A stretch of 64,000 bases of DNA from NCBI GenBank assembly GCA_964016885.1, contig OZ024740.1:264492001-264556000 (forward strand), read 5' to 3'. A program made the translations under genes and the position numbers. The notes below the pieces were generated by a model. It was not told the origin of the DNA and ran no database searches. It saw nothing but the letters and a program-made list of their open reading frames with translations. This DNA is from Eledone cirrhosa (Eukaryota). Below are positions 1-64,000 of this stretch, one piece after another (positions within the stretch are counted from its first letter, which is position 1; every line of letters begins with the position of its first letter).

Positions 1-1312
1 CTAGAAAAATAATGTCAATTTGGATCGAAGTGGTATGTTCATATGATAAATTGACTATGAAGTTATTCGTGTTTAGGTAGCAGGTTCGTAAGATTACCCA
101 AAACCCGGTCTGGCCAAGAGGAAGACTATAGCGGAGGTAGGCCCGACTGAACATACGCTGTGCAGCTTCCTGGTGGGAAAACAATGGGTGGATGATGGTG
201 TTATTCCACGTTGTTTAATGGTAAGTCTACCGCCGGTAAGTCAGGCCGAGGTGCGGTTTGAGAGCCTCGGGTATTATAGTGATTATTCAGTATCTGTGGT
301 CTATCTTTAGAATGATTGTTGTAGTCGGGGGCTGCAATTGATAACAGTTTCGGCCCGACTATGCTTGCAATATTTAAATGTTTCTACTTTTGGGACAAGG
401 CCAGCAATTAATCCAGTGCATTACTGGTACTTTATTTTATCGACCGCGTAAGGATGAAAGGCAAAGTTAACCTCGGTGTGATTTGAACTCAGACAATAAA
501 GGGCCGTAACTCTTTGCTGCAAAGCATGGCGTCCGACCCTCTACCGATACTGCCAATCAACCAATACAGTTTCATTAGGCAGAGTTTGGATAATATAATT
601 AGCGAGGGAAGTAGGGTTTCTAAGTTTCCTATTCCTAAACGAGTGGAGATGCGCTCGAAATCTAGTCAAGCAGTAGCCTCTGAGTTGACAGTTGACAGGG
701 TTACGACAGTTGCGTTATTATAGTTATAATCATGCGAAATAGTGCTATTTCTATTTCTCGTGTTATAGCGTTTCTAACCATGTCCACGGTCACACTACTA
801 GCGCTGCAATTAGTTTCTAAGGTGGCGTTATTGTGTATGCTATTTCTAATACTAAGAGACCTGTCCTGGTTACTAATATCGTTATCGTGCAGGGCGACAG
901 AATTGTTAAGGTTGACCGAGTTGTCAAGTTCCCTAAAATTCTCATTACAGGCATGTTGTATTCTAGTGAGCGCTTACTCTGGTTGCTTATTGCTATGAGG
1001 TCGGCTAGATTAGGTGTAGTAGAATAAGAAATCTTGACGTTATTCTTATTGAGGATGTTCTAGTATCTGTGGTTAGGTGGGAAGTTCCTCAAGGCGTCGA
1101 AAAGTATTCTGGGTAAATTGGAGGCTACACTCCGAGGGTAGGGGTGCTGGAACCATAGGACATTACGCCGGCTTTTTCGCGTTGTTTTGGGGTTATTGCG
1201 GGGGTTATTGCCGTTGTGGGTGTCCCTATCAAGGCAGCAGGGCTGCTGGCTAATGTGGGCTCTGTTAGCATTATGCCTATGTTTACGACCACCCCCAGTG
1301 CGGCTGTTCTGG
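1..1312 (-). mobile_element. Decayed Penelope-like element (PLE), 3' part (RT C-terminal/linker and GIY-YIG region), interrupted by a SINE
   Basis: Minus-strand translation gives RRNVLWFQHPY (PLE 'R..IWFNPP' motif) and LNKNNVKISYSTTPNLA, also seen in the PLE at 46.8 kb. Many stops and frameshifts. Confidence 0.75.
375..562 (-). mobile_element. tRNA-derived SINE, inserted in the PLE remnant
   Basis: Reverse complement has A-box-like TGGCAGTATCGG, B-box GAGTTCAAATC and body ...TTTGCCTTTCATCCTTACG..GTCGATAAAATAAAGTACCAG; homologous to 1995-2184, 8836-9029 and 21097-21290. Confidence 0.85.
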
Positions 1313-1975
1313 CCTAAACCCGAATAACTTCCTAGACAATTGATCATATGAACATACAACTTCAATCGAAATTGACATTATTTTTCTAGGCCTTCAAGTT
1401 CTCACCCAACGTGCATTAGTTATACCTGTGTGTGGTCTTTAACGACTTTACCAATAGTCTATCATAGTCACACCTTAACACGGTTTCATTTATACTGAAT
1501 TGACCAACCCTGCATATGTTAATTCCTTTTAAATAATAATTAAAAAAATTGTCCATAGCTGGTACTGGTCATAGGTTAAACAGTAAACTTTAAACTTGCA
1601 CCGTAATTACCTCCCTTGGCAAACTATACTCCTTCACCGTGTTTATAAGTTTAACATTTTAATTTAATATGCATGGCGATGTAAAACTATTATTTTCCCC
1701 TCTTAGGGTTTGTAATTAAAACCTTTGCCTTTAATATCTACCTCCGACGAGCGCCATTGGCCGAAACATGTGTAAGACCTATATAAATATATGTTTTAAC
1801 GGCTTGTAACTCTTTCATTAATTGTTTTGCATATTACAGCTCTGCTTAACCATTACACTAAATATTAACCATGATAACTCGAGCATTGAGCACTTACGCA
1901 TCCGCTTTTGGCATGTAATTTTGGCACCTCTTTATACCTCTTCTTTCTAACCTCTTTTACGATACTGTAACCTAT
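1313..1975 (+). mobile_element. Inverted pseudo-LTR (pLTR) copy of the adjacent PLE, with degenerate hammerhead motif at about 1744-1772
   Basis: 1313-1389 is the reverse complement of 1-77 (CCTAAAC..GAATAACTTC...TTGACATTATTTTTCTAG). Downstream is CCGACGA-gcgccattggcc-GAAA-CATG-T (palindromic ACATGT). Right boundary approximate. Confidence 0.6.
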
Positions 1976-1994
1976 TATTATATATGTATATATA

Positions 1995-2184
1995 GGGCGG
2001 TGGATTGGCAGTATCGGTAGAGGATCGGACGCCATGCTTTCCAGCATAGTTACGTCCCTTTACGATCTGAGTTCAAATCCCGCCGAGGTTGACTTTGCTT
2101 TTAATCCTTACCAGGTCAATAAAATAAAGTACCAGTAATGAACTGGTTAATTGCTGGCCTTGTGCCCAAAGTAGAAACAATTAT
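1995..2184 (+). mobile_element. tRNA-derived SINE, full length
   Basis: GGGCGGTGGATTGGCAGTATCGGTAGA (A box) ... GAGTTCAAATCCCGCC (B box) ... AAAGTACCAG ... AAAGTAGAAACAATT; several copies in the window. Confidence 0.88.
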
Positions 2185-2638
2185 ATATGCATATATATAT
2201 ATATATATACACATCTACATTATCACCATATTATATGTGTAGATATATAAACATTTACCACATTACATGAAGACAAACATACCCATTCGTAACCTTACAC
2301 ATACACACACATGAATGATCACAGACATATCGTGCAAATAATTGCGCGCACGCACACCTATACAGATACATAAGCACATGTAAACATTTATATTTATATA
2401 TATATATATATATTTATATATATCAATATATATATGTACACATACACACACATATATATATGTGTGTGTATACACATACATATAAATATATATATATATA
2501 TATTACTATCTTACTTTTATACCTGTTCCAGCCATCCGGTTGTTTGAAACGAGTTTGATCATTACTCAACAGAGTGTATATGTATATATATATGTGTATA
2601 TACATCTCAAGAAAGAGGAATTTAGGTCGATAGAATGG

Positions 2639-2674
<36 letters not shown>

Positions 2675-2835
2675 AGAGCTTCAGAAATTGACAAGTAGAT
2701 ATACAGAAAGAAAATTTAGAAGACAATTTATGTTTCCTACTTTTCATTTCTGAGTCTCTTTCAACTCTCGTACGTGGCTAAATGTTATGCTTTTCAAAGT
2801 TCTTTCTCACCCACTATCTCTCTCTCTCTCTCTCG

Positions 2836-2875
<40 letters not shown>

Positions 2876-2982
2876 ATTTCTCTCTCTCTCTCTATCTCTC
2901 TCTTCTCCTCTCTCTATTCCTCTCTCTCTCTATTTCTCTTTTTCTCCCATTCTATCGATCTAAATTTCTCTTTCTTTAGATG

Positions 2983-3037
<55 letters not shown>

Positions 3038-3978
3038 CCAATCCATCTTTATCTACCTCTTTTCTTTTTCTCTATATTAATAGCAGTTTAGATTGATGTC
3101 AAATATTAGCCTAGAGTAGAAAAGAACAAAAGAAAGAAAACAACAGTTTTTATATATAAGACAAGAGAAGGAATACTTGCTGTAATTCTCTGCAGCAACC
3201 TGAAACTTTCTGCAAACTATTATGAGTATTATGCTATTACATTTATGTGTGTCAAAAGATATTTATCTCTTAGTTTTTGAAAGGATATTGAAATATAATG
3301 TAATCAATCCTAAAGGTCTAACCCAAAGGTAAAGCGAGGTTTAATTATCACATATACAATTCCGTTTATCTTTTACATCACAGAAAATATTGAAAATATA
3401 ATGAAAGTGGAGTGGCCCGTATGATGGAAATTATAATAGGAAAAACAATACGAAAAATGAAAACTACAAAACAAGTACATTACTATCAAAAATTACAACA
3501 GACGCAACAAAAAGAGTATACGGGACTGCGTCCACAGGCCAATATCGTTACATTTTAGTTTAGCATAGAAAGGAAATGACAAAGACTAAGACAAAGATGA
3601 TGTTAAAGAAATGTCTCAATTGAATAGAAGCTATCATCATTGACGAATTTACATTTGCAGACGAGAAAGATAAATTAAAACCTTTCCGTTAGGTACGTAT
3701 CCGAAAATAGAAATATTAAAATAAAAAGATAGGCGACTGAGGAATGGCTAAGTAATGAAACAATTGACATCTACATTACCAATATATTTCATAGACAATA
3801 TCCTCAAGCACACGTAAATGATATAGTCTTTGAGAAGAATAACGATACACTGAAATAAATGTGATGATTTCAAGAGAGGAGATAGGTTGGAAATTGTCAA
3901 TACTGACAATTATGCTGAAATATTTTAAAGATAAATAGTGTGATAGAAATAACAGTCTCAGGTGAATTGATACAATGG

Positions 3979-4231
<253 letters not shown>

Positions 4232-4581
4232 AGTACGAAAATGCGATGTAGTTGCAGATGTTGATGTCCTTTATTGGTAAGACTGTGATACATATTTCAA
4301 TGATGTGAGCGGCAACACGATATTGCGCAACCAGTGCCCTGGTCTCATCAGACAGCTTCATTACAGAATAAGGTTACGGTCTCGAGATGTATGGTAGAGG
4401 TTTGTGTTTCGGTTCATTCGTTGGTTTGGGGTGTCTAGGTTCCTGTATATATATATATATATAAACGTTTGGAGTTGTAAGGTCAAGACAATGCAGGTAT
4501 GGATATAGAATATAAATGCAAATGCAAAAGATATTATTGACAATTTGTATTTTGATTTAATTTATTTAAATAACTTCCTCC

Positions 4582-5052
<471 letters not shown>

Positions 5053-5342
5053 GAAAGTATGGAAATTATTGTGAGCGTGAAGCCAACAGTATTTCATCAT
5101 ATATAAGTGACTATAACGTCAAAATGGAAAAATACTCCCTCCCGTAATGTCAGTAGACGGGAGGGAGTAGTTGGCTTTGATAATCATCAATAAATGCAGA
5201 AACAAGGCCTTGTCAGCTTTATCTCCCCCTGTTTGCTGAAATTAAAGTCAGTGAGTCTGTCACTACTCTAAAACAATAGCATACGGTCTTCAAAATGCTT
5301 TTAATTAAGCATAAAGTGTATTACAAAATACACTATATATAC

Positions 5343-5501
<159 letters not shown>

Positions 5502-5834
5502 CATGTACATATATGTACATATATATATACACACACTTATATATACATATATGTACATATATATACACACACTTATATATACAGACATGTAACAGCTATA
5601 ATGTCTCATATTTAGATATATTATTCCATCGTGTAAAAATATTTAGATTTTTAGCAGTTAAGCAACTACAGTGCCAATCTATGCTGTGGGTTTTAGGTCT
5701 CTAAATTATTTATTTGTAGATTTTGAGGTCTATCGTTTCTAACCGTATGAACATTTTAATTGCACGTTGTCCATCATGTTTATACTAATGAGAATACTGA
5801 TTGACTTTTTAGTAAATTCATTTTCCCACTTGCT

Positions 5835-6335
5835 TCTTGGCGGATGATAGAATCGCTAGACCGTCGGACAACATGCTTTGTGGCATATAGTTACGTCCCT
5901 TTACGTTCTGAGCTCATAGTCCGCTGAGGTTAGGTTTGCCTTTCATCCTTGTGATGTGATATGCAAGTCCGGTAACTACTGAGAGAGTTGTAGGGGCGCC
6001 TTAGTGACATGCGGCGTTTCTTCGGCATTTTAAGTATGGTGTTCATCCATCTTTAGGTCTGAACACTGTAGATTTATTCAAGAAAAGAATAGAGATTTAG
6101 AGAATGGACGTGCCAAAGAGATATAGAGGAAGAATTGACCTCAGTAGTATACTAGTACATTTTTTATCGACCTCGAAATGGTGAAAGCCAAAGCTCTGGC
6201 CTCGGATTTGAACTCAGAGTGAAGAGAGCCAGAAAAAATACCGCAAGGTATTCTAACTGACGTTCTATCGACTCAGCAAATTCGCCGTATGCTTTTCATC
6301 CTTACGGGCTCGATCAATTAAAGTACTAGTAATGC
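5835..6335. mobile_element. Cluster of old, diverged SINE fragments (about 5835-5960 +, 6125-6290 -, 6290-6335 +)
   Basis: TAGTTACGTCCCTTTACGTTCTGAG, TTTGCCTTTCATCCTT, GATTTGAACTCAGA and TTTCATCCTTACGGG.TCGAT match the SINE body. Confidence 0.65.
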
Positions 6336-6948
6336 CGAACCCTACAACCATTTGTGTGAGTTTCGTATATTTTTTACCATGATTCAATTACAGAAATGTC
6401 GTATCACCTTAATCGGTAATGCCCTGAATCATATTGATATTATAGATCCAATATCTGTGTTGGAAACATTTCTATTCAAAATGTTGTATTTCTAAAATTG
6501 TTCATGTTGTATTGATCCGTTCATATCAGCTATAGATTTTAAAATGATATGAAGTTATAGAACTAAGAGTAATGTGATGAAATCAATATGGATTTCACCA
6601 GGACGTGTATTATCAATCACAGATCTACAGTATAAAATGTGGGTTGTATTAACATTATTAATAAGCTTTTGTAAGGACTCTTATTTTTATGCCATTGGAT
6701 AGACTGAAATCCAAATGAAAGATTTCCGAATAGCAGTTTTATTTGCTTAATCTCCTAATCATATTAATATGACGTTCTTTTCAAATAACACAAAAGGAAA
6801 ATATCTGTGGAAATTCGTGTTTGGCTAAAAAGTAAAAGAAACGATTTCAAATGCAATGCATAATCAGTCGATTTCATGTGTCTCTTCAAATAATGGGGCT
6901 ATTGATAACTAGATATGTCGACCCCGAAACAGATATCCATACAAGAAA

Positions 6949-8030
<1,082 letters not shown>

Positions 8031-8062
8031 TGTATGTATATATATATATATATATATATATT

Positions 8063-8500
8063 TATACAATGATATTAAATAAATGGAAACTATATTTATA
8101 AAACCATATTTATTCTATTATATATATTTCAAGGGTACCAACCTTTTGGTACGCTATCATCAGATAAAATACAAAATGTTTTATAAATATTTGACATAAC
8201 CAAGGATAAATACCTTAACGGTTCAAGTTATCCCTGGAAAGTTGATAACTTGAACCGTTAAGGTATATTATCCTTGGTCATGTCAAATATTTATGAAACA
8301 TTTTGTATTTTATCTGATGATAGCGTACCAAAATTTTGGTTTTCTTGAAATATAGATAATATAATAAATATGGTTTTATAAATATTGTTTCCATTTATTT
8401 AATATCATTGTATATTATAGTCCAGAAAACTGTTGAGTGCTCTGAATATGTTATAATCATTTATACTTGTTGAATTACCAACAAATTGAATATCCCTTTT
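8063..8500. mobile_element. Palindromic short element in (AT)n (HHR family C); arms 8063-8232 / 8244-8414
   Basis: About 170-bp inverted arms with an 11-nt spacer. HHR cores at 8111-8171 (-) and 8306-8366 (+): UAUUUUAU-CUGAUGA-helix II-GAAA-UAUAUA-UA-AUAGAAUA. Confidence 0.8.
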
Positions 8501-8501
8501 G

Positions 8502-8555
<54 letters not shown>

Positions 8556-8835
8556 GTTCAAGAGTAACCAATCTTAAAGAGAGGAGATACGAGAGGAGAG
8601 ATTGGTGAATTAGTTAGAAGCCAAAGCGTAAAGGCATGTGCTCAATGTGCAATATGCATTGGAAAGCAGCTAGGTGGCTGTGTTCATGCAGAGGTTAGGT
8701 GCGCAGAGCTGGAAATATTCATTAGTTAAGCAAAACTAGACCAAAAATTTCACAAGGAAGACATTATTAAAAGAGTGTCAACATATTTTAATTTGATGTA
8801 AGAAATGTAGAGAATAATAATAATATTATTAATAA

Positions 8836-9029
8836 TAATTGTTACTACTTTTGGCACAAGGCCAGCAATTATCCAGTGCATTACTGGTACTATATTTTAT
8901 CGACCACGTAAGGATGAAAGGCAAAGTTAACCTCGGCGGGATTTGAACTCAGAATGGAAAAGGCCGTAACTCTATGCGTCAAAGCATGGCGTCCCTCTAC
9001 GCTCTACCGATAATTCCAAGCCACCGCCC
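8836..9029 (-). mobile_element. tRNA-derived SINE
   Basis: Reverse-complement match to 1995-2184, including A/B boxes and an (ATT)n-like tail. Confidence 0.85.
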
Positions 9030-9269
9030 TATAATAATATTAATAACAATAATGTCCGTTTACAATTGTTTCGCTACTCCATATAGTATTTCTGGATCAA
9101 ATGACAATATATCATTATTGATCTGGTTCAATTGAAAATAATCAACATATTTAAAAACAGAGCGGCTCATCGGAACTTCAAAGAAATATAAATTAAAATA
9201 AGGAGAGAATGTTACATAATGTAATGTTCCATATATTGGTATTTCACTATGGTGTCCTGGGTGTATCAA

Positions 9270-10730
9270 TTGTCAGCCATAATCAAGCAGTATTCATCTG
9301 TCGAGGCTGCATTGTGTGAGATCAGCCTATGGGTAACAAGATGGACATATTTACCTTACTAATTAGAGGGTGGTTTCAGGGGAAGTAACTCCTCGAGAGA
9401 TTAGAAATTGTGGGTAGTTTATAGTTAAGTGCTAATTTTTTAATTTTTTAATTGAGAGACAATGTAGGGGAGGTAACTTATAATTATCTAAGTTAGTTAT
9501 AGCTATTTAACTTATTAGCTACAAGTAAAAATGGGGCTAGATGTCTATGTTGGGTCAAATATTCTGTTGGCGAAGGAATTAGCCCTTCGACAGCTAATAG
9601 TTACCTTCGTTCCATCGTTAATCGGTAGAGGACGTGTTCGGTAATACAGAGATCACAAGATTGTCTTCGTCCATTGAACGGTAGGGCCCTAGCTAAGATA
9701 TCTCATGTTAGTTAGTGTTCAATGTTGGTTAATTTAAGGTTATTAATGAGCCTAGCTAGAGATGTCGAACATCTGTTGTTAGGGTCTCGGAAGGGAAAAG
9801 AATGCGCATTATAGCGTACCTTAAAAGGGTTAGACTTAGACCCGATATAGGAGCTGGTATTCGAAGCAGTTTTAACCGTGCACCTATACACTATGTTGGC
9901 TCGGTTAGGTGTTGTGGAGAATGAGATTTTAATGTTATTTTTATTAAAGAGTTTGTAATATCTATGTTTGGGGTGGGAGGGGGAATGTTTAGATAGGATA
10001 GAGAAGAAGCGTTTAGGGATATTAGTGGCTAGATTAGATGAGAATGGAGAGTTAAGCCAGGTGATATTTTAGGCCTATTCCTTCTGGTGGTTCTAGTGGA
10101 GTTGGTAGGGGCCTTCCTAGGGTTATTATTACCTGGGGATTTGTTATTTGTCATCCCATTTCTCATTCCTATTCTAGGGTTGATTTTTAGTTTGCTACTT
10201 GGAGTGGGGAGCAGGCCCCCGCCACCATTAAAGTTCCGTTTGTAGGTGCTGTAACTGCTAAAATTCTGGCAAATCTGGCTATATGCTAAGGTTTTTCTAG
10301 TTCTAGTGTTAAGTTTATTATGGTGAATTGCTGTGTTATGGCATTTAGGTATGTAGTAAATGGATTGTTCATAACTAGATTCAGAAAGAGCCTTATTATA
10401 ATATGGTGCATGGTTTATAAATATCTCCTCATTTGCTGATAGCATGGAGATCCAATACGAGATAGATTTGATTACTGCTCTGATGGCTGCTGGTGGGTGG
10501 TTAGAGTGTGGGCTAATATATGTGAGTATTTCACCTGGTTTATGGTAAGGGTAATATAGGTCATTGTTGAGATCCAGGGTGACGTCTAGGAAGTTTACTA
10601 CTTTATGGTTCGGCTCGATGGTGATAGAGAGACCGTTATTTTTAAAGAATATATGTAATTGTTTTTTTAGAAAATCAATGCCCCGATTAGTGCAATTGTG
10701 GACTGCAAATAGGTGATGGTATCACCTACA
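9270..10730 (-). mobile_element. Decayed PLE (RT C-terminus, thumb, GIY-YIG)
   Basis: Minus strand encodes VVNFLDVTLDL...YHKPGEILTYISPHSNHPPA...LSANEEIF...APYYNKAL and FNKNNIKISFSTTPN. Left boundary approximate. Confidence 0.8.
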
Positions 10731-10769
10731 AATTGTGGTCCAACCCCGGCCAAGTCATTAGATGGTTCT

Positions 10770-11058
10770 CCGATCTAAGGTCGAAGTAATCTATGAAGTT
10801 CATCCAATTTGACATCGACAGCTGTTACGCTTCAATAACCCCGGAACTGCTCAACAAAGTATTAACCCTAGCCAGCACCAGCTCGGACATAACCAATAAT
10901 GAGATTGATATCATAATTATGGCTAGGCAGACCATCATTGAATTAAATGGAGCACTCTGGGCTAGAAAAGACAGAACAGACAACTTTGACATCACGATGC
11001 GCTTAAGTGACTGCGCAAATCACCGATCTAGTTGGACTTCACATATTACATAACATCA
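10770..11058 (+). mobile_element. Inverted RT segment of the same PLE
   Basis: ORF 10793-11053: FIQFDIDSCYASITPELL...FDITM, then ITDLVGLHILH in another frame (PLE RT motifs preceding the YxDD region). Confidence 0.75.
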
Positions 11059-11126
11059 TATATATATAAATATTCACATATTACATAACATCATATATAT
11101 AAATATATATATATGATGTTATGTAT

Positions 11127-11158
<32 letters not shown>

Positions 11159-11215
11159 ATATATAAGTATGTGTGTATACGTACATACATATATGTATAC
11201 AGACGAACAGTAGCA

Positions 11216-11321
<106 letters not shown>

Positions 11322-11459
11322 TACATACAGGTACACATACATACATGCACGTATCAGTTTAGCGGACGCTTATTATAACGCCGCCTTGTTCGTTTGTAAA
11401 CAAACTGAACAGCCTGAATGTTATGCCGTACGGTGTTAAGGCAACCACGTCACCTTTTT

Positions 11460-11546
11460 GTTCAACACTGACACAGGAACGATGTACTAGTTTCAAGCTT
11501 GTTAGCTATCATCAGCACCGTATACCCTTCTGCCAGATAGTTGAAC
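11460..11546 (-). ncRNA. Type I hammerhead ribozyme, family B (mirror copy)
   Basis: Reverse complement of 11979-12065. Confidence 0.88.
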
Positions 11547-11687
11547 GTTCGAAAGTATATACTTTCCTTATGAAAATTAACGGCATAAAATTCAGGCTGT
11601 TCAGTTTGTTTACAAACGAACAAAGCGGCGTTATAATAAGCGTCCGCTAAACTGATACGTGCATGTTTGTATGTGTACCTGTATGTA

Positions 11688-11767
<80 letters not shown>

Positions 11768-11978
11768 TGCTACTGTACGTCTGTATACATATATGTATGT
11801 ACGTATACACGCATACTTACATTTAAGTAAGTGCCGCACTAAGAGTGAGAAATGAAATTTCTTTTTCATTTTATTTCAACTTATCGTTTTCGGTATGCCT
11901 GACCGACTTAACTCACTCGATATGCAAATTAGGCTGCTCAGCCGTTAATTTTCATAAGGAAAGTATATACTTTCGAAC

Positions 11979-12065
11979 GTTCAACTATCTGGCAGAAGGG
12001 TATACGGTGCTGATGATAGCTAACAAGCTTGAAACTAGTACATCGTTCCTGTGTCAGTGTTGAAC
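11979..12065 (+). ncRNA. Type I hammerhead ribozyme, family B
   Basis: ACGGUG-CUGAUGA(12010-16)-u AGCU aaca AGCU u-GAAA(12031-34)-CUAG-UA-CAUCGU. Helix I is extended by GGG/UCC, CUGGCA/UGUCAG and GUUCAAC/GUUGAAC. Predicted cleavage after 12040. Confidence 0.9.
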
Positions 12066-12997
12066 AAAAAGGTGACGTGGTTGCCTTAACACCGTACGGC
12101 ATAACATTCAGGCTGTTCAGTTTGTTTACAAACGAACAAAGCGGCGTTATAATAAGCGTCCGCTAAACTGATACGTGCATGTATGTATGTGTACCTGTAT
12201 GTATATATGTATATATATATATATATATATATGAATGCTACTGTACGTCTGTATACATATATATATGTACGTATACACACATACTTACATTTAAGTAAGT
12301 GCCGTATTAAGAGTGAGAAATGAAATTTCGTTTGCATTTTATTTCAACTTATATATATATATATATATAGTAATAATAATAAATTTGAAGACTAAAATCC
12401 AAAGAGGGCTCGATAAGGATAAATATATATCAAATATATAAGAACCGTAGAGCAAATATCTATTAAAATAACAGATTAAAGTTTAAGCAAAGAATCGCTG
12501 CTTTCACCCTTAACGGGATCTTCTGAAACTAACAAAGTCAATCTGTAAACGCAGAACTGGATATTTCAAAAAATGTTGCAACCGGAGGAAGACAGGAAGA
12601 CGATACTTTGTTTCGTGGAAACGTTCGCTGGCTGAGAACGGGAAAAAACGAATATAATACGTCATTAATAGGAGCGGTGAAAAACATTTACGCGCAAAGA
12701 CAGAACCACATTTATGGTATAAAAGAGGTCGTAGACTAATGTTCACTAGGTGTGCATAGAGACGTTCTCTGGCAATGAACGAAAAAACGAAGATAATACG
12801 TCATATGTGGAGCGTGGAGAACAATAGCACCCAAAGACATTTCAATAAATATATATATATATATCGTGATGATTTCTAAAGAACGAAACAGTTCAAATCC
12901 TGTAGAATCACTTCTATATTAAAACTGTTATACTCTGCTATGTATTGAGTACCTTACTTACTGTGGTTACATCCGATTCAACCCGGAATAACGTACG

Positions 12998-13036
<39 letters not shown>

Positions 13037-13041
<5 letters not shown>

Positions 13042-13228
13042 AACGAGTATGACCCAGACGGCTGAGCTCAAGCCTGTTTCGACGGCTAATTCTGGACGAA
13101 TTAGCCGTCGAAACGGCTTGAGCTCAGCCGTCGGGGTCCTACTCGTTCCTATTACCCACTTTACTACCCTAAGTATTGAGTACTTTGGTGCGTTATGGTC
13201 CACCTGGTTCCTTACCACATTTCCTTGG

Positions 13229-13230
<2 letters not shown>
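13037..13230. repeat. Short GC-rich palindromic insertion in (AT)n (arms about 13037-13091 / 13099-13152)
   Basis: AGGAACGAGTA..GACGGCTGAGCTCAAGCC.GTTTCGACGGCTAATT mirrored by AATTAGCCGTCGAAACGGCTTGAGCTCAGCCGTC..TACTCGTTCCT. Confidence 0.85.
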
Positions 13231-13282
<52 letters not shown>

Positions 13283-13288
<6 letters not shown>

Positions 13289-14830
13289 ATACTTTGGGAG
13301 GGTCATGTTGCCAATAAGAAACACACGCACCAGTTGCTTTCACTTCAATTTATTATATATTTATAAATTCATAAATTTACAAATTTATAAATTTCTGGTT
13401 GGTTGGTTCCACAACCAGATAGTTGTTTATATATAGTCATTGTTCTTTCGTCACACACTGTGTGACCTCTTCAGTGACTGGGGATTCCTTTCTTTGTTTC
13501 TGTGCCTCTCCTTTGTTCTGTCCTACGCCATTTTGTATTTGTGTGTGTGTTGTGTGCTCCATCTGCGCATGCGCCACATCCGGGTGTCTGTGTGTGTTTA
13601 TGTTCATTTATTTATTTGTTTATTTACATGTTACTGGTTGGTTGTTTGTTCTATGTGTGTGTGTGTTTTCATGTTGTCCTTAATTGTAAGTTGTGATGTT
13701 GCTGTTCCAGTCTTATCTTCTATTTAATTTTGGTTGTAATTCTTTTATGTTTATTGCCTCTGTAATTTGTCTAAACATTGCGTCTTTTCTGTGTGTAGAT
13801 TCTATTTTTATTTCTATGTTCTCTAATTTACCCTTGTGTTCTCTTTTAGCACGTTGGTAGAGTACAGATGATTCTTTATTATCTTGAAGGTCTCGCCAGT
13901 GTTCATTTATCCGTTCCCTACACTACGAGCTGTCTCACCTATGTACACTGTATTTTTGTCTCTACATTGTCCTTCAGTACATCTTATGCTATACACTACA
14001 TTTCTAGTTTTACAGTTAATATGGGGGCTTATTTTACAGGTTATACATTTTTTATCTATACATGAGGGTCTTTGAAAAGGGTATGTATTGCTAATAAGTG
14101 TTTTTACGGAGGTACCTGGTCTTTCTACTATCTTAATATTGAGTTTATGTTTATTTAGGGCCCTTCTAAATTTGTAAGCTAATTCACCTCTAGGGGTTGT
14201 ATTGATGAACATTACACTCTGGTATTTATTGCTATCATACCATGAGTTTATTCTATTAGTCTTGTTCCTAGTTCTTTCTATTCTATTCCAAAATTTGCTC
14301 CTATACAAGGGGCAGGTCCCATTTATGTCATTATTTACCATTTTTTCCCATTTGGTTCTGGCTCCTCTATACACTCTGATTTTATCTCTCTGATTGTAGC
14401 CAGAGAACTGCATACGGTGGATGAAGTGTTGTATGTGTCTCTCTAGTTCTTCGGGGTTGCACATGCGGGACACATTTCTCATCACCCGTACCAAATCCGC
14501 AATCAGTATGTTGATTTTGTTATGGTCCGAAATGGCCGAGTTTCGGTGGATCAGATGTTTGGAAGTCATGGGTTTGGCATAATGGGAATGGAGGATTTGT
14601 TTTTTGTTGTTAATGGTATCTAACCAGAGCTCTGTGTCTAGTACAGGTAATCGATGGTTGGGGTGTTTACTTGGGTAGTCTATAGTAACTCTAATGCCCT
14701 GGTGGATGGAGTTTGCTATTGCTGGATGCTTTCCATTGTGTTTTTCTCTAGTTCCTGACTGTTCTATAGTGGGGTGTCTTAAATACGATGTTTATATCAT
14801 CTACGTAGCGGGAGTACATTATCAGGGTTA
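13283..14830 (-). mobile_element. Penelope-like element, 5'-truncated: RT C-terminus + GIY-YIG + 3' pLTR with HHR at 13435-13479
   Basis: ORF 13907-14569 ends NCKTRNVVYSIRC...YIGETARS (GIY-YIG); upstream DYPSKHPNHRLPVLDTELW; 3' region homologous to 21515-22112. Confidence 0.88.
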
Positions 14831-14875
14831 AGGGGTCTTCTAATTGTTCTTTAAGTTTAAGTTTAAGTTTAAGTC

Positions 14876-15250
<375 letters not shown>

Positions 15251-16000
15251 TTACACACATACTTCCGGATAATAAACCGATGTAAATCTCGTAACAGAAA
15301 CAACCTGCTCTATAAAATTGGATTAAAGAACACTGAGCCGCAGCAAGCTAAAATAATTTAATTTAATACATCAAACATCATAGCGAAATCATCGTTAATC
15401 ATGTGAAGTATGTATAAACTATATATTACGTTTCTTGAATGTGAAAATGGTTGTGGATATAAAAACCATAACTTTCTTTTGCTTCTCCTTAATACTATTT
15501 TTTCTGCACGCATACTTCTGTATCATATACAAAAAATACCTTACCACTACAACCTCCATAATACTCTTACTTACCCGCTTTATGTGCTTCTATTACATGT
15601 AACACCCTGCCGCACAATAATCATATATAAATGAGACACACGTGCATACCCCACGTGTAACTAACGCATAAAATAACTAAAATAACTACTACATCTGACT
15701 AACAAACTATCCTCTTGCATTATCTATGTTAACTGCCGATTGTATTTTAATTTTGCTTTGATTTTGCTTTAATGTGATTTTGATTTTGAATTTGAATTGC
15801 TATACAGAAATATAATATAATATATGCCACTCCACTGTACATCAATATATACATATGTATCTGTATTCTCTTGCGTTGGAAAGTAGGTCAAACATGTGTA
15901 CAAACATTGAAAAATGCTCCCAAGACTCCAAGCCTAGGTTTGGATGAAACAATTGTAAGTGAATAAATGCATGCTTTGAACACAGCTTTGATTCTTGTGA

Positions 16001-16032
<32 letters not shown>

Positions 16033-16039
16033 AGCAAGG

Positions 16040-16086
<47 letters not shown>

Positions 16087-17090
16087 AAGGTTTAGCAAAT
16101 AAGAAAAAGTTTTAAAATAAATTTTAAAAAATTCGCTGTACTCACTATGGTTACCTATACGGATTCGGTTTCGAGCCTCAAAAATAAATGGAGATACCTT
16201 GCAGTCTTTCCATTTCAAAGATAAACTCTCGTCAGAAGGATCTTTTCACTCGGGGAATATAAAATTCACGAGTTCAAATTACGAACTGGCGCTATTCAAA
16301 ATTGTTCCCGAGATGAGAATAAATGATGTGGAAGCAATTCCGTCCAGTGCCGTGTGTAAAGATAGAAGCAAAGGCAGGGAGGTCAGTCTACTACCACTAT
16401 AACTAGCAGCAGTCAGAACGACCAAATTTTTTCTCGACTAAGAGGAGATTAATAATAATAAAGTATATATCCTTACACGCAAAAAGCGTCTAGGGACACA
16501 TGTATTGTCCAACCATATGTCAATGTAGTTCAGTGGCTGGTTAATAAATTAACTAGCCAGAACATATATAATCAAGGTTTAGCAAACAAGAAAAAGTTTC
16601 AAAATAAATTTTAAAAAATTTGCTGTACTCACTATGGTTACCTTTACCGAATCGGTTTCGAGTCTCAAAAATAAATGGACAGTCCTTGCGGTCTTTCCAT
16701 TTCAAAGATAAACTCTCGTCAGAAGGATCTTTTCACTCGGAGAATATAAAATTCACGAGTTCAAATTACGAATTGGCGCTATTCAAAATTGTTCCCGAGA
16801 TGAGAATAAATGATGTGGAAGCAATTCCGTCCAGTGCCGTGTGTAAAGTTAGAAGCAAAGGCAGGGAGGTCAGTCTACTACCACTATAACTAGCAGCAGT
16901 CAGAACAACCAAATTGTTTCACGACTAAGAGGAGCATAATAATAATAAAGTATATATCCCTACACGCAAAAAGCGTCTAGGGACACATGTATTGTCCAAC
17001 CATATGCCAATGTGGTTCAATGGCAGGTTAATAAATTAACGAGCCAGAACGTATATAATCAACGTTTCACAAGTAAGAAAAAGTTTTAAA

Positions 17091-17096
<6 letters not shown>
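16087..17096. repeat. About 2.1 tandem copies of a ~487-bp unit embedded in (AT)n; candidate degenerate HHR on the minus strand
   Basis: AAGGTTTAGCAAA recurs at 16087 and 16574, with a partial copy near 17060. Minus strand UCCUU-CUGACGA-gaguuuaucuuu-GAAA-UGGaaagaCCG-C-AAGGA at 16683-16727 (U16.1 missing). Confidence 0.8.
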
Positions 17097-17129
<33 letters not shown>

Positions 17130-17178
17130 CATATATATATATGTATATACATATATATATATACATATATTTATATAC

Positions 17179-17224
<46 letters not shown>

Positions 17225-17230
17225 ACATAC

Positions 17231-17261
<31 letters not shown>

Positions 17262-17291
17262 CATATACATATATATATACATATATATATT

Positions 17292-17377
<86 letters not shown>

Positions 17378-17388
17378 CAAGGCCTATA

Positions 17389-17452
<64 letters not shown>

Positions 17453-17502
17453 ATACAATAACAGAGATAGCTTAACGCTAAACTCCGGCTGGTAACCATC
17501 TC

Positions 17503-17637
<135 letters not shown>

Positions 17638-17640
17638 CAT

Positions 17641-18103
17641 GTAAAGTTATATTTAAAATTGTTGGGTTACAACTAGTAAATATTTATAACTGATATAAAA
17701 GCACTCGACAAATATTTGGAGTATATTTACAATATTAAATAAATGGAAAACTATATTTATAAAACCATATTTATTTCATTATATATATTTCGGGGATATC
17801 ATATTAACAATATGCTATGCCTTCATCAGACAAAATACAATATAAACAGTTTTATAGATAAATATATTCGACATACCGTAATAAACATCAACTTCATTTG
17901 GAGAGGTTTTACTGCTGGCGTAAACCTCTCCAAATGAAGTTGATGTTTATTACGGTATGTCGAATATATTTATCTATAAAACTGTTTATATTGTATTTTG
18001 TCTGATGAAGGCATAGCATATTGTTAATATGATATCCCCGAAATATATATAATGAAATAAATATGGTTTTATAAATATAGTTTTCCATTTATTTAATATT
18101 GTA
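17641..18103. mobile_element. Near-perfect palindromic element in (AT)n (HHR family C); 182-bp arms 17728-17909 / 17922-18103
   Basis: Arms read as exact reverse complements by eye. HHR cores at 17772-17837 (-) and 17994-18059 (+): UAUUUUGU-CUGAUGA-...-GAAA-UAUAUA-UA-AUGAAAUA. Confidence 0.88.
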
Positions 18104-18105
18104 TA

Positions 18106-18146
<41 letters not shown>

Positions 18147-18150
<4 letters not shown>

Positions 18151-18245
18151 TGAACTAACTGTTGTGTAACCACTCCTACCTAACTCGTCCCATGGCCTGA
18201 GTGCTTTACCACTACGAATCTTACCTTCCAGTGTTCCACCACTAT
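18147..18245 (+). mobile_element. 3' fragment of HHR family F element in (AT)n
   Basis: Reverse-complement match to 46047-46145. Confidence 0.75.
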
Positions 18246-18249
18246 ATAC

Positions 18250-18308
<59 letters not shown>

Positions 18309-19130
18309 CGCATATATCTATATATATATACTTTTTTTTTAGTTAAACAAAGCCGTACGTGTGCGTGTGTGTGTGTATGTGTGTATTTGTGTGTGTGTGT
18401 GTATTTGTGTGTGTTTGTGTATTTGTGTGTGTGTGTGTTGTTGTTTAGAAAACGTAAGAGAAAAACAAACATAACGATAATACCCGCTCTCCGGTTCTCT
18501 GCTATAAGTCACTAACGTTTCGACGCATCATTAAATATATGCGTTAATAACTAAGAGTAATTGTTATCAAAGAAGAAAACAACAAAAAACAGAGACGATA
18601 GTGAAGAGGACGGCAGAAAAAGAAAACCATACCAATGGAGATGGGGGGAAGACGTAACAGTAGTACATGTAAGTTGCAATTACGAATGGGAGAGAGAGAC
18701 AAGTTAAAAAGAAGACCGAATGTAAATTTGAATCCGTATTAACAGCACGAGAGAGAGCGAAAAGAAAAAAAACCTGTAATCATAGCGAGAACATCCGCAA
18801 AGAGGGGGCGACGAAGGAAAACAACAGAAGGGAGATAGGGAGGGGGAAGTGGTAAGGGAGCAGAGAGACAAGGGGAGAAAGAAAATAGATGGTGAAAAAG
18901 AAACAGAATACGTGAGTGGGAGAGAGAGCGAGAGTGGGAATTAGTGAGTGGAAGAGAGTGAGAAAGAGAGTGAAAGAAAGAGGGAGAAAGGAGGAAGGAA
19001 AAGTGTTAATCCAAAATGGCAGAACTTAGGTTCAAAACCGAAATTAGCAACAAGCGAGATATGGAGGATAGAACGGAGGTCACAGCAATAAATTAAAATG
19101 AATTAAAATTGACAAAGGCACAGTGTGGTT

Positions 19131-19201
<71 letters not shown>

Positions 19202-19272
19202 TATATATATACAGATATATATATACAGATATATATATATACAGATATATATATACAGATATATATATATAC

Positions 19273-19342
<70 letters not shown>

Positions 19343-19351
19343 ATATATGTG

Positions 19352-19385
<34 letters not shown>

Positions 19386-20200
19386 CACGTGTGTGTGTGT
19401 GTGTTCCTGTGTCTGTCTGTGTATGCATATGTGTATTTGTAGGGGCACACATATGCGTGTTCAAACAAATATAACTATCTTTATGCAGGATTCTATACTG
19501 TATACATATGCTTTCCTCATACATTCTACATCCATTCATCTCCTGATTCTTTTCTTCACGTTATCATATATGTCAATACAACTCTTATGCTATTCTTCCG
19601 TGTTTAATTAAAATTTCGACTAGGGTATCTTTGATAAGTTTATTTGTGTTAATGATCATATTCATGCTATTAGTTTCAAAATCTTTTGTACACTGTTTAC
19701 CTACTTCGGTTTGTTATTGGAGAAGGCAAAAAATATAGAAGTCCAGCTCTGAATTCATTGATATAATGTTAGGCAAAATATTGATTTAAATTTTTAGAGA
19801 ATCATTTCCATTCTGATATATGCTTTACCATTGAAACGAAGGAATTTTAACTTTGCTTCCCCACAGCTACGCTAAATATTTTAAGAGAAAGACTCATATA
19901 AATGACAAAATTCTACGTAATTTCTAAATGTGATATTAATAATCATTCTATGTACCATTGTTTTCAGAAAATTTTCGCCATCATAAAACTGTGTTATTTA
20001 AGAGGAAACAATGCAAGTCTAATGCAAATTCTGCCATCAGAAATTATAACTTTTCTTCAATTCGATTATTATAAATTAACAATATGATGCAGGGCACAAA
20101 TACATGTGCACACATTTACACAGGTATATATGCCTTGTCTCGCAAACACACACATGAATAGCTACATACATACACACAGACACACACTCATACATATATA

Positions 20201-20308
<108 letters not shown>

Positions 20309-21096
20309 GAGAGAGAGAGAGAGATAGAGAGAGAGCGGTAGAGAGAGAGAGAGAGAACGAAAGAAAGAATGTGAGAGAGAGAGGGAGTGCAGATTGGAAA
20401 TAGATATGAACAATCAATTTCAACAAATATATTTGTTGTGTCTTAGAGTACAATGAAGTATTAATTTAATGCTGGTGAGAAAGAAAATCAATATACGCCG
20501 TGGTGCCACTGGCTAAATATATGTACAAGTAGCTGTTGATCCTGTTTCAATTCCAGATTCAAGCCCGTGTATTTGAAATTGATATTGTAGCAATTTTAAA
20601 TCGTTCTATACTATAATGTTTCCTACGCCAATAGCCGTTACAATATGAGTCAACTAGTGAAAAATTCTGCAAAGTTTCTGAAAAGTAGGGTAGATTTGTG
20701 TGTAACTCAATATAGTATTGATGTGTGTATAGGTTTTTCCACCACAACAACAATCATATTTTCTGCAATTCATATTGAAAAAGCAATACGTTGAATGTTA
20801 TCTCTGGTGATAAATGTTCAGCGTCTGGAATTTCAGTTAAACCTATTGTCAATCCTGGCGGAAATGAGACTATAAAATGTTTCTAATTCAAATTCCTTAA
20901 CTACGACAAATATGTCTCAGATTGCAGGGTCTGACACAAAATATTGAAGGTAAATGCACATTTGAAGTCACCGTAATTTGTAAATGCTTTATTAATTGAA
21001 ACATTGGGTTAAAAAAGTAAATGAAATACGTCATTGCGGCTCACATATAAGTTACAACCAAAGAAAATCTTGTTAGTTATTTATCTGATATTATTA

Positions 21097-21290
21097 GGGC
21101 GGTGGATTGGCAGTATCGGTAGAGGGTCGGACGCCATGCTTTGAGGTATAGAGTTACGGCCCTTGCCATTGTGAGTTCAAATCACGCCGAGGTTAACTTT
21201 GCCTTTCATCCTTACGGGGTCGATAAAATAAAGTACCAGTAATTTACTGGTTAATTGCTGGCCTTGTGCCAAAAGTAGAAACAATTATTA
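21097..21290 (+). mobile_element. tRNA-derived SINE, full length
   Basis: A box TGGCAGTATCGG, B box GAGTTCAAATC; same body and tail as the other copies. Confidence 0.88.
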
Positions 21291-21489
21291 CAATATAAAA
21301 ATCAAGAATCAGAAACATTTACCAAATAGAATAGCATATTCATGAATTGCAACATATATGCATAAATAGACAACACAAATAAACACGGATATAGGCAAAC
21401 ACGCACATATATAATTCTATAATTTAGACACTGATACTACGTGAAACAATTTGCAATTTGTGGTGACAGTCAAGTTTGCAAATTTCAAG

Positions 21490-22108
21490 TTGAAGGTCTC
21501 GCCAGTGTTCATTTATGAACACTGGCGAGACCTTCAAGATAAGTAAAGAATCATCTGTACTCTACCAACATGCTAAAATAGAACATACGGGTAAATTAGA
21601 GAACATAGAAATAAAAATAGAATCTACACACAGAAAAGACGCAATGTTTAGACAAATCACAGACGCAATAAACATAAATGAACTCCAACCAAAATTAAAT
21701 AGAAAAGTGGGGTGGAACAGCAACATCACAACTTACGCACATAGAACAAACAACCAACCATTAACATGTAAATAAACAAATAAATAAACGAATATAAACA
21801 CACACAGACACCCGGATGTAACACATGCGCAAACTAAGCACAAAACACACACACAAAATCAAGATGGCGTAGGGCAGAACAAAGGAGAGGCACAAAAACA
21901 AAGAAAAGAATCCCCAGTCACTGAAGAGGTCACATAATGTGTGACGAAAGAACTTTGACAATATATAAACAATCATCTGGTTGTGGAACCAACCAACCAA
22001 CCAACCGGAAATTTATAAATTATTAAATTTATAAATGTATTATAATAAATTGAAGTGAAAACTATGGTGCGTGTGTTTCTTATTGGCAACATGACCCTCC
22101 CAAAGTAT

Positions 22109-22112
<4 letters not shown>
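21490..22112 (+). mobile_element. Short 3' copy of the 13.3-14.8 kb PLE with a 5' fold-back and a pLTR HHR (21917-21959)
   Basis: Encodes SVLYQHAKIEH...RQITDAININELQPKLNRK (GIY-YIG C-terminus); 23-bp perfect hairpin 21490-21537; GUCA-CUGAAGA-g GUCACA..UGUGAC-GAAA-GAAC-UU-UGAC; ends in (AT)n. Confidence 0.85.
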
Positions 22113-22149
<37 letters not shown>

Positions 22150-22369
22150 TATATGATATATATATATATATATACATGGAATATCACAAAATTATAGGAT
22201 CTCAATCACGGAAGTAGCGGTAAATCCTGAGAGGGTCTGAGGTGGGCGCTCGGCGTTTCTAGAGCAATTTGTAAACCCCATCCCCTCTCCAGATCTGAAT
22301 ACAACAGATTTCTTCCAGAGAAGGATAGAAAGAGTGACAGGATTGAAGTGAAAAAGAGATATAGAGGAA

Positions 22370-22520
22370 GAATCTACACCGCTACTACACTTTTACTTTT
22401 TATCGACCTTAAATGGATGAAAGACAAAGTTGTTTTCAGTGGAATTTGAACCCAGAGAGCTCCGTAAATTCAGCAAAGTACTATCTGCGATGTTCTAAAG
22501 ACTTTGTTAATTTTCCGCCT
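22370..22520 (-). mobile_element. Diverged SINE fragment
   Basis: TTTATCGACC..AATGGATGAAAGACAAAGTT..GGAATTTGAACCCAGA resembles the reverse complement of the SINE body. Confidence 0.6.
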
Positions 22521-22528
22521 TATATATG

Positions 22529-22661
<133 letters not shown>

Positions 22662-22694
22662 TAAAGACTCAGACGTGCAGGCTATTTTTAAAAT

Positions 22695-22727
<33 letters not shown>

Positions 22728-23327
22728 GCACGCGTGTGTGCGTCTGTTTTTGTATGTGTGTGTGACTGTGTGTGAGTGTGTGTGTGTTTGTGTGTGTTTG
22801 TATGTGTGTGCCTGAAGCATCTGTCTCTGTGTGTGTGTCTGTGTCTGTGTCTGTGTGTGTCTGTGTGTTTTGTGAAAACCCTATTGGCTTGTACTACGAA
22901 AATCTGCTAATAATCTACGTCCGGTAGGTTAGCGGCATTTAGTGCTGTTAACCAGCTAGGAGAAAGAAATGCACAACGGATACATTCATTTTAAGCTGCA
23001 CTTTATTCTCACATTTTCTCTTTCTACATTTTTTCTCATTCTCTCTGGCGTCCGCTTTTTTTTTCTACGTTGTTTCACTTCATTTTTCTCTTTCATTCGC
23101 ACTTTCTCTACGGGCAGGAAAAGACAACCAATGTACTTTAAATAGAATGAACGAACAACCCACAGCTGGCATGACATGTCAAATTTGCCTTTAGATATAT
23201 ATTCAAGCTGGCGCCATGTATAAAGCGAGGGTACAGTGCGCGAAGTATTTGTCGGGTCAACTTGTTAAGGAAGTCATAATGAGCCAAGTGTAAACACACT
23301 GGGAAGAGAAGATTGATGCTAAGAGCT

Positions 23328-23359
<32 letters not shown>

Positions 23360-23360
23360 G

Positions 23361-23426
<66 letters not shown>

Positions 23427-24043
23427 GATACAAACAAAAGATAAAAGAGAAAAACGGTGGAGGTGCTTAGCGCACAACAACCTAGTATTCGCTTCGGGGT
23501 TCGTTGTTAATTGTGGATTCATTTTTATTCCTATCCCCAATATTTTCTTGAAAGGCCCTGCAGTCAAAATTGCTAGGTTGACATTGGTAAGTTAAATGCG
23601 GATGTACCTAATGGGCAGGAACACCTCTAGAACATAGAGGCAGACATCCAGGCTGGCATTCACAAAAGGAATATTCTCAAAATACGGCAGCAAGAAGAAA
23701 TTATTTTGAACATAAACAAGAAGCAATATTTTGTACATCAAATATATGTAAATAAACGAAGATGAGTAAAACAAAATGAAAGTAAGCAATGGCGGTAGAA
23801 AGATAACAAATATATGGTTGATGTGTAAATGTCTAACATTATAAGTTTGATGTTACTGAATGATTAATGAGCGTCTGTGATAAAATCCAGAAAATGCCGG
23901 TATTTAGAAGATATCGTAGATTATGAAAGAAGCAACTTTGAATACATGCACACACTGTGTGTGTGTGTGTGTTTCCGTATTTATGTAAATATAAATTAAA
24001 TGTATGTATATCAATAGAATATGCATATATTTATATATATATA

Positions 24044-24402
24044 TATGCAAAAGTTCTATTTAAAATTGTTGGGATACAACAAGTAAATATTTTTATAACT
24101 GATATAAAGTGCTCGACAAATTTTTGGAGTAGATATACGATATTAATCTCTCTGTCTTTGTTCTTTTCTCTTTCTTTCTCTCCGTCTTTTTCTAATTGTG
24201 CTTAACACTTTGAATCACTATCCAGACAGCCTCCAAAAGTAATGGTTGTATTTTAAAGGGTACGTCAAAACTATTTGTAAAACTGTTATATATTGTATTT
24301 AGTCTGATGAAGGCATACCATAATTTAATGTGGTATCCCTGAAATATGTATAATGAAATAAATATGGTTTTATAAATATAGTTTCCATTAATTAATATCG
24401 TA
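24044..24402. mobile_element. HHR family C element with inverted segment (24044-24147 inverted; HHR 24296-24360 +)
   Basis: 24044-24147 is the reverse complement of 25269-25372; the remainder is a direct match to 25025-25280. Confidence 0.8.
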
Positions 24403-24423
24403 TATATATATATATATATATAG

Positions 24424-24524
<101 letters not shown>

Positions 24525-24739
24525 GTGTATGTGTGTGTGTGTGTGTGTGCGTGTGTAGAACTCGAGAGAAAACGGGGATGACTACACAGTTAAAAAGGTG
24601 CTCAATATATTAGTAGAGTGTAAATATTTAATATAGAAATGGCTCCTAACCGAAAATAAATGTTTCATTCCTGATGATTTCAGATGAATAAAACCGTTCT
24701 AATCATGTAGAATCCATTTCTTTATTGAATATATGATAT

Positions 24740-25439
<700 letters not shown>

Positions 25440-25689
25440 CGTGTGTGTATGTGTGTGTGTGTGTGTGTACAGTGAAAAATACTATTGGCGTTAGAATATG
25501 TTCTATGCAGATCATTTTATATAAGGAAAATGATTGTAAACAGGGTTTGAAAAGCACACCTGGCATATATATAAAAAGGACCTTTATAACATGTACAAAA
25601 ATTAATGTTAATTGTCAGCAAAGTCTGCTATCTTTGTTTTGGATAATCAAAACATTTGTGATCAGGTTAAATTTATTTTAGTTAAAACT

Positions 25690-26850
25690 GCTGCTTGATG
25701 ATTCTCGGCCACATTGGTTTGTTTAGCTTCTGTCCTTGCTAAAGTAAGCGATACAACTGATTTCTTCGATGTCGATTGTGTCACAAGATGAGAAGCTCTA
25801 CCTACCTTTCTTGAGTGTTGAAAAATGATGTCGCCATCTTGGTTTCTATTTTTTTCTGATAAACAGTTTCTCTTTATTCATTCTTGTTCTATTATTTTGT
25901 AACTAGATTGGAACAATGGGAAAACATTGAGGTTTGTCAGCTTTTTACCTCTGCATTCTTCTATATGTTTGTTTAGAGAGATGTTTCTAGTATACGTGTT
26001 CTTTTTTGCTGCCTATGGACTCTCATTCTTTGTCAGAGTGTCAACTCCGTCTGTCCTACATAATGTTCGTGGCAACCTTGGCAGGTTAAGACGTGAAATA
26101 ATTTTCCTAGTTTCAAGTGAAGTTATTTTTAATTTTGAAGATGAGTCCGTCTTTGAAGTGAAATTTAGGACCTTCCGATACGAACGTCATGCCCATTCTG
26201 CAACGGGGTCGGTTGCATCTTTTTGAAAGAGGTGCTGAAATTGTGGTTTGCAGCTCTACCCTTGTCAATACATTTGTTAATGATTTCGACTGTCGTTTAC
26301 TCTTAATTATAGTATAATTGTGTAAGAGGTTTTTCATTTGTTTTGTCTGTTTGTGGTTTAGATAGGTTTAGTTGTATGTGTGTATAAATTTCTGTGTTTT
26401 GGGGGTTGCAGGTTGAGTTATATGGTACGTCTTTTTATTCTTCTTTCGGTTTTGTTTCTTGGAGGACTTGAATATTAAATTTTATTGATTTTTCAATGCT
26501 ATTGCTGATTAGATTTAGAGGGTATTTTTTCTTGATGAATATATCTTCCATCTCCTCTAACCTGTGGTCCCTTGTTGTGTTTGAAACTTTGCACAGATTC
26601 ACTTAGCTAGGTTAAGTTGAATGTTGATGCATTTATGAGCTGGATGAATAGATCTGAAGAGGAGGTACTATCGGGGGTCTGTGGTTTTAAAAGATATGTC
26701 AGATTCTAAATCTGCTTTAATTTTGGTGATTAATATGTCTAATAAAGGGAGATTTTCGTTACTAAATTCCATAGCGCATTGGTTGTTAGAGTTTGTATCA
26801 TTAATGAGGGCTTGAAAATTCCTCAGATTATCAAGATTTTCCCTCAACAA
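25690..26850 (-). mobile_element. Decayed PLE of a second subtype (RT C-terminus + GIY-YIG)
   Basis: LPLLDILITK...ISFKTTDPR*YLLFRSIHP; RCNRPRC...FKIKNNFT followed by frameshifted TCQGCHEHYVGQT (GIY-YIG). Confidence 0.75.
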
Positions 26851-27632
26851 TATAAAACTGTCATTAGATTATGTCTGTAGTTCCCTATGTTGGGTTTATT
26901 ATCTCTGATGTTGGGATTTTTGTTTATTGTTTTGTCTTTAGTTGTATTTTCCCGGATTTGCCCGGGATTGTTATGGTACATCCGGGTGTGGGGATATCTT
27001 GGAAATCTTCCGATTAACCTTTCGTCAAAATTTCTGTCGAAGTCTCGTCTAAATTGGAGTTGTGCTGTGAGGGCGGGTGTCAGCATGGGTTTTAGTGTTG
27101 TTGATTTTTACTTTTTCAACAAAGGATTTTTTCATTGTATTCTTTTTTATTAAATTCTTCTTCATAATATGAGAACTAATTGTTATTTTTCTCCCATCTG
27201 CGCAGGGAGGTTATCTCTTCGGTCTCACATTCTTCTTGTTTTCATTGTTTTTTAAAGTGGTATTTTTTAGAACTTCAATTTCCATTCGTTCATCAATGTC
27301 CTTGTATGTTTGTTCAGTTATACTCGCTCCTAATTTCATGAGTTCAATTTCAATCCGCATTTTTTCAAGAGACAGCTTTTGCCCTAGCTGATTTTGCGGT
27401 TCTATTTCCCCGTATTAGTTTAATTTTTAACTTCCTTTGCAATGCCAGGCGACAGAACTATTGCTCTATGCTCTGATAGCCCCACAGTGAGAAACAAACT
27501 GCAAGAACTTGACGCAGTCCAACGAATCTGCACCAAGAGGGTTGCCTAAATGAATTAAATGAGTGACTGGGAGAGGCTGAAAAATATAAAGTAACACAAA
27601 CAATATTCAATTGTATATATATATATATATAT

Positions 27633-28279
27633 ATATGAATGAAAAATAGAGCGAGAAACGGGACTGTCCATCATCAGTGATCTTCTGACTATCATCGATA
27701 TTTCTTCGTATTAAAGACCTCAAAATCAATGCGAGCAATAACTAAAATAAATTATTGGGACAGAGCGAATTGGGTGGAGAAAGAGGGACAGTAAGCAAAC
27801 AGAAGTAGTAATGCAACGTAAAGAGAGGAAATGAGTGACAAGTCAATGATACATGTGGAATTAAGTTCGACCAAATCAACGACGAGAAGACAGCAGACGC
27901 ATCCCAACCCTGCGAAATGTGAGCAAGAAAAGGATTTCATACAGGTTAGACGGGAGGAAGTGAGAGAGAGAGGGAGCAGCAGAGATTGAGTGAGTGAAAG
28001 TGTGAGGAAGAGGCCAGCCGAGAGAGTGTGACCAGCAGAGGGAGTGAATGAAAGCAAGAGGTACAAGGAGAGAGAAGGGGGAGAGAGAAAGAGGATAGCA
28101 GTAAGGTGGTAGAAAAAGACGAACCACAGCGAGGGGGAAAAATTATATATGAAAGAAAAAATGGCGTGCTTCGTTGTTGCGAGTGTGATACATATGAATG
28201 GAAAATAGACCGAGAAACAGGACTGTCCATCATCAGTGATCTTCTGACTATCATCGATATTTCTTTGCATTAAAGACCA
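27633..28279. repeat. Element with ~87-bp terminal direct repeat (27633-27719 / 28192-28279; period about 559)
   Basis: GAGAAAC.GGACTGTCCATCATCAGTGATCTTCTGACTATCATCGATATTTCTT..TTAAAGACC is present twice; starts at an (AT)n tract. Confidence 0.75.
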
Positions 28280-28457
28280 TTATATTTGAAAAAAAGGAAA
28301 ATAATGATTTCACTTGTAGTGCTAAATAATTTAATTTAATTTTATAATATTATAATATTACGAGTTGGTAGATCTAGTAAGTTCTTTGTTTACTTCGGTG
28401 GGAAGAATTTCAAAGATTCCTGGTTAACTTTGTTGGAGAACTTTCTCGTATTTTCCA

Positions 28458-28489
<32 letters not shown>

Positions 28490-30199
28490 ATACAATTTAA
28501 TATTCTTTGTGTTACGTTCTCATTGCCAGCTTTTAACATTTTCGCAGGTAATCCATCTGATCCATGTGTATTCCCATAATTAATCTGGTAGATAGGCAGG
28601 TTTATTTCATCAGAAGCCGGTAATCGATCGATTCTGAAATTTACAACATACTGTTTTCTATAACATCATGATCAACTAACAATTAATAAACAAATAAATC
28701 AGTGAAGTGCTGTTACCAAGGATTTCTTCTGGTTCTTTACTGATGGGAGTGTTGACTTTGGACCACATAGGAATTATAGACGACGTTGTTGAGCTATATA
28801 TTTCATGCAATGTCTTAGAAGTGGTGCCACAGCGTCTGTTTCCAATTTTAAAGCTTACATCTTTCGAATGAGGATGTGTAGAAATTATCCTTCCCCCGGT
28901 TGTTCACTTTTAATTAAGTGACAGATTCGATATACCAGACAAATCTAGAATGATCCTTCCGACTGTCTTCCTCACAGTTTACATCTTCCAACTGTTATTA
29001 CGTTTGACGCGAATACAAATTAAACTCCACCTATCCAAAATTTTGCACGATGAGAACGAACATGACACCAGGAAGTTACGAGGGAAAATTATTATACACT
29101 GCGTCTATATGGGAAAATTCTTTTAGAGGGATGTTAGGATTCTATAGTATTGCAATAAAAATGGAGAAAAGATAAAAATGTGGATTATTCTCTTCATTTA
29201 CTCTGGTTTGCCTGATAACATGACTGATTATACAAATATATCATTATGCTTTAGCTCTCATTTTGCATATACATGTTTGTTATACATATATATCCACTGT
29301 ATATACTAAAAAATTTAGTAACTTTCTGTCTATTGATATACATTCATCTATCATTTGAAAGTTTACTCTGAAAACTTCTCTCTATGTGTGTTTCTAATTT
29401 ATCTTGTCATTGATACATTGCATATCTGAATAATTTCCATAGCTTTCCTTTAGCTATGTTGGCACATTCCATTCATTCTTCCCTCTAGACACTTGTGCTT
29501 TATTTGGATATCTCAGGGGAGTTATTTCCCCTTAATTCCTCTTTGAACAGTGTCACTTTATTTCCCTGCTAGTCTTAATCGTCTAACGTCATTAATATGA
29601 ATCACACATGGTGTTGCTCTCTGATTCATCATTCTTTATACTATTCTAAATTCCTAATATTCTACAACAATCCTCAAATTACGAATGCACGTATGCACAC
29701 ACATGCACATACATGTGCGCACACAAACAAATACAAGCGACACAGCCTTATAGAGAAACAACTGAATTATATATATATATAATACAAGCATGCACAACAT
29801 GCAGCTGCAAATTCAGATGAAGGCGCTAAGTCATGTCCCTGAAGGGCATGTTTATAGTTATAATTTTATTTAAATAATGAGGAATCTTCATATTGTATTC
29901 AATGTTTCCTCTTTATAAAAACATACATTCATCAGTGTACACTAAAATGTGCTGTGTTTGTGAAGAGGAATTAGTTTGTAAATAGATTTGTCCTTCTCAT
30001 TTATCTATGTTTCTGGGAAACTATCAGGGTTCTTGAATGCCACAAATGCTGGGAGAATATGTGGATATTGTCTTGCTGAAAATATATAAACGTATTCTAT
30101 TTACCGTATATATATACTCATATTTTATAAGCATACGTTTTATGAGATATCTTCTATTTCAGCAGAAAATAAATTAAATAATTAATAGGGTAACGTAGC

Positions 30200-30464
30200 T
30201 AATTCTCCGAATTGAAAGAGCACATCACCGATATTAAGAGCATGGGGTTTGAATGTCACAGGAAAATATTGCTGGAGAGGTTCTACGGGCAAACCCAGCT
30301 GGCAGAAGAAAGGTGGAAAGACACCGAGCAAGATTGTTGGATAACATCCAATGAGCTTGGCTGGTCTCGATTGGGTATCCAGTCGGATCAGTTGGTGACG
30401 GTTGCTTTTAACAGGACACGCTGGAAGCAGTGTTTGAGGACGCTGCTCCCACGACCCTCACAGA

Positions 30465-30504
<40 letters not shown>
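30200..30504 (+). mobile_element. 3' end of an RTE-like LINE with (TAA)n tail
   Basis: ...RWKDTEQDC...LVTVAFNRTRWKQCL...* resembles RTE-clade C-termini; the stop codon runs directly into (TAA)n. Confidence 0.55.
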
Positions 30505-30505
<1 letters not shown>

Positions 30506-33500
30506 GGGAAGAAGACGCACGAGGTGGCGGAGGTCATGAAATCGCTCCCGTAAGTTTTGAATTTTTAACATATTTAAATCATTTGTGAAATAACAACTCT
30601 TAGTACAAATGCTACGTAAAGCACCCGGCTTGAGCCCCAAAAAATTCGGACCAAAATATATTGTTATAAGGCTCAAATATTCAAATATTCAACTTTGTAT
30701 TGTACACTGTATATCCAAAAAAGAAAATCGCTATAAATGGAAGAAGAACCCCCCCCCTCCTCTCCTCTGTCTACACTATATAGAACAGCCAAACTCACCA
30801 ACACCAGAAACTAGATACACCACCCACCCCATCACCTGTGTACACTAAATACAACAGCCAGATAACGGCATTTTCACCACCACCGCTCACTACGGCCATC
30901 ATTACCGCCATTATCCCATCACCGCCGCCACCACCCCTTCACTCCTTCACTGCTACCACCGCTACAGCACCATCACTACAGTAATACGGTCACATCACCG
31001 CCACCACTGCCTCGGTATCGACATCACCACCACCACTGTCTCAGTATCGCTACCGCCGCCAGTCTCCCACTTCTCACCCGGCTGGCTGCTGCCACCACAT
31101 TATAGAATCCCTACTGCTAAAAAAGAGGAAGGCATCAAAATATATAGATAGACTCAAAAGAAAAAAGAAAAAAAAAAAAAAAAAACCAAAGCACCACAGC
31201 AACAACAGCAAAAAAACGAGAAAAACAAACAGAAAAACAAAAACAAAAACAAAAACAAAAAAAACCCCAAAAACGTAAAGAAAATAAGAATGAAGAGAGA
31301 AGCAGGCGGACGGACAGAGAAGAGGGGGGAAAAACTAAAACTTAAAAAACCAAAACTAAGTCAGACATTCGAACACTACATTACAATGAAACTTATGCTT
31401 ATTCATTTTTGGGGCCCTTTCTGCCTGTGTGTTTGTTTGTTTATGTGTGTTCGTATACAGCGTGGTGATAATGCCACACAAGGGCCAAGTGGAATGGCGG
31501 ATCCACAGATGGCTATGTAACAATACATTCGCCAATCCTCGATAAGAGTGTTTAAATATCGAACATAAACAGTTCGAATAACGGTGAAATGGAGACTAGA
31601 ACGTCATGTGACAGACTCTCACCCAACAGGTGCCCCCTGGCTCAGCAGCAGGAACCTGACTGTCAACCAAATACTGCTGATGTTGGAGGAAGGAGAAGAA
31701 GGAAAGGGGCCAGAACCAACTGGACGAAAGAATTGAATAGAACTGTTATGCAATGTTACCTGAAAAGTAACCCCAAGGAGAGGGGCTACAGGAGACGGAT
31801 GCATAACATCTGGAACGAGATTGGTTTATTTAAATTAGATGAACAAAAATTGGCCGGGCAGGCTCGGGTAATAAGAACTAATGGGTGGATAAACGAGCTG
31901 GAACTGGAGGAACTGAGCAGAGAGAATGGCTTGGAGATGGCGGGTGTAGTATGCCAGACAAGCGAGCCAGTGGGAAATGAAGGCGAAGAGGTCCTGAGAA
32001 CGGAGGAACCACCCGAAGCAGACAATGATCTGAATACTGAGATAAATAATACCTGGAACAGAGATACGGCCACTGAGGAGATGAATGCTGACGGGCTAGG
32101 ACAAGATTCGGTTGACATCCTAAATTTAGTGGTAGATGAATTGAACAATGATAGTGGGAGACCTATGAACCTAAGATTTGTAGACAGGAAAAAGTTAAAA
32201 GAAACAACAGCTAAGGTAAACAAAGTCATCCCATACCTGGAGGCGAGGAGCCTTCACCAGTGCAACAATATCCTCAAAGCAACAGCAAATACGGTGAGGA
32301 AACTACTTGGTATAAAAGCGAGAGGAAACAACAGACAAGAAAGAGCAGAGCCGTGGTGGAAGAAGCGACTGAGTGGGCAAATCGGGGAAATGAGAAATGA
32401 CATAGGAAAGCTTGAGTCACTACTGAATGGGACACTAAAAAACATAGGCACTAAAAATAGACTGGAAATAAAATACAAAACTAGGAGGAAAAAGCTAAAT
32501 ATTATCATAGAGGAACTGAAGCAACGCATTGTAGCAAAGAGTGCAAAAATCAGGCGATACGAGAACAGAGTCAGTCAGTATAAACAGAACCGCATGTTCG
32601 ACAACAACCAGAAGATGCTGTTTGGACAGCTTGAGGGGAAAGAAAGAGGCAACGACTTGATCCCTGGTGCGGAGCAAACTAAAACATTCTGGAGAGGAAT
32701 ATGGGAGCAGGATGTTAGACATAATGTCCAGGCAGGGTGGATTGAGACAGTACAGAGGGAGATCGGTGAGCAGGCACAACAACAAACTGATTTGAGTATC
32801 ACAGTTGAAACTCTTAAGGGGCAGGCCAAAAAACTAACCAACTGGAAATCACCAGGCCCAGATGGTGTGCAGGGGTATTGGATTAAACATTTAACATCCC
32901 TCCACCCGAAGCTGACGGCCATGTTCAATGACTGCTTTGTGTCGGGTGAGGTGCCAGAGTGGTTGACAAAAGGTACCACAGTTCTGATAATGAAAGACCG
33001 AATCAAGGGTAATGATGTTACCAACTATAGACTTATTACATGTCTGTCCGTAATGTGGAAACTGTTGACGAGCATTGTGTCTGAGGAAATCTACCATCAC
33101 CTCCACACAAACAACTTGTTACCGGACGAACAGAAAGGATGCCGAAAGAAGTCACGTGGTACAAAGGACCAGTTACTTATTGATAAGATGGTAATGGGGA
33201 ATTGCAGGAGGAGACACACTGATCTTGCCATGGGATGGATAGACTACAGAAAGGCATTTGACATGGTCCCTCATTCTTGGATCACCAAAAGCCTGGAGAT
33301 CTTCAGGGTGGCAGATAACATCAGACAGTTGCTGGGCAGGAGTATGGGGTCCTGGGAGACAGAGTTGACATCAACTGGAGTATCCTTGGTAAGCGTGAAG
33401 ATCAAGAGAGGTATCTTCCAGGGAGATAGCATGTCCCCTATGTTGTTTGTCCTTGCCCTGATGCCCTTGACCATTATGCTGCGAAAAGTGAGAGCAGGAT

Positions 33501-35068
33501 ACAAGTTGGGAAGGGGAGAGCTTACCATCAATCACCTCCTCTTCATGGACGATCTTAAGCTCTTTGGGAAAAGTGAGAAGGAGTTGGATGTGCTTGTTGA
33601 CACTGTCCGTATTTTCAGCAGTGATATACGTATGCAGTTTGGTATTGGTAAATGTGGAGTCATTGTGATGAAGAGTGGTAGGTTGAGCAGAAGTAACGGG
33701 ATCCAGATACCAACAGGTGAGATGATAAAGGAAATTGACTCTGAGGAAGGATACAAGTATTTGGGCGTTCTGGAGGCTGATGGCATAAATAACAAAAAAA
33801 TGAAGGAATTGTTAAGAACTGAATACATTCGGAGAGTAAGGAGCGTATTGAAGTCACATCTGAACAGCAGAAATGCCATAAGCGCAGTAAATTCCCGAGC
33901 TGTGTCTATTATTAGGTACAGTGCGGGAATTCTGAGATGGAATGTTGCTGAACAAAAAGAAATGGATAGGAAGACTAGGAAGCTATTGACTATCTACAAC
34001 ATGTTCCACAAGAGGAGTGATGTCGATAGACTCTACCTAAGGAGATCTGAGGGTGGAAGAGGTCTTATCAGCATAGAGGACTGTGTTCAGATGGAGAAAA
34101 ACAACCTATACAAATACGTGACCTATAGTAAGGAGCCAATGCTCAGAACTGTACTGAAGGAGGGGACAGTAGGCCAGGGGATGTCCAAGGAGGAAATAAC
34201 ATCAAGGAGGAAGAGCAGCTTTAAGGGAAAATCCCTTCATAGTACCTTCTTTGAGAAAACTGAATTTAGAGATCCACAGACATGGAACTGGTTGAGAAGA
34301 GGAGACCTCAAAAGGGCTACAGAAGGAATGCTAATGGCTGCGCAGGAGCAGGCCCTCAAAACGAAGTGGTTGAAGCACCATATCTACAAGTAGGAGGCTA
34401 GCCCACTGTGCATGATCTGTGGAGAGGGAGAGGAGACTGTGGCTCACATTGTGTCCGAGTGTAAACACATAGCCCAGACCCACTATAAGGGCTGGAGACA
34501 CGATGTGATGGGCAGGGTGATCCACTGGCACCTGTGCAAAGTAAACAATCTACCACATTCTGAGAAATGGTATGAGCATAGGCCAGAGGCGGTGATGGAG
34601 AACAGTCAGGTGAAGGTGCTGTGGGATTTTAGGATACAGACGGACAAAAAACTGGAACACAATAGACCTGACCTGGTGGTTGTGGACAAAGATAAAAGAT
34701 CGTGCCTGATTGTGGATGTGGCCTGCCCGTTCGACACGAGAGTGCAAGAGAAGGAGAGGGAGAAAATTAACCGAAACCAGGACCTAAAGTGGGAGGTGAA
34801 AAGGATTTGGAACTGCCATGAAGTCAAAGTGATCCCGATTGTCATAGGCGCACTGGGGACTATCTCCAAAGGTTTCCAGGGATGGTTAAAGAAAATCGGC
34901 CCCTTCACGCATTTTTGGAACGCTTCAAAAGGCATGCTTGCTTGGAACAGCAAGAACCCTCCGATACGTCCTGAATATCTGAGGCTGCAGGTAGTGGCTT
35001 GATATTCAATCCAACGGACTTTCCAGTTAACCAACATCAATGACTGAGATTCAAGGAATAACAATAAC

Positions 35069-35123
<55 letters not shown>
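30505..35123 (+). mobile_element. R4/Dong-clade RLE non-LTR retrotransposon, family A, near full length, in (TAA)n
   Basis: Single ORF with RT, CCHC and RLE domains; short 3' UTR followed by a (TAA)n tail. The 5' boundary is inferred from the upstream (TAA)n and is uncertain. Confidence 0.88.
31589..34982 (+). pseudogene. R4-A polyprotein (N-terminal domain, RT, CCHC, restriction-like endonuclease); premature TAG at 34391 and frameshift near 34911
   Basis: WKSPGPDG, DYRKAFDMVPH, GIFQGDS, HLLFMDDLKL, C..C...ETVAHIVSEC, RHD, HNRPD..IVDVACP..EK. Other copies have GAG at the stop position and end LRYVLNI. Confidence 0.93.
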
Positions 35124-35125
<2 letters not shown>

Positions 35126-38115
35126 CTAAACATTACTGACTTAATCATCTCTATTATGCATCGGCTAAAGTCACCACTCACTTATGTGGAGTGAAGATGA
35201 AAAAACAAAGGAATTTCCACAAGAAATCTACTTGGCAAGATAACATCAATCGCCAAATAAACCTTCTCCGATCTGACATAGAAATTTTAACAAACTATAA
35301 AGTAGGTGAACATGTTAAACAAACTAAACTTAGAAAATTGAAAAAAAAGTACAGTATAAGATCAACATGTGACATAGACATGCTGATAGAAACAATCAAG
35401 CAAAAAGTGTCGGCCAAAGCTGCTCGTATAAGGCGCTTTGAAAAACGATCTAGATTCTATAAGGACAATAATATGTTCAAAAACAACCAAAGAAACTTCT
35501 ACAGTAAAAATTGGTAAGTCAACAATAACTGCTAAATCAATACCACCCAAGGAGGAAGTGCAAGAATTCTGGGAAAAGATCTGGGCCGAAGAAAAAGTTC
35601 ATAACATACATGCCCCATGGATAGACAGACAAATGAAAGAAACAGCTCACCTTGAAGAACAAACATGGGAAAATATAACAGTTGAACAGCTGCGCTTGGC
35701 TCTAAGAAAAACCAGCAAATGGAAATCCCCAGGAAAAGACAAAATACAAAACTTTTGGATAAATGCCTTCACAGAGTCTCATGAGCTGTTAGCCCAACTT
35801 TACAATGAAATAGTTAAGGAGCCAGAAAAGATACCATCATGGCTAGTTAACGGCATTACATTCCTGCTACCGAAGAATGATGAGACAAACAATCCCAAAA
35901 ATTACAGACCGATAACCTGCTTGACCACAATGTATAACATTTTAACATCAGTCCTAACTGAATACACATATGACCACCTGATAACAAATGACCTATTTCC
36001 CATTGAGCAGAAAGGGTGTAAACGAGGCTCATATGGCTGTAAGGATCAGCTTCTGGTTAACAAAATGTTACTGGAAGATTGTCATAACAGACACAAAAAT
36101 ATATCGATTGCTTGGATAGATTATAAAAAAGCATTTGATAGTTTACCACACAGTTGGATTGAAAAATGTTTAGAGATTTTCAAAATATCCCCCGTTGTCA
36201 GGAGGTTTTTGTCATTCAGTATGAGGACATGGAGAACGACACTCCTTTTCAATAGTGAAACAAAATCACTGGAAGCTGGAGAAGTTAACATTAATTGTGG
36301 AATTTTTCAGGGTGACTCTTTATCACCGCTTTTATTCTGCATCGCGCTTATACCATTAAGTGAAATGCTCAATGAAACAAAACATGGATATAGAGTCTAT
36401 GACAAAACCATTAATCACCTGTTCTACATGGATGACCTGAAACTATTTGCAAAAAATGATGAACAATTGCAAGGGCTATTATCCACTGTGAAGCAGTTCA
36501 GTGATGACATTAAAATGGAGTTTGGACTGGATAAATGCGCCAAAGCAACGTTCACCAGAGGAAAGCTGCTGACGAGTTCAGACATTAATCTTGATCGGGG
36601 AAACGTGATAAGAGAGCTTGATCAAGAACAAACTTACAAATATCTAGGTGTTTGTGAAGGAGACGGAATCAAGCACTCGACAATGAGGGAAAGGATAAGG
36701 AAGGAATGTTACCGCAGAGTCAGAGCAATCTTAAGAACGGAATTGAATGCAAGGAATAGGATCGATGCCATAAACACGCTTGCCATACCAGTAGTAACCT
36801 ACAGTTACAATGTCATCAACTGGTCAAGCACAGAGATCCGTAGGCTCGATACAAAAATCCGAAAATTCTTAACCATGCACAGAATGCATCACCCTAAGGC
36901 AGACATAGATAGAATATATCTCCCTAGGAAAGAAGGAGGGCGTTGGTTAATCCAGTTAGACATTGCGTTGAAAACTGCAACAATTGGATTATCCACATAT
37001 CTAAGGGATTCACATGATTGGATGATCAAACTCGTTTTGAAACACGAAAGCACCAAAAGATCATATTCCATTACAAAAGATGCACAAAGATACAGTAATG
37101 GACTACAAATTTCAGAAGTCCCATTTACTGCTGAAATGGAAAACACAGAAAAAGCAAAGCAGGTAAAAGTAACTGCAAAGAAAGAACTGCTACAGAAACT
37201 GGCTAAGAAATGGCAAGAAAAGCCTCTGTATGGAAAATACCCAGAGCGAGCTAACAATCATGATGTTGACAAAACTTTAACCCATCAGTGGTTGGCATCC
37301 TCTGGACTGAAATCGGAGACTGAAGGACTGATTATATCCGCACAAGATCAGTGTCTGCCAACAAAAAATTACCAAGCCAACATAATAAAAAATGGGTGCA
37401 GCCCATTATGCCGTGTATGCAAAAAACAACCAGAGACCATTGACCATATAATCTCAATGTGCAGTCCTATAGCTCCAACCGAATACCTAAACAGGCATGA
37501 CAGAGCTGCACAATACATACATTGGATAATGTGTAAGCATTTTGACCTGCTCCATCAAAAGAATTGGTGGGAGCATCAACCACCTCCCATACTTGAAAAA
37601 GATCACATCTCAATCTTGTGGAACTTTAGCATCCAAACAGACCGAAAAATAGATGCAAATAGACCTGATATAATATTGAAGGACTTTCAAAGGAGGGTAT
37701 GCCTGCTAATTGATATGTCTGTTCCAATAGACAAGAATGTATCTATAAAAACATTTAAAAAATTGAGCAAGTATAAGGACCTGGAGATAGAAATTGGAAA
37801 AATGTGGAAATTGAGAACTAAAACAATACCAGTGGTTGTGGGCGCTCTGGGAATGATACCTAAGGGGTCTAACGACTACTTATCGCAAATCCCAGGAAAC
37901 CCGCGTATAGGAGAAATACAAAAGATAGTACTAATGGGAACTGCCCATATACTAAGGAAGATCCTGTCAATATAAGTACATCACAAGTCTAAACGCTAAG
38001 GATGCATGTGTGAATATGTGTGTTCTTTCTTGAACATGGCGGACCTTGTTGTCTCTTGAGGTCACTGGTTGTGACTTGGTGATAACTCGTATAAACATAA
38101 AGCAAGATAAATGCA

Positions 38116-38181
<66 letters not shown>
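35124..38181 (+). mobile_element. R4/Dong-clade element, family B (AT-rich), 5'-truncated, inserted in the tail of family A; ORFs 35191-35517 and 35438-37975 (one frameshift)
   Basis: WKSPGKDKI, DYKKAFDSLPH, GIFQGDSLSP, HLFYMDDLKL, CRVC..ETIDHIISMC, RHD, ANRPD; 3' UTR to 38116, then (TAA)n. Confidence 0.92.
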
Positions 38182-38182
38182 T

Positions 38183-39667
38183 GTTGGATGTGCTTGTTGA
38201 CACTGTCCGTATTTTCAGCAGTGATATATGTATGCAGTTTGGTATTGGTAAATGTGGAGTCATTGTGATGAGGAGGGGTAGGTTGAGCAGAAGTAACGGG
38301 ATCCAGATACCAACAGGTGAGATGATAAAGGAAATTGACTCTGAGGAAGGATACAAGTATTTGGGCGTTCTGGAGGCTGATGGCATAAAGAACAAAAAAA
38401 TGAAGGAATTGTTAAGAACTGAATACATTCGGAGAGTAAGGAGCGTATTGAAGTCACATCTGAACAGCAGAAATGCCATAAGCGCAGTAAATTCCCGAGC
38501 TGTGTCTATTATTAGGTACAGTGCGGGAATCCTGAGATGGAATGTTGCTGAACAAAAAGAAATGGATAGGAAGACTAGGAAGCTATTGACTATCTACAAC
38601 ATGTTCCACAAGAGGAGTGATGTCGATAGACTCTACCTAAGGAGATCTGAGGGTGGAAGAGGTCTTATCAGCATAGAGGACTGTGTTCAGATGGAGAAAA
38701 ACAACCTATACAAATACGTGACCTATAGTAAGGAGCCAATGCTCAGAACTGTACTGAAGGAGGGGACAGTAGGCTAGGGGATACCCAAGGAGGAAATAAC
38801 ATCAAGGAGGAAGAGCAGCCTTAAGGGAAAATCCCTTCATAGTACCTTCTTTGAGAAAACTGAATTTAGAGATCCACAGACATGGAACTGGTTGAGAAGA
38901 GGAGACCTCAAAAAGGCTACAGAAGGAATGCTAATGGCTGCGCAGGGGCAGGCCCTCAAAACGAAGTGGTTGAAGCACCATATCTACAAGGAGGAGGCTA
39001 GCCCACTGTGCAGGATCTGTGGAGAGAGAGAGGAGACTGTGGCTCACATTGTGTCCGAGTGTAAACACCTAGCCCAGACCCACTATAAGGGCTGGAGACA
39101 CGATGTGATGGGCAGGGTGATCCACTGGCACCTGTGCAAAGTAAACAATCTACCACACTCTGAGAAATGGTATGAGCATAGGCCAGAGGCGGTGATGGAG
39201 AACAGTCAGGTGAAGGTGCTGTGGGATTTTAGGATACAGACGGACAAAAAACTGGAACACAATAGACCTGACCTGGTGGTTGTGGACAAAGAAAAAAGAT
39301 CGTGCCTGATTGTGGATGTGGCCTGCCCGTTCGACACGAGAGTGCAAGAGAAGGAGAGGGAGAAAATTAACCGAAACCAGGACCTAAAGTGGGAGGTGAA
39401 AAGGATTTGGAACTGCCATGAAGTCAAAGTGATCCCGATTGTCATAGGCGCACTGGGGACTATCTCCAAAGGTTTCCAGGGATGGTTAAAGAAAATCGGC
39501 CCCTTCACGCTTTTTGGAACGCTTCAAAAGGCATGCTTGCTTGGAACGGCAAGAACCCTCCGATACGTCCTGAATATCTGAGGCTGCAGGTAGTGGCTTG
39601 ATATTCAATCCAACGGACTTTCCAGTTAACCAACATCAATGACTGAGATTCAAGGAATAACAATAAC

Positions 39668-39745
<78 letters not shown>
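38183..39745 (+). mobile_element. R4 family A, 5'-truncated copy (stop at 38775)
   Basis: Near-identical to 33583-35060; preceded and followed by (TAA)n. Confidence 0.92.
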
Positions 39746-39748
<3 letters not shown>

Positions 39749-40879
39749 TGGATTATCCACATATCTAAGGGAATCACATGATTGGATGATCAAACTCGTT
39801 TTGAAACACGAAAGCACCAAAAGATCATATTCCATTACAAAAGATGCACAAAGATACAGTAATGGACTACAAATTTCAGAAGTCCCATTTACTGCTGAAA
39901 TGGAAAACACAGAAAACGCAAAGCAGGTAAAAGTAACTGCAAAGAAAGAACTGCTACAGAAACTGGCTAAGAAATGGCAAGAAAAGCCTCTGTATGGAAA
40001 ATACCCAGAGCGAGCTAACAATCCTGATGTTGACAAAACTTTAACCCATCAGTGGTTGGCATCCTCTGGACTGAAATCGGAGACTGAAGGACTGATTATA
40101 TCCGCACAAGATCAGTGTCTGCCAACAAAAAATTACCAAGCCAACATAATAAAAAATGGGTGCAGCCCATTATGCCGTGTATGCAAAAAACAACCAGAGA
40201 CCATTGACCATATAATTTCAATGTGCAGTCCTATAGCTCCAACCGAATACCTAAACAGGCATGACAGAGCTGCACAATACATACATTGGATAATGTGCAA
40301 GCATTTTGACCTGCCCCATCAAAAGAATTGGTGGGAGCATCAACCACCTCCCATACTTGAAAAAGATCACATCTCAATCTTGTGGAACTTTAGCATCCAA
40401 ACAGACCGAAAAATAGATGCAAATAGACCTGATATAATATTGAAGGACTTTCAAAGGAGGGTATGCCTGCTAATTGATATGTCTGTTCCAATAGACAAGA
40501 ATGTATCTATAAAAACATTTAAAAAATTGAGCAAGTATAAGGACCTGGAGATAGAAATTGGAAAAATGTGGAAATTGAGAACTAAAACAATACCAGTGGT
40601 TGTAGGCGCTCTGGGAATGATACCTAAGGGGTCTAACGACTACTTATCGCAAATCCCAGGAAACCCGCGTATAGGAGAAATACAAAAGATAGTACTAATG
40701 GGAACTGCCCATATACTAAGGAAGATCCTGTCAATATAAGTACATCACAAGTCTAAACACTAAGGATGCATGTGTGAATATGTGTGTTCTTTCTTGAACA
40801 TGGCGGACCTTGTTGTCTCTTGAGGTCACTGGTTGTGACTTGGTGATAACTCGTATAAACATAAAGCAAGATAAATGCA

Positions 40880-40937
<58 letters not shown>
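39746..40937 (+). mobile_element. R4 family B, 5'-truncated copy
   Basis: Near-identical to 36982-38116; (TAA)n tail that turns into (GAA)n. Confidence 0.92.
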
Positions 40938-40938
<1 letters not shown>

Positions 40939-41125
40939 GAAGAAGAAGAAGAAGATATTTTCAGATATTTACAGTATACTAAATGCCGATATACTAAATA
41001 AGTTACATGCTGTGGTGTAGGTAAAACATCATGTAAGAAATAAAACTGTTATATATATCTAACAATTGTCAGTACTTTAAATAAAGCCCTTATTGTACAG
41101 CCAACCATGTTAAATCTTCATTCTT

Positions 41126-41210
<85 letters not shown>

Positions 41211-41219
<9 letters not shown>

Positions 41220-44176
41220 AATATAGACATAGAATATTCGAAAATATTCTGTATGTTTATAATAAACATTTTGAAGACCTAATCGCTATAGAATAGAATA
41301 CGTCACGTATTACAATTAGATTCTCGATAAAAGCAAGGGAAGTAATCTACGCGTTTCATTCTTGTTAGAAATCATCAGGACTACATATCCAGTGCTTTTA
41401 TCGAGAATGACACAGCTAGAGACTTATAGAATACTTAGCTGTGTACAGGAACTGGTTTGAAAGAGCGGTTGCCGGTCCGGCAGAAATTAGAAATTGGAAT
41501 AAATGCTCTGAAATAGCGATATATATGTGAATATAGACATAGAATATTCGAAAATATTCTGTATGTTTATAATAAACATTTTGAAGACCTAATCGCTATA
41601 GAATAGAATACGTCACGTATTACAATTAGATTCTCGATAAAAGCAAGGGAAGTAATCTACGCGTTTCATTCTTGTTAGAAATCATCAGGACTACATATCC
41701 AGTGCTTTTATCGAGAATGACACAGCTAGAGACTTATAGAATACTTAGCTGTGTACAGGAACTGGTTTGAAAGAGCGGTTGCCGGTCCGGCAGAAATTAG
41801 AAATTGGAATAAATGCTCTGAAATAGCGATATATATGTGAATATAGACATAGAATATTCGAAAATATTCTGTATGTTTATAATAAACATTTTGAAGACCT
41901 AATCGCTATAGAATAGAATACGTCACGTATTACAATTAGATTCTCGATAAAAGCAAGGGAAGTAATCTACGCGTTTCATTCTTGTTAGAAATCATCAGGA
42001 CTACATATCCAGTGCTTTTATCGAGAATGACACAGCTAGAGACTTATAGAATACTTAGCTGTGTACAGGAACTGGTTTGAAAGAGCGGTTGCCGGTCCGG
42101 CAGAAATTAGAAATTGGAATAAATGCTCTGAAATAGCGATATATATGTGAATATAGACATAGAATATTCGAAAATATTCTGTATGTTTATAATAAACATT
42201 TTGAAGACCTAATCGCTATAGAATAGAATACGTCACGTATTACAATTAGATTCTCGATAAAAGCAAGGGAAGTAATCTACGCGTTTCATTCTTGTTAGAA
42301 ATCATCAGGACTACATATCCAGTGCTTTTATCGAGAATGACACAGCTAGAGACTTATAGAATACTTAGCTGTGTACAGGAACTGGTTTGAAAGAGCGGTT
42401 GCCGGTCCGGCAGAAATTAGAAATTGGAATAAATGCTCTGAAATAGCGATATATATGTGAATATAGACATAGAATATTCGAAAATATTCTGTATGTTTAT
42501 AATAAACATTTTGAAGACCTAATCGCTATAGAATAGAATACGTCACGTATTACAATTAGATTCTCGATAAAAGCAAGGGAAGTAATCTACGCGTTTCATT
42601 CTTGTTAGAAATCATCAGGACTACATATCCAGTGCTTTTATCGAGAATGACACAGCTAGAGACTTATAGAATACTTAGCTGTGTACAGGAACTGGTTTGA
42701 AAGAGCGGTTGCCGGTCCGGCAGAAATTAGAAATTGGAATAAATGCTCTGAAATAGCGATATATATGTGAATATAGACATAGAATATTCGAAAATATTCT
42801 GTATGTTTATAATAAACATTTTGAAGACCTAATCGCTATAGAATAGAATACGTCACGTATTACAATTAGATTCTCGATAAAAGCAAGGGAAGTAATCTAC
42901 GCGTTTCATTCTTGTTAGAAATCATCAGGACTACATATCCAGTGCTTTTATCGAGAATGACACAGCTAGAGACTTATAGAATACTTAGCTGTGTACAGGA
43001 ACTGGTTTGAAAGAGCGGTTGCCGGTCCGGCAGAAATTAGAAATTGGAATAAATGCTCTGAAATAGCGATATATATGTGAATATAGACATAGAATATTCG
43101 AAAATATTCTGTATGTTTATAATAAACATTTTGAAGACCTAATCGCTATAGAATAGAATACGTCACGTATTACAATTAGATTCTCGATAAAAGCAAGGGA
43201 AGTAATCTACGCGTTTCATTCTTGTTAGAAATCATCAGGACTACATATCCAGTGCTTTTATCGAGAATGACACAGCTAGAGACTTATAGAATACTTAGCT
43301 GTGTACAGGAACTGGTTTGAAAGAGCGGTTGCCGGTCCGGCAGAAATTAGAAATTGGAATAAATGCTCTGAAATAGCGATATATATGTGAATATAGACAT
43401 AGAATATTCGAAAATATTCTGTATGTTTATAATAAACATTTTGAAGACCTAATCGCTATAGAATAGAATACGTCACGTATTACAATTAGATTCTCGATAA
43501 AAGCAAGGGAAGTAATCTACGCGTTTCATTCTTGTTAGAAATCATCAGGACTACATATCCAGTGCTTTTATCGAGAATGACACAGCTAGAGACTTATAGA
43601 ATACTTAGCTGTGTACAGGAACTGGTTTGAAAGAGCGGTTGCCGGTCCGGCAGAAATTAGAAATTGGAATAAATGCTCTGAAATAGCGATATATATGTGA
43701 ATATAGACATAGAATATTCGAAAATATTCTGTATGTTTATAATAAACATTTTGAAGACCTAATCGCTATAGAATAGAATACGTCACGTATTACAATTAGA
43801 TTCTCGATAAAAGCAAGGGAAGTAATCTACGCGTTTCATTCTTGTTAGAAATCATCAGGACTACATATCCAGTGCTTTTATCGAGAATGACACAGCTAGA
43901 GACTTATAGAATACTTAGCTGTGTACAGGAACTGGTTTGAAAGAGCGGTTGCCGGTCCGGCAGAAATTAGAAATTGGAATAAATGCTCTGAAATAGCGAT
44001 ATATATGTGAATATAGACATAGAATATTCGAAAATATTCTGTATGTTTATAATAAACATTTTGAAGACCTAATCGCTATAGAATAGAATACGTCACGTAT
44101 TACAATTAGATTCTCGATAAAAGCAAGGGAAGTAATCTACGCGTTTCATTCTTGTTAGAAATCATCAGGACTACAT
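41211..44176 (-). repeat. Tandem array of a 310-bp HHR-containing monomer (family A), about 9.5 copies, ribozyme sense on the minus strand
   Basis: Unit starts at 41211, 41521, 41831, 42141, 42451, 42761, 43071, 43381, 43691 and 44001; no differences seen between copies; left end merges into (AT)n. Confidence 0.97.
41320..41408 (-). ncRNA. Type I hammerhead ribozyme, family A (first of 10 minus-strand cores, every 310 bp)
   Basis: Reverse complement of 44232-44320. Confidence 0.9.
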
Positions 44177-46001
44177 CTTTCAAACCAGTTCCTGTACACA
44201 GCTAAGTATTCTATAAGTCTCTAGCTGTGTCATTCTCGATAAAAGCACTGGATATGTAGTCCTGATGATTTCTAACAAGAATGAAACGCGTAGATTACTT
44301 CCCTTGCTTTTATCGAGAATCTAATTGTAATACGTGACGTATTCTATTCTATAGCGATTAGGTCTTCAAAATGTTTATTATAAACATACAGAATATTTTC
44401 GAATATTCTATGTCTATATTCACATATATATCGCTATTTCAGAGCATTTATTCCAATTTCTAATTTCTGCCGGACCGGCAACCGCTCTTTCAAACCAGTT
44501 CCTGTACACAGCTAAGTATTCTATAAGTCTCTAGCTGTGTCATTCTCGATAAAAGCACTGGATATGTAGTCCTGATGATTTCTAACAAGAATGAAACGCG
44601 TAGATTACTTCCCTTGCTTTTATCGAGAATCTAATTGTAATACGTGACGTATTCTATTCTATAGCGATTAGGTCTTCAAAATGTTTATTATAAACATACA
44701 GAATATTTTCGAATATTCTATGTCTATATTCACATATATATCGCTATTTCAGAGCATTTATTCCAATTTCTAATTTCTGCCGGACCGGCAACCGCTCTTT
44801 CAAACCAGTTCCTGTACACAGCTAAGTATTCTATAAGTCTCTAGCTGTGTCATTCTCGATAAAAGCACTGGATATGTAGTCCTGATGATTTCTAACAAGA
44901 ATGAAACGCGTAGATTACTTCCCTTGCTTTTATCGAGAATCTAATTGTAATACGTGACGTATTCTATTCTATAGCGATTAGGTCTTCAAAATGTTTATTA
45001 TAAACATACAGAATATTTTCGAATATTCTATGTCTATATTCACATATATATCGCTATTTCAGAGCATTTATTCCAATTTCTAATTTCTGCCGGACCGGCA
45101 ACCGCTCTTTCAAACCAGTTCCTGTACACAGCTAAGTATTCTATAAGTCTCTAGCTGTGTCATTCTCGATAAAAGCACTGGATATGTAGTCCTGATGATT
45201 TCTAACAAGAATGAAACGCGTAGATTACTTCCCTTGCTTTTATCGAGAATCTAATTGTAATACGTGACGTATTCTATTCTATAGCGATTAGGTCTTCAAA
45301 ATGTTTATTATAAACATACAGAATATTTTCGAATATTCTATGTCTATATTCACATATATATCGCTATTTCAGAGCATTTATTCCAATTTCTAATTTCTGC
45401 CGGACCGGCAACCGCTCTTTCAAACCAGTTCCTGTACACAGCTAAGTATTCTATAAGTCTCTAGCTGTGTCATTCTCGATAAAAGCACTGGATATGTAGT
45501 CCTGATGATTTCTAACAAGAATGAAACGCGTAGATTACTTCCCTTGCTTTTATCGAGTATCTAATTGTAATACGTGACGTATTCTATTCTATAGCGATTA
45601 GGTCTTCAAAATGTTTATTATAAACATACAGAATATTTTCGAATATTCTATGTCTATATTCACATATATATCGCTATTTCAGAGCATTTATTCCAATTTC
45701 TAATTTCTGCCGGACCGGCAACCGCTCTTTCAAACCAGTTCCTGTACACAGCTAAGTATTCTATAAGTCTCTAGCTGTGTCATTCTCGATAAAAGCACTG
45801 GATATGTAGTCCTGATGATTTCTAACAAGAATGAAACGCGTAGATTACTTCCCTTGCTTTTATCGAGAATCTAATTGTAATACGTGACGTATTCTATTCT
45901 ATAGCGATTAGGTCTTCAAAATGTTTATTATAAACATACAGAATATTTTCGAATATTCTATGTCTATATTCACATATATATCGCTATTTCAGAGCATTTA
46001 T

Positions 46002-46007
<6 letters not shown>
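44177..46007 (+). repeat. Inverted tandem array of the same 310-bp monomer, about 5.9 copies, ribozyme sense on the plus strand
   Basis: Unit starts at 44177, 44487, 44797, 45107, 45417 and 45727; one substitution seen (45558 A>T); ends TTCCAAT|(AT)n. Confidence 0.97.
44232..44320 (+). ncRNA. Type I hammerhead ribozyme, family A (first of 6 plus-strand copies)
   Basis: GUAGUC(44256-61)-CUGAUGA(44262-68)-u UUCU aaca AGAA u-GAAA(44283-86)-CGCG-UA-GAUUAC(44293-98). Helix I is extended by GGA/UCC and a 16-bp perfect stem AUUCUCGAUAAAAGCA/UGCUUUUAUCGAGAAU. Predicted cleavage GUA| after 44292. Confidence 0.92.
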
Positions 46008-46046
<39 letters not shown>

Positions 46047-46048
<2 letters not shown>

Positions 46049-46275
46049 GTGGTAGAACACTGGAAGGTAATATCCGTGGTGGTAGAGCACTCAGTCCATG
46101 GGACGAGTTAGGTGGAAGTTGTTACACAACAGTTAGTTCACCATACTGAGAACAATTGTTTCACCTTCGCGGATCCTCAACCTGTTCTGTATAACCATGT
46201 CCATTAAGAGCTGAGGATCCGCTAAGGTGAAACAATTGTTCTCAGTATGGTGAGCTAACTCTTGTGTAACCACTT
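46047..46275. mobile_element. Head-to-head inverted short element in (AT)n (HHR family F); HHR 46201-46250 (+), truncated mirror 46141-46181 (-)
   Basis: CCAU uaa GAG-CUGAGGA-u CC gcuaa GG u-GAAA-CAAUUG-UU-CUC agu AUGG; arms about 46116-46179 / 46212-46275. Confidence 0.8.
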
Positions 46276-46289
46276 ATATATATACACCA

Positions 46290-47325
46290 CCTGAAGAACC
46301 TCTTTACTGGCCTAACCGGAGATTTATACCGAGATGACGCCCTCTTCACCCTGCACAAGGTTAACCCCAGAACCACCGATGGGTTTCGGAGAAACTTAAG
46401 CTCGTTCTTCCGTAATCTAGGATTTAGTATAATTATAGAAACTAATATGACTAGGCCCAACATTTTAGATGTCGCTCTCGACCTAGATACTTCCTTCTAA
46501 TACACGTACCACAAACCTAATGAGTCCCTTTGATATATTAATGTTAATTCTAACCACCCCAAAAACATCACTGATAACTTAGTAAAAAGCGTCTTTATTA
46601 GAATCTCTGGCCTCTCGGCCAATGAAGATATCTTTACCGCCTCTGCCTCCCACCACAATGACGCCCTCACCCGCAGCGGATTTAAAGAAAAGATAACCTA
46701 CCTATTAACCACCGCAAGGCTGCATAGGAGAATTAGGCATAGGCAGATTAGCTGGTACAACCCTCCCTTCAATAGAGAGGTCTCTACACCTATAGCTAGG
46801 ATTTTCTTCACTTTGCTGAACATACACTTCTCCATACAACATAGGTACTACACCATCTTTAATAAGAACACAATAAGACTCTCCTACTCCACTACACCTA
46901 ACCTAGCTAGGAATATAGCCAATCTCAATTCTAAAAAAATAAATAAGCCAACCACCTCCGAACCCAATCCCCGGACTGAGGCCTTGTGTACTTGCTTAAA
47001 TAAGGAAGCCTGCCCACTTGAAAACAAATGCCTGACAAATGATATTTTATACAAATGCGATGTCATCTCAGGCACCGATGATTGCAACAACAAAAAGACT
47101 TACATCGGCATGACATCCAATAACTTTAAGACTCGGTGGTATGCCCATACCTACTCCCTCAGAAGACCGGACAAATCAAGTCAGAGAACACTCGCCTCCT
47201 ATGTTTGGGACCTCAAAAGAACTCCACCCTTTCACGCTTAAATGGAAAATACTCCAGAAAGCGCACTCATACAACGGAGGACACAATCTGCGACCTTTGT
47301 ATCTCAGAGAGCTACGAAACTTTAT
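46290..47325 (+). mobile_element. Decayed PLE (RT YRDD through GIY-YIG)
   Basis: GDLYRDDALF, NILDVALDL, YHKPNES, SNHPKNI, ISWYNPPFN, LSYSTTPNL, CTC..CPLENKCL..ILYKC, YIGMTSNNFKTRW. Confidence 0.9.
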
Positions 47326-47349
47326 GTATATATGTATATATATATATAA

Positions 47350-47528
47350 ATTAATAAAAATAATGAAATAAAAACAAAGAACAAGTTTCTTTATATTAAA
47401 AAATTCTTCATTTTACGATCGTTTCTAGGATGTATGTGTGTTGGTATGTATATCATATAGATCTATGTAAAAATATTACAAATATACATACCTTCACATA
47501 TACATGGTGTCTTCAGAAATGATGAGAA
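47350..47528 (-). ncRNA. HHR family G element in (AT)n; HHR 47408-47522
   Basis: UCAUUU-CUGAAGA-[~84-nt helix II]-GAAA-CGAUCG-UA-AAAUGA; homologous to 56434-56625. Confidence 0.78.
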
Positions 47529-47543
47529 TTATATATATATATG

Positions 47544-47637
<94 letters not shown>

Positions 47638-47640
47638 TAC

Positions 47641-47756
<116 letters not shown>

Positions 47757-47782
47757 ATAGACGTGTAACACACGAGTTATGG

Positions 47783-48157
47783 TATATTGGTAAAAGGAAA
47801 AGAAAATGCTGACAAATTGTTCCCAGTGAAAAATAGTTTAATTAGGAATAAGTAAAAATTAGTAATAGTATTGGTTAGTATTCAGTTTTGGTTCTAAGTT
47901 TCACCGGTTGCGCATTTCTAATGCTTTTCAAAAATAATTTTGAGATAGAGCGCTCGTGATGTTTGCCCTAATCTGATTAGAGCAAACATCACGGACGCTC
48001 TATCTCAAAATTATTTTTGAAAAGCATTAGAAATGCGCAACCGGTGAAACTTAGAACCAAAACTGAATACTAACCAATACTATTACTAATTTTTACTTAT
48101 TCCTAATTAAAGTATTTTTCACTGGGAACGATTTGTCAGCATTTTCTTTTCCTTTTA

Positions 48158-48165
<8 letters not shown>
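47783..48165. repeat. Palindrome with ~190-bp arms and 1-nt centre (47974), between (AT)n tracts
   Basis: ...GATGTTTGCCCTAATC T GATTAGAGCAAACATC...; few mismatches; no canonical HHR core found. Confidence 0.9.
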
Positions 48166-48230
<65 letters not shown>

Positions 48231-49742
48231 TTATAAATATAATATATATGAATTCCAAATACAAAGCTCCATTTATCAAATTCAATTCAGAGAGCATTGC
48301 TGAAATTGAATATATATGATGCATTGCTATTGAGTCACATGCAGATCGATCAATGCGCTTGTGAAATGAGCTCTCAATCCACAGAGATATGTCTGAATAT
48401 ATGCATTTTATCTACCTGTTCTATGTTGAAACGTTAAATATTTCTATTCACTACCAGCAGGTTTTTTTAAAGATTACCTTTCAAGTTAGTTCCTACGAAT
48501 AATATATTTATCAACACCTGTTTCTCTAACATTCGCTTTCATAGATTGATCGCTGTACACTATTGGAAATTTAGTTACATCTTTTACTTTCCATGATTCT
48601 GTTGTAGGTTTATTCTTCCCTAGGTTCAACACCTGGATTGTTCTATTTTATGGTAAAATGGAATTTGTTTTAATCTTCGAAGCAGTGATATAAATAAAAA
48701 TAAAATCTCACATACAATTGCAAATGTTTACCCAAGTAAGTTTACAAGTTTGCATTTAATTGTATTGTTATTGTTTTTAACATTAAAATTTACCTGGTAT
48801 AGATTTCTTTAATGCCATAATAGTTGTTTAGTCTTGTTTCTGTCATTTACTATATTATTAATATTTTATCTGTAAGTCACTTATATTCCCAAAACGTTTT
48901 TGGAATCAAAAAACAAATCTAATACACTTTGTTTTGCATTATTCTGTACACATGAATGTTACAATGTTATGAAATATATACGACATCTGGCTTTAAAGAA
49001 ATTCATTTTACTATTGAAAATATTGTATTTGTCTCACACACACCCGCGCGCACGCACACTTATATACAAGTAGAAGCTGGCGGGTGCATAATTCAACATC
49101 ACCTTGTAAAGTAGCAAAAAGAAACGAAATAACACCCGGAGCAACAAGCTGCATACGTTTGAGCAATAATTCTCTTTAATGCCAAAGATCTGGATATTGA
49201 ATACGTGTTTAAAACTATATTTTTTCCTTGATCGATCAAGTGAGCAGAGAAATAGAACCACATGATTTTCACCTCAGGAAAGGCAGTCTCTACAGGGGTG
49301 TGATGTAGCTAATATTGGAGACCTCATCAGACCCTAACCTCTGCTTTAACCTTAGAAGTGGACTATTTTAATTTACCCGCATTGCACAATAACATCCATG
49401 GCATATGAGGAGTGCTCCACTCCGCACACACTGGATATCTGCTGCAAATCAACGCTAACTAGGTGATCAAGTATATCGACTCGATGACAAGTGAAATTTC
49501 AAGTTCTCAGTAGCTGGCAATATTAGGAGGAAAACCTTTTAAAAAAAATAACTAAAAACATTTCAGTGTCAACCTGCACTGAAAGTAAAGAAGACACAGG
49601 AAAGCAGAAGTTTGATTGTACACGTCCGATTTATCTGCTACGATTAATCAAATGTGTATCATGAATTAATTTAACATATGCCACAGAACCCCGTGGAAGT
49701 ACCAGCGAACAGAAATACACCCAAACACAGGAGAAAAAAAGC

Positions 49743-49856
49743 AAAGACGCATGCGCAGTCTACATACACTCAACGAAAAGACAAGACAGGGTTAAAGTTC
49801 TCTTTAACCCTGTCTTGTCTTTTCGTTGAGTGTATGTAGACTGCGCATGCGTCTTT
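49743..49856. repeat. Perfect palindrome, 55-bp arms, 4-nt loop
   Basis: AAAGACGCATGCGCAGTC...GGGTTAAAG ttct CTTTAACCC...GACTGCGCATGCGTCTTT. Confidence 0.9.
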
Positions 49857-51095
49857 TCTTTTCATAATACAGGAGCACGAATTGTCATTGGCAATGTCAC
49901 AGGAAGTGTGAGGAAAGAGATTTGACATGAAACAACGAAAGGTATACGAAACTAATCGATATATATATATATAATAGCCTTGTGTATTTGTCCGTAATGC
50001 AATAGAGGTGACTGAAGAAGGAAGAATAGATTACATCGACTGAGGCGGAAAAGGGTGATGACGAAGACTGAACAAGGAGGGTGGCAGCGTCTAATATTCA
50101 CTATACCTGTGTGTATATACATATAACGAATTTGCTACACACATTGGCTGTTATGATTATATGTGTGTTTGTGTGTGTGTATATTTGTGTTCTTGTAAAT
50201 TATATTTATATATGATATTTGTGTGAGAGTATATGTGTTTGTTTATTTAGAAAGATCATAGACAATATAATTACAAACATACACGAATCTATACACATAT
50301 ATATATATATATAAACACACACAAATAAAATATTCGTTACATACACTCACATCTATGTGAATACAGAGGAAGGAGGGGGGGGAGAGACTAAAGAATTCTA
50401 GAGTTCTAAGATTCGTCACGGCTGTGTGTTGTATGTTTGTATCAGTTGCGTGAGTGAGCACAAAGGAACCAACAAACAAACATCTCTTCTTTAAATTATG
50501 CATAGATATTACAATTAGCTGTAATTATTGACGGCACTAATATGTAATAATAATGAGTATAACCGCGGTTGCAGCTGCACTATAGCAGATAAAATTATCA
50601 GAGACAGTCAAGAAGCACTCTATGTGTGAGTCATTTATAAATTTCTATTCAGAAATAAAATAAAAAGGTCAGAAATAGTAACACCATGAATAAAGCAACC
50701 AGAGGCAGTAGTACAACACCAACAGCATATACAATCAGGTCGAAAAACTAACCTGCACCACCTTGATTAGATATGAATCGATAAAATCGATGAATATCTT
50801 CAATAGGTTTCTGGAAAATCCGGAGAGGTTCATTCCAAGTTGCGTAAAGTATAGGCAAGTGAGTAATACATCTTATTATGGGACAGGGATATCGCTTTTT
50901 TTATCGTGTTTTACGTTCCATGTATCCATTTTATTCGAGTTCTAAGAAAGCACTGTAGATCGACTGCATCAGTGAATTTGGCAGTGGAGTCACGAGGTCT
51001 TTCTCAAAAAGAGGAAGGTAAGGAGGCCGGAGTTATGGGTGGTACAAAGGAATTTTCACAGCCCCGCAATATGTTCTCAAGTAGGATTACAAATA

Positions 51096-51160
<65 letters not shown>

Positions 51161-51164
<4 letters not shown>

Positions 51165-51879
51165 GGAAAAATGAAACGAAATTTCATTTCTCACCCTTAG
51201 TACGGCTGTTACTTAAGTATAAGTAAGTATACGTACATACATATATGTATACAGACGTACAGTAGTTTGTATATATATATATATATACATACATGCACAC
51301 ACATATATATGTACCTATGGATTCACCGAACATTTATTATAATGCTCAGTGTGTTTGTAAACAAACTTCCCGAATTAAGCCGTACAGTGTCTAGCAACCA
51401 CCGTTGCTCATTTGTTCAACACTGACGAAGGAACGCTGTACTTGTTTCAAGCTTATTAACTATCGTCAGCAACGTATACCTTCCTGCCAGATGATTGAAC
51501 GTCTGAAAGTATATACTTTCCCTATGCATATTAACGGCTGAGCAGCCTAATTTGCATATCGAGTGAGTTTATCGGCCGGGTACCGAAAACGATAAACGGA
51601 AAAAATGAAACGAAATTTCATTTCTCAGTTTTAGTACGGTTGTTACTTAAATATAAGTATGTATACGTACATACATATATGTATACAGACGTACAGTAGT
51701 ATGTATATATATATACATACATGCACACATATATATATGTAAGTATGGATTCACGGAACATTTATTATAATGCTCGGTGTGTTTGTAAAGAAACATCCCG
51801 AATTAAGCCGTATAGTGTCTCGCAACCATCGTTGCTCATTTGTTCAACACTGACAAAGGAACGCTGTACTAGTTTCAAG
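51161..51879 (-). mobile_element. Diverged HHR family B element, about 1.7 tandem units (period about 433); HHR 51433-51475
   Basis: Homologous to 11165-12350; ACGUUG-CUGACGA-uaguuaauaagcuu-GAAA-CAAG-UA-CAGCGU. The second unit is truncated inside helix II and has CUAG in helix III. Confidence 0.85.
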
Positions 51880-52385
51880 TTTCCCTGTGTGATTATGTGT
51901 TTATATTCTACCTTTAGTCACTAGTGTGCTTTTATGTGTGGGTGTTGTTTTTGTATGTGTATATTTATATTCTATCTTTGATCACTATAGTTTGTTTGTG
52001 TATGGTTGTTTTTATTATTTTCTTGTTTTCTGTTCAGCCTAGATTTTCTGAATTTTATTCTGTAGCTTCACTAATTTCTCTAGTTGTGGACCCAATCCTA
52101 TATTTAGATATTACTTTAATTGTATGTTGTCTATTTTACCATCACGTCTTTGTCTGCCGTGTTCATAGAATACTGAATAATTTTTATCGTTTCTGTTCTC
52201 TCCACTGTTCATGCGTCTTCTCTCCCATGCTACGCCTTGTCTCTCCTATGTATGTCGTTGTCATTTTTCTGCAGGCACCCTCTGTGCATCTTATGCTAAA
52301 GACTACATTTATAGTTTTACCATTTATTTGTGGGGCTATTCTACATATTACACATCCTATTTCACTCTATTCAATCGCCATACAG
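51880..52385 (-). mobile_element. Decayed PLE GIY-YIG fragment
   Basis: Minus strand CKTINVVFSIRCTEGAC...YIGETRRSMGE; related to the 13.9-kb PLE. Confidence 0.78.
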
Positions 52386-52850
52386 TGAAAATAGGATACT
52401 CAATATTCAATATTCAATCCTATATCTCCTGTAAATGCAAGTGTAGAAGACCAGAAACATGCCCACTAGACCAACAGCGTAACACTCCGGTGGTGATATA
52501 TCAACCATAGGTTGCATCCACCAATCAGAACCAACAAACTGCAGCCTTAAACTATGTCGGTATGTTCGAGAGTCGGTTTAAAAACCAGTACAAGAATCAC
52601 GAAGAAACCTTGGGCCTTCCTGACAAGAAACATTCCACCCAGTTCACAAATCATGTGTGAAACCTTAAGAATAACGGCACACCTTTTTCCATCATTAGTT
52701 CTACCGCCTATATTAATGGGACGAAATTTGCTCGCCTTTATAATTCGGAATAATGGAATACACTCTCACAATGAACCTCATATAAACACTGCCTGAATAA
52801 AATACTTGACAGCTTTAAGCACTGTCCTCATGAAATGAAGTATATTCTGT
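52386..52850 (+). mobile_element. Decayed PLE GIY-YIG fragment, opposite orientation
   Basis: SCKCKCRRPETCPLDQQRNTPVVIYQ...YVGM; 3' end resembles LNKI..LLSTVLM. Confidence 0.65.
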
Positions 52851-53193
52851 GTAAATGACTTAGATCTAATTACAGGTCTAGGAGTATACTTTGATTTGCT
52901 GACTATTTTGTATATCAGGTAATTTAGATTCTTTGAGTTTGCAGGGAAAAATATGTTTTCCTTATTCTTGACTGCGGTCTTGCAAGAGTTACCTCACTTG
53001 ATCTTACCTCATTTGCTCACAGTTTAAAAAAAACTTTTTTTAATTGATTACCTGCCTTTGTTTAACCTGTCCAGTTATATTTCTGAATGGAAATCACATT
53101 CAACGCCATCTTTAATTTTATTTTTCTAATGACAGGTTGAATGAGTTGCGGTCCAGAACACATCGAAACTTAAGTACCAGTTTATGTTACTGT

Positions 53194-53227
<34 letters not shown>

Positions 53228-53267
53228 TACGTGTGTGTGTGTTATTGTGTTCCTGTGTATATATATA

Positions 53268-53808
53268 ACTTATATAATAAGGTTGTAGATCCTGTCTGTT
53301 TGTTTGTTCACGAACTCCTATAGTTTAAGAGACAGACCCCCAAAACCATATTTATTATGAAACTACATTACCCAGGTTACTTTGATTTATATGAAATTTA
53401 AATCATAGGTAAATGACAAGATCTGAAGCCTATTCCCAAAATTTCAGCAAATTTCAAAAATAGTAAGACACCCTAATGTGGGTTAAACCACCTATAGTGA
53501 CAATTTTGTAAGTCCATATCTTGAGTGTTGGAACTTCTATTAGGACGGGGTTTTTATATTAATTAAACGTAAATCAACAACAAAAGCATCTCTCTTATAT
53601 AGTAAAGTTTTGCTACTTTAGACATTTTATCTATGGCAAAACATCACTAGAATTATGACAGCAAAAATTATTAGATATTGCCTCTACTTTTTAAACATTT
53701 TCCCTTTATTTTTTCTCCATAAATTATATCACTGATTTAAAATCTATCATCATTTTCTTACAAAAAAAAGAAGTGTGAAACGCAGCAAGGCGCGGGTAAT
53801 TCGGCTAA
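53268..53808 (+). mobile_element. Possible non-autonomous Helitron-like element
   Basis: 5' CTTATATAATAA followed by (GTCT/GTTT)n, and 3' GC-rich GCAAGGCGCGGGTAATTCGGCTAA, resemble short non-autonomous Helitron termini (CTAG end mutated). Pattern recognition only. Confidence 0.45.
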
Positions 53809-53875
53809 TATATATATATGTATATATGTGTGTGTGTGTGTGTGTGTGTATGTGTGTGTGTATTTGTGTGTGTGT

Positions 53876-53916
<41 letters not shown>

Positions 53917-54263
53917 GAATGAGAAGATCAAATATTCCAACATTACCTAATATTTCTTCGCAGTCCCGACTGTGCAGTTAAAGTGCACCCAGTCTGTGAG
54001 GTAGTCGGCTTGTCAAGAGACTCCGACAGTGCAGCACAAATTAACCGAATTGACCACTACCAATTACAATTTTCGTGAGGAGAAATTATCACGTGCTTTT
54101 ATGGTCAAAAGAGAGGTAGTGATGTGTATACTGTTAGTGAGTAACAGAACTGCTGGAAGAGGCAGTATATTTCAACCTAATTTTTATTCAACCATATGGG
54201 AGTTAAGATAAAAATTATAGAAAATGCATATACATATAGATGCATATGTATATGCGCCCCCGC

Positions 54264-54297
<34 letters not shown>

Positions 54298-54298
54298 G

Positions 54299-54360
<62 letters not shown>

Positions 54361-54411
54361 TTATATATGTATATATATATATATGTATGTATACACATAT
54401 ATATATATATA

Positions 54412-54508
<97 letters not shown>

Positions 54509-54894
54509 GTGTGTGCGTGTGCGTGTATGTGTGTGTGTGTGTCTGTATGTGTGTATATATTTCCCGGCATGCACAGAAGCCGAAGGCTTTGGTAAATGTT
54601 ATTTAAAACAATACCCTAATTAGCTTCCGATGAAGACAATCAATCTTCATTTAGAATATGATTTATTGCTGAAATAGATTGTCCAATATTGGTATTTTCT
54701 TGGGCGAATTCATGTGAATTGTTTTGGGAAGCTAAGAATGTTTAAGAGAAAAAGAAAATATTAAATTGTATTGTTAAAAAGTCTATTCTAGATTTTTCTG
54801 GGGTTTTTTTCTTTTATAAAATGCCCTTCAAAATCCTAATTAAATATTACTTTAAGAAAACAGAATATCTTTCGAATTATATTATCATGATAAA

Positions 54895-55003
<109 letters not shown>

Positions 55004-55009
55004 CATATA

Positions 55010-55056
<47 letters not shown>

Positions 55057-56433
55057 ATATATATGTATATGTGTGTGAGGGCGTGCGTCTTTCTCTGTAT
55101 GTGTGGGTGTTTATATATAGACATTTATATATATGTATATATATACATATACATATATATATACATACATTCATTCTTACGCACATACATACATTTATAA
55201 ATAAATATATGTATATATGTATATATATATTTGTGTGTGCGTGGTGGGGTGTGTATGGGTTTGCCATTGCTCCTGTTTAATTTCTCATTATGTTTTCATT
55301 GGTGTGTATGCATGAGTCCCAATCATATACACAATTATACATAAATTCCGTGTGTCATTTTATGTCTATGTAAGTTTGTATGGATGCATACCAAAAATGT
55401 ACCTGAAATAGTGTATAAATGATGGATGAGAGTACGTGCAAATAAGCATTAATCCTAAGGAGAACTAAACACGCCCTATTTGACTCGATGACGCGTTATT
55501 AGTTCAGATATTTGTATGTGTTGTTAAAGTGTTTTGTATGAAGATGATAACTGGGAAATTAAATGTATATAAACTTGTATTCTCAATCAGTCACATATAA
55601 TTTACGGCCATACATATGATGTGCGTGCGAGTGTTTATATAAAGTAGTTTCCATACAGAATGAAATATTTACATCTGATCAGAAAAGTTGCCCTAAGTAT
55701 ATCTGGTACGTATATATATATATATATCTATAAAAGTGCTGTTAAAGAAGAGGGGAGAATATCAGGGGATAGTGAGGGGAAAATATATATATATATATTA
55801 TTTTTATATTCTTTTAATTTCCCCTCATCTTTAACAGCACTTTTCAACTGCATCTAACTCTTATTTATCATATCTATATGTATTAGTATAATTTTATCAA
55901 TATATATTATACCCATCAATTAAATTAATTTATATTCTTTTCATAGATGTATTTTTTCACTAACATTCTTATCTTAAAACTTTAGTCACCTTAGATATTT
56001 GTATTGGCATTACTATTTTATAACATCAACTGCTTGTATATCTTTTACTGACCACCTGACCTATTTTCACCCCTAAAATAAGCTTCAATTACTACTATTT
56101 TACCATTTGGCAAATTATTAACTTTCTATTGGTTAATTCTAAACCTCTTACCATACAGACAGAATATATTAGATCTTTGTTGGTTTTATTCAATGAACAA
56201 ATAAAATTATTTCTGAGGTCAGCATAAGACCTATTTCTTCCCTAAAATAATCCTTCATTCATAATATTCTTTTCCATCCAAAACTGAAATCTACCTTCCT
56301 CTACCCATAATTTAAGGTTCTTCTACTACTATATTACTATCCTGACTCTCACTATCTCTCTATTGGTCAATTCAAAACCTGTTCCCAAACAGACCTATTG
56401 TATTGAATCTTTGTTTTTTTCAATAAACAAATA

Positions 56434-56575
56434 TCATTATTTCTGAAGACAGCATATATATGTGTAGGTATGTATATTCCCTCTGATAGTTTGTATAAAT
56501 ATTGTACATAGATCTATAGAATATGCATACCAACTCTAACACATATATATCCTAGAAACGATCGTAAAATGATGA
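56434..56575 (+). ncRNA. Type I hammerhead ribozyme, family G, with 105-nt helix II
   Basis: UCAUUAUUU-CUGAAGA(56443-49)-[AUAUAUAUGUGU/ACACAUAUAUAU and GGUAUGUAUAUUC/GAAUAUGCAUACC stems]-GAAA(56555-58)-CGAUCG-UA-AAAUGAUGA. Confidence 0.82.
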
Positions 56576-56621
56576 ATTTTTTTAATATAAGGAACTGTTT
56601 CTTTGTTTATTCATTATTTTA

Positions 56622-56664
<43 letters not shown>

Positions 56665-56746
56665 AAATAAAATAAACAAGTCAAATGTTTAAAATTTGGC
56701 TTCGTAGTACTGCTATATATATTTCGGTTACAGATATATATATTCA

Positions 56747-56813
<67 letters not shown>

Positions 56814-59129
56814 TTGAGTATTACAGTTGAAACTCTTAAGGGGCAGGCCAAAAAGCTAACCAACTGGAAATCGCCAGGCCCAGATGGTGTGCAAGGGTAT
56901 TGGATTAAACATTTAGCATCCCTCCACCCGAAGCTGACGGCCATGTTCAATGACTGCTTGGTGTCGGGTGAGGTGCCAGAGTGGTTGACAAAAGGTACCA
57001 CAGTTCTGATAATGAAAGACCGAATCAAGGGTAATGATGTTACCAACTATAGACCTATCACATGTCTGTCCGTAATGTGGAAACTGTGGACGAGCATTGT
57101 GTCTGAGGAAATCTACCATCACCTCCACACAAACAACTTGTTACCGGACGAACAGAAAGGATGCCGAAAGAAGTCACGTGGTACAAAGGACCAGTTACTT
57201 ATTGATAAGATGGTAATGGGGAATTGCAGGAGGAGACACACTGATCTTGCCATGGGATGGATAGACTACAGAAAGGCATTTGACATGGTGCCCCATTCCT
57301 GGATCACCAAAAGCCTGGAGATCTTCAAGGTGGCAGATAACATCAGACAGTTGCTAGGCAGGAGTATGGGGTCCTGGGAGACAGAGTTGACATCAACTGG
57401 AGTATCCTTGGGAAGCGTGAAGATCAAGAGAGGTATCTTCCAGGGAGATAGCCTGTCCCCTCTGTTGTTTGTCCTTGCCCTGATGCCCTTGACCATTATG
57501 CTGCGAAAAGTGAGAGCAGGATACAAGTTGGGAAGGGGAGAGCTTACCATCAATCACCTCCTATTCATGGACGATCTTAAGCTCTTCGGGAAAAGTGAGA
57601 AGGAGTTGGATGTGCTTGTTGACACTGTCCGTATTTTCAGCAGTGATATATGTATGCAGTTTGGTATTGGTAAATGTGGAGTCATTGTGATGAAGAGGGG
57701 TAGGTTGAGCAGAAGTAACGGGATCCAGATACCAACAGGTGAGATGATAAAGGAAATTGACTCTGAGGAAGGATACAAGTATTTGGGCGTTCTGGAGGCT
57801 GATGGCATAAAGAACAAAAAAATGAAGGAATTGTTAAGAACTGAATACATTCGGAGAGTAAGGAGCGTATTGAAATCACATCTGAACAGCAGAAATGCCA
57901 TAAGCGCAGTAAATTCCCGAGCTGTGTCTATTATTAGGTACAGTGCGGGAATTCTGAGATGGAATGTTGCTGAACAAAAAGAAATGGATAGGAAGACTAG
58001 GAAGCTATTGACTATCTACAACATGTTCCACAAGAGGAGTGATGTCGATAGACTCTACCTAAGGAGATCTGAGGGTGGAAGAAGTCTTATCAGCATAGAG
58101 GACTGTGTTCAGATGGAGAAAAACAACCTATACAAATACGTGACCTATAGTAAGGAGCCAATGCTCAGAACTGTACTGAAGGAGGGGACAGTAGGCCAGG
58201 GGATGTCCAAGGAGGAAATAACATCAAGGAGGAAGAGCAACCTTAAGGGAAAATCCCTTTATAGTACCTTCTTTGAGAAAACTGAATTTAGAGATCCACA
58301 GACATGGAACTGGTTGAGAAGAGGAGACCTCAAAAAGGCTACAGAAGGAATGCTAATGGCTGCGCAGGAGCAGGCCCTCAAAACGAAGTGGTTGAAGCAC
58401 CATATCTACAAGGAGGAGGCTAGCCCACTGTGCAGGATCTGTGGAGACAGAGAGGAGACTGTGGCTCACATTGTGTCCGAGTGTAAACACCTAGCCCAGA
58501 CCCACTATAAGGGCTGGAGACACGATGTGATGGGCAGGGTGATCCACTGGCACCTGTGCAAAGTAAACAATTTACCACATTCTGAGAAGTGGTATGAGCC
58601 AGAGCATAAGCCAGAGGCGGTGATAGAAAACAATCAGGTGAAGGTGCTGTGGGATTTTAGGATACAGACGGACAAAAAACTGGAACACAATAGACCTGAC
58701 CTGGTGGTTGTGGACAAAGAAAAAAGATCGTGTCTGATTGTGGATGTGGCCTGCCCGTTCGACAAGAGAGTGCAAGAGAAGGAGAGGGAGAAAATTAACC
58801 GATACCAGGACCTAAAGTGGGAGGTGAAAAGGATCTGGAACTGCCATGAAGTCAAAGTGATCCCGATTGTCATAGGCGCACTGGGGACTATCTCCAAAAG
58901 TTTCCAGAGATGGTTAAAGAAAATCGGCCCCTTCACGCTTTTTGGAACGCTTCAAAAGGCATGCTTGCTTGGAACAGCAAGAACCCTCCGATACGTCCTG
59001 AATATCTGCGGCTGCAGGTAGTGGCTTGATATTCATCTCAACAAACTTTCTAGTTAACTAACATCAATGACTGAGACTCAAAGAGTAATAACAATAATAA
59101 TAATAATAATTATAATAATAATAATAATA
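56814..59129 (+). mobile_element. R4 family A, 5'-truncated, with open RT-CCHC-RLE frame to 59021
   Basis: Begins right after (TAA)n; all RT/RLE motifs intact; 6-nt insertion (EPEHK); the normal stop TGA is changed to TGC, extending the C-terminus. Confidence 0.93.
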
Positions 59130-60560
59130 ATCCAGATACCAACAGGTGAGATGATAAAGGAAATTGACTCTGAGGAAGGATACAAGTATTTGGGCGTTCT
59201 GGAGGCTGATGACATCAAGAACAAAAAAATGAAGGAATTGATAAGAACTGAATACCTTCGGAGAGTAAGGAGCGTATTAATGTCACATCTGAACAGTAGG
59301 AATGCCATAAGTGCAGTAAATGCCCGGGCTGTGTCTATTATTAGGTACAGTGCAGGAATTCTGAGATGGAATGTTGCTGAACAAAAAGAAATGGATAGGA
59401 AGATTAGGAAGCTATTGACTATCTACAATATGTTCCACAAGAGGAGTGATGTCGATAGACTCTACTTAAGGAGGTCTGAGGGTGGAAGAGGTCTTATCAG
59501 CATAGAGGACTCTGTTCAGATGGAGAAAAACAACCTACACAAATACGTGACTGATAGTAAGGAGCCAATGCTCAGAACTTTACTGAAGGAGGGGACAATA
59601 GGCCAGGGGATGTCCAAGGAGGAAATAACATCAAGGAGAAAGAGGAGCCTTCAGGAAAAATCCCTTCATAGTACCTTCTTTGAGAAAACTGAATTTAGAG
59701 ATCCACAGACATGGAACTGGTTGAAAAGAGACCTTAAAAAGGCTACAGAAGGAATGTTAATGGTTGCGCAGGAGCAGGCCCTCAAAATGAAGTGGTTGAA
59801 ACACCACATTTACAAGGAGGAGGCTAGCCCACTGTGCAGGATCTGTGGAGAGAGAGAGGAGACTGTGGCTCACGTTGTATCCGAGTGTAAACACCTAGCC
59901 CAGACTCACTATAAGGGCTGGAGACATGATGTGATGTGCGGGGTAATCCAATGGCACCTATGCAAAGTAAACAATTTACCACATTCTGAGAAGTGGTATG
60001 AGCATAAGCCAGAGGCGGTGATAGAAAACGATCAGGTGAAGGTACTGTGGAATTTTAGGATACAGACGGACAAGAAACTGGAACACAATAGACCTGACCT
60101 GGTGGTTTTGGACAAAGAAAAAAGATCGTACCTGATTGTGGATGTGGCCTGCTCATTCGACACGAGAGTGCAAGAGAAGGAGAGGGAGAAACTTAACTGA
60201 TACCATGACTTAAAGTGGGAGGCAAAAAGGATTTGGAACTGCCATGAAGTCAAAGTGATCCCGATTGTCAGAGGCGCACTAGGGACTATCTCAAAAAGTT
60301 TCCAGGGATGGTTAAAGAAAATTGGCCCCTTCACGCTTTTTGGAACGCTTCAAAAAGCATGCTTGCTGGGAACAGCAAGAACCCTCCGATACGTCCTGAA
60401 TATCTGAGGCTGCAGATAGTGGGTTGATATTCTTTTTAACAAACTTTCCAGTTAACTAACATAAATGACTGAGACTTGGTGATAACTCGTATGAACATAA
60501 AGCAAGATAAATGCAACTGTGATAATAATAATAACAACAATAATAATAATAATAATAATA
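59130..60560 (+). mobile_element. R4 family A, 5'-truncated, older/diverged, with a family-B 3' terminus
   Basis: Matches family A to 60476, then matches the family B 3' UTR end (GACTTGGTGATAACTCGTAT.AACATAAAGCAAGATAAATGCAA) and (TAA)n. Confidence 0.9.
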
Positions 60561-60831
60561 TTGTGAAATGTGTAAAATACGTATTTAAGAAAGCCACAAC
60601 AATGCAGAGGGAAATCTCGAGGTAGGAACTGAAAGAGAGATAGGAAAAACAGGTGAAAGTGAAAATTGAGAGAGACAAAGATGAAAACAAAACAAAGGTA
60701 GAAGGGTTACCGTAGTAGAGATTTAATCCCAATATTTCGGGCTCATGCCATCAACGGGGGAAAGTTCCAAATGGGGGGGGGGGGGCAGGCCAAGCGGAGA
60801 AAGTTGTGATGTCGTTAAGAATGCCGTTTTC

Positions 60832-63800
60832 TTAAATAAATAATAATAATGTTTTCTTTATTAACCACAAGGGTTTACATAAAGTAGACATTAAGGACAG
60901 TACAAGATGGTACAAATGGGCATTTCTGCGTGTGAAAAAACAGAGGATGTAATAAAATAACAAAGAAAAATTACCCAATAGGGGGGAGACTTCCGAGGGA
61001 CATTTGTGGAGAAAGCCCATTAAAAGACCACAGTGACCCTGACCACCAGGGCAAGTGCCCTCTCCCAGTTTCCCACCTTTAATTTACAGACACATACTCA
61101 GAGAATTCCCATTCATTCGGGCCATACTTGCTTCTCTCACCCATCTTTCAACAAAATGCTGGGAAGAGAGCATTTCCCTCTCTACCCTGAATTTCCTTTT
61201 CAAATGAAATTTGAAAAAGTTAATCAGGGCATCACCGAAGAGGTAAGTGCTCGTCTTCAGCCCTTTCAAACGTGTCCACCATACTATCTCTTTCGCCATG
61301 GCCACCAGACAGATAAAAACTGCCTGCCATTCCCGGCTAAAGGAAGAGGGCGGGCAATCCTCACGATGGACTCAGCTGATAGCTGGATCCGTCCTACACG
61401 TGACAGCAGGTGTTCGACATAAACCCACAAGTCAGCAATGCTCGGACACTGGACGAGTGCGTGCAGGACGGTTTCGTCGCCCTGTGCGCATCTCGGACAT
61501 GCCCAACTGACGGCACCTCCATGCCTGTAGAGTTTAACCCGAACTGGCAAAGTTCCCCGGTAGCACTGCCAGGCCAGGGATTTCTGGAAGTTGTCCATAG
61601 GCCCCAGCCCGAAAGTCGTTCCGAAGAGATTGGCTAGTTGATTTTTGTCGACGCCTAGAGTTTCTCCATGTACGTCGGTGGAGTTACCACCGATAACATT
61701 GCCCGATTGGTCGAGGGCTGTGAGCGCCTGAAGACATTCCAGTCTCCAAGCGCTCCCTCTCAGTCTTCGCTTGACCCAGGACTGCAGCTCCGTCAAGGAG
61801 ACGAGCTGGGGAAAGACGTGTCTAGCAAACGGCGACCACACCTGATCACCGTCGAGGAAGATGTGGAGATGTTGTAGCCTGAGCGCGTGTCTGCGCACCA
61901 TCAGCCACGGCATTCCCAGCCCTCCACGTAGCGGGTGTTGACAGCAGATGGACCGCCTGACCATCGGAGCGCGTCCCTTCCACAAAAAGCGAAAGAGCAA
62001 ACGCTCCAGCGCAGTCAGGCGGGGCTTAGGACAAGGTACGACGGTCAGGCGGTAGTAGATGACGGACGCGATGTACGCGTTAGCCACCTCCGCTCGACCT
62101 TTCAGGGATAGCTTCCTCTCGGCCCATTTCTGGGTGAGAGAAGCCACCCTGCTCGTCACCTCGTCCCATTTTTTGTCCGTCTGGAGGTCTGGACCGAACC
62201 AGACCTCTAGCAATTTAACCGATCCGTCCCTTCAGCGCCCGACGACGCTGTTGGACGGGATGGACCTGCCTCTCCAGGTGCGGAGCTGCAGGCCCACTGA
62301 TTTTTCCTGGTTGATCATTGCTCCTGTCACCGCTTCGTATTCTCTTCGTTCCGTGCCGATCGCCTCGATGTGTTTGGCGTTCGACACCACTACGGTGACA
62401 TCGTCCGCATATGCTGACACGGATCTTCCGCATCCTAGTTCGCGCGGGACCCCCCTCAACGTCTCCAGTTTGTGCAGTAATGACTCGAGAGTCAATACGT
62501 ACAATTGGGACGAGAGGGGACATCCTTGGCGGACCGAGCGCATGATGTTGAACGGTTCCGAAAGGTGACCGTTCACTCTCACTGCAGAGCAGATGTCGCT
62601 GTGCATGGCAACGATCCAGCCTCTGAAGACGGGCCCAAAGCCAGCCGCCCTCAGGACTGCCGCTAGTTAACAGTGGTCGACCCTATCGAAGGCTTTCGAC
62701 TGATCTAAATTGATCAAAGACCCACCCGTGCCAGGTTCCCTAGCTACCCTTTCTACGATGTATCGCATGAGGTGGAGGTTGTCGTGGATGGATCTGTCGG
62801 GAATGGCGCATGTCTGCGCCTCTCCCACCAGAACACCAACGACAAGCGCCCACCTCTTTGCTAGCACCTTGGCCAAAATCTGGAACTCTGTGTTTAGCAG
62901 AGTTATGGGCCTAAAATTATATATGTTATCCCCCTTGTTCGGATCCTTTCTCAGCAGCACCAACGCTCCTCGGCTCACAGAGCTGGGAATTCTCCCGTTC
63001 TGTTGCCAGTTGCAGTAGACGTCCGCCAAGAGGCCTCCGAACAAGTCTGGCATTTGTAAGTAAAGTTCAGAGGGCAGACCATCCAAACCAGGCGATTTAC
63101 CCCTTGTGCAGCTAGTCATTTCCTCCCGTACTTCAGCGGCTATTATCGGCTTTTCGCAACACTCCGCCTCAGTGGTCGAGTGCCGCGGCAGTCCGTCGAG
63201 GTAGACACTAAAGTCCATCCCTCGATCCGGCCCGCCACTGCCCCCGAACATTTGAGTGAAGTGTCGCTGAGAAGCTTCACACGTTTGCCCGGGATCGAGT
63301 AGCATGCGCCCGTCGTTGTCCACCAAAGACCGCATCGTGGCTTTGTTGCCACGACGCGCCTCCGCCACTCGGGCCCATTGAACGGCTTTCGTCCCCTCGT
63401 GTCTGAGAGCACGCACCCTAGCTCTGACAACGCAGCCTTCGTGCTTTGCATTGAAAAATTGGTCAAGAGCCAATTTCGCCGCAAGTACGTCGGTTGCGAT
63501 GCCTTTGCAAAGCGCCTCATCTAATTTTCTAACTAATTCTCCCTCTGCTCTATTTTTCTCTATTGCTAAAGTCTTACTAAACCTAATGGAGTCTATTCTA
63601 ATTGCTCTTTTCAGAGCAAACCACCACTTGTTGTTGACGATGGCCCCCGTCAACGCCCGCTTAACTAGTTCGCTAATCCGGTCTCTTTTGGCCTTGCGCG
63701 CTGGTTAGGACGCGTTTAGCTTCCAGTAGCCGGGTCCTCGTCTATGAAGCCTATCTAAGTCAAGCACACAGATCACGAATTTGTGGTCCGTGTAGCTGAC

Positions 63801-64000
63801 TATCTTGAATTGTGGACAGCCTATGCTAGACTTATCTATTTCCTTACAAAATACTCTATCTAGATATGATCTGGATGAGCCTATGCGATTTGTCCAAGTC
63901 CACATTGGTACATTTGGGAAATCCAATCGGTACTTGTCAGACAGTTCAAAACGCCTGAGCAGGTTGGTGAGACTCTTGCACCCTCCTTCCCTATCCGCTA
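60832..64000 (-). mobile_element. Decayed L1/Tx1-clade LINE ORF2 (APE C-terminus, RT, CCHC), continuing beyond the window
   Basis: SRSYLDRVF..TDHKFV..GPGYWKLNAS; KSPGLDGLP; LDQSKAFDRVDH; SVRQGCPLS; AYADD; CPRC..ETVLHALVQC; split by stops and frameshifts; AATAAA and (ATT)n at the 3' end. Confidence 0.92.

What the first reader, a model, noticed from the sequence alone, without database searches (positions are those of the whole stretch)
44001..44320. Array polarity flips at 44176/44177: two divergent arrays whose 3' ends both anchor in (AT)n
Seen: about 9.5 copies with ribozyme sense pointing left are joined to about 5.9 copies pointing right, sharing a single T at the junction and leaving a 77-nt spacer (44177-44253) between ~1.75-kb inverted arms. 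The left array breaks immediately 5' of HHR helix I. The outer (3') ends lie about 135 nt (the internal ATATAT) and about 165 nt (CCAAT) downstream of the cleavage site, both at AT microhomology with the flanking microsatellite. Inference: both ends of a break in (AT)n primed reverse transcription at internal positions of a circular or multimeric template, and the two cDNAs were joined head to head. Neither end coincides with the cleavage site, which argues against a linear monomer template.
Basis: partly seen in the sequence, partly recalled or inferred. Interest (0 to 1): 0.85.

Follow-up and report, generated by a model that had tools for sequence, protein, structure and literature searches.

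The report
Two-armed ribozyme arrays with Penelope ends
The flip in this array of a 310-base repeat carrying a predicted self-cutting RNA is the normal form of a young family with more than a thousand insertions: two back-to-back arms whose outer ends nearly always sit at two fixed points about 35 bases apart, which likely shows a Penelope-type jumping gene copying one small RNA from both cut strands of an AT-repeat.

Summary
Observation confirmed. The flip is neither a one-off nor an artefact: it is the default insertion form of a very young non-LTR retrozyme family (310-nt unit, type I hammerhead; 4,177 exact ribozyme copies in the genome). Of 100 loci examined, 88 are head-to-head, 11 single-armed, 1 cut by a gap. 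Outer ends are fixed: at least 1,099 at nt 130-139 after the cleavage site, 943 at nt 165, none at the cleavage site. All 80 complete two-armed loci pair one short with one long end (63 of 63 not pre-selected for both). Both arms carry the same haplotype; inner junctions fall at random phase with microhomology. Inverted truncated arm, ~35-nt one-sided tail and (TA)n target are published hallmarks of Penelope-like elements (PLEs); I did not find them described for retrozymes. Best model (0.7): a PLE protein nicks both strands and primes two cDNAs at two set sites of one, mostly circular, RNA. Main rival (0.2): one priming plus fold-back copying. The autonomous partner, RNA expression, this exact junction in reads and an empty allele remain unshown. 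The scan reported a similar architecture once before, on other DNA (a ribozyme-free unit).

The parts
41130..41216 (.). left (TA)n target microsatellite; its last 8 nt overlap the unit's internal AT run
41209..44176 (-). left arm, 9.6 tandem 310-nt units; outer end at the short site (nt 132-139), inner start at nt 272
44176..44176 (.). head-to-head junction, 1-nt overlap (T)
44177..44253 (.). 77-nt unpaired centre between the nearest complementary register of the arms (arithmetical result of the two inner phases)
44176..46007 (+). right arm, 5.9 units; inner start nt 194, outer end at the long site (nt 165); one substitution at 45558
44250..44302 (+). type I hammerhead motif of the first right-arm unit: helix I 44256-44261/44293-44298 with upper stem and UAU bulge, core 44262-44268, helix II with AACA loop, 2-bp palindromic helix III, predicted cut after 44292
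   Evidence: sequence inspection; below Rfam gathering threshold; activity untested
44348..44490 (+). conserved structured block (nt 56-198 of the unit) that holds both end sites; shared with older sister families whose hammerhead modules differ; predicted recognition site of the reverse transcriptase
45973..46007 (+). 35-nt 'tail' (nt 131-165) present at the long end and absent from the short end
46006..46045 (.). right (TA)n target microsatellite

Best explanation
This is one insertion of a young non-LTR retrozyme family whose two back-to-back arms were likely made in a single event by the protein of a Penelope-like element (PLE) copying one retrozyme RNA from both nicked strands of a (TA)n tract. 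Shown: head-to-head arms are the rule; outer ends sit at two fixed sites about 35 nt apart, one per arm; both arms share one haplotype; inner ends fall anywhere and are joined with microhomology or short, often locally copied inserts. Inferred: a GIY-YIG endonuclease/RT (predicted to be a dimer, by analogy with the anole PLE) nicks both strands; the two 3' ends start reverse transcription at the short site (nt ~130) and the long site (nt ~165) of a conserved RNA structure; each RT runs through the hammerhead site for a random number of turns, mostly on a 310-nt circle and sometimes on a multimer; host end-joining links the two cDNA ends. The hammerhead would serve to cut and circularise the RNA, not to define insertion ends. 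The partner PLE is not identified.
For: 4,177 exact hammerhead copies, listed runs read '- then +'. Ends: 943 at nt 165, 432 at nt 132-139, 667 at nt 130, 0 at the cleavage site, 0 at a control AT site; 22 of 22 outer ends of the 12 loci picked by ribozyme alone lie in the two windows. 80 of 80 complete two-armed loci are long+short, 63 of them not picked with both ends known; 64 of 64 divergent end pairs in the position lists are long+short against about half expected (overlapping loci, not an independent sample). Both sites also occur as the only anchored end of single-armed loci (8 short, 3 long). 112 of 114 fixed substitutions agree between arms, chance match 0.11; 15 variants are fixed across all units of just one locus each, as a one-unit template predicts. 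Inner phases uniform (p=0.71); 38 of 59 insert-free junctions have 2 or more nt overlap against 18% for random joins. The block holding both sites is conserved in sister families with other ribozyme modules, 4 of 33 predicted pairs changing on both sides. A coding PLE of the same genome shows the same two-end rule with a 60-nt tail. PMC8557442 (passages): inverted 5'-truncated copy, 30-40-bp tail at one end, (TA)n targets. PMC11167929 (main text): PLE protein nicks and extends both strands, starts at two internal sites that bound the tail, does not need ribozyme cleavage, predicted dimer.
Against: No autonomous PLE sharing the block was found. Arm lengths are coupled (rho 0.29, p=0.008) and the short/long ratio fits a uniform fraction better than two independent arms, which fold-back copying also predicts; that test left out the 13 loci with no or a tiny second arm, which inflates the ratio. 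Two loci (L029, L080) share non-fixed variants in register from the outer end (5 of 67 such variants): this needs a multimer template or copying of one arm from the other, not two passes round a monomer circle. One 47-unit arm shows a repeated block of variants, so secondary duplication also occurs. Most loci were picked by an end at one of the two sites and all 100 lie on contig 1.
Confidence: 0.7

Rival explanations
1. One priming plus fold-back: the PLE protein primes once, the finished cDNA snaps back on itself by microhomology and is copied outwards, and the second outer end is set by endonuclease cleavage or annealing at the other site.
For: Explains the shared haplotype, the in-register variants at L029 and L080 even with a monomer circle, the microhomology at the inner junction and the near-uniform short/long arm ratio (KS p=0.51). 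PMC8557442 suggests the tail results from endonuclease resolution of the intermediate.
Against: A fixed order is excluded: the short-end arm is longer in 34 of 80 loci (23 by more than a unit) and the long-end arm in the rest (36 by more than a unit), so either end must be able to go first. Observed rho 0.29 and spread of the longer arm (CV 0.71) fall outside the simple fold-back simulation (0.40-0.73; 0.80-1.21). The anole PLE extends both strands from two RNA sites in vitro (PMC11167929).
Confidence: 0.2
2. Repair of a chance break in (AT)n by some reverse transcriptase using AT microhomology on the RNA.
For: The short site overlaps the only AT run of 6 or more nt in the unit; other RT-bearing elements are abundant in the window.
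Against: The long site has 2 nt of homology yet is used 943 times, a 4-nt site never; two short ends or two long ends never pair; older sisters without a perfect AT run end at the homologous place.
Confidence: 0.04
3. Arrays grew by local tandem amplification after insertion of a short two-armed PLE-type fragment, or an ordinary array was inverted afterwards.
For: bioRxiv 10.64898/2026.07.22.740005 (discussion) proposes local amplification from a PLE terminus; the 47-unit arm L067/L193 has a duplicated block of variants.
Against: Units differ by only 0.05% per base within loci, private variants are fixed in both inverted arms, lengths roughly fit an exponential (p=0.053), and two-armed loci with less than one unit per arm keep the same ends (L002, L074, L099). 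A later inversion would also give tail-to-tail joints and would not create a second fixed outer end.
Confidence: 0.04
4. Palindromic-read or assembly artefact.
For: This exact junction was not shown bridged in any independent run.
Against: Flanks differ on the two sides, arms are unequal and not mirror images, ends obey the long+short rule at 80 of 80 loci, some junctions hold extra letters, and the public contigs of run X1 hold 14 different left-arm-to-right-arm joints at depth 3-27.
Confidence: 0.02

Closest known systems
Animal non-LTR retrozymes (Cervera and de la Pena, PMC7229834; review PMC7761336; bioRxiv 10.64898/2026.07.22.740005)
   Same: Tandem 150-450-bp low-GC non-coding units with a type I hammerhead with weak palindromic helix III; dispersed arrays; PLEs proposed as helpers and more-than-unit cDNA from a circle predicted.
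   Different: Those texts, as far as read, describe no inverted arms, fixed ends, tail or microsatellite target ('inverted' 0 times in PMC7229834); the review says no conserved motif points to the helper. Here the insertion signature and a conserved end-defining block are visible.
[quoted passage not shown]
   Same: Partial tandems, inverted 5'-truncated copy at the 5' end, 30-40-bp tail at one end, (TA)n bias, two internal RT starts downstream of the hammerhead site.
   Different: No ORF; the unit is 310 nt, so both arms are multi-copy arrays; inversion is the default (88 of 100 loci) and long+short pairing is strict, which the passages read state only as 'often'.
Non-autonomous PLEs such as MRC1 of Chlamydomonas (PMC8557442, 10.1101/2022.06.16.496473; passages)
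   Same: Non-coding, multicopy tandem insertions mobilised by a PLE.
   Different: Those generally resemble an autonomous family at the 3' end and are described as head-to-tail; here no partner was found and a hammerhead is present.
L1 twin priming (PMC2837659, passages)
   Same: Both target strands prime cDNA on one RNA, giving a head-to-head join with microhomology.
   Different: L1 uses a poly(A) end plus a variable internal site and leaves non-overlapping pieces with a deletion; here both starts are internal, fixed and 35 nt apart, and both arms copy the same sequence.

Membership tests
non-LTR retrozyme | tandem unit of 150-450 bp, GC below 50%, no coding region | tested here: met
   310-nt period, GC 0.33-0.35, no ORF of 120 aa or more in the arrays
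non-LTR retrozyme | type I hammerhead motif in every unit | tested here: met
   core and helices in all 16 copies of the window; none of the fixed variants of 28 haplotypes hits the conserved core and those in helices keep or restore pairs; Rfam gathering score not reached
non-LTR retrozyme | self-cleavage and accumulation of monomeric circular RNA | not testable with these tools
   no RNA run available; only indirect support from one-unit bottlenecks
non-LTR retrozyme | target-site duplication when present | tested here: inconclusive
   both flanks are (TA)n, so a duplication cannot be read
Penelope-like element (insertion signature) | inverted 5'-truncated copy joined at the 5' end | tested here: met
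   88 of 100 loci
Penelope-like element (insertion signature) | 30-40-bp tail at one end only | tested here: met
   nt 130 versus nt 165, 80 of 80 complete loci
Penelope-like element (insertion signature) | (TA)n target bias (Neptune, Naiad) | tested here: met
   22 of 22 outer ends of the 12 ribozyme-picked loci abut AT-alternating sequence
Penelope-like element (autonomous) | ORF with RT and GIY-YIG endonuclease | tested here: not met
   no ORF in or attached to the unit
non-autonomous derivative of a specific PLE | sequence similarity to the pseudo-LTR of an autonomous family | tested here: inconclusive
   two pattern searches, one protein search and scans of the held loci found only non-coding sisters; the genome could not be searched exhaustively
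L1-type twin priming | poly(A)-primed arm plus variable internal priming, non-overlapping pieces | tested here: not met
   no poly(A); both starts fixed; arms overlap in sequence

The most novel reading that the evidence does not exclude
A single PLE dimer grips one small circular RNA at a conserved structure and fires two rolling-circle reverse transcriptions, one from each nicked DNA strand and each from its own fixed register, so that whole retrozyme arrays are written in one step. The strict short+long pairing would then be the general explanation of the inverted-repeat-plus-tail structure of all Penelope-like insertions, and the 140-nt block a portable signal that lets any RNA circle be written into (TA)n tracts.
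Probability: 0.45. Interest if true: 0.78.

Novelty: new variant of a known kind. Interest (0 to 1): 0.6.

Why it matters
Two open questions meet here. How animal retrozymes are mobilised has rested on co-occurrence with PLEs and pseudo-LTR similarity; this family carries the full PLE insertion signature at more than a thousand near-identical loci. How PLEs make their inverted arms and one-sided tails is called undefined in PMC8557442; a 310-nt non-coding substrate with two mapped start sites, strict pairing and haplotype-marked arms makes twin priming versus fold-back, and circle versus multimer, directly testable in the existing in vitro PLE assay. It also argues that such arrays are mostly born long, not grown by unequal crossing over.

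Tried and rejected
DNA similarity search of the own genome with the unit returned nothing because common words are skipped; patterns were used instead. Rfam gave no match at gathering thresholds; the isolated 58-nt hammerhead folds no better than shuffles (z -0.5), as expected for a 2-bp helix III, while the whole unit does (z -4.4). Sequencing runs: no RNA holder listed; the one raw-read run laid gave 0 reads, no test. Partner search: patterns on the conserved block returned only non-coding sisters (35 and 620 hits; 20 and 30 loci read); the two-sequence profile was poorly built (its second sequence was a terminal unit ending in AT repeat) and its weak hits are not used; 16 coding PLE fragments, the abundant intact family (60-nt tail) and a second, GC-rich family show no such block in the stretches read; the 272-nt insert at the L036 junction matches nothing else held; the PLE ORF beside L114 is a separate insertion. 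Pfam found nothing in the 1,229-aa protein; its PLE label rests on Atlas look-alikes and recalled motifs. Rejected as meaningful: the 77-nt spacer and the break beside helix I. The first junction table counted haplotype variants as inserts and was redone with each locus's own unit.

Full report
Observation. The window holds a 310-nt tandem unit in two arms: 41209-44176 (9.6 units, sense on the minus strand) and 44176-46007 (5.9 units, plus strand), between (TA)n tracts at 41130-41216 and 46006-46045. The arms share one T; the nearest complementary register leaves 77 nt unpaired. Numbering from the predicted hammerhead cut, inner starts are nt 272 and 194 and outer ends nt 132-139 and 165; one base differs among all units. 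Each unit has a type I hammerhead motif with a 6-bp helix I plus upper stem, the conserved core, a short helix II and a 2-bp palindromic helix III (the motif reading rests on recalled consensus and on passages of PMC4209133). Rfam does not score it. The whole unit folds far better than shuffles (z -4.4).

The flip is the family rule. The 3.0-Gb genome has 4,177 exact copies of a 43-nt ribozyme stretch, and the first 100 listed fall in runs that read minus then plus. I examined 100 loci, all on contig 1: 12 picked by the ribozyme list, the others by an end at one of the two sites, 17 of them (the window included) with both ends known. 88 are head-to-head: 80 complete on one fetched stretch, 4 completed over two stretches, 2 with extra short inverted pieces inside (L051, with one small internal tail-to-tail joint, and L061), 2 with a second arm of 11-19 nt. 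11 are single-armed with the inner end joined to AT-rich flank, and 1 ends at an assembly gap. The statistics below use the 80 complete loci and leave the other 20 out.

Outer ends are fixed and paired. Genome-wide exact counts: 943 ends at nt 165, 432 at nt 132-139, 667 at nt 130, 0 at the cleavage site, 0 at a control site with 4 nt of AT homology. These are lower bounds and imply more than a thousand loci. Minor long ends lie at 159-172 and minor short ends at 127-128. In the 12 ribozyme-picked loci all 22 outer ends lie in these two windows. All 80 complete loci pair one long with one short end, 63 of 63 among those not picked with both ends known. In the position lists up to 287 Mb, 64 of 64 divergent neighbours are long+short where about half would be expected if ends were independent (these overlap the fetched loci). 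The short site overlaps the unit's only AT run of 6 or more nt, but most short ends stop at nt 130 and the long site has only 2 nt of homology, so annealing may help but does not choose the sites.

Inner junctions are random and look end-joined. With each locus's own unit as reference, 160 inner ends are uniform over the unit (p=0.71), 7 within 8 nt of the cleavage site against 8.3 expected; 59 of 80 junctions have no insert and 38 of those overlap by 2 or more nt (18% for random joins, p=4e-15); 21 have inserts, and the six of 7-33 nt each share 6-16 nt with the neighbouring sequence. Arms average 1.4 kb, 143 of 160 exceed one unit, and lengths roughly fit an exponential (p=0.053).

One template per locus. 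71 loci fall into 28 haplotypes, yet 112 of 114 fixed substitutions seen in both arms agree (chance 0.11); 15 variants are fixed in every unit of a single locus. That needs a one-unit bottleneck and fits rolling-circle copying of a monomer. Against a monomer-only picture: L080 has the same order of two haplotypes from the outer end in both arms and L029 shares one variant in the same unit (5 of 67 non-fixed variants in register), and a 47-unit arm has a repeated block of variants. Arm lengths are coupled (rho 0.29); the ratio of shorter to longer rejects independent arms and fits a uniform fraction, but rho and spread miss a simple fold-back simulation, either arm can be the longer, and the 13 loci with no or tiny second arm were left out. 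So two primings on one RNA and one priming with fold-back both remain. Within-locus divergence is 0.05% per base, so the family is very young.

A conserved end-defining block. Older sister families of about 325-355 nt have different hammerhead modules but keep nt 56-198 and end at the homologous two places, also head-to-head. An alignment of 11 such blocks has 80 invariant columns and a consensus fold of 33 pairs, 4 with changes on both sides; the sequences are related, so this is supporting, not proof. The short site lies before the 3' strand of a closing stem, the long site in the loop of the next stem.

Not an artefact. Public contigs of run X1 (kind not on record) hold 14 different joints from a left-arm position to a right-arm position at depth 3-27 and loose AT ends near both sites. 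The window's own junction was not shown bridged, and the raw-read run gave no test. No empty allele could be examined.

Comparison. PMC8557442 (passages) lists for PLEs an inverted 5'-truncated copy, a 30-40-bp tail often at one end, and (TA)n bias, and calls the mechanism undefined. PMC11167929 (parts 1-2 of 4) shows a PLE protein nicking and extending both strands, starting at two internal RNA sites that bound the tail, independent of ribozyme cleavage, and predicted to be a dimer. An intact 1,229-aa PLE-like family of this genome ends at two sites 60 nt apart at the start of its ORF, with one held locus showing short and long ends on opposite strands. For retrozymes, PMC7229834 (passages), PMC7761336 (passages) and bioRxiv 10.64898/2026.07.22.740005 (parts 1-3 of 5) propose PLE helpers and circle-templated cDNA but, in what I read, describe no inversion, tail or fixed ends. 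Searches found no paper doing so; subscription journals are largely missing and I read no supplements (the preprint's are closed), which could hold such structures. L1 twin priming differs as listed (PMC2837659, passages). The scan's earlier finding e1-7881736 reports PLE-type ends on a ribozyme-free tandem unit in another genome (seen after my reading was formed, not checked); nothing earlier on this genome or sequence.

Verdict. Real, and the standard insertion form of a retrozyme family bearing the PLE signature. Each ingredient is known from PLEs or predicted for retrozymes; what is new is their union, the strict long+short pairing and the one-template evidence at scale. New variant of a known kind, interest 0.6. 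Unshown: partner element, RNA expression, ribozyme activity, the biochemistry.

Noticed in passing
L054, L085, L111-L160: Older sister retrozyme families (~325-355 nt) share the end-defining block; one group has a hammerhead core reading TTGATAA, apparently a U3-A8 swap for the usual C3-G8 pair (label recalled), others the canonical core.
   Followed up: partly
window 11491-12034 and 51445-51469; L053, L097, L112: A separate ~480-nt tandem family with a very similar hammerhead (AACA loop, 2-bp palindromic helix III), also in opposed arms.
   Followed up: partly
window 13446-14791 (-); L161-L192: Fragment of an abundant, young PLE-like family with intact 1,229-aa ORFs and two ends 60 nt apart at the ORF start; CX4CX2C linker suggests Neptune/Nematis type (clade label inferred from PMC8557442).
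   Followed up: partly
window 46047-47320, 47783-48165, 8127-8350, 17788-18043: Further small opposed-arm elements with minimal hammerhead-like motifs in (TA)n, and a truncated RT/GIY-YIG fragment at 46282-47241 right beside the array.
   Followed up: no
runs X2 and X4: Runs filed under other organisms each hold one 340-nt closed-loop contig identical to the unit at depth about 10; trace contamination or diet is likelier than transfer; 20 holders in 16 studies were listed, 3 of them laid.
   Followed up: no
L036:2599-2870: 272-nt foreign piece between the two arms, no other match among held loci; a possible captured template.
   Followed up: partly
L067 and L193: 47-unit arm with a block of variants that recurs about 29 units later: secondary duplication or a large multimer template.
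   Followed up: partly
window 31556-40739 and 56676-60200: Stack of RT-bearing non-LTR elements nested in (AAT)n tracts, R4/Dong-like by recalled features.
   Followed up: no
window 16077-17096: 2.1 copies of a 487-nt unit with a hammerhead-like motif between AT tracts.
   Followed up: no
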